A stretch of 32,000 nucleotides of DNA from Nitrosopumilaceae archaeon (GCA_040877685.1 JBBDNF010000019.1:2787-34786); one strand, 5' to 3'; counted from the stretch's first letter, positions 1 through 32,000 are shown. Numbers and translations: made by a program. Notes: generated from the sequence alone by a model not told the origin.

Positions 1-287
1 TTAAATGCCATATAGTCAGCTCGTATGATATCAACTTTGAATGGTGGACTGCCATCATGGCTGTGATAAAAATCACCATGAGTTGCTATATACAGAATAG
101 TACGATTGACTGGATCAATTCCTAATCCGTGTATATGTTGCCATCCTACCGTTCTTGAATACAATGGAGAAGCTGAATTTTGTGTGTTAAGAGCATACTG
201 GATGGCTATTACCCATCCAATAACCATAATTCCAACGCTGATAGCAATGAGTTTCTTGTCACTTGGTATTGTTAATTTTTTATTCAT
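1..287 (-). CDS. N-terminal 95 codons (runs off left edge) of a membrane-anchored beta-propeller-like protein (BNR/Ycf48-like)
   Basis: Own minus-strand translation from ATG at 287: MNKKLTIPSDKKLIAISVGIMVIGWVIAIQYALNTQ...GWQHIHGLGIDPVNRTILYIATHGDFYHSHDG. It stays open to position 1 and has an N-terminal TM helix. It is absent from the ORF track because no stop lies in the window. It competes with the antisense ORF 106..396. Confidence 0.55.
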   Translation of the reverse strand, partial: MNKKLTIPSDKKLIAISVGIMVIGWVIAIQYALNTQNSASPLYSRTVGWQHIHGLGIDPVNRTILYIATHGDFYHSHDGSPPFKVDIIRADYMAF

Positions 288-464
288 ACGAGTTAAAACC
301 ACTTTGCTAGTTTTGCCACATCACATAAAGACATTTTTCCAAATTTGTTCCAAAACTAAACTTCATTTTAGTTTAGACAACATCTTCACATATTAAACAA
401 TAGCACTTTACAAATGTAAAGTGCTGGATTGATATAATAATAAGCACAATACAGAGTTACTAAA

Positions 465-953
465 ATGAAAAAATTGATAATTGGTATCATAGTAGCAATA
501 GGAATTTTTGCATTAGTCCTTTCTTACCATTCTTTAAACATTGATGCAAACGCTATGACTGGATCAAACATGGGTTCAATGATGAAAACTGGGAATATGA
601 TGAATATGATGAGCCAAATTCCTCAGGATGTGATAGTTAAAGTCACATCAGCACAGGTGATAAAGACTGACAAAGAATCAAAAATCACATTATTGGTTTT
701 AGATAAAGAGACCAAAAAACCACTTACCAATGCTCAAGTAATAATTGGAATAGAAAAGGGAACATCAATGACAACCATGAATATGTTAGGTGGGATGTTT
801 AACGCCGAAGATATAGGCAATGGAAAATATGTTGTGAGATTTAGCCCACCTGATAAAGGACATTATACATTGCATACGCATGTTATCCCAGCTGGCAAGT
901 CAATGCATTCAATGATGAACAATCACTTAGACATTGGAATAATTGCGACTTGA
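465..953 (+). CDS. Secreted or membrane-anchored Met-rich protein with a YtkA/FixH-like Ig-fold domain (putative Cu-binding)
   Basis: N-terminal hydrophobic helix. Met cluster MTGSNMGSMMKTGNMMNMMS plus a C-terminal SMHSMMNNH. The central pattern (LLVLDKETKKPLTNAQV...GNGKYVVRF...GHYTLHTHV) resembles the YtkA-like fold. A TATA-like gatataataataa lies about 25-35 bp upstream. Confidence 0.7.
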   Translation: MKKLIIGIIVAIGIFALVLSYHSLNIDANAMTGSNMGSMMKTGNMMNMMSQIPQDVIVKVTSAQVIKTDKESKITLLVLDKETKKPLTNAQVIIGIEKGTSMTTMNMLGGMFNAEDIGNGKYVVRFSPPDKGHYTLHTHVIPAGKSMHSMMNNHLDIGIIAT

Positions 954-995
954 TGCAATCTTAATCAGATTTTCTATTTGATGCTAACCAAACGC

Positions 996-1367
996 CTATC
1001 CAATCAGCTTTATGATTATTGGCTCTATCTTATTTGAAATTTCCATGATTTTATGATTGTCTACATTTCGTTCACAACTGACATACACCATCATGTCATC
1101 GATATAGTACACCAGCTGGTGTACTTTGTCCCTGACCGTATGCATAAAAGTAACCCTTCCTAGTGACTCATCAAATAACCCCTGCATCAACTTCATGACG
1201 CTTAGATCTGCAGAAAGCACCTCCTGTTCCCTTTGGCTTACCAAAAGCTTCTTGCCTTCTTTCATTTCGCCATGGAGGATGTTTCCCTTTTCACCAATGA
1301 TTCCTACATAACGAATCGAATCATCCACAGCCAGAATTTTATCTGCAATGTTTTTAAAATATGACAA
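996..1367 (-). CDS. Hypothetical protein, weak roadblock/LC7-like pattern
   Basis: 123-aa ORF with ATG start that fills the gap between flanking genes. The antisense 61-aa ORF is less plausible. No diagnostic motif was recognised. Confidence 0.55.
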   Translation of the reverse strand: MSYFKNIADKILAVDDSIRYVGIIGEKGNILHGEMKEGKKLLVSQREQEVLSADLSVMKLMQGLFDESLGRVTFMHTVRDKVHQLVYYIDDMMVYVSCERNVDNHKIMEISNKIEPIIIKLIG

Positions 1368-1461
1368 TTTTGTGATTCGTCAAAGGTAGAATTACAAAAG
1401 ATATTAGTCCAACTTTACAAGCTAGCTAAGTATTTGCTGTTCTAGCTAAGCTGGCCAGTCG

Positions 1462-2763
1462 TTGCAGACTCGGAAATTTAATAGTCTGCATTTCCATCTA
1501 CATGTATTGAAAACCAAACTCATGTTGGTTCTTACGCTCCTTCTTGTTGGAATCCTGTCTGCTTTTGGTGAGCCAGTTCTAAAAGACAAAGATCTAGCTG
1601 CTAAAAAATTCGTGCAGGATCTTTCACAACCTACTACTATGGCTTTTGTAGGAGATGACATCTTGGTTTTGCAAAAAAACGATGGAAAGGTACGTCTTGT
1701 TAGAGATGGTGCGTTGCAAGAAAAACCCGTCCTTGATGTAAATGTCAGTAATGATAGTGAGCGGGGGCTGCTTGGAATTACTACTGTGGGTTCTGCAGTC
1801 TATCTGTACTTTACAGAATCAACAACTGACGGTGGGCAACCTCTTGGAAATCGTATCTACAGATATGACTGGGATGGACAGGCACTGGTGAATCCAGCAT
1901 TGATCCAGGATCTTCCAGCAACACCTGGCCCTAATCATGATGGAGGAGCTATGGTAACAGGTTTGGATGGTACTGTATATGCAGTCATTGGAGACCTAAA
2001 CAGAAACGGCATACTGCAAAACTATCCAAACGGTCAGCCAGATAATACAAGTGTAATTTTGCGCGTTGAGCAAGGAACCTATTATGCAATAGGGATACGA
2101 AACAGCTTTGGTTTGGCAATAGATCCAATCACCGGTAATCTTTGGCAAACAGAAAACGGACCAAATAATTATGATGAAGTCAACCTCGTGCCTCCAAACT
2201 TTAACAGCGGATGGGAAACGATAATGGGTCCAGCTACAGAATCTGAACTCTCACTTTTACCTGTCTTTGATAACTTCGTTTACAGTGATCCTGAATTTAG
2301 CTGGCAAGAAGTAGTTGCACCAACAGCACTGACTTTTACCGGTCCCACAGGATTTGAAAAGTACAAAAACAGCCTCTTTGTAGGCGATTGCAATTTTGGA
2401 AACCTCTACAAATTTGAACTAAACCCAGACAGGGCAGGATTTGTGTTTGAAGATCCTGTTTTAGCTGATAATGTAATCAACACTGGAGAAAGAATGGAAG
2501 AAATTGGATTTGGAACAGGATTTGGCTGTATCACAGATTTAGAAGTTGGGCCTGATGGCTCTCTGTATGTAGTATCACTCACACATGGTGCAATTTATAC
2601 AATAACTCCACAAACAATGATGGCTGATCAAGATGTAGAATCAACCATCCCTGTTCAATATCTAGAATACATCACAATTGCAGCACTAATAATAATCGCT
2701 ATAATTGTTCTCAAAAAAGTGCGTAGCAAGAATGCCACGCAATCAAAGACCACTCAACCATAA
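1462..2763 (+). CDS. PQQ-dependent sugar (glucose/sorbosone) dehydrogenase-like beta-propeller, signal peptide plus C-terminal TM anchor
   Basis: Motifs GLLGI, PNHDGG, GIRNSFGLAIDP, LWQTENGP and DEVN are typical of soluble sugar dehydrogenase propellers. Hydrophobic C-terminal helix IAALIIIAIIVL is followed by a basic tail. The true start may be the internal Met at 1522 (MLVLTLLLVGILSAFG). Confidence 0.8.
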   Translation: MQTRKFNSLHFHLHVLKTKLMLVLTLLLVGILSAFGEPVLKDKDLAAKKFVQDLSQPTTMAFVGDDILVLQKNDGKVRLVRDGALQEKPVLDVNVSNDSERGLLGITTVGSAVYLYFTESTTDGGQPLGNRIYRYDWDGQALVNPALIQDLPATPGPNHDGGAMVTGLDGTVYAVIGDLNRNGILQNYPNGQPDNTSVILRVEQGTYYAIGIRNSFGLAIDPITGNLWQTENGPNNYDEVNLVPPNFNSGWETIMGPATESELSLLPVFDNFVYSDPEFSWQEVVAPTALTFTGPTGFEKYKNSLFVGDCNFGNLYKFELNPDRAGFVFEDPVLADNVINTGERMEEIGFGTGFGCITDLEVGPDGSLYVVSLTHGAIYTITPQTMMADQDVESTIPVQYLEYITIAALIIIAIIVLKKVRSKNATQSKTTQP

Positions 2764-2777
2764 GAAACTAGTTTCAG

Positions 2778-2785
2778 TTATATAA
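2778..2785 (+). promoter_or_regulatory. TATA box of tRNA-Leu
   Basis: ttatataa ends about 22 bp upstream of the tRNA 5' end at 2807, which is normal archaeal TATA spacing. Confidence 0.45.
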
Positions 2786-2806
2786 TCATGATTTGAAGTT
2801 CACCTT

Positions 2807-2907
2807 GCAGGGGTATCGAAGCCCGGCCAACCGAGAAGGACTCAAGATCTTGGCAATGGGAAATCCTTTCCCTTAGGGGTTCGGGGGTTCAAATCCCTCC
2901 CCCTGCA
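2807..2907 (+). tRNA. tRNA-Leu(CAA), type II, with a roughly 16-nt intron at the canonical 37/38 position (about 2847..2862)
   Basis: Folded by hand. Acceptor GCAGGGG/CCCCTGC plus discriminator A. Anticodon stem AAGGA (2836-2840)/TCCTT (2864-2868). Loop CT-CAA-G[intron]A. Long variable arm TCCCTTAGGGGTTC. T arm GGGGG-TTCAAAT-CCCTC. No encoded CCA. Confidence 0.85.
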
Positions 2908-2917
2908 CTTTACGATC

Positions 2918-2923
2918 TTTTTT
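2918..2923 (+). terminator. Oligo-T terminator after tRNA-Leu
   Basis: A T6 run sits 11 nt after the tRNA 3' end. Archaeal RNAP terminates at oligo-T tracts. Confidence 0.35.
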
Positions 2924-3053
2924 CTGTCGTCTCAACCGTTGCTTGCGATTCAGTTCATCAAAACCGCGATGGTTATCTCCCACGATATATTTTATAATGA
3001 TAGATATTTCCATCTTTTCAAAATTCAATCAAATGTAAAATAATTAGAATAAT

Positions 3054-3176
3054 CTACACTTTGAGCATCTGAACTTCACGGACAGTATGTTTTGAGAGAT
3101 CTTCGTGAAGCATTGCGTGGGATTCGTCGGTAAAAGTCAGATTACATCTATAACATTTCCACGCTTTTGTACTCAT
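3054..3176 (-). CDS. Small (40 aa) C2H2 zinc-finger protein
   Basis: Own translation: MSTKAWKCYRCNLTFTDESHAMLHEDLSKHTVREVQMLKV. It fits the classical C-x2-C-x12-H-x3-H spacing. It is below the size cutoff of the ORF track. A further 39-aa ORF (3186..3305, minus) lies 9 nt upstream. Confidence 0.5.
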   Translation of the reverse strand: MSTKAWKCYRCNLTFTDESHAMLHEDLSKHTVREVQMLKV

Positions 3177-3371
3177 ATCATATAATTAGTCATTTTTACT
3201 TATAAGTATATTGTACAATTCGTCTGTTTTATTGTAGAACACACGATCTAAATCAAATAAGCTTACAATTTTTAATGCAATTCTACACACTTTTCGCGTT
3301 TTCATGACGCCTATATTGCCAAAAACAAGGATTTAGAATCAATTAAAGGATCTTGCAAATTTAGAAAACTA

Positions 3372-3992
3372 TTGGCAGACATCTTTGAAACTCTAAGCGA
3401 GTTATCATACCTTGGAATTTTTCTTTTACTTATTGCAATGAACGCTTCACCAATTTTAATGCCGCCCACCTGGATAGTTCTGGCATCTTTTTACAACATA
3501 GATCCAACCCTAGCCCAGCCTACCCTTGCTATTGTTGGAGCAACAGGAGCATTGATTGGGCGTGTCATCCTCATGTACATCACTAGATTCTTTCGCAGAT
3601 TCATTGGTACCGAAAGAAAATCAAACCTTGATAAACTTGCTGAGTTTATGAAAAATAAAAAATACGGATTTTTTTCTGCGTCGTTTCTTTTTGCAATAAC
3701 GCCACTTCCGAGTAATTTGTTATTTATGGCATACGGAATAATGAAGGTAAAAAATATAGCTCTTTTTGCAGGATTCTGGATAGGCAGGGCAATTGCATAT
3801 TATGTGATGCTGTCACTCAGCACAGTAACGTTAAAACCATTTTTAGAATTATTTGACGACAGCTTGGTTGGCATATTGGTTACAGACATTGGCAGTATAG
3901 TGATGATTGTGGTATTTGCGTGTGTAAGCTGGGAAAAATTATTGACTGAAAGAAAGCTCTCATTTGTAAAACCAAAATTATGGCGATTCTGA
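3372..3992 (+). CDS. Polytopic membrane protein, DedA/VTT (SNARE-associated)-like
   Basis: Five to six hydrophobic segments, the GRVILMYITRFF pattern, and a TTG start. The family assignment is tentative. Confidence 0.6.
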   Translation: MADIFETLSELSYLGIFLLLIAMNASPILMPPTWIVLASFYNIDPTLAQPTLAIVGATGALIGRVILMYITRFFRRFIGTERKSNLDKLAEFMKNKKYGFFSASFLFAITPLPSNLLFMAYGIMKVKNIALFAGFWIGRAIAYYVMLSLSTVTLKPFLELFDDSLVGILVTDIGSIVMIVVFACVSWEKLLTERKLSFVKPKLWRF

Positions 3993-3993
3993 A

Positions 3994-4617
3994 TTGAGAT
4001 CAATTGAAAAGCTAAAGGCTGAAGTTCAAAAAAGAATGATACCAAATGACCCAGCGCATGATTTTGAACATATAATGCGAGTTTACAAAAACGCACAAAA
4101 ACTAGCAAAAAAAGAAAAAGCAAACACGAAGCTTGTCCTTGCAGCTGTACTATTACATGATGTTATATCTTTTCCAAAATCAGATAGCAGATCCAAAACC
4201 TCGTCTACAAAAAGTGCCTTAGAGGCACAAAAGATACTCAAAAAATATGATTATTCTAATGATGACATAAAGATAGTCTCAGATGCCATACGTGACCACA
4301 GCTTCTCAAAGGGAGTGGTTCCACGCACCATTGAAGGCAGGGTGCTTCAGGATGCAGACAGGCTTGACGCCCTAGGCGCAATTGGAATAGCAAGGACATT
4401 TGCCGTGGGGGGAGCTGAAAAAAGGCCATTTTATAGCAAACATGATACATTTTGCCACATCAGAAAACCAGATGACCAGAACTGGACTTTGGATCATTTT
4501 TACAAAAAGCTTCTACATTTAGAAAAAAAGATGAATACAAAGACAGCAAAAACAGAAGCAAGGCGTAGAACCAAAATAATGAAAAAATTTCTTAATGATT
4601 TAAAAAAAGAGCTCTAA
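3994..4617 (+). CDS. HD-domain metal-dependent phosphohydrolase
   Basis: H...HD motif (FEHIMRV ... LLHDV), RDHSF and DADRLDALGAIGIAR. TTG start 1 nt after the upstream stop. Confidence 0.85.
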   Translation: MRSIEKLKAEVQKRMIPNDPAHDFEHIMRVYKNAQKLAKKEKANTKLVLAAVLLHDVISFPKSDSRSKTSSTKSALEAQKILKKYDYSNDDIKIVSDAIRDHSFSKGVVPRTIEGRVLQDADRLDALGAIGIARTFAVGGAEKRPFYSKHDTFCHIRKPDDQNWTLDHFYKKLLHLEKKMNTKTAKTEARRRTKIMKKFLNDLKKEL

Positions 4618-4925
4618 CCATAATCTACGTATCTATCAAATCTTTTTTCCACTTCGAGATTTTTTCCAGCAAGAATTTTTCCTATCTCATCTTGGTATCT
4701 TTTTTTAGCAAATGTAACCATCTCCTGAAAATTTTCAGATTTAGGAAACGAATCTATAAAACTGTCTAGCATCTTGACGTACTCTACAACTTTGTTTCTA
4801 TATTCTTCTCTTGTTGGTTTTTTTATTTTGTTTACACGAAACCAGATTACCGCCCAACTTGATCCTATGACATGTGGCAGCAAATCAAAGGCGCGATCTA
4901 ATTCAAAGCCTTCGTCTTCACGCAT
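4614..4925 (-). CDS. Hypothetical protein, last gene of the sirC-hemA-hemB transcription unit
   Basis: 103-aa ORF starting 3 nt after the hemB stop. Its 3' end overlaps the convergent HD gene by 4 nt. No motif recognised. Confidence 0.6.
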   Translation of the reverse strand: MREDEGFELDRAFDLLPHVIGSSWAVIWFRVNKIKKPTREEYRNKVVEYVKMLDSFIDSFPKSENFQEMVTFAKKRYQDEIGKILAGKNLEVEKRFDRYVDYG

Positions 4926-4928
4926 TTC

Positions 4929-5912
4929 CTATCCATTTAATGTCTTTGCAGCAATCTTAGAAAGATATGTAACTATCATGTCTGCACCAGCTCGCTTGAT
5001 TGCAGTCAAAATTTCCAGAGTAACTTCATTTTCATCAATCCATCCTTGCTTGGCAGCAGCCTTTACCAAAGAATATTCGCCAGAAACGCTGTATGCAGAT
5101 ATTGGTATGTTGAAACTGCTTCTTGTCTTTGCAATCAAATCAAGATATGCTAGTGCAGGCTTTATCATTACAATATCAACTCCCTCAGAAATGTCGGCCT
5201 CTACTTCCCTCATTGCTTCTGTTGGGTTTGTATACGGAAGCTGGTACGTCTTTCTGTCTCCAAACTGTGGTGCACAGTGAGCCATGTCCCTAAATGGCGA
5301 ATACAAAGACGAGCGGTGCTTCGCAGAGTGCGACATTATTGCCACATCACTAAATCCAGCATCATCAAGTCCATGTCTTATTGCCTTTACTTGTCCATCC
5401 ATCATTGCAGAAGGTGATACTACATCAACGCCAGCCTGAGCTTGGCTAACAGCTATCTTTGTTAGAACATCCAAGCTGGAATCATTATCTATTTTATCGC
5501 CTTTGACAAGTCCACAGTGGCCCGCGTTTGTGTATTGGCAGAGGCAAACGTCTGACATTATCGCAATTTCATTGCCAAGGTTTTTTCTTATTTCAGAAAT
5601 AGCTTTTTGAACAACTCCATCTTGTGCAAAAGCCGATGTGCCTTTGTCGTCTTTTGTTGCTGGAATTCCAAATATCATTACTGCAGGAATCTTCAGATCA
5701 GCTATAGAGTTTACTTCGTTTACTAGATCCTTTATTGGAAGCCTTTCAATGTCAGGCATGGATTCTACTTGCATTCTTGATTTCAAATCTTCCTGAACAA
5801 AGATAGGACATATGAGATCTTTTGGAGAGAGTCTTACTTCTTCTAAGAGCTCACGAATTTTCTTGCTTTTTCGTAGTCGTCTTAGTCTAACATTAGGAAA
5901 AGTCATACGCAA
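4929..5912 (-). CDS. hemB: Porphobilinogen synthase (5-aminolevulinate dehydratase)
   Basis: N-terminal RLRRLR, active-site region DVCLCQYTNAGHCG, IMIKPALAYLD and SGEY motifs, 327 aa. Confidence 0.95.
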   Translation of the reverse strand: MRMTFPNVRLRRLRKSKKIRELLEEVRLSPKDLICPIFVQEDLKSRMQVESMPDIERLPIKDLVNEVNSIADLKIPAVMIFGIPATKDDKGTSAFAQDGVVQKAISEIRKNLGNEIAIMSDVCLCQYTNAGHCGLVKGDKIDNDSSLDVLTKIAVSQAQAGVDVVSPSAMMDGQVKAIRHGLDDAGFSDVAIMSHSAKHRSSLYSPFRDMAHCAPQFGDRKTYQLPYTNPTEAMREVEADISEGVDIVMIKPALAYLDLIAKTRSSFNIPISAYSVSGEYSLVKAAAKQGWIDENEVTLEILTAIKRAGADMIVTYLSKIAAKTLNG

Positions 5913-5941
5913 AAAATACTATTTGCTAGCAATATAATCTG

Positions 5942-7195
5942 TTACTCTTTTTTATAATCAAAAAGTTTGCTGACGGTTTTGAGCAACTCAGGGTCACCTT
6001 GCTCTGACGCACGTCTCAGATTGTTCATTGGAGTTGATATGATTCCCTCAACAATTGCTTGCGTGAGCTGCTCAATTATTCGTATTTTTTCTTTGTCTGT
6101 CTCTCCTAGCATCTGTAACGCTTTTTTGAGCTCCTTTACACGGACCGTATCGATGTCTTTGAACACATTTTTTACGACAGGTTCTACTTCCAATCTCTTC
6201 ATTACCGCCTCTACTACTGGCAGCTCTTCACTAATTATTTTTTCCGCAGAGGAAACCTCGCCAATCCTGCTTCGCATGTTCTTGTCAACCATTTCTGCTA
6301 CCTGATCCAAGTTGAACATCTTTATGTTGCTTATGGTGGCAATCTTTTCATCAACGGTTCTTGGATTGGACAGGTCAAGGATCATCATGCCTTTCTTTTT
6401 CGAGTCCATGGCATTTTTTATTCTGTCATATGTAACAAGGAAATATGGCGCAACCGTTGCAACAAACAAGACATCAACTGCCTTGAAATTTGCAAGCGCA
6501 TCTTCAAACTTGATTGGTTTTCCACCAACCGTTTCTGCAAATGACTTTGATCTCTCAAAGGTCCTGCTTGTTACAAAAAATTCCATGTTTCTTTTTTTGA
6601 GTGATTTTGCAACAAGGCTAGCTGCTTCACCTGTTCCTATAAGCAAAACATGTTTTGATTTCAAATCATCAATATTTTCCTCAGCAAGTTTGACTGCCAT
6701 GGAACCAATCGAGATGCTGCCCTGGTTTATTCCAGTGGCGTTTCTTACTCTAGTACCTACTCGAACTGCTTTATCAAAAAGTGTATTCAGGTGGGCTCCA
6801 GAGGCTTTTACTTTTCTTGCTGTTGTAATTGAGTTCTTTACCTGTCCAAGTATCTGCTCTTCTCCAACTACAAGCGAGTCAAGCCCTGCTGTTAATTTTA
6901 AAAGATGCTCATATGCATCAGGACCTTCACTTACTTGCAGGTTTTCCTTGAAGGCATTTTCCTCAAGGCCTGATATAGATGCCCATGTCTTTTTTATCCT
7001 ATCAATATCCTGGCTATTTCCTGCTCCAAAGATCTCAACACGGTTACAGGTCTGAAGTATGACACACTCGCGTAATCCAGAATGCTCCAAAAAAGCAGAA
7101 TAGGCAGAATCCATGTCCCTGAAGGTGAACCTTTCAAGCATGTGTATTGGGGAGTTGCGAAAAGTAACTCTAGCATTGACTACACCAAGGCTCAT
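5942..7195 (-). CDS. hemA: Glutamyl-tRNA reductase
   Basis: ILQTCNRVEIF catalytic-Cys motif, GEEQILGQVK, NAD-binding LLIGTGEAA, 417 aa. ATGA overlap with the upstream gene. Confidence 0.95.
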   Translation of the reverse strand: MSLGVVNARVTFRNSPIHMLERFTFRDMDSAYSAFLEHSGLRECVILQTCNRVEIFGAGNSQDIDRIKKTWASISGLEENAFKENLQVSEGPDAYEHLLKLTAGLDSLVVGEEQILGQVKNSITTARKVKASGAHLNTLFDKAVRVGTRVRNATGINQGSISIGSMAVKLAEENIDDLKSKHVLLIGTGEAASLVAKSLKKRNMEFFVTSRTFERSKSFAETVGGKPIKFEDALANFKAVDVLFVATVAPYFLVTYDRIKNAMDSKKKGMMILDLSNPRTVDEKIATISNIKMFNLDQVAEMVDKNMRSRIGEVSSAEKIISEELPVVEAVMKRLEVEPVVKNVFKDIDTVRVKELKKALQMLGETDKEKIRIIEQLTQAIVEGIISTPMNNLRRASEQGDPELLKTVSKLFDYKKE

Positions 7196-7857
7196 TTTAA
7201 ATCACCTAACATCTTCATAACACGCTTTTGTGCTTTTTTAAAATCTCCGTCTTTTATTAACTGTTTTACTTGATTATCGTTTAAGACGCTGTACAGGAAT
7301 TTTTTGCGTTCGATAGGTGTTGCAAGCCTGCTTTTTGCCGCACTCCTAGCTATTTCTTGCAGTTTTATCTGGTAGATGTCTTCTTTCTTAATAATTTTTT
7401 TAAAGACTTTTTCCGCCTGCATTCTTATTTTTCTTGCCATGGCAGGACTTCGGCCGCCAGTAGAAATTGCGATCTGAACAGTGTCTTCTATGTTAATTGC
7501 AGATGGATGGGAAAAGTCGCTAACTGAAGGATCATCAGCTGCATAAGCATAACAGCGCATCTGTTTTGCCTTTTCTACAATTTTTCTGTTCAACGCTTTA
7601 TCATCGGTTGTGGCCATCACCATAAATGGTCTGTACTTTGACAAAAAACCCGCGTCTTTTAGTTTCATTTTTTTAAAAGTTATTTTTTTCTGTTTTACAT
7701 AGTTTGCAATCTGTTGATTTGTTTTGTCACTTATCAGCAGTATTTTACAGTCTTGTGTTAAAAGGGAGTTTATTTTTTTCAATCCTTCTTGTCCGCCACC
7801 TACCACCATAACTAAATTTCCTTTCAGGTTTAGATCAACTATCAATGACTCTGGCAC
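7192..7857 (-). CDS. sirC: Precorrin-2 dehydrogenase / sirohydrochlorin ferrochelatase (siroheme synthase N-domain type)
   Basis: Rossmann motif VMVVGGGQEGLKKINSLL, ISTGGRSPAMARKIR motif, GTG start, 221 aa. Confidence 0.85.
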   Translation of the reverse strand: MPESLIVDLNLKGNLVMVVGGGQEGLKKINSLLTQDCKILLISDKTNQQIANYVKQKKITFKKMKLKDAGFLSKYRPFMVMATTDDKALNRKIVEKAKQMRCYAYAADDPSVSDFSHPSAINIEDTVQIAISTGGRSPAMARKIRMQAEKVFKKIIKKEDIYQIKLQEIARSAAKSRLATPIERKKFLYSVLNDNQVKQLIKDGDFKKAQKRVMKMLGDLK

Positions 7858-7945
7858 GTGTTGAATGGTATTTATTTTTTTAAATGATAATAGAAAGCTA
7901 AGTTGACTTATATTGCATATTTCTGACTTGAATTACTGAATAATA

Positions 7946-8213
7946 TTGGCAATTGCCTCAATTGGAGTTGCATTTGGCCTACTTTCTATCGCACTACAAT
8001 CACACCTTAGAAATGCAATAGCAGGTATTGGCATTTACATGAATCCTCAAATTAACATAGGAGACGTGCTTGAAGTTGACGGAAAAAAAGGAGTGGTAGT
8101 AGAAATACATCTGACTAACCATCTTGTTGACTGATGACGGACAACGTGTTTTCATTCCTAACCTTAAATTCACCGAGTCTGTTATGACAATTTCACACAA
8201 AAAAACTAATTAG
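7946..8213 (+). pseudogene. Remnant of an MscS-type mechanosensitive channel gene (core fragment only, frameshifted)
   Basis: The 62-aa ORF reads IASIGVAFGLLSIALQSHLRNAIAGIGIYMNPQINIGDVLEVDGKKGVVVEIHL (MscS TM3/beta-domain pattern) and stops at 8132-8134. The homology continues in another frame from 8130 as TDDGQRVFIPNLKFTESVMTISHKK, up to the TAG at 8211-8213. No N-terminal TM helices or C-terminal domain are present. Confidence 0.6.
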
Positions 8214-8359
8214 AAACTTTTATTCCTATCAGAAGAAGCAGATAGCAATAAATTTCCTCAAAAGACATTTTTTATACTATAAATTAATTTTAAAAACGTT
8301 AGTAAAGCATTTTTCGAAAATAGCTACTTTTAAAAAACATAAAAACAATCCACATCGAT

Positions 8360-9172
8360 ATGGGAAATGAATTTCGTAGAACTAGAAAAATGTTTGACAA
8401 ATTCCATCTTCATTTCAATCAGATTGCGCCAAAATATCGTGATCTAAGAATTACAGATGTGGCTCCAATCGTATTCATTACAAACAAACTACAAGATCTG
8501 CCACACATACATGCTGCAGATATTGGTTGTGGGGCAGGAAGATACACTCTAAAATTTATGGAACACCTAGGTGAAAAGTGCCATCTTTACTGCGTTGATA
8601 GTACACATGGCATGTTAAGACAGCTTAAGGAATATCTCACAAGGAATAATGTTGTTAACTTCTTACCAATCAAAGGTGACGCACACAAAATACCACTCCA
8701 AACAAGTTCTCTTGATTGCGTCATGACTTTCAACGCAGTTCACCACTTTCGCTTGCAGTACTTTTTGAAAGAATCTTCAAGAGTTCTTAAAAAGAATGGC
8801 AAGCTCTTCATTTACACTCGTCTTAGAGATCAAAACGCTAGAACCATCTGGGGCATGCATTTCCCATCATTTCATGAAAAAGAAAAGCGCCTTTACGAGC
8901 TAGATCATCTTAAAAATATTTTTGAAAAGGATCCAAACCTTAACATCAACTCCATAAAATTCTTTGAACACGACAGAGTTTTTCCCTTAGAAATGCTTGT
9001 TGAAAAAGTAAAAAATCATCACTATTCGACGTTCAAATTTTATGGTAAAAAGGAGTTTAGAGAAGCCCTACATAAATTCAAGAAAAATATACTTAGACAC
9101 TATGAAGATCCTAACAAAATAAGCTGGAAGGATGAAAATACACTCCTAGTAATTGAGAATATTCAAGAATGA
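8360..9172 (+). CDS. Class I SAM-dependent methyltransferase
   Basis: Motif I DIGCGAGRYT, post-I LYCVD and motif II DCVMTFNAVHH, 270 aa. Confidence 0.85.
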   Translation: MGNEFRRTRKMFDKFHLHFNQIAPKYRDLRITDVAPIVFITNKLQDLPHIHAADIGCGAGRYTLKFMEHLGEKCHLYCVDSTHGMLRQLKEYLTRNNVVNFLPIKGDAHKIPLQTSSLDCVMTFNAVHHFRLQYFLKESSRVLKKNGKLFIYTRLRDQNARTIWGMHFPSFHEKEKRLYELDHLKNIFEKDPNLNINSIKFFEHDRVFPLEMLVEKVKNHHYSTFKFYGKKEFREALHKFKKNILRHYEDPNKISWKDENTLLVIENIQE

Positions 9173-9218
9173 TCCTGTCTCGGTACATTTTTTAATTGCA
9201 AAAAGTGTTTTAACCGTA

Positions 9219-10238
9219 ATGTCAATGGACAGCGTTGATAAGAACATTCTAAACGAGATTCAATGGACTTTTCCACTTGTACCTAAACCATATGAAGAGA
9301 TTGCAAAAAAGTTTGGAATCACAGAAGAAGATTTGGTAAAAAGATTACTATCTCTAAAAAAGAGAGGAATAGTCAGACAGCTAAGCGCAATCTTTGATAC
9401 AAGAAAGCTTGGGTACAAGAGTGCATTAATTGCAATGTCAGTTGAACAAGAAAAACTGGATTATGTTGCAAGCCAAATCAACAGGCACTCAGGTGTGAGT
9501 CACAACTATGAAAGAAACCACGAATACAATTTGTGGTTTACACTTGCTGTACCGCCTGGAACTGATCTTAAAACTGAAGTTAACAAGTTTTCAAAATTAT
9601 CCGGAATTAAAAAAGTAAGGCTTCTTCCAACTATAAAGCTCTTCAAGATAGGAGTAAAGCTAGACATGGTAGAAGAAAGCGCGCCTGAGATCAAACCAAC
9701 AGAAGAAAAGAAAAAGATTCGCGATGTAAAATTTATTGCAACAGAAGAAGATAAGCAATACATACGTGAATTGCAAAAAGATTTAGAGATTATAAACAGA
9801 CCATTTTTGAAATTTGCACAAAATCTTGGAATCACGGAAGAGCAGTTGCTTGAAAAAGCAAAGTATTACGAAGAGATTGGAGTTATGCGAAGGTTTGCAG
9901 CCATTCTAAGACACAGGGATGCTGGCTTTGTAGCCAACGGGATGATAGTGTGGAAGGTCCCAACCGAAAGAATTGAGGAGGTTGGTGAAAAGCTTGGCGC
10001 ATTTCCTCAGGTAAGCCATTGTTATCAAAGACCAGTATACCAAGACTGGCCCTACAACGTTTTTTCCATGGTACACTGCAAATCGTTTCCTGATGCGGAA
10101 AAAATGGCAAAAGAAATCCAAAAACAAATCGATGTGAATGATTATAAAATCTTGTTTAGCGCACGCGAGTTCAAAAAGACTCGGGTGGAATACTTTGTTG
10201 AACACGAATTTAAGATAGAAGATTATATTCCTGCCTAA
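9219..10238 (+). CDS. ahbAB: Fused siroheme decarboxylase AhbA/AhbB (NirD/L/G/H-type, Lrp/AsnC-like HTH x2)
   Basis: Two tandem halves each contain an HTH plus ligand domain (DKNILNEIQ...PYEEIAKKFGITEEDLVKRLLSLKKRGIVRQLSAIFD, and DKQYIRELQ...FAQNLGITEEQLLEKAKYYEEIGVMRRFAAIL). The ORF-track start at 9153 overlaps the methyltransferase, so the ATG at 9219 (MSMDSVDK) is preferred. Confidence 0.85.
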   Translation: MSMDSVDKNILNEIQWTFPLVPKPYEEIAKKFGITEEDLVKRLLSLKKRGIVRQLSAIFDTRKLGYKSALIAMSVEQEKLDYVASQINRHSGVSHNYERNHEYNLWFTLAVPPGTDLKTEVNKFSKLSGIKKVRLLPTIKLFKIGVKLDMVEESAPEIKPTEEKKKIRDVKFIATEEDKQYIRELQKDLEIINRPFLKFAQNLGITEEQLLEKAKYYEEIGVMRRFAAILRHRDAGFVANGMIVWKVPTERIEEVGEKLGAFPQVSHCYQRPVYQDWPYNVFSMVHCKSFPDAEKMAKEIQKQIDVNDYKILFSAREFKKTRVEYFVEHEFKIEDYIPA

Positions 10239-10240
10239 AA

Positions 10241-11239
10241 TTATCTTGCTGGAACTGAGGCCTTCAGCTCGTAAGGAGGCCACTGGTTATACAAGTCATC
10301 AATCTCTTTCATATCTATATCATTGAGGTACTTTCCGTCTGACATCACTGCAAACTGTTCTATTTCTTCTACATTGATTACAGTAGGTAAAACAGATGAC
10401 ACTGCTTTTTTTGAAAGGATAAACTTGATTGCAAGCTCTGTTATATTCAGCCCATTGCGCTCAGCTATGGGTTGTAGCTGCTCTACCTTTTTTAGAGATT
10501 CCTTTATCCATTCACCTTTACGCACCGAGCGATGATCTTTTTCATCTACCTTTGTGTCTGCCTTTACCTTTCCTGTTAGTATTCCAGACGCATCAGGCAC
10601 ACGCACCAGAATTCCAACATCTTTCTTCTCTGCATTTTCGATTAATTCATTCCCTGGCGTTTGCTCTAAAATATTATAAACTGTCTGCACTGCACTGACG
10701 CTTTTTCGATTCATCACCTCTAGCCCTTCTTCTGTCCAGCCTATTGCCGGGCCTAGTGCTGCTTGATAAGTGATGATCTTTTCTTCCTCGATTTTTTTAT
10801 CAAGCGTCTCAAATATGGTATCATCTTTTATGTGATGCATCTTTGGATTGTGTAATCCGTAAACATCAATATAATCAGTCTGCAACCTCTCCAAACTCTT
10901 TTGTAGTGCATTTTCAGTAAACACAGGATCAAATTTTTGTGGTAATTCTTTATGTCCTATTTGATCTGCATTTTCAAAATCATAACCATATTTTGTTGAG
11001 ATGACTATTTCGTCACGCATTCCCTTGAAGACTTCGCCGATCAATTTTTCACTCTTCCCTTTTCCATACATGTCTGCTGTCTCAAAGAAATTAATTCCAA
11101 GCTCGTAGGCTTTTTTTAGCATTCGCTTTGCTTCCTCATCATCTATTTTTTTGCCCCACCAATCAAGAGCTATTGTCCATGCTCCAAATCCTATCTCAGA
11201 AACTTTGACTCCACTTTTGCCAAGTGTCTTGTACTTCAA
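10241..11239 (-). CDS. Aldo/keto reductase
   Basis: GFGAW, INFFETADMYGKGKSE, DYIDVYGLHNP and VLPTVINVEEIEQ motifs, 332 aa. Confidence 0.9.
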   Translation of the reverse strand: MKYKTLGKSGVKVSEIGFGAWTIALDWWGKKIDDEEAKRMLKKAYELGINFFETADMYGKGKSEKLIGEVFKGMRDEIVISTKYGYDFENADQIGHKELPQKFDPVFTENALQKSLERLQTDYIDVYGLHNPKMHHIKDDTIFETLDKKIEEEKIITYQAALGPAIGWTEEGLEVMNRKSVSAVQTVYNILEQTPGNELIENAEKKDVGILVRVPDASGILTGKVKADTKVDEKDHRSVRKGEWIKESLKKVEQLQPIAERNGLNITELAIKFILSKKAVSSVLPTVINVEEIEQFAVMSDGKYLNDIDMKEIDDLYNQWPPYELKASVPAR

Positions 11240-11784
11240 TTTATTATTCTCCTAAACGCTGCAATCTTTTCGTTTAGCTCTTTATCACTCAAAACCGATT
11301 GTCCAGATTCTGCATTTACATTTATGTCTATCCAAGATTTGCAACCTTGGTATTCTGCAAGAACCGGCACTTGAAATGGATCTGTCTTGAAAACTTTAAG
11401 AAACAATGCCTTCATGGGTTTGTCTGGAAGCCAATCCATTCTTTCTTTAATGTAAGAATCGCTCCATATGTGAAATGATGAAAGATTTTCAATTTTTTCC
11501 ATGGAGGAAATATCGCACTCTTCTATAACCTCGGCATAAGATGTTATTTTATTAATGTCAGATTGTGGCTGATTTTCTCGTACCTCTGCCAAGTATCCAT
11601 AAAACTGTGACTTGAGAGAAGCTAACTCTTGATGTTCAAAGGTGGGGTAAAGAAGAAATTTTTTTGATTCTACATTAAATCCTGAATCGGTTTCAAGTAT
11701 GCCGCCCTTTCTTAAAAGAACGGTTTGGTTTCCATTCTCTAATGCTTTTACTACAGTTGCCCACTCTTTTAGCGCATTCATCAT
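11236..11784 (-). CDS. DUF1802-family protein
   Basis: N-terminus ALKEWATVVKALENGNQTVLLRKGGILE is characteristic of the family. 4-nt overlaps with both neighbours indicate an operon. Confidence 0.6.
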   Translation of the reverse strand: MMNALKEWATVVKALENGNQTVLLRKGGILETDSGFNVESKKFLLYPTFEHQELASLKSQFYGYLAEVRENQPQSDINKITSYAEVIEECDISSMEKIENLSSFHIWSDSYIKERMDWLPDKPMKALFLKVFKTDPFQVPVLAEYQGCKSWIDINVNAESGQSVLSDKELNEKIAAFRRIIN

Positions 11785-12452
11785 CCAAGACTCTTTATCA
11801 GTGGAATAATGTCTTTTTTTACTGAAACGATCATTGGGGTGTCTACCTTGATGTACGTACTTACCATAGTTTCTCTTAAATCCATTATCAGATCCTGAAA
11901 CTTGTCAAGACGATCTGTTTCAAAAGCCAGCATAAAATCTTCGTCATGAATTCCAAATGAGTAAGTCGTGTTTAGTATCACTTCAGGATATTTTTTTCCA
12001 ATTTCAATGTGCTCATCCATCATCTCCTTTCTTTTTTCAAGCGGTAAGAGATACCATTCCCTTGTTTTTATAAAAGGATAAACGATTACATACTTTTTTT
12101 GTTCCTCACCTGCAAGCCATCCGTGTCCGCCAGAACCTTTTGCGTAGATAGAAGGCCTAGTGGATGACAGGTAAACATGTGTAGGTGTTATGTATTTGCC
12201 AAAAACTGTTAGGTATAGCTTTGATACTGTGTCTTGAATCTGTTCCACAGTATCAGAGGCAAACCAGAACAAAAACTCTGCATCGTCTCTTAATCCAAGT
12301 GTTGAATATGTTCTAAACTTTGCCTGAGAGGTTTTTAGTACGCTTTCAACCTCTTTTGCTGATTCCTCCTTTGCTAAATCCGCCATCCATCTCCACTTTG
12401 GGTCTACTTTAAAAAACGAAAAATTGAAAAATTGACGTTTTTCTTCTTCCAT
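11781..12452 (-). CDS. Chlorite dismutase / ChdC (HemQ)-family heme-binding protein
   Basis: 223 aa with the ferredoxin-like duplication pattern: FFKVDPKWR, DAEFLFWFASD, VIVYPFIKTREWYLLP, MDEHIEIGKKY, SFGIHDEDFMLAFETD. Confidence 0.8.
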   Translation of the reverse strand: MEEEKRQFFNFSFFKVDPKWRWMADLAKEESAKEVESVLKTSQAKFRTYSTLGLRDDAEFLFWFASDTVEQIQDTVSKLYLTVFGKYITPTHVYLSSTRPSIYAKGSGGHGWLAGEEQKKYVIVYPFIKTREWYLLPLEKRKEMMDEHIEIGKKYPEVILNTTYSFGIHDEDFMLAFETDRLDKFQDLIMDLRETMVSTYIKVDTPMIVSVKKDIIPLIKSLG

Positions 12453-12484
12453 GGAGGACTAGTCTCTTCCAGCTTTATTTAAAA

Positions 12485-13264
12485 CTAAGATTGAACTGCT
12501 TCTTGTATTCCAAGTCCGGCGTAGCCGCTTCGTTCTAACTCATCGGCAAGCTCTTTTGGTCCTTCTTTGATTACCTTTCCATCTGATAATACATGCACAA
12601 AGTCGAGCTTATCAAGGAATTTTAGAATCCTTGCATAGTGAGTAATCACTATGACAGTAGAGTCAGGTCTTGCAGTCTGACTTATTGCTTTTGCAACAGC
12701 TTGTACTGCATCTATATCAAGTCCAGAATCTGGCTCATCTAAAATTGAAATGGTTGGTTGTAAAACTGCCATCTGAAGAACTTCGGATCTCTTTTTTTCT
12801 CCACCAGAAAATCCCTCATTTAGATATCTTGACAAAAAGTCATGCTTTAGACCAACTGCATCAAGATTTTTTTTAAGATAATTTTGAAACTCTCTTACTG
12901 TAAGAAAAACTTCACGTTTGTCGCTGCCAAGAGCTTTGCTTAGAGCATTGTATGAAGTTCTAAGAAAGTGTGAAAATCCAACGCCAGAAACTTCGGTAGG
13001 ATATTGAAATGCCAAAAAGAGTCCTTTCTTTGCTCGTTCATCTGTTTTTAAATCCAAAATGCTTTTACCGTCCAATAAAATGTCACCTTGAGTGACTTCG
13101 TATTTTGGGTGAGCAAGTAAAGTATATGCAAGTGTACTTTTGCCCGAACCATTTGGTCCCATGATAGCGTGTACTTCGCCTGGATTAGTTTTCAGGTTGA
13201 CGCCTTTTAGGATCTCTTTTCCTTCCCTTCGAACATGCAAGTCTCTGATTTCAAGTGTTGGCAT
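12485..13264 (-). CDS. sufC: Fe-S cluster assembly ATPase SufC
   Basis: Walker A GPNGSGKST, signature FSGGEKKR, Walker B ILDEPDSGLDID, and the SufC-typical HPKYEVTQG region. Confidence 0.92.
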   Translation of the reverse strand: MPTLEIRDLHVRREGKEILKGVNLKTNPGEVHAIMGPNGSGKSTLAYTLLAHPKYEVTQGDILLDGKSILDLKTDERAKKGLFLAFQYPTEVSGVGFSHFLRTSYNALSKALGSDKREVFLTVREFQNYLKKNLDAVGLKHDFLSRYLNEGFSGGEKKRSEVLQMAVLQPTISILDEPDSGLDIDAVQAVAKAISQTARPDSTVIVITHYARILKFLDKLDFVHVLSDGKVIKEGPKELADELERSGYAGLGIQEAVQS

Positions 13265-13286
13265 GTTCTTAGAAAGTCTGGTTTCT

Positions 13287-13297
13287 GTATATATATG
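13287..13297 (-). promoter_or_regulatory. TATA box upstream of sufC
   Basis: The minus strand reads catatatatac at -23 to -33 from the ATG, which fits a leaderless or short-leader archaeal transcript. Confidence 0.4.
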
Positions 13298-13341
13298 AAC
13301 GAAAAATTAGCTTAATCTAATAAAAAATAAAAAGAAAGGGG

Positions 13342-14304
13342 TTAGTTTTTGGCTAACGACGGTCGCAGTGTAACTCTCATCTTGTATGCAGTCAGAATCT
13401 CTTTGCACCTATTTCGTATAGTAACCTCGGTAATTCCCGCTATGCTTGAGACATCTCTTTGGAGCATGCTCTGCCCAAGCAGAATTGAGGATATGTACAG
13501 ATATGCGGCAGCAAGCCCATTTGGAGCCTTTCCGTCCGCAAGGTTGTGATCCTGTGTCTTTTCAGCTAACTCAACGGCAAGTCTTTCAACTCGTACTTCA
13601 AGTTTTGCTAGGTTTGCTATTTTAGATATGTACTTGTCTAAGGTCACGACAGGGGCAGTTTGTGACCCAAGTTCCATCACCAGCATTCTATAGTATTTTG
13701 CTGTCAGTTTGACATTCATACTTTCTTCTTTTGTGCTTCCAGTGGCCTTGCAGATCTCGTCAAGTGATCTTATCACATCGCATTGCTTACACGCCATGTA
13801 AATGGTGGCAGCAGACATGCACGTAACTGATTTGCCTTTTGCTTCAAACTGGCCTTCAAAATTTCTGTAGATCATAGATGCTGTTTCTAGAACATTTTTT
13901 GACAATGACAATGCTTGGCAGGTCTCTCCTATCTTTGATAAAATGTTGGCAAGCCTTCTCTCCCTTGGAGATGATACCCTGATCCTAGTCTGCCACTTGC
14001 GCAGATTGTACATCTGGTTTACCATCTCGGGATTGATCGTCTTTCCACTATAGTCTTTTGTGCCCATTGCGATCTCAGTCCTAATTCCGAGGTCGTGCTG
14101 TGAGTATGTAGTCTGTCCTGTTGCTCTTGCAAGCTTCATCTTGTCTTCAAGGTTTGTAGCCCGTGATTCGGGACCATAGTCTAACATTTGTTCCATTGCA
14201 ACCAAACCGCAGCCAGAACAAATTTTTTCTCCGTTGTGAACGTCATGGATTAAAGCCGATTGACATTCCGGACAATGTGTTTGTAGTTCTGTTAGGTTGT
14301 TCAT
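13342..14304 (-). CDS. tfb: Transcription initiation factor B (TFB/TFIIB)
   Basis: N-terminal Zn ribbon CPECQS...CSGCG followed by two cyclin-fold repeats, 320 aa. ATGA-type overlap with gar1. Confidence 0.95.
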   Translation of the reverse strand: MNNLTELQTHCPECQSALIHDVHNGEKICSGCGLVAMEQMLDYGPESRATNLEDKMKLARATGQTTYSQHDLGIRTEIAMGTKDYSGKTINPEMVNQMYNLRKWQTRIRVSSPRERRLANILSKIGETCQALSLSKNVLETASMIYRNFEGQFEAKGKSVTCMSAATIYMACKQCDVIRSLDEICKATGSTKEESMNVKLTAKYYRMLVMELGSQTAPVVTLDKYISKIANLAKLEVRVERLAVELAEKTQDHNLADGKAPNGLAAAYLYISSILLGQSMLQRDVSSIAGITEVTIRNRCKEILTAYKMRVTLRPSLAKN

Positions 14305-14570
14305 CTTTTTCTTCCTCTAAATCGTTTTGGTCTTTGTGCAGGGGTTTCTTCACCCATGAAAATTTTTTTGCCTACGTATTTTTGGATGTCGTTTGTAAGC
14401 GGAGTTGCAGATGCATATGGTGCATCAATTGGACCAATCATTTCGGATACTTTGGCTATCTTTCTGCCAGCGTTGTCCACCAGTAGTTGTCCGTCACGTA
14501 CTGTCGTACTAAGTCGTATTATGACCCGGCCGCTACTGGCTAAATGCAAAACTTCGCCTACCCCCTGCAA
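14301..14570 (-). CDS. gar1: H/ACA RNP component Gar1
   Basis: 89 aa with the beta-barrel pattern GEVLHLASSGRVIIRL...GRKIAKVSEMIGPIDAPY and a basic tail. TTG start. gar1-tfb linkage is common in archaea. Confidence 0.75.
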   Translation of the reverse strand: MQGVGEVLHLASSGRVIIRLSTTVRDGQLLVDNAGRKIAKVSEMIGPIDAPYASATPLTNDIQKYVGKKIFMGEETPAQRPKRFRGRKR

Positions 14571-14642
14571 GTAAATTCTCAGATCAACCTACTGTTATCA
14601 ATAGAGTTCTGTCAATTTTACTTTAGCAACAAGCTAGAAGAG

Positions 14643-14945
14643 CTATTTACTTGACTGTTTTTCCCTTTTTGCTACAAGTTTTTCCGCAATTTTTGTTATG
14701 GCTTTGGATTTTGATATTCCCTTTGGAAGAACAATGTATCCAGACCTGACAAAGGATCTTCTTGGATATCTGACTTGATCATTTGTTTCCTTTGGTTCAA
14801 AACCAGCTGCCTTTGCAGCATCAATCAATTCTTTTAGCGAAGGATCAAAAACACTTTTTTCCCTAGAAACTTTTCTGCCCATCTTTTTTGGTAGAGTCTT
14901 GTTAAAATAATCAAGCCAGACTACGACATGTTCGTAATCTTTCAT
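14643..14945 (-). CDS. srp19: Signal recognition particle protein SRP19
   Basis: VVWLDYFNKTLPKKMGRKVS motif and 100 aa size. Confidence 0.85.
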   Translation of the reverse strand: MKDYEHVVVWLDYFNKTLPKKMGRKVSREKSVFDPSLKELIDAAKAAGFEPKETNDQVRYPRRSFVRSGYIVLPKGISKSKAITKIAEKLVAKREKQSSK

Positions 14946-14949
14946 GAAA

Positions 14950-15330
14950 TCACTTTATTAAAATTGCATTTACTGCGCCGTCTTGACCTGGTCGTGATAT
15001 TACCCTACACTGCCCATCTTCAGTTTCTAGGACTGCTCCTTTTGATATGACTCCACGTCTTTCATAGTCCTTGTTTGATGGGTTTTTTAGTACTTTCAAA
15101 ATTTTTGCCTTCTTTACTTTTGCGCCTAGAATTGCAAGATTAACAAAGTCTGTTGTCTTTAGTGCAGTCTTTGAGTTTTTTCCACGTACCTTGCGGGTCA
15201 CTGTTTCCTGTGCTCCAGACAAAGTCTCTACGGGATATCTGTCAAGCTCATATTTTCTTCTGGTTCGAAGAGGATACCTTCTTCCACCCGTTATCTTGCT
15301 TGTTGCAAGGTTCTCGACAGACTTCTTCAT
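14950..15330 (-). CDS. rps8e: 30S ribosomal protein S8e
   Basis: ITGGRRYPLRTRRKYELDR motif, 126 aa, basic. Confidence 0.9.
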   Translation of the reverse strand: MKKSVENLATSKITGGRRYPLRTRRKYELDRYPVETLSGAQETVTRKVRGKNSKTALKTTDFVNLAILGAKVKKAKILKVLKNPSNKDYERRGVISKGAVLETEDGQCRVISRPGQDGAVNAILIK

Positions 15331-15473
15331 GCCTTGTCCATGAACAACTCTAATTTATACCAATATTCAGATTCGCATTTTTATAATCACAAATTTCTAA
15401 AACTCATTATCAAAATAACAAATCACTAAACAGACTTTTTCAAATATGCGTATCTTGATATCTGTAAAAGAAA

Positions 15474-16046
15474 TTATGCCTGTATTGGAGGTTCTGGGAC
15501 CGGCTGTACTACGGGTTGTGGGACACTTCGTACCTTTGTAAAGAGCTTCTGTTTTAGGGCATCCTTGTCTCCTTGAATTCCAAAGTATTTTTGGAACTTG
15601 TCGGTGGTAGTATAGATCTTCATCCTACCTACATTTTGGTGTTCTATGTAATCCAGTTGGCGCAAAAGCCTTAGGTGCAAATACACACCAGAACCGCGTA
15701 TTTCCACAAGCTGCTTTGAGGAGATTGGCTGCATATACGCAATATAAGACAGCGTCTTTAGTGTAGCTGTTGGCAAGAGAGGCTTTGAGGCGTATCTTCT
15801 GATCACAGTATTATACTCAGGTTTTAGCTGAAACACAAACGAACCGTCAGGCAGGCTTGCAATCTCAAGTGCTTTGAACGCAGACTTGGCTCTCTTTACT
15901 AGACCAGTCATAGAAGCAAGCGTCCTAGTTCTTGATTCTGTACCTGACGCCTTGATTAATTCCTCTATCGTAAGTGGCCTTCCGGCTGAATAAAGCGCGG
16001 CTTCAAGCCTAGCGCTTGCCTCGTCGTCATCTTCTACCTTGCCCAT
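15474..16046 (-). CDS. scpB: Segregation and condensation protein B
   Basis: LEAALYSAGRPLTIEELIKASG winged-helix pattern, second wHTH LSYIAYMQPISSKQLVEIRG, Pro-rich tail. Confidence 0.85.
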   Translation of the reverse strand: MGKVEDDDEASARLEAALYSAGRPLTIEELIKASGTESRTRTLASMTGLVKRAKSAFKALEIASLPDGSFVFQLKPEYNTVIRRYASKPLLPTATLKTLSYIAYMQPISSKQLVEIRGSGVYLHLRLLRQLDYIEHQNVGRMKIYTTTDKFQKYFGIQGDKDALKQKLFTKVRSVPQPVVQPVPEPPIQA

Positions 16047-16099
16047 TTTAGAAAAATTCCCTCAAAATGTACATAAAAGAATCCCTTGTCTAGTGTTGA

Positions 16100-16774
16100 T
16101 CAAATTGTGAGCTTCTCTTTTACCAAAGTTATCGTGATATCACTATCAGTCTGTTCAAGATCCACCTTTTCATCTCTTGCAAGAAACAAGATAGCAAAAA
16201 AGCACCTTACCACATCTATTGGCTCAAGCTCCGAAACAATCATCTGAAATGAACCGGTTCCGGTAGGACGTATCTTGTTTACTATTAGTTCCTCATACTG
16301 GCCAATTATCTTCTCAAGACCTATGAAATAATCATTAAAGTTTGGTACCTCGACCGGGTCAAACTGTATTTGTCTTCTGTTTGAGCGGGGATTTGCAATA
16401 GTACCTATCAAATTCTCAAGTACAACAAGAAGCTCGTCTAGCGTGACAGGATACGTAGATTCGTGCCTGTATGGCATATCTATCACTTCCACGTCGATAT
16501 CCAGCCTTTGTCGCAGCGGTTTTTTTTCCATAGCCGCCTTTTGTAAAGCAAATATGCTTTCTACTTTCATCCTGTGAATCATGGCAGAAGAAAGTGCCGC
16601 AATTCCTGCTACACGAAGATCCTTTTTGCCAGACTGATTTAGAATTTTAATCAAAACTTCCAAAATCCGTATTATGTCTATAGTCCAAACGTCTTTTTTT
16701 GTGATATCAACCGGATTAAAGAGTATGTTAATTGGTGGTTGTGAAATGCCTGCACTTGAATTCTCTTGGCTCAC
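16100..16774 (-). CDS. scpA: Segregation and condensation protein A (kleisin)
   Basis: Kleisin N-domain pattern (DVWTIDIIRILEVLIKIL...LRVAGIAALSSAMIHRMKVESIF) and its position immediately upstream of scpB. Confidence 0.8.
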   Translation of the reverse strand: MSQENSSAGISQPPINILFNPVDITKKDVWTIDIIRILEVLIKILNQSGKKDLRVAGIAALSSAMIHRMKVESIFALQKAAMEKKPLRQRLDIDVEVIDMPYRHESTYPVTLDELLVVLENLIGTIANPRSNRRQIQFDPVEVPNFNDYFIGLEKIIGQYEELIVNKIRPTGTGSFQMIVSELEPIDVVRCFFAILFLARDEKVDLEQTDSDITITLVKEKLTI

Positions 16775-16904
16775 TGTTGTAAAACAATTTTTTGTTTATA
16801 ATATCTAGACGCTCTATTTTTTTCTCTGAGCTTGTCAACTATGGATGATTTGATCGAATCAATTCTACGCGCCTCTTATAAGTAAAAATCTTTCAATGTA
16901 TTTT

Positions 16905-17072
16905 ATGCAACAACTCAATGCAACATGTCCACGATGTAACAGTGAAGGTTTGTTTTATACTAGATATGAAACGCCGCTAAAAGTCTTAAAGAACCGCAGC
17001 TGGCTTTACTGCAAGCCATGTGGCTATGAGGTCGAAGTAGAAGACTTTAAAAAATCACTGTTCTGTCCGTGA
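16905..17072 (+). CDS. Small (55 aa) zinc-ribbon protein
   Basis: Own translation: MQQLNATCPRCNSEGLFYTRYETPLKVLKNRSWLYCKPCGYEVEVEDFKKSLFCP, with two CxxC pairs. An alternative in-frame ATG lies at 16896. Below the ORF-track size cutoff. Confidence 0.5.
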   Translation: MQQLNATCPRCNSEGLFYTRYETPLKVLKNRSWLYCKPCGYEVEVEDFKKSLFCP

Positions 17073-17112
17073 CAGTCAACTCTTATATTGTTAAAGGAAA
17101 AACATTACTGCC

Positions 17113-18165
17113 ATGAAGGCAGCTCAAATTGTAACTCCTAAAGAACCACTTCAGATTAAGGATTTGGAAATTCCAAAACCAAAAGAATTTGAGGTTGTAG
17201 TAAAAGTGAAAGCGGTAGGAGTGTGCCACAGTGACTTGCACCTGTGGGAAGGAGGTTACGATGCAGGAGCTGGTTCATTTATGAAGGCAACAGACCGAGG
17301 TGTAAAATTTCCTGTAACTCCAGGTCATGAAGTTGTTGGAACTGTCAGTCAAATAGGAAGTTCAGTTCAAGGCATCAAGACAGGAGACGATGTTCTGGTA
17401 TATCCTTGGATTGGATGTGGTGTATGCCCTGCATGTAAGGTAGGAAATGAGAATCTTTGTGATGCTCCACGTTCACTTGGCGTCTTTCAAAACGGCGGTT
17501 ATGCAGAATATGTGCTAGTACCAAATTTCAAGTATCTAATCAAAGTGTCTGGCATTGATCTTGAAGGAACGGCATCGCTTGCCTGTTCTGGATTGACTGC
17601 GTTTACGGCTGTAAAAAAAGCCAATACAAACTCGGAACAGTTTCTTGTAATTATCGGAGCCGGTGGACTAGGGCTTATGGGTATACAAATTGCTAAGGCT
17701 GTAACAAAATCAACCATAATCTGCGTGGATTTAGATGACAACAAGCTTGTAGCCGCAAAAAAAATGGGAGCAGATCACACAATAAATTCAAAAGGTCAGG
17801 ATATAGTACAAAAAATAATTTCGATTTGTAACAACAAGGGTGCAGAATGTGTAATTGATTTTGTAAATACACCCACAACAGTAAAGACAGATCTTGCAGT
17901 TTTACGAAAACGTGGAAATCTGATCTTAGTTGGACTCTTCGGAGGCTCTGCAGAGATTGTTTTGCCAACAATTCCATTAAAGGCAATCACAATACAAGGA
18001 GCATACACCGGAAACTACAATGATTTAGTGGAATTAGTGAACCTTGCAAAGAGTGGGGTGATTAATCCAATAATATCAAAGAGATATCTACTTGGAGACG
18101 CAAACACTGCACTTGAAGATCTAAAACAAGGAAAAATAATAGGCCGTGCAGTCATAAACCCATAA
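17113..18165 (+). CDS. Zinc-dependent alcohol dehydrogenase (MDR family)
   Basis: GVCHSDLH, GHEVVG, structural-Zn CGVCPACKVGNENLC and the NAD fold IIGAGGLG, 350 aa. Confidence 0.92.
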   Translation: MKAAQIVTPKEPLQIKDLEIPKPKEFEVVVKVKAVGVCHSDLHLWEGGYDAGAGSFMKATDRGVKFPVTPGHEVVGTVSQIGSSVQGIKTGDDVLVYPWIGCGVCPACKVGNENLCDAPRSLGVFQNGGYAEYVLVPNFKYLIKVSGIDLEGTASLACSGLTAFTAVKKANTNSEQFLVIIGAGGLGLMGIQIAKAVTKSTIICVDLDDNKLVAAKKMGADHTINSKGQDIVQKIISICNNKGAECVIDFVNTPTTVKTDLAVLRKRGNLILVGLFGGSAEIVLPTIPLKAITIQGAYTGNYNDLVELVNLAKSGVINPIISKRYLLGDANTALEDLKQGKIIGRAVINP

Positions 18166-18239
18166 ACTGGGTAGAAACATTTCAGAATTTTGTGATATAA
18201 TGACAAAATAATATAAGCAAACCTTCCTTATTTTTCCTG

Positions 18240-18992
18240 TTGGCAGAAAAAGACACCAAGCAAAAATATGAACTAGCTTTTACGTATCTTAAAAACAAGC
18301 AAAGCATTTCTGCCTATAGCCTGTTTTTGGAGCTTGCAGGAAAAGAAGTTAAAAAGAATAGTTTTCGTGCAGGATTATTTTTTATGCTTGCAGCTGAATC
18401 CAAAGCTCAGCAAGGAAAGGATGGTAATGATGAGCTACTAAAAGCAGCTAAATTATATCTTGATCTTGCAAAAAAAGAAAAATCATACAACGCAAAACAA
18501 GCATATCTTTGTGCAACAAAATGTTTTCTGCGAGGAGGGCAATATGAAGACGCAAAGAGCGCGTTTGATAGAGCAAAAAAACTAGTTGTCAAGGTTGTGG
18601 AAGAAAAAAGACCAATAGTTGTTGTTGATGATAGCCCATCTATAGTAGTGAAACTAGAAAGTTACCTTAAGAAGCTGGGCTACAAGGACATTCATACTTT
18701 CAATACAGGTGCAGATGCGGTACATGCCTGCAAAAAATTAATAGAGTCATCACAAAACCCCATCATCCTGCTTGATATGGGTCTCCCTGATATGGCAGGT
18801 GATGTGGTAGCACGCCATCTGCTAGATTCAAAGCTTGACCTTTCTATTATTCTGATAACTGCAGACGAAAAAACCACGCAGAGGGTACAAAATACTATAA
18901 GCTGGGGAGCAACCGCCTTTATTCAAAAGCCATTTACTATCAATGAACTGCGACAAGCACTTGATATTGTTGAATCTGACGACGTCAGCTAA
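18240..18992 (+). CDS. Response regulator: N-terminal helical (TPR-like) domain plus C-terminal CheY-like receiver
   Basis: Receiver motifs VVVDDSPS, ILLDMGLPDMAG, ILITADE and FIQKPF. TTG start. No histidine kinase is adjacent. Confidence 0.85.
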   Translation: MAEKDTKQKYELAFTYLKNKQSISAYSLFLELAGKEVKKNSFRAGLFFMLAAESKAQQGKDGNDELLKAAKLYLDLAKKEKSYNAKQAYLCATKCFLRGGQYEDAKSAFDRAKKLVVKVVEEKRPIVVVDDSPSIVVKLESYLKKLGYKDIHTFNTGADAVHACKKLIESSQNPIILLDMGLPDMAGDVVARHLLDSKLDLSIILITADEKTTQRVQNTISWGATAFIQKPFTINELRQALDIVESDDVS

Positions 18993-19488
18993 GTAGTAAA
19001 AGCGACATATTTAGAAGGTTAATGTCATTCATGTGGATTTTATTTACCCTGTAATCTGAAATTTGTTCTGAGAATTTCTCAATTATTACTGATGTGGGGC
19101 TTTTGTGCACTTCTTCTAACTTCATAACTATGATCATGTTCCATTCACCATTGATTGTTGCAATAAAAAGATAGTTTGGCAGAGTCTTTACAAAATCCTT
19201 AATTGATTCTTGTATGGTGTCAAGTGATCTTGTAATTTTGAATTTTAAAAAAAGCACTTCAAACTCATCTGTGCTAGAGACATCACTTAGGACAGCCTTG
19301 TATCCTTTTATGATTCCGTTTTTTTCCAGCCGTTCTATTCTTTTTCGTATAGTCCTGTCCGATACATCAAGACCTGAATTTCTTAATTCCGTTGCAATCT
19401 CTTTTGATGGAGTTCGTGCATTTTTATTTAGAATTGCAATAATTTTTTGGTCTACCTTATCTAAGTTTGACCAATCGTCATTAGACAT
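18985..19488 (-). CDS. Lrp/AsnC-family transcriptional regulator
   Basis: DKVDQKIIAILNKNARTPSKEIATELRNSGLDVSDRTIRKRIERLEKNGIIKGYKAVL. The ORF-track version (to 19614) runs into the tRNA gene, so the Met at 19488 is taken as the start. Confidence 0.85.
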   Translation of the reverse strand: MSNDDWSNLDKVDQKIIAILNKNARTPSKEIATELRNSGLDVSDRTIRKRIERLEKNGIIKGYKAVLSDVSSTDEFEVLFLKFKITRSLDTIQESIKDFVKTLPNYLFIATINGEWNMIIVMKLEEVHKSPTSVIIEKFSEQISDYRVNKIHMNDINLLNMSLLLLS

Positions 19489-19528
19489 CGATTCTATACG
19501 GTTTGGAGCGCTTTTGAATTTTATGTTA

Positions 19529-19651
19529 TGGTCCCACGCGCAGGACTTGAACCTGCGACAACCCGGTTTCTGTAAGCCTGGTAGGCTGACATCAGTTAGC
19601 CAAGAGCCAACCACTACAGCCGGAAGCTCTACCAGGCTGAGCTAGCGTGGG
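19529..19651 (-). tRNA. tRNA-Tyr(GTA) with a 46-nt intron (19568..19613) at position 37/38 and a genomically encoded CCA
   Basis: Folded by hand on the minus strand. Acceptor CCCACGC/GCGTGGG (C1-G72, the archaeal Tyr identity pair). D arm GCTC-AGCCTGGTA-GAGC. Anticodon stem TCCGG/CCGGG. Loop CT-GTA-G[intron]A. T arm GCAGG-TTCAAGT-CCTGC. Discriminator A, then CCA (19529-19531). The intron has an internal helix TGGTTGGCT/AGCCTACCA, and its 3' end (CTTACAG) pairs with the anticodon region, giving a BHB-like structure. Confidence 0.85.
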
Positions 19652-19675
19652 ACTAGATTTCACGCTGTATTTTCG

Positions 19676-19685
19676 TATTAAATAA
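19676..19685 (-). promoter_or_regulatory. TATA box of tRNA-Tyr
   Basis: The minus strand reads ttatttaata at -25 to -34 from the tRNA 5' end. It lies in the 53-bp gap shared with the divergent integrase gene. Confidence 0.4.
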
Positions 19686-19704
19686 CTATCGAACGTAATA
19701 CTTT

Positions 19705-20988
19705 TTGATGGTAATATCTCAGTCCTTAAGTAACCTCGCTAAGCAGGATTTCCCGAAGATGCAGGTCCAGACTACACATAACAGGATTGAGAACTTTTTG
19801 GCAAAAAAGTTTCGCCTCTCTAGGAGCTATGCCACAAGGAAGAGCTATGAAACCGGATTAAACAAGTTCATAGAATTTGTAGGCAGCAAGTACGGTTTGA
19901 ATCTAGACAGCCTAGTCATACAGGCAAAGGAGATACACCAAGTCGACCCAATCCAGGTACTGGATGACTATTACAGCTACCTGTCATCTTACAAAATGGC
20001 TGGTTCAAAGGCATCTTACAGCAGAAGCACGATAAAGCACTACCTTACCGTAGCCAAGGAGTTTCTAAACAATGAAGGCTGCAGAATATACAACGAAGAT
20101 GTAAAGCAACGATTCAAGCTTCCACGAATCAGCTCAGTATACGAAAAGGGACTGACAAAGCAGATTATCAACAGGCTAATTCGACTTGCCAATCCAAAGC
20201 TTGCAACTGTTATTTTGATTGCGTGTTCAAGCGGTATGAGAATATCAGAGATTGTTCAGCTTAGATTATCTGATATTGATTTTGAAGCAAATCCAACCAC
20301 GATAACTATAAGATCAGAAACAACAAAGACACGCCAGACTCGAGTCACATGCCTCACATCAGAGGCAACACTTGCTCTCAAAGATTATCTGAAACAATAT
20401 CTTGGATGGAATGAAACTGACAAAGTTGACAGATATATCTTCTTGAACACTCATGAAGAAAAGATTTGCAACATTGAACGAAAGTTTGCAGAGAATGCTC
20501 ACAAAAATGCGCTCTTTAGAGGTCAAGACAAAAAACGACTCAAGTATCTGAGGCAGCAGTGTGAAACACTAGACAGAGAGGAGCTTTATTCACGAAGTGT
20601 AATTACAGCTAGAAACTCACTTGAGAATCAGCTAAGAAAGGTCATAGAATCGATACCTGAGCTTGGCATTAAAAACGAAAATAGTAGAAACTCGATTCAC
20701 TTTCATGCCTTCCGAGCTTGGTTTAAGACACAGGTTACTGACGCACACCAGTCTGACTTTGCGGAAGCATTGATGGGCCATACTAGCTTGAAACTCGTCT
20801 ATTATAGGCAAAATGAAAAAGCTCGCGCTGAAACATTTCTTGGAGTTGAACATGCACTTACTATTTCAGATACAGAAAAAATTGATAGAAACTATTCGGA
20901 GCTGCAAAGAGACAATCTTGAGCTAAGAGGAATTGTAGATAATCTATCAAGGCAATTAAGAAATCTTGAAAGAAAAATCATGAATTAA
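19705..20988 (+). CDS. int: Tyrosine recombinase / integrase
   Basis: Catalytic signature: Arg in ACSSGMRISEIVQL, H-x-x-R in IHFHAFRAWF, then GHTSLKLVYYRQ (His plus nucleophile Tyr). N-terminal SAM-like core-binding region and C-terminal coiled coil. TTG at 19705 or ATG at 19708. Confidence 0.88.
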   Translation: MMVISQSLSNLAKQDFPKMQVQTTHNRIENFLAKKFRLSRSYATRKSYETGLNKFIEFVGSKYGLNLDSLVIQAKEIHQVDPIQVLDDYYSYLSSYKMAGSKASYSRSTIKHYLTVAKEFLNNEGCRIYNEDVKQRFKLPRISSVYEKGLTKQIINRLIRLANPKLATVILIACSSGMRISEIVQLRLSDIDFEANPTTITIRSETTKTRQTRVTCLTSEATLALKDYLKQYLGWNETDKVDRYIFLNTHEEKICNIERKFAENAHKNALFRGQDKKRLKYLRQQCETLDREELYSRSVITARNSLENQLRKVIESIPELGIKNENSRNSIHFHAFRAWFKTQVTDAHQSDFAEALMGHTSLKLVYYRQNEKARAETFLGVEHALTISDTEKIDRNYSELQRDNLELRGIVDNLSRQLRNLERKIMN

Positions 20989-22104
20989 TTATTTTTCTAA
21001 GCCTTTTGCTTTTTTAATATAATTAGTAATTTCAAATAAATATTTGTCAATCTTATTTACTTGGTCAAATGAATAATTATATTTGTAATACGCCTCTTTG
21101 TATTTTGACTTCAAAATAAATTTCTCACCTTCCTTTTGGGTGGTTTCTGCATCTTTAAGATATTTTTTGACCCACCATAGAGCTGTCCACGCCTTCTCAT
21201 GCTCTTCTTTGGCTTTTTCATTCTTGAAGTTTACAGAATAAATTAGCTCTTGTGCTGTGTAAACTCCTGTTTTAATTGAGTCAATTTTTGAATTAACTGT
21301 AGACTGTTTTTTCAAAGTCTCCTTTTTATAATCAAATGATGTTTTTTGCTTGGTTTTTTCTGTTGATTCCTTCTTCTTTTCCGTTGTTTTCTTACTTTTT
21401 TCTACAATTGATTCTATCGTAAATTTCTTTTGTGGTGGTTTGGCATTGTATGCTTCATCGGAGATATTCATTACACTATAACTATAGCTACTGCCTTGTA
21501 GCTTTGCAAATATGGGAGGACAGTGAGGATCCCTATAATCCCCATCTTCACAATACGTATAGTAGATATTCTGATTATAGTGTACCCAGCCTTCAAAAAT
21601 TTCTCGCTCAAATCCTAAATAGTATAGAGCAAAATGTGAGAGCTCATGTGATAGTACCCATACAGGATCTCCATAATCAAAAGAAGGACAATCACATACC
21701 TCTATCCTTAATGGATCTTTTTTGTCACCATTGACCCAAGTAAAAAAGCCCCCAATATTATTTTCATGTAGAATCTCTCTGCCAAGACTTTTTGAATATA
21801 CCACTATGAGAATGTCAACATATGGGGGCGTGCTATACGATTCAAACTTTTTCTCTGATATACATAATGGTTCATAATAGAAGTGTTGGAGTCCATATGC
21901 AGAAAGATAAAGTGTAGTAATTTCGTTGTATTTGTTTGTAATTTGTATGTCGTAATTGTAACAGGATTTGTTGTGTGTTACGTAGACCATTTGATATGTT
22001 AATGTATCTGATGCAGAGTGTGTTGCATCTACTTGAGCTCTTGTACTTACTGAGAACAGTAGAATAATTATTAAAATTCCAGCCTTGGTAAGGCTAGTTT
22101 TCAT
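20989..22104 (-). CDS. Secreted protein with an HExxH (HELSH) zinc-metallopeptidase-like motif and a Lys-rich coiled-coil C-terminal half
   Basis: Signal peptide MKTSLTKAGILIIILLFSVSTRAQV. HELSH at aa 153-157 (nt 21634..21648). Several Cys residues. C-terminal KKTTEKKKESTEKTKQK low-complexity and helical region. Its stop codon abuts the integrase stop (TAATTA). Confidence 0.65.
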   Translation of the reverse strand: MKTSLTKAGILIIILLFSVSTRAQVDATHSASDTLTYQMVYVTHNKSCYNYDIQITNKYNEITTLYLSAYGLQHFYYEPLCISEKKFESYSTPPYVDILIVVYSKSLGREILHENNIGGFFTWVNGDKKDPLRIEVCDCPSFDYGDPVWVLSHELSHFALYYLGFEREIFEGWVHYNQNIYYTYCEDGDYRDPHCPPIFAKLQGSSYSYSVMNISDEAYNAKPPQKKFTIESIVEKSKKTTEKKKESTEKTKQKTSFDYKKETLKKQSTVNSKIDSIKTGVYTAQELIYSVNFKNEKAKEEHEKAWTALWWVKKYLKDAETTQKEGEKFILKSKYKEAYYKYNYSFDQVNKIDKYLFEITNYIKKAKGLEK

Positions 22105-22178
22105 GAACTGATATTCTACGGAATTTTAAATAAACCTGATCTTATTTTTTTGAACATTATGACGGTTTTTTACAATAT

Positions 22179-22478
22179 CTAGGCAATAATCCTAATATTC
22201 TTAGCCTTTGGTAAAGGTTCACATTTTTTGAAATACTGTCCATTTACTATAGCATATTCACTTTCTGTTTTGATACTGTGATTTAATTCTGGGATGATAT
22301 TCACTTTGACCGTGAAATTCTTGCTTGCGTCAGTAGAATTAGGGTTCATATTAGTTTGTTTTAGCGAGTCTTCAAGCAAGCTTCGAATCTTCTCACTTAC
22401 AGAGCAGTTTGATTTACCACATGATTCTAGTAACTGTTGGTATACCTGTGAATCTACCTTTGTACTTACGGTTTTCAT
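22179..22478 (-). CDS. Ribbon-helix-helix (CopG/Arc-like) protein with a C-terminal extension (RHH-1)
   Basis: N-terminus MKTVSTKVDSQVYQQLLESCGKSNCSVSEKIRSLLEDSL fits a strand-helix-helix pattern. It is paralogous to the RHH ORFs at 29883..30041 and 30946..31119. Confidence 0.6.
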   Translation of the reverse strand: MKTVSTKVDSQVYQQLLESCGKSNCSVSEKIRSLLEDSLKQTNMNPNSTDASKNFTVKVNIIPELNHSIKTESEYAIVNGQYFKKCEPLPKAKNIRIIA

Positions 22479-22528
22479 GTATAGTTTACCTGAAGTTTAC
22501 TAAGATCTAAAGTTTGTGATATCTCAAG
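22463..22528. repeat. Left copy of an imperfect direct repeat flanking the 310-aa ORFan
   Basis: Shares ACTTACGGTTT (11/11), ATAGTTTAC (9/9), GATCTAAA and GTTGTG/GTTTGTG...TCAAG with 23517..23560, in the same order. About 75-80% identity by eye. Confidence 0.5.
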
Positions 22529-22564
22529 AAAACCATGAATAGTAAATCTAACTATTTATTTTGA

Positions 22565-23497
22565 ATGGAATCTAAAAAAACAGAAGGTAAATTTGAGTTA
22601 GGAAAATGGACAGGCGGACCAGTAGGTCTTGCACAATTCTCCACATTTAAAATTGATACCACACCTGGTAATGCATTAGTAATAGAATATGATTTTCCTT
22701 GGGGAAGGGGTGATAGTTCAAACAAAGATTCTGCATTAGTACGTCCTTTTAGGAAAATACTTAGAGATGGTAAAGATCCAGGCAAAATAAATTATCTTTT
22801 TCATACAGATAATGACAAATATTATGTGTTAGGGTCTTTTGCTTATACTAATAATCATATTATTTTTTTTCCAGCTTTTGTTGACAGAACAATCGTAAAT
22901 TTTTATGAGACACAATTTATTGAGCAAGGAATACAACTCCATGTTGATCATTTCACGTTGGAAAATAACCTCCGTACTTGGCATGTTACTTTTGATGAAA
23001 AACAGGAACAAAAGACAAGAGTAAGAAAACTGAACACCAAAAATATTGATGAATATAATTTTTTATGGTTTATTTTAAGAATAAAATCATTAAGTGCTAT
23101 AGAGTTTGCGCCACAAAGACAAATTATGTTGCTGGAATCTACAAAGAGCGAAGTGATAAGACGTGCACCAATCATTAATAAGGCAAGGGAAAATGCTGTT
23201 TTTCAAGCCACAAAATTAGATGATAACTTGACGGAGGAATATTTCTGGCAATTCGAGTTTTTTGTTAATACCACACAGGATAGAAAAAATATTCCAAAAG
23301 TGCCAGTCACTGTGCAAGGAAACATAGATGCTGACATAAAAGATGCCAGAAAACAGGCTCATATTAGAATTCATCAAGTATTTCTGGATGGATTTAATGG
23401 TTGTATTATTATTAGAGTCTCAAAGATAATTGGAACTATTAAAACTCCAATACAATTCATAAGTGGACATGAGATCCAATACACCACGCCATCTTAA
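22565..23497 (+). CDS. Hypothetical protein (ORFan, 310 aa)
   Basis: Long ORF with no competing frame. No motif recognised. Bracketed by an imperfect direct repeat. Confidence 0.6.
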   Translation: MESKKTEGKFELGKWTGGPVGLAQFSTFKIDTTPGNALVIEYDFPWGRGDSSNKDSALVRPFRKILRDGKDPGKINYLFHTDNDKYYVLGSFAYTNNHIIFFPAFVDRTIVNFYETQFIEQGIQLHVDHFTLENNLRTWHVTFDEKQEQKTRVRKLNTKNIDEYNFLWFILRIKSLSAIEFAPQRQIMLLESTKSEVIRRAPIINKARENAVFQATKLDDNLTEEYFWQFEFFVNTTQDRKNIPKVPVTVQGNIDADIKDARKQAHIRIHQVFLDGFNGCIIIRVSKIIGTIKTPIQFISGHEIQYTTPS

Positions 23498-23516
23498 TTG
23501 TCAAAAGACATAGGTC

Positions 23517-23560
23517 ATAGTTTACTTACGGTTTACCATGATCTAAAAGTTGTGTTTCAA
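23517..23560. repeat. Right copy of the imperfect direct repeat flanking the 310-aa ORFan
   Basis: See the left copy. Sequence is catagtttacttacggtttaccatgatctaaaagttgtgtttcaag. Confidence 0.5.
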
Positions 23561-23699
23561 GGGTTCAAGTATTGCACTAAAGTTTGAAAAAAGTAACCAC
23601 TTTTCTTGTATAAAATTAACAAATTAAAATAAAACTTTACTCTGTGAGGACACAAAAATCACTATAACATAAAATTACTTCGTGGCTATGGCTTTTAGA

Positions 23700-24653
23700 T
23701 TATCTACAGAATCCAGCTGCCTGCAATTCTACAGTTTTTGTTGAAAATATCGAATAAGTATTTGACATCACAATATAGTATGTTCCTGGATTAAGAGTGA
23801 GATCAAATGTGTCATATCCTACTTTTCCACTATTATAGTATGTAGACGCACTTTCTCCCCTATCAAATAGATTGAATTGATTTTCATCAAGAATATACAC
23901 AATTATGTCATCTCCAAGGGCAGCACGTGCAGAAAATCCACCTTGTATTGTTGCTGTACATTGTAATGTAAAGTAGATAGAGGTATACGTGCCTGGTTCT
24001 ACTCTGTAAACAGAATCTACAATAGTTTCTCCTGAAAGTTGAAGATCTAATTTGCTTTGTTTTTGCTGATTTTTTTGGATTTCCTTGTTTAGTCGACTTT
24101 TAATTTCATCGACAATAGAAACTTGTTTTGTAGATTCAAATGGAATTGGAATGGTTAAGCCTAATAATTTAAAATATGCAGTACCGCTTACATGGAGATT
24201 AATTATTCCACCTGTATCAATTATAGATACAACAGCTGGGCTCAAACTGCTTTTTTGGAAATTTTGTAAAACTGAAATTTCTCTAGTTTCTCCAGGATTG
24301 ATTGTAGTGTCGATAGTACTATAACCACTGCCTACGGGTATGCCATTAATTGAAAGATCATATGACAAATCAGGAATGTATACTGGTAAAACTCCATAAT
24401 TGCTTAATCCAAAAATTAGATTCAGATTAATTCCATCAATTAAGTCAAATGCTGCACCAAGCCAATTGCCTGTCAAGAGGTTTAGTCCTAACTTGAGAAG
24501 GGTTGACCATGAAAAAGATGCCCAATCTATGCTATGAAAAGATACATCGTTTAGACTGACATGAATTTGAGTATAAGAATAAGCAACAAGTCCCAAAACA
24601 ATGACGATTATACCAATGATAACAGATATTGCTGCAACTATTGGTTTTCTCAC
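23700..24653 (-). CDS. Membrane-anchored protein with a LEA_2 (LEA14/NDR1-like) domain and a C-terminal beta-rich domain
   Basis: N-terminal TM IVAAISVIIGIIVIVLGLVAY. LEA_2-like pattern IHVSLNDVSF...LIFGLSNYGVLPVYIPDLSYDLSINGIPVGSG...INPGETREI. Family call is tentative. Confidence 0.6.
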   Translation of the reverse strand: MRKPIVAAISVIIGIIVIVLGLVAYSYTQIHVSLNDVSFHSIDWASFSWSTLLKLGLNLLTGNWLGAAFDLIDGINLNLIFGLSNYGVLPVYIPDLSYDLSINGIPVGSGYSTIDTTINPGETREISVLQNFQKSSLSPAVVSIIDTGGIINLHVSGTAYFKLLGLTIPIPFESTKQVSIVDEIKSRLNKEIQKNQQKQSKLDLQLSGETIVDSVYRVEPGTYTSIYFTLQCTATIQGGFSARAALGDDIIVYILDENQFNLFDRGESASTYYNSGKVGYDTFDLTLNPGTYYIVMSNTYSIFSTKTVELQAAGFCR

Positions 24654-24961
24654 AAATATTTGGCAATGTATAAGTTTATGAGTTTTTCAAGGATTATTTG
24701 ATTAGTTTGTTCGCGAAAATCTGCAACTGGTCGTAAAGTATTTTGTTTAAAGTGCATTTTAGTAAATATGATTCAAAACAAAATTCTGGAATTAAGAAAA
24801 CAACTCAGGAAATGCCAGATTGAACTAGTACAAAATTTCGGTACGTGGGAAGTAAAACGAAAAGAGGACGAATCTAGTGGTTCTTACACCGCTCCACAAT
24901 ACCTGATTATCACGATCCAAGTTAAGTAAGAGATTAAGGTATAATATTACGGCAAAAGGAG

Positions 24962-25564
24962 TTGAACGAGCCAAAATGTTACCGATGTGGGAAACCAATA
25001 AGCTTTGATTCTAAAATAAAATCCAAAACAGGAAAATTCATTCCTTTAGATCCTAATACAAACACTCCCCATAATTGTTCAGAATTGGCTTTTGATTCTA
25101 ATATTCCATCAAAACCAAAGCAAACCATTAAGAAGGGAGTTCCCATTGCAATAGCTTCGGTTTTAGTCATAATCATTGTAATTGCAGGCATTGGATTTCT
25201 TACCAATTCAGATAATATTCAAAATAAAAACAATATTCCAATATCAAATTATAATTCTGATAATGCACAATACTTTACAGGCAAAGTAACTGGAATCATA
25301 GATGGTGACACCATTAAAGTTGATGGTAAATCCGTTAGACTGGCTTTGGCTTCTACTCCAGAACTAAACCAACCTATGGGTCAAGCAGCAAAAAAGTATA
25401 TTCAAGAAATATGCCCTATAGGCTCAACAGTTACTGTTGATGAAGATAATGGCCAAACACAAGGTAGCTATGGTAGAATTGTTGCAAAGGTTACATGTAA
25501 TGGTGTGAATCTAAATCAAGCAATTATTGAAAAACTCATATTTAATGATCGAAATATTTTATGA
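24962..25564 (+). CDS. Zn-finger / TM / staphylococcal-nuclease-like (SNase) protein
   Basis: N-terminal CYRCGK...HNC, TM at aa 59-80, then an SNase core IIDGDTIKVDGKSVRLALASTPE...SYGRIVAKV...NLNQAIIE. Ser replaces the Ca-ligand Asp of the DTPE motif. The C-terminal helices look truncated. TTG start. Confidence 0.7.
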   Translation: MNEPKCYRCGKPISFDSKIKSKTGKFIPLDPNTNTPHNCSELAFDSNIPSKPKQTIKKGVPIAIASVLVIIIVIAGIGFLTNSDNIQNKNNIPISNYNSDNAQYFTGKVTGIIDGDTIKVDGKSVRLALASTPELNQPMGQAAKKYIQEICPIGSTVTVDEDNGQTQGSYGRIVAKVTCNGVNLNQAIIEKLIFNDRNIL

Positions 25565-25634
25565 AATTATGTTTGAAACAACTTTTTGTAACATTAAAAC
25601 TAATCTTAAATAATTGTAGAGATTTAATGATTCA

Positions 25635-25973
25635 ATGAAAAAAATGATAATTATAATATCATTGACTATCATAATAGCTGCAATTACTACTTCAACATTT
25701 GCAAGTGCTGCATCTGGAAAACCTGCACATATACTTGGGTTTTATCAAGTGACAAACTCTGTTACTTTATCTAGTAATGGAAATGTTGAGATGGTTTGTA
25801 ATGATAACGATATTGTAACTGGCGGGGGATTTTCAACTTCCGGTGGTCCTTATCAAAATGTACAGCGTAATGGGCCATCTTCAGATAGCTCTTGGATTGT
25901 AGCCATAACTATAGGTCCGGATCAAGGTCCGATAACTCTTAATGGATGGGCTATCTGTACGAATGTTCGATAA
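25635..25973 (+). CDS. Small secreted protein (112 aa), hypothetical
   Basis: Signal peptide MKKMIIIISLTIIIAAITTSTFASAAS, a Cys pair (MVCNDND...WAICTN) and a GGGF motif. Confidence 0.6.
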   Translation: MKKMIIIISLTIIIAAITTSTFASAASGKPAHILGFYQVTNSVTLSSNGNVEMVCNDNDIVTGGGFSTSGGPYQNVQRNGPSSDSSWIVAITIGPDQGPITLNGWAICTNVR

Positions 25974-26341
25974 AGATACTCCACTAAACTTTTTTGTTTT
26001 TCCAAACAATACTCTACTACTCCCACTATACATAAAAAGTTGGCAAATACTTAGACCTAAATACATTCTATCTTTTATGGAGAATAATAGTGACCACAGA
26101 AAAAAATATGAAGCATTTTATCAAATGCAAATTCTATAATGAAAATAACGTCTATTAATGGAACTCCATCAGGGTTTATTTTTAAAAAAAAATAGGTTTC
26201 AATTATTCAATGAAAAAATTTTACCGCCAGGTAAGAGTTGAGGTAAAAAGATTTGACACTTTTCTAATTATTAGACATGAAATTATAGATGTAATATAAT
26301 TCTAGAATTAAGCTAATCTAACATATCTGGAGATAATTGAA

Positions 26342-29300
26342 CTATTTACATCCAGTAGTAACTAAACTATCTGTTCCAATTATATCAGTTCCACCAAAGG
26401 TCTTTCCTTTAAGAACAGAACTAGTATCACCACATTGGATACCTGTGTCCTGAGTTGCAAAATGTAACACCATATCTAAATCACCGTCACCATCAACATC
26501 CCCCATGTGTCCTTTTCCATGAGACTCTACTGCATTATTAATTCCAAATTTGACTGTAAGTGGGTTTACAGATGATGCATCAAATGTACTAGTAGTAATT
26601 ATTGCAACAGGTGTAACTCCATTTGATTTTGGATTAACAGAATTTGGATAAGATCCTGGTTTGACGTCAATTACAATACTAATTTCAGTTGTATCACATG
26701 CATCTCCAATTCCATTATGATTAGAGTCTGCTTGATCTGAATTTGGTACTGTAGGACAATTATCAACCGCATTATCTACTCCATCAGAGTCTGAATCACC
26801 TGTTGGGGTAGGGTCGCAAACATCTCCAATTCCATCAGCATCAGTGTCAGCTTGATCTGAATTTGGTACTGTAGGACAGTTGTCTATTGCGTTGTCTACT
26901 CCATCATTATCATAGTCACCATGTGGGGTAACATCGCAAACATCGCCAATTCCATCAGCATCAGTGTCTAGTTGATCTGAATTTGGTACTGTAGGACAAT
27001 TATCAACCGCATTATCTACTCCATCAGAGTCTGAATCACCTGTTGGGGTAGGGTCGCAAACATCTCCAATTCCATCAGCATCAGTGTCAGCTTGATCTGA
27101 ATTTGGTACTGTAGGACAGTTGTCTATTGCGTTGTCTACTCCATCAGAATCATCATCACCGTTTGGTGTTGCATCACACAAGTCACCGATACCGTCTCCA
27201 TCAGTATCTAGTTGATTTGCATTAGAAACCAAAGGACAGTTATCAACTGCGTTGTCTACTCCATCAGAATCATCATCACCGTTTGGTGTAAGATCACATG
27301 CATTGCCTATTCCATCTCCATCAGTGTCTGCTTGGTCTGTGTTTGGAGTAGTTGGGCAATTATCTACATCTCCTGAAATTGTATCTCCGTCAATGTCATT
27401 GTCTGGATCTAATGGATACAAATCGCATACGTCACCAATACCATCGCTATCGGTATCTAGTTGATCAGGATTGTATACCGTGACGCAATTATCTACAAGA
27501 TTATCAATTCCATCGTTATCCGTATCTCCATTTGGAGTTGTATCACAAACATCCCCAATACCATCTCCATCAGTATCTAGTTGATCTGGATTAGTAGTAG
27601 TTGGACAATTATCATTGGCATCAACAATTCCATCGTTATCTAAATCAGATACAGAAAATGATATGGATGAAATTGCTGTACTTTCTGAATTTCCAATTAC
27701 CGATACAGTGTTAGATTGTTGATTGGCTACGTATATGATGTTAGTTGCAGAGTTTACCGCAATACCACTAGGCTCTATGCCTACTAAAATGGTATGTGTG
27801 ACAACATTTGTTACTCCGTCGATTACTGAAACTGAACTTGATTGAGAATTTGATACATAGATAGTATCAGTAGATGGATTTACTGTGACACCGCCTGGAA
27901 CAGAACCTACGGGAATAGTTGTTGTAACGGTGTTTGTTGCTCCATCTATTACAGATACAGTGTTAGGGGTAGCACTAGCTACATAGATTGTGTTTGTTGT
28001 TGGGTTTACTGCAATTCCGCCAACCCCAGAACCTACTGGAATGGTAGTTGTAACGGTGTTTGTTGCTCCATCTATTACGGTTACTGACGCAGAATCTTGG
28101 TTAGACACATAAATCAAATTGGTTGTTGGGTTTGCTGCAATCTTGCTTGGACTATTTACACCAGTAATTGTTGAAGTGATTGTATTTGTTGCACCATTAA
28201 TTACAACAACATCGTTGTTAAAGTAACGTGATGCATAAACTGTGTTGGTTGTTGGGTTTACTGCCACCCCAAGTCCATTAGATGACAATGGTATGGTAGT
28301 AGTGACAGTATTTGATGCCATATTGATTACATGGATAGAACTTCCTTCAAAGCTTACAACATACATTGTGTTTGTTGTTGGATTGATTGCTATTTGTTGT
28401 GGATTAAATCCAACTGGGATGGTAGCTGAAACTGTATTTGTCAACCCATTGATTACAGAGACACTTGAGGTCCCATAATTTGATACATAGATAGTGTTTG
28501 TTGCAGGATCTACATTAACTGCAATAGGAATAGAAAAGCCTGAAATTGATGATGTTACAGTTCCACCAACATTACTTGTTGCTTTTGCATCGATTGTATG
28601 AGATCCTGGAGATAACACACCTGTAGTAAACGACCAAGATGTTGTTCCAGTAGCTAATGCAAACGCACCACCATCGATAGACACTTCCACTTTTTGTATT
28701 CCAGAAGGATCTGATGCAGTACCAGTAATTGTAATGGAATCAGTACCAACAACAGAAGCATTTGCAGGAGAAGTGATTGTTATGGATGCAGATGGGGTAA
28801 ATATTTCCAATGCTGCGCTAGGACTAGTATCGAATCCTCCTGCCACATACAACTTGCCGTTAATTACATCATCACTAGTAGAACCTCTTGGGGACGGCAG
28901 TGACGTTTCTGTAGCCCAAGTATTAGCAATAGGATCATAAACTTCAGTTGTATCAATCGAGCCGAGCCCGTTGTTACCTCCTGCAACATAGAGCTTGCCA
29001 TCAATACCACCAACAGATGCCACAAATCGTGGAGTTGGCATAGAGACTTTGGTAGTCCAGCTGTTTGTCACCGGATCATATACATCAAGGAACGCGCCTA
29101 GTATTGCTCCACTTGTATCATAACCACCGACAGCATAGAATTTTCCGTCGAGTACTCCGCCACTTCCAGATCCATGAGTATTGGGCGGAGACGATAAAGA
29201 TGCCCAAGTATTAGCAATAGGATCATAAACTTCAAAGATTTTTCTATATCCGCTAAAACCATCACATGAGGTCAAAAGGTAGAGTTTACCGGCAATAACA

Positions 29301-29734
29301 CCAGAAGATGAGCAACCACTCAGATGAGACAGTGATGCTTTGGCAGTCCAGCTATTTGTAGCAGGATCGAACTCGTATACTTTATTTGTAGGAATAAAAG
29401 AACTTGGAGCATTCCAGCCTCCAACGACGTATAATTTTCCGTTAATAGATTCAGCAGCACCTTGGTACAGCCTATCAGGCATTGATGGCTTTGTAGACCA
29501 CGAGTCAGTTACAGGGTCATACACTTCGACGGCATAAGAAGCACCAGCCGCACCAACATTACCACCAACGACATACAGATTATCATTAATATTGGCAGCC
29601 ATCGGAGAGTGACGTGCTGTCGGCATCGGGGTTTTTGTCTCCCAGCTGCCCACAGCAAACGTCTGCATCGGAACAAACATCAAAGAGATTAATGCAAAAA
29701 TCAAAGCAACAGAAAAACAAACCAAATATTTCAA
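26342..29734 (-). CDS. 1130-aa secreted multidomain surface protein: Kelch propeller, Ig-like domain, YVTN-type beta-propeller repeats, about 10 thrombospondin type-3 (Ca-binding) repeats, C-terminal FG-GAP/VCBS-like DxDxDG region
   Basis: Signal peptide. Six repeats of xxGKLYVVGG...VYDPxxNSW (about 28810-29660). ITITSP...VEVSIDGG Ig-like domain (about 28540-28810). Seven repeats of NPTTNTIYVxN...VSVIDGxTNTV (about 27660-28540). Repeated DxDxDGxxDxxDNCPxxxNxDQxDxDxDGIGDxCD (about 26700-27650). C-terminal GDVDGDGDLD. Confidence 0.9.
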   Translation of the reverse strand: MKYLVCFSVALIFALISLMFVPMQTFAVGSWETKTPMPTARHSPMAANINDNLYVVGGNVGAAGASYAVEVYDPVTDSWSTKPSMPDRLYQGAAESINGKLYVVGGWNAPSSFIPTNKVYEFDPATNSWTAKASLSHLSGCSSSGVIAGKLYLLTSCDGFSGYRKIFEVYDPIANTWASLSSPPNTHGSGSGGVLDGKFYAVGGYDTSGAILGAFLDVYDPVTNSWTTKVSMPTPRFVASVGGIDGKLYVAGGNNGLGSIDTTEVYDPIANTWATETSLPSPRGSTSDDVINGKLYVAGGFDTSPSAALEIFTPSASITITSPANASVVGTDSITITGTASDPSGIQKVEVSIDGGAFALATGTTSWSFTTGVLSPGSHTIDAKATSNVGGTVTSSISGFSIPIAVNVDPATNTIYVSNYGTSSVSVINGLTNTVSATIPVGFNPQQIAINPTTNTMYVVSFEGSSIHVINMASNTVTTTIPLSSNGLGVAVNPTTNTVYASRYFNNDVVVINGATNTITSTITGVNSPSKIAANPTTNLIYVSNQDSASVTVIDGATNTVTTTIPVGSGVGGIAVNPTTNTIYVASATPNTVSVIDGATNTVTTTIPVGSVPGGVTVNPSTDTIYVSNSQSSSVSVIDGVTNVVTHTILVGIEPSGIAVNSATNIIYVANQQSNTVSVIGNSESTAISSISFSVSDLDNDGIVDANDNCPTTTNPDQLDTDGDGIGDVCDTTPNGDTDNDGIDNLVDNCVTVYNPDQLDTDSDGIGDVCDLYPLDPDNDIDGDTISGDVDNCPTTPNTDQADTDGDGIGNACDLTPNGDDDSDGVDNAVDNCPLVSNANQLDTDGDGIGDLCDATPNGDDDSDGVDNAIDNCPTVPNSDQADTDADGIGDVCDPTPTGDSDSDGVDNAVDNCPTVPNSDQLDTDADGIGDVCDVTPHGDYDNDGVDNAIDNCPTVPNSDQADTDADGIGDVCDPTPTGDSDSDGVDNAVDNCPTVPNSDQADSNHNGIGDACDTTEISIVIDVKPGSYPNSVNPKSNGVTPVAIITTSTFDASSVNPLTVKFGINNAVESHGKGHMGDVDGDGDLDMVLHFATQDTGIQCGDTSSVLKGKTFGGTDIIGTDSLVTTGCK
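26732..27146. repeat. Perfect 175-bp direct duplication at 240-bp spacing inside the TSP3-repeat coding region (26732..26906 = 26972..27146)
   Basis: Line-by-line comparison: 26732-26906 and 26972-27146 are identical. Flanking units are diverged copies. The duplication corresponds to a duplicated 80-aa double TSP3 unit. Confidence 0.85.
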
Positions 29735-29774
29735 TTTAAATTACGACAGATTGCCAATATTTAAAGAAGATCAT

Positions 29775-29833
29775 TTTGTAAAAAATTCATATCACGATAT
29801 AATTATTCTATTATTATTTGTAAAAAATTCATA
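29775..29833. repeat. 17-bp perfect direct repeat TTTGTAAAAAATTCATA (29775-29791 and 29817-29833) upstream of the large surface-protein gene
   Basis: Read directly. The copies are 42 bp apart (four helical turns) in the 148-bp gap between RHH-2 and the 1130-aa gene. Confidence 0.6.
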
Positions 29834-29882
29834 AAATATTAAAGTTATAGTAAAAATTACAATATCTATTTTTGCCATGATG

Positions 29883-30041
29883 CTATAATCCCGGATTTGA
29901 TTTAAGCGGCCAATTTTGTTCATTGTGGGTTATCATAAACAATAGTAACGCAGAAGGAGTACAACCTAGCCTGTTACACGCATCAAGTAATTTCATATGT
30001 TCATCTTCGTTTAGCTTTGTTGAAACAACGCGGTAGACCAT
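29883..30041 (-). CDS. Ribbon-helix-helix (CopG-like) protein, 52 aa (RHH-2)
   Basis: Own translation: MVYRVVSTKLNEDEHMKLLDACNRLGCTPSALLLFMITHNEQNWPLKSNPGL. It has a strand-helix-helix pattern and aligns with RHH-1. Below the ORF-track cutoff. Confidence 0.55.
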   Translation of the reverse strand: MVYRVVSTKLNEDEHMKLLDACNRLGCTPSALLLFMITHNEQNWPLKSNPGL

Positions 30042-30060
30042 GGTAGACCAGAGGTAGACA
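30032..30060. promoter_or_regulatory. Iteron/operator-like triple repeat GGTAGACCA, GGTAGACCA, GGTAGACA (10-11 bp phasing)
   Basis: Plus-strand copies at 30032-30040, 30042-30050 and 30053-60. On the gene strand this reads tGTCTACCtcTGGTCTACCaTGGTCTACC, covering the ATG of RHH-2 and lying downstream of a TATA-like tctataat. Confidence 0.55.
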
Positions 30061-30128
30061 GCTCGATCTAAGTTTTTCGATTATAGACACACAGCATGTT
30101 TTTTCGAACAAATCGGGGGGATACTATT

Positions 30129-30713
30129 TTACTCTTTATCGATAAACTCATTTGCTGTTTTATGTGTCAATTTAGCACAGAAACCTGTAACATCATAAGT
30201 TCCATCATGAATGTTCTTAGTAGAATAACTAGTGATACAATCAAAGTATTTTTTCATTGTCCTCTCGTCGACTGGTCCTAGCTTCACTTTAATTAGTGTC
30301 AACAATAGCTTTGTACCGAAAAATGGATAGATTTCTGATTGTATTCTCAGCAAATCAGCTATTTCTTTTAGTTTTATTAACACATCACTCCGAGGTGGTC
30401 TTCCATCATAAAGCAAGGATGATGATGTTGTAGTATTTAGTTCACAATCGGCTGCATCTGCAAACATACCCAAGTCAAGTGCTTTAGCAATATTTCTTAG
30501 AATTTCTTTAACACTTTCAGTACTAAAGAGAGAATTTGTTATAATGCCATGTTCATTCTTAAAGTGCCACCAAAGACCAGCCAAGTTTTTGAAAACCCTT
30601 ACATGATTATCTCCCTTGATGGTTCTAACACATTCTGGACACTTTACTCTGATCTTGGTATAATTGTGAGCAAAATCCACGCAGTGTTTATCTAAAGTAG
30701 AATCTAAAGTCAC
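30129..30713 (-). CDS. Hypothetical protein with an N-terminal C2H2-like zinc finger (194 aa)
   Basis: CPECVRTIKGDNHVRVFKNLAGLWWHFKNEH. GTG start in a GTGA overlap with the upstream AbrB-like gene. Confidence 0.6.
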   Translation of the reverse strand: MTLDSTLDKHCVDFAHNYTKIRVKCPECVRTIKGDNHVRVFKNLAGLWWHFKNEHGIITNSLFSTESVKEILRNIAKALDLGMFADAADCELNTTTSSSLLYDGRPPRSDVLIKLKEIADLLRIQSEIYPFFGTKLLLTLIKVKLGPVDERTMKKYFDCITSYSTKNIHDGTYDVTGFCAKLTHKTANEFIDKE

Positions 30714-30949
30714 GTAGCAATCTCCTCGCTTGATTGCATCACTCGTTGGTTGCCAGGAACACTAGGCCCAATGAGTGATAATTTACCGTCTTTTACTACT
30801 AAATCAAAGTCTAGATTATCGCCTGTTACTCCAGTTTCAGCAAGTATAGGCTTTGGAATTATCATTATGTAAGATTGGTCTTGTAGTTTTAGACTGGATG
30901 CAAGTTCACTAGACAAAAGAAAAGAGGGGATTTTGGCTAGCTTTTTCAT
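30710..30949 (-). CDS. SpoVT/AbrB-like DNA-binding protein (79 aa)
   Basis: IMIIPKPILAETGVTGDNLDFDLVVKDGKLSLIG fits the swapped-hairpin pattern. ATGA overlap with upstream RHH-3. Confidence 0.5.
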   Translation of the reverse strand: MKKLAKIPSFLLSSELASSLKLQDQSYIMIIPKPILAETGVTGDNLDFDLVVKDGKLSLIGPSVPGNQRVMQSSEEIAT

Positions 30950-31119
30950 TGCTCTACATCACCTGACACAACATCATCATTATCTGAATTCTTGTTGCAG
31001 AGCTGTGCTGCATTAGTCATTACTCGCTGTAAGATTTCGTCAAATGATTCTCCTTTTGCTCCAAACTTTGCTAGCTGTTCTTTGGTTTCCTCGTTCAGTG
31101 AAACTGTTGTTCGTTTCAT
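30946..31119 (-). CDS. Ribbon-helix-helix (CopG-like) protein, 57 aa (RHH-3)
   Basis: Own translation: MKRTTVSLNEETKEQLAKFGAKGESFDEILQRVMTNAAQLCNKNSDNDDVVSGDVEQ. Its stop overlaps the next start. Below the ORF-track cutoff. Confidence 0.6.
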   Translation of the reverse strand: MKRTTVSLNEETKEQLAKFGAKGESFDEILQRVMTNAAQLCNKNSDNDDVVSGDVEQ

Positions 31120-31128
31120 AACCATAAT

Positions 31129-31596
31129 ATGGTGAATAAACTTAATAGGAAAAGTTGCCCACTTTTTAATGATTTGTTAATGAAATGTAGATGGTGTGGC
31201 TTCAATTTGGTAAATATCTATGTTGCCGACAAAAGAACCAAAAACAAAGAACCGATTGGAAAAATTTGTATACACTGTGACCTTGTTACAGCACCTACCG
31301 AATACTTTCAAAAGATTAAACAAGAAAAACATCAACAAAAAGAAGATCAGAACAAGAAACCTCAATTTTCAACGTTTAAGGAAAAATGCTACAAATGTCA
31401 ATCAAAACGATATTGGAAAAGAAAATTTCCGCCAAAGAAAGTCAAATATCAACATTCAGACGGCTCATGGGGTGAACAATTAAACAATCCCTACATTCGT
31501 TATACCTGTAGAAGATGTAACAGTGTATGGAGAGTATCCCTACCCATGCCTTACCCAATTCCCAAAAAATATCTGAAATCTATTCTTTCAAAATAG
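31129..31596 (+). CDS. Basic multi-zinc-ribbon protein (155 aa)
   Basis: CxxC pairs: CRWCG, CIHCD, CYKCQ, CRRCN, plus a Lys-rich linker. The annotated start is only 9 bp from divergent RHH-3, so the internal Met at 31180 (MKCRWCG) may be the real start. Confidence 0.55.
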   Translation: MVNKLNRKSCPLFNDLLMKCRWCGFNLVNIYVADKRTKNKEPIGKICIHCDLVTAPTEYFQKIKQEKHQQKEDQNKKPQFSTFKEKCYKCQSKRYWKRKFPPKKVKYQHSDGSWGEQLNNPYIRYTCRRCNSVWRVSLPMPYPIPKKYLKSILSK

Positions 31597-31766
31597 GCAC
31601 AAAATTGCGATGTTAAACCAACCAACAACTTTTAATAACTATCGATAGTTTGTTTACAAATTCCATAATTTTGAAAAATTTGTTGATTTTTACATTCAAA
31701 TTAAAAATAAACCCGATCTGCCAACACTATATAAGAAACTACCCTAAACACGATCATGTGTCTGGG

Positions 31767-32000
31767 ATGTCAGCATTAGAAGGAGGTTACATCTGTGCTC
31801 CCTATTTGCATAACCACCCTTCAATAGAGCTGAAAGATAGCTGGGAAAAATCAAAAGAGGTAGAGGACATGTACTTTGTGACTGCTACGTTTTCTGAAGA
31901 CGGCAGCGCCTATTTTCCTTCGTCCTCAAACCACTATATCCTTGCCAGGTTCAAAGACAACAAAAAGATGAAAAAAGAGATTGAAAAATTCAGGCAGGAC
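31767..32000 (+). CDS. Partial ORF (78 codons, open to window end), hypothetical
   Basis: Own translation: MSALEGGYICAPYLHNHPSIELKDSWEKSKEVEDMYFVTATFSEDGSAYF... A TATA-like actatataag lies about 32-41 bp upstream. No stop before position 32000. Confidence 0.4.
   Translation, partial: MSALEGGYICAPYLHNHPSIELKDSWEKSKEVEDMYFVTATFSEDGSAYFPSSSNHYILARFKDNKKMKKEIEKFRQD

Follow-up and report, generated by a model that had tools for sequence, protein, structure and literature searches.

Within the 32,000-nucleotide stretch of DNA that was analysed (the window), the segment 19693-31645 is, with a probability of roughly 0.88, an integrated mobile element of 11,953 bp that belongs to the thaumarchaeal cryptic integrated element (CIE) type. 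It was recently acquired by an ammonia-oxidising archaeon and is a further example of a known, poorly understood class. A sequence-only reading had proposed an island of at least 12 kb running to position 32000, but the insert bounded by direct repeats lies wholly inside the window and ends at 31645, and the ORF that begins at 31767 is a conserved core gene. The right attachment site, which had been expected to be either very short or beyond the window, is indeed very short (12 bp), but it lies inside, at 31634-31645.

Target site, boundaries and empty sites

19529-19651, minus strand: tRNA-Tyr(GTA) with a 46-nt intron, a host gene outside the element, detected by intron-aware ARAGORN
19675-19693, minus strand: putative core promoter of tRNA-Tyr, with a TATA-like GTTATTTAATAC (-35 to -24) that is immediately preceded by the BRE position
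19681-19692, plus strand: attL core, AATAACTATCGA, within an extended identity block at 19678-19692 (TT[A/T]AATAACTATCGA)
31634-31645, plus strand: attR core, AATAACTATCGA, within the extended block at 31631-31645
31767-32000, plus strand: RF, a conserved host gene without a Pfam family (its orthologues have about 203 aa), extending past the window end

The direct repeat is exact over 12 bp and agrees at 14/15 positions over the extended block, and one copy lies in the spacer between the tRNA and the integrase gene. By itself it is weak evidence, as a match of at least 12 bp arose in 3.2% of Markov simulations. Direct repeats on both sides of an integrase-bearing locus are one of the features of a CIE. 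The attL core is intergenic, outside the tRNA gene body, and occupies -41 to -30 relative to the mature tRNA-Tyr 5' end, over the TATA-like motif and the BRE position. The integrase does abut the putative promoter and 5' end of the tRNA gene, as had been noticed from the sequence, and the reported absence of a tRNA-derived direct repeat was also borne out, with none of at least 11 nt elsewhere in the window. The position and the conservation of the motif at 19675-19693 point to the tRNA-Tyr promoter: the TATA-like motif is almost unchanging among relatives in the alignment of empty sites, and a comparable GTTATATAAT stands at -30 to -21 of tRNA-Ser. The tRNA-Tyr gene is kept in about 45 related loci. 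Default ARAGORN and Rfam report no tRNA in the window, because the 46-nt intron makes such default tools overlook this gene. A 209-aa ORF that overlaps the tRNA (18985-19614) is an over-extended Lrp-like gene, the real start of which is near 19485.

The search for an empty tRNA-Tyr site, which had been recommended, was successful in about 40 relatives (35 genome loci and five metagenome contigs), with breakpoints exactly at the 12-bp repeat. The uninterrupted site of these relatives consists of the left flank, one core and the right flank; in blastn comparisons with empty-site contigs, the left homology ends at 19692 and the right homology begins at 31631. RF and tRNA-Tyr are separated by 135-166 bp in 35 of the 37 related loci that hold both, versus 12,115 bp here, and the empty site reconstructed from the window (162 bp) aligns colinearly with the relatives. 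The integrase gene and the entire 12 kb are missing from the empty-site relatives, and a gene order conserved beyond 19.7 kb, which would have spoken against an island, is absent there. All five metagenome contigs that were matched by the att pattern represent attB, with flanks 81-98% identical to the window in DNA (four of the five at 89-98%). Because relatives with such similar flanks keep empty sites, the insertion must be recent. No attP or excised circle was present among the metagenome scan matches, and raw-assembly contigs of the same population contain the integrated state only. On the right side, RF is the point where the core genome resumes; its amino-acid identity is 88-99% in four related loci (L093, L094, L095, L097).

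The integrase and its family

19705-20988, plus strand: tyrosine integrase, ORF of 427 aa with a C-terminal coiled coil (PF00589, E=2.3e-17)
19724-19733, plus strand: putative TATA box of the integrase gene, CCTTAAGTAA, 35 bp upstream of the ATG at 19759

The 427-aa tyrosine recombinase recognised earlier from its sequence signature is well supported: it scores 63.7 bits against PF00589 (gathering cutoff 27.1), it matches the phrog_1 integrase (E=1e-24), and the catalytic residues R179, H334xxR337, H359 and Y366/Y367 do not vary within the family (22 sequences). The ORF begins 53 bp from the tRNA-Tyr 5' end and is transcribed divergently from it, and the attL core ends 12 bp before this ORF and 66 bp before the start at 19759, which is probably the true one and gives a protein of 409 aa. 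A TATA-like motif is found 32-38 bp from the conserved ATG in 10/10 family members, with in-frame stops between the two in L002, and a further conserved motif, ATGGTAATATC, lies upstream of the ATG at 19708-19718.

The ORF is single and full length and att is outside of it, as in type II (lambda/pNOB8-paradigm) integrases; an SSV-type (type I, suicidal) integrase, whose gene contains att and is broken into int(N) and int(C) by integration, was rejected, as the ORF is intact and att lies upstream. The element resembles the type II systems (She et al.; PMC8371274) in its intact integrase and in the location of attP beside the gene. However, the pNOB8-type signature R...YxxR...Y (PMC8371274) is replaced by HxxR (HFHAFR), the att core has 12-15 bp instead of 40-50 bp, the target is outside the tRNA gene body, and the catalytic domain of the protein contains a variable insertion, in addition to the C-terminal coiled coil.

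More than 600 Nitrosopumilaceae proteins belong to this integrase family, with 53-79% identity over the full length. In every context examined, the family member is at an island edge, and this holds for at least four different chromosomal loci; the combination of a housekeeping-block edge with variable cargo recurs in L001, L002, L004, L085-L088 and L098-L100. Most members are accompanied by Zn-finger and AbrB-like proteins along with variable cargo, and the p194 plus p79 backbone (see below) occurs in 7/9 elements. At locus L084 of a second genome, a diverged sister element with a 79%-identical integrase has the identical left junction (TTTCGTATTAAATAACTATCGA, then element sequence), and in L001 a 15-bp repeat (14/15) bounds a 10.6-kb element.

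Genes between the repeats

20989-22104, minus strand: p371, cargo, secreted, with signal peptide and HELSH (HExxH); judged from its sequence, a putative metalloprotease
22179-22478, minus strand: p99, RHH/CopG-like small DNA-binding protein, weak PHROG CopG/Arc matches
22565-23497, plus strand: p310, beta-rich (AF2 pLDDT 82, pTM 0.84)
23700-24653, minus strand: p317, cargo, N-terminally anchored membrane protein, LEA_2 (PF03168, E=1.5e-6)
24962-25564, plus strand: p200, cargo, Zn-ribbon, transmembrane segment and staphylococcal-nuclease-like domain (PF00565, E=2e-5; phrog_452 endonuclease, E=2.6e-12)
25635-25973, plus strand: p112, cargo, small and secreted, with a signal peptide in its sequence and no family match
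26342-29734, minus strand: p1130, cargo, secreted, with Kelch propeller, Ig domain, YVTN-type beta-propeller and at least eight thrombospondin type-3 repeats (Pfam: TSP_3, E=2e-69; Kelch_1, E=1e-43; Big_7; Lactonase/YNCE)
29883-30041, minus strand: p52, RHH-like small protein, resembling the p99 N-terminus, weak RelB match (E=0.046)
30129-30713, minus strand: p194, backbone, C2H2-type Zn finger and helical (winged-helix-like) domain, 25 homologues (AF2 pLDDT 74; winged-helix and Zn-finger matches weak only)
30710-30949, minus strand: p79, backbone, AbrB/MazE-like small protein (PF04014, E=0.054, weak)
30946-31125, minus strand: p59, backbone, RHH (DUF7557/VapB-like; PF24434, E=2.6e-6), with a homologue in L001
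31129-31596, plus strand: p155, last element gene, two CxxC...CxxC Zn ribbons, weak phrog_9494 match

The family assignments made from the sequence alone survived to differing degrees. Among the three proposed RHH paralogues, p59 is significant (DUF7557) and p99 and p52 have weak matches only, the AbrB-like assignment of p79 likewise rests on a weak match, and of the proposed four Zn-finger proteins three are recovered as clearly Zn-binding (p200, p194, p155). The secreted or envelope cargo was confirmed, with five secreted or membrane proteins in the element. Homologues of p79 are present in other elements at 33-55% identity and one of p99 (56%) in L002/L003. No family match was obtained for p371 in Pfam, PHROGs, NCBIfam and PADLOC searches.

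Likewise, the initial impression that replication and virion genes are missing agrees with the searches in these four collections, which within tool sensitivity detected no replication, virion, conjugation, casposon or defence family. PHROG structural proteins, an ATPase and packaging genes were not found in the element, and the structure models of two proteins (p310, p194) gave no match to a hallmark gene. A hidden replication or structural role could reside among the 7/13 proteins that have no functional assignment. Both measures of composition that had been proposed as a check deviate from the core: GC is 0.339 in the element without the 1130-aa gene, versus 0.383, and the tetranucleotide distance of 9/9 element windows exceeds that of all 17 core windows.

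Mechanism, known systems and alternative readings

Thaumarchaeal elements surveyed previously have att sites of 8-26 bp; 15/68 elements are intergenic, and most are smaller than 20 kb. The CIEs among them were reported without signature genes beyond the integrase (Krupovic et al. 2019, PMC6563490). The element described here has the same tyrosine integrase at one end, short direct-repeat att and typical size, and it also consists mostly of ORFans and RHH, HTH and Zn-finger regulators, with no virus, conjugation or replication hallmarks. In contrast to the surveyed CIEs, its target is the tRNA-Tyr locus, which like any similar att is absent from Table S2 of that survey, and its att overlaps a putative promoter, a situation that the survey does not take up (the word promoter occurs 0 times there; PMC6563490). 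Furthermore, a recurrent backbone of integrase, p194 Zn-finger and p79 AbrB-like protein, with or without the p59 RHH protein, defines a coherent family here. Like the elements that target tRNA genes (Williams 2002 paradigm), it adjoins a tRNA gene, uses a highly conserved sequence and preserves the integrity of the tRNA gene by duplication of the crossover sequence, but the crossover falls entirely outside the tRNA, at promoter positions -41 to -30, there is no tRNA-derived repeat, and the element is 5' of the tRNA. Among the tRNA-gene-targeting elements, CalSub-E1 is a 5'-distal thaumarchaeal case.

Mechanistically, a circular form whose attP (...CTTTTAATAACTATCGAACGTAATAC...) precedes the integrase ORF by 12 bp would recombine with the chromosomal attB, with the element's own tyrosine integrase, of the lambda paradigm (type II, gene left intact), as the catalyst. 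The core duplication would restore BRE and TATA of tRNA-Tyr in attL, and the divergent RF would retain its own promoter beyond attR. For these two reasons, both host genes are probably unaffected by the insertion. The integrase mRNA may be leaderless from 19759 and driven by its own TATA-like box. The p59 RHH, p79 AbrB-like and p194 Zn-finger/winged-helix-like proteins, perhaps together with p155, might control maintenance and excision, roles that are suggested by weak fold or family resemblance in the case of the first three. The other genes would then be exchangeable cargo, which in this element comprises secreted or membrane proteins along with a nuclease and in its sister elements defence genes. 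The element, in which genes for replication, virions or conjugation cannot be recognised, would be copied passively with the chromosome.

It is conceivable, though we consider the odds slightly unfavourable, that these elements represent an undescribed and widespread family of small Nitrosopumilaceae elements with shared backbone, attP module, promoter- or gene-end-like sites and dependence on a helper or on DNA uptake. The backbone would comprise an integrase of about 410 aa with coiled coil and the Zn-finger/winged-helix-like, AbrB-like and RHH proteins, and attP would be part of a conserved module that precedes the integrase (an ACTAT-type core, an RTGRYWWTAWC motif and a TATA-like CTTTAAGTAA). 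Targets would be short AT-rich sequences that look like promoters or gene ends and are rebuilt on insertion, in the present case the BRE/TATA of an essential tRNA. Defence (OLD/TOPRIM, TIR, HEPN, GmrSD) and cell-surface cargo would be shuttled without own replication or transfer genes, which, if true, implies a helper (virus, vesicle, conjugative element) or natural DNA uptake.

What alternatives exist for a mobile CIE? The locus could be an immobilised, decaying genomic island that entered by site-specific recombination and has since lost excision and transfer. This would agree with the failure to detect an excised form in the metagenome scan and in contigs of the same population, with the lack of replication or transfer genes in family searches, and with L010, where the same site holds a plainly decayed insert with an integrase fragment. 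However, the two att cores are perfect, the integrase ORF retains its full length, complete catalytic residues and conserved upstream motifs, the conserved backbone genes are intact, and the empty sites in relatives with 81-98% (mostly 89-98%) identical flanks indicate a recent event. The sequence-only reading had left the choice between a CIE and a decayed island; the CIE class stands, and we regard decay as unlikely in view of the perfect cores, intact integrase and empty sites.

Less probable still is a provirus or virus satellite that belongs to an undescribed group of archaeal viruses with unrecognisable structural and replication proteins. Krupovic et al. suggest that novel viruses or plasmids may account for many cryptic elements (PMC6563490), five proteins are secreted or membrane-bound, and the confidently folded, beta-rich p310 has no known relative; its model matches nothing in the PDB or in BFVD. 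The missing BFVD match also speaks against this reading, as does the fact that one of the 16 homologues of p310 is in a context with no integrase within the stretch shown. A protein-primed PolB is encoded near sister locus L004, but the candidate attR there would leave it outside the element. Moreover, the integrase has no relatives in 2.9 million IMG/VR contigs or in GenBank phages, neither an ATPase nor a packaging gene was found, and conservation across the family is limited to the integrase and small DNA-binding proteins, while the rest varies.

Finally, a chromosomal housekeeping recombinase (XerA-like or regulatory) beside an ordinary variable region is effectively refuted, even though the family has many, well-conserved members, belongs to the same superfamily as the archaeal XerA of P. 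abyssi (4a8e) and T. acidophilum (5hxy), matches XerA best among solved structures (E=7e-6, over part of the length) and has XerA and XerC/D as its best NCBIfam matches, because the integrase scores 78.9 bits against the 220-bit equivalog cutoff for the XerA dimer resolvase (NF040815, NCBIfam), is about 120 residues longer than XerA, is missing from the empty-site relatives together with the whole 12 kb, and has homologues at differing loci with no conserved chromosomal position, each time at an island edge.

Limits of the element and its empty site

In the window, the left 19 kb consists of housekeeping genes (HemA, HemB, a siroheme-decarboxylase-like protein, TFB, S8e, ScpA, ScpB, ADH, a response regulator and an Lrp-like protein), in agreement with the sequence-only reading, which had placed conserved genes up to about 19.5 kb and a tRNA-Tyr beside an integrase at their edge. 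Neither default ARAGORN nor an Rfam scan at gathering thresholds finds a tRNA in the whole window, while reading 19400-19800 revealed a minus-strand sequence that resembles a tRNA and is split by a long insert, and intron-aware ARAGORN reports the tRNA-Tyr there. The features needed in the following are:

2807-2908, plus strand: tRNA-Ser(CGA) with a 16-nt intron
c[19529,19651], minus strand: tRNA-Tyr(GTA) with a 46-nt intron
19681-19692: left copy of the att core (attL)
19705-20988, plus strand: integrase ORF, 427 aa, starting 53 bp from the tRNA-Tyr 5' end and divergently transcribed
26342-29734, minus strand: p1130, the largest cargo protein (element proteins are named by their length in aa)
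31634-31645: right copy of the att core (attR)
from 31767, plus strand: RF, the host gene to the right of the element

The tRNA-Ser is likewise detected only by intron-aware ARAGORN and missed by default ARAGORN and Rfam, so that both tRNAs of the window are invisible at standard tool settings. A 209-aa ORF (18985-19614, minus strand) reads through tRNA-Tyr; the real start of this Lrp/AsnC-like protein is near 19485 (MSNDDWSNLD...), matching all orthologues.

As had been noted before, no tRNA-derived repeat of at least 11 nt occurs elsewhere in the window. A repeat search detected the 12-mer AATAACTATCGA twice, once in the spacer between tRNA and integrase and once just past the last small ORF. 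Per shuffled window, 0.17 matches with at most one mismatch are expected, and a match of at least 12 nt between spacer and downstream sequence arose in 3.2% of Markov simulations. The repeat alone is therefore only suggestive as boundary evidence, and the comparative test is decisive. A scan of the genome collection with the Lrp-like protein yielded 47 loci of Nitrosopumilaceae and Nitrosotalea. Both genes are present in 37 of them, and in 35 of these the distance between the RF orthologue and the 5' side of tRNA-Tyr is 135-166 bp, as compared to 12,115 bp in the window. When 19632-19692 and 31646-31796 are joined, the resulting 162-bp spacer aligns colinearly with the empty sites of relatives. 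In addition, the metagenome collection was scanned with a degenerate pattern fitting attB, attP, attL or attR, which gave five contigs of very close relatives, all of them attB. Their flanks match the window at 81-98% DNA identity (four of the five contigs at 89-98%), and at the protein level identities are 88-99% for RF (four contigs with RF) and 96-99% for ScpA/ScpB. Their sequence equals the window's attL-left, core and attR-right, save one SNP, and the blastn breakpoints at 19692 and 31631 define a 15-bp common block, TT[A/T]AATAACTATCGA.

The comparison with these empty sites defines an element of 11,953 bp (19693-31645, one core counted) with its right end inside the window; the predicted attP and attB junctions are CAACAACTTTTAATAACTATCGAACGTAATACTTTTTGATGG and CGTATTAAATAACTATCGATAGTTTGTTTAC, respectively. 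The island thus does not run for at least 12 kb to 32000, as initially thought, but is followed by the core gene RF, and of the two options for attR, beyond 32000 or very short, the second is correct. Three loci that look irregular at the tRNA-Tyr site (L048, L047 and L039) were considered as candidates for further elements; L048 and L039 were ruled out, as they contain ordinary genes (TBP, carbamate kinase, glyoxalase; a small ORF).

Composition also separates the element from the core. Its GC content is 0.358 (0.339 without p1130) versus 0.383, GC3 of the cargo is 0.20-0.34 versus 0.26-0.44 for core genes, and the tetranucleotide distances of all nine 3-kb element windows exceed those of all 17 core windows, with the windows overlapping and the repeats of p1130 contributing, so that the p-value of this comparison can be taken as indicative only. 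The GC content of p1130 is 0.41 overall, its GC3 only 0.23, like other cargo.

The tRNA-Tyr promoter as probable target

In the alignment of relatives, the motif TTTCGTATTAAATAACTATCGAT is common to all empty sites and almost invariant. Read in the tRNA sense, the core TCGATAGTTATT spans -41 to -30 from the mature tRNA-Tyr 5' end and overlaps a TATA-like GTTATTTAATAC at -35 to -24; the tRNA-Ser has a comparable GTTATATAAT at -30 to -21. We infer that the insertion took place in the BRE/TATA core promoter of tRNA-Tyr rather than in the gene body, just as we infer the promoter roles, the regulator roles and the transfer route in general. Because the core is duplicated on integration, attL keeps BRE and TATA, and this duplication would rebuild the promoter. 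RF has a separate TATA-like box beyond attR. An archaeal integrase could in this way take the core promoter of an essential tRNA gene, and not the tRNA body, as a conserved landing pad. In this lineage, a perfect 14-bp palindrome, AACTATCGATAGTT, is present at attR/attB (31641-31654) with its centre at the core end. It was considered as a core-binding site of the integrase and dropped, as its right half varies among relatives of other genera.

The same site is used elsewhere. The nearest integrase of another genome (P0003 at locus L084, 79% identity) is preceded by the same ScpB-ScpA-ADH block and tRNA-Tyr, and the left junction is identical, ending in ...TTTCGTATTAAATAACTATCGA, after which a different element sequence follows. 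In another Nitrosopumilaceae MAG (L010), a 3.4-kb insert (6470-9835) lies between RF and tRNA-Tyr, with a 54-aa C-terminal integrase fragment adjoining RF and with ORFs for secreted, membrane and wHTH proteins. The insert is a decayed element of this hotspot, with an organisation unlike that of the window element.

The integrase and its family

The 427-aa ORF matches PF00589 (E=2.3e-17) and PHROG integrases, and the tyrosine recombinase that the sequence-only reading recognised is thereby supported. More than 600 homologues share 53-79% full-length identity with it. R179, H334xxR337, H359 and Y366/Y367 are invariant across 22 sequences; the coiled coil at the C-terminus is conserved in the family, and the catalytic domain contains an insertion that varies. 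XerA, the assignment that would have spoken against a mobile island, does not fit: NF040815 scores 78.9 bits versus a cutoff of 220, and the top PDB hit (4a8e, E=7e-6) is a partial one. No relatives were found in GenBank phages or in IMG/VR, the latter searched with the single sequence and the alignment. Integration here resembles the type II (lambda/pNOB8) paradigm by architecture, but the catalytic box is YxxR in pNOB8 (PMC8371274) and HxxR in our integrase.

In all ten integrases examined, a TATA-like C[C/T]TTAA[G/C]TAA lies 32-38 bp before a conserved ATG (MQ[I/V]Q), together with a second motif, RTGRYWWTAWC, and usually also an ACTAT-type core. At this distance from the ATG, within 19705-19758, CCTTAAGTAA is a DNA motif conserved at synonymous positions in 10/10 family members, and locus L002 has in-frame stops between motif and ATG. 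These motifs and stops place the start of the window integrase probably at 19759 (409 aa), which would make the first 18 ORF codons (19705-19758) likely non-coding. We think that the N-terminal extension 'SQSLSN' is translated promoter sequence, and many database entries of the family may be N-terminally over-extended.

All contexts examined show the integrase bordering a housekeeping block and facing variable ORFan cargo, at several loci: after PNP_UDP_1 (L001, L004, L098), after a CBS gene (L085, L086), after AsnC-like genes (L002) and after UbiA (L099). The L001 element (10.6 kb) is bounded by a 15-bp repeat (14/15), CATC[T/G]ACAACTATAA. In L004, an uncertain att candidate, the 12-mer TTTTAATCATCT, would give a 7.6-kb element, and no boundary repeat is callable within 10 kb of flank in L002, L085, L087, L099 and L100. 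About 7-8 kb downstream of the L004 integrase, genes for a protein-primed-type PolB (PF03175) and HEPN_Swt1 are found (18154-19974); the candidate attR at 17570 would put PolB into a second, adjacent element. At the PNP_UDP_1 locus, L085/L086 have the CBS gene between PNP and integrase (9490-9954) and L001/L004/L098 have none, and identity over the 47 bp before the integrase is 85-87%, with or without the CBS gene. These arrangements suggest tandem or nested insertions, or an element that carries part of the attP arm.

Cargo, class and mobility

An operon of p59 (RHH, DUF7557), p79 (weakly AbrB/MazE-like) and p194 (a C2H2 Zn finger with a helical domain) recurs alongside the integrase, and seven of nine distinct elements have at least its p194-p79 pair.

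Cargo proteins of the window element
p371: secreted, HExxH
p99: RHH protein
p310: beta-rich; confident AF2 model (pLDDT 82, pTM 0.84)
p317: LEA_2 membrane protein
p200: membrane-anchored SNase-like nuclease
p112: small, secreted
p1130: 1130 aa, secreted; Kelch repeats, Ig-like domain, YVTN-type propeller repeats, at least eight thrombospondin type-3 (TSP3) calcium-binding repeats
p52: RHH-like
p155: Zn ribbons

The domain architecture of p1130 is unusual for archaeal mobile-element cargo. The p310 model has no match in PDB or BFVD; p310 has 16 homologues, including one in N. adriaticus and one in a context without integrase in the stretch shown. A 40%-identical homologue (P0154) on a 47-kb contig is labelled Rhabdochlamydiaceae bacterium, which reflects either mis-binning or cross-domain transfer. 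PADLOC detects no defence system in the window cargo. Among the cargo of sister elements are OLD-like TOPRIM ATPases, TIR, HEPN_AbiV, HEPN_Swt1, GmrSD/EVE, a histidine kinase and hydrolases.

Family searches of the element gave no hit for replication, packaging, capsid or conjugation. It belongs, in line with one of the two readings proposed from the sequence, to a known class, the thaumarchaeal cryptic integrated elements defined by Krupovic et al. 2019 (PMC6563490). Thaumarchaeal integrated elements have att of 8-26 bp and intergenic targets in 15/68 cases, and a tRNA-Tyr target or similar att is absent from Table S2 of that study (PMC6563490). The promoter target and the recognisable family backbone are the notable features, and they point to a coherent family in a class hitherto defined only by missing signature genes. 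To our knowledge, genetic tools are lacking for ammonia-oxidising archaea, and few of their mobile elements have been characterised. Such elements have been put forward as candidates for thaumarchaeal vectors or integration tools (PMC6563490), and the present one is small (12 kb), has limits known to the base pair with attB, attP, attL and attR defined, an intact integrase, and natural empty sites in close relatives.

Neither the metagenome att scan nor Logan contigs of the same population contained an excised circle or attP, and the Logan contigs read through attR, i.e. represent the integrated state. Two of them, independent raw-assembly contigs (L091/L092), are 100% identical to 29876-31659 and 29876-30922; both break at 29876, and the longer one stops at 31659, 14 bp beyond the attR core. 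These ends could be assembly-graph branch points from population heterogeneity.
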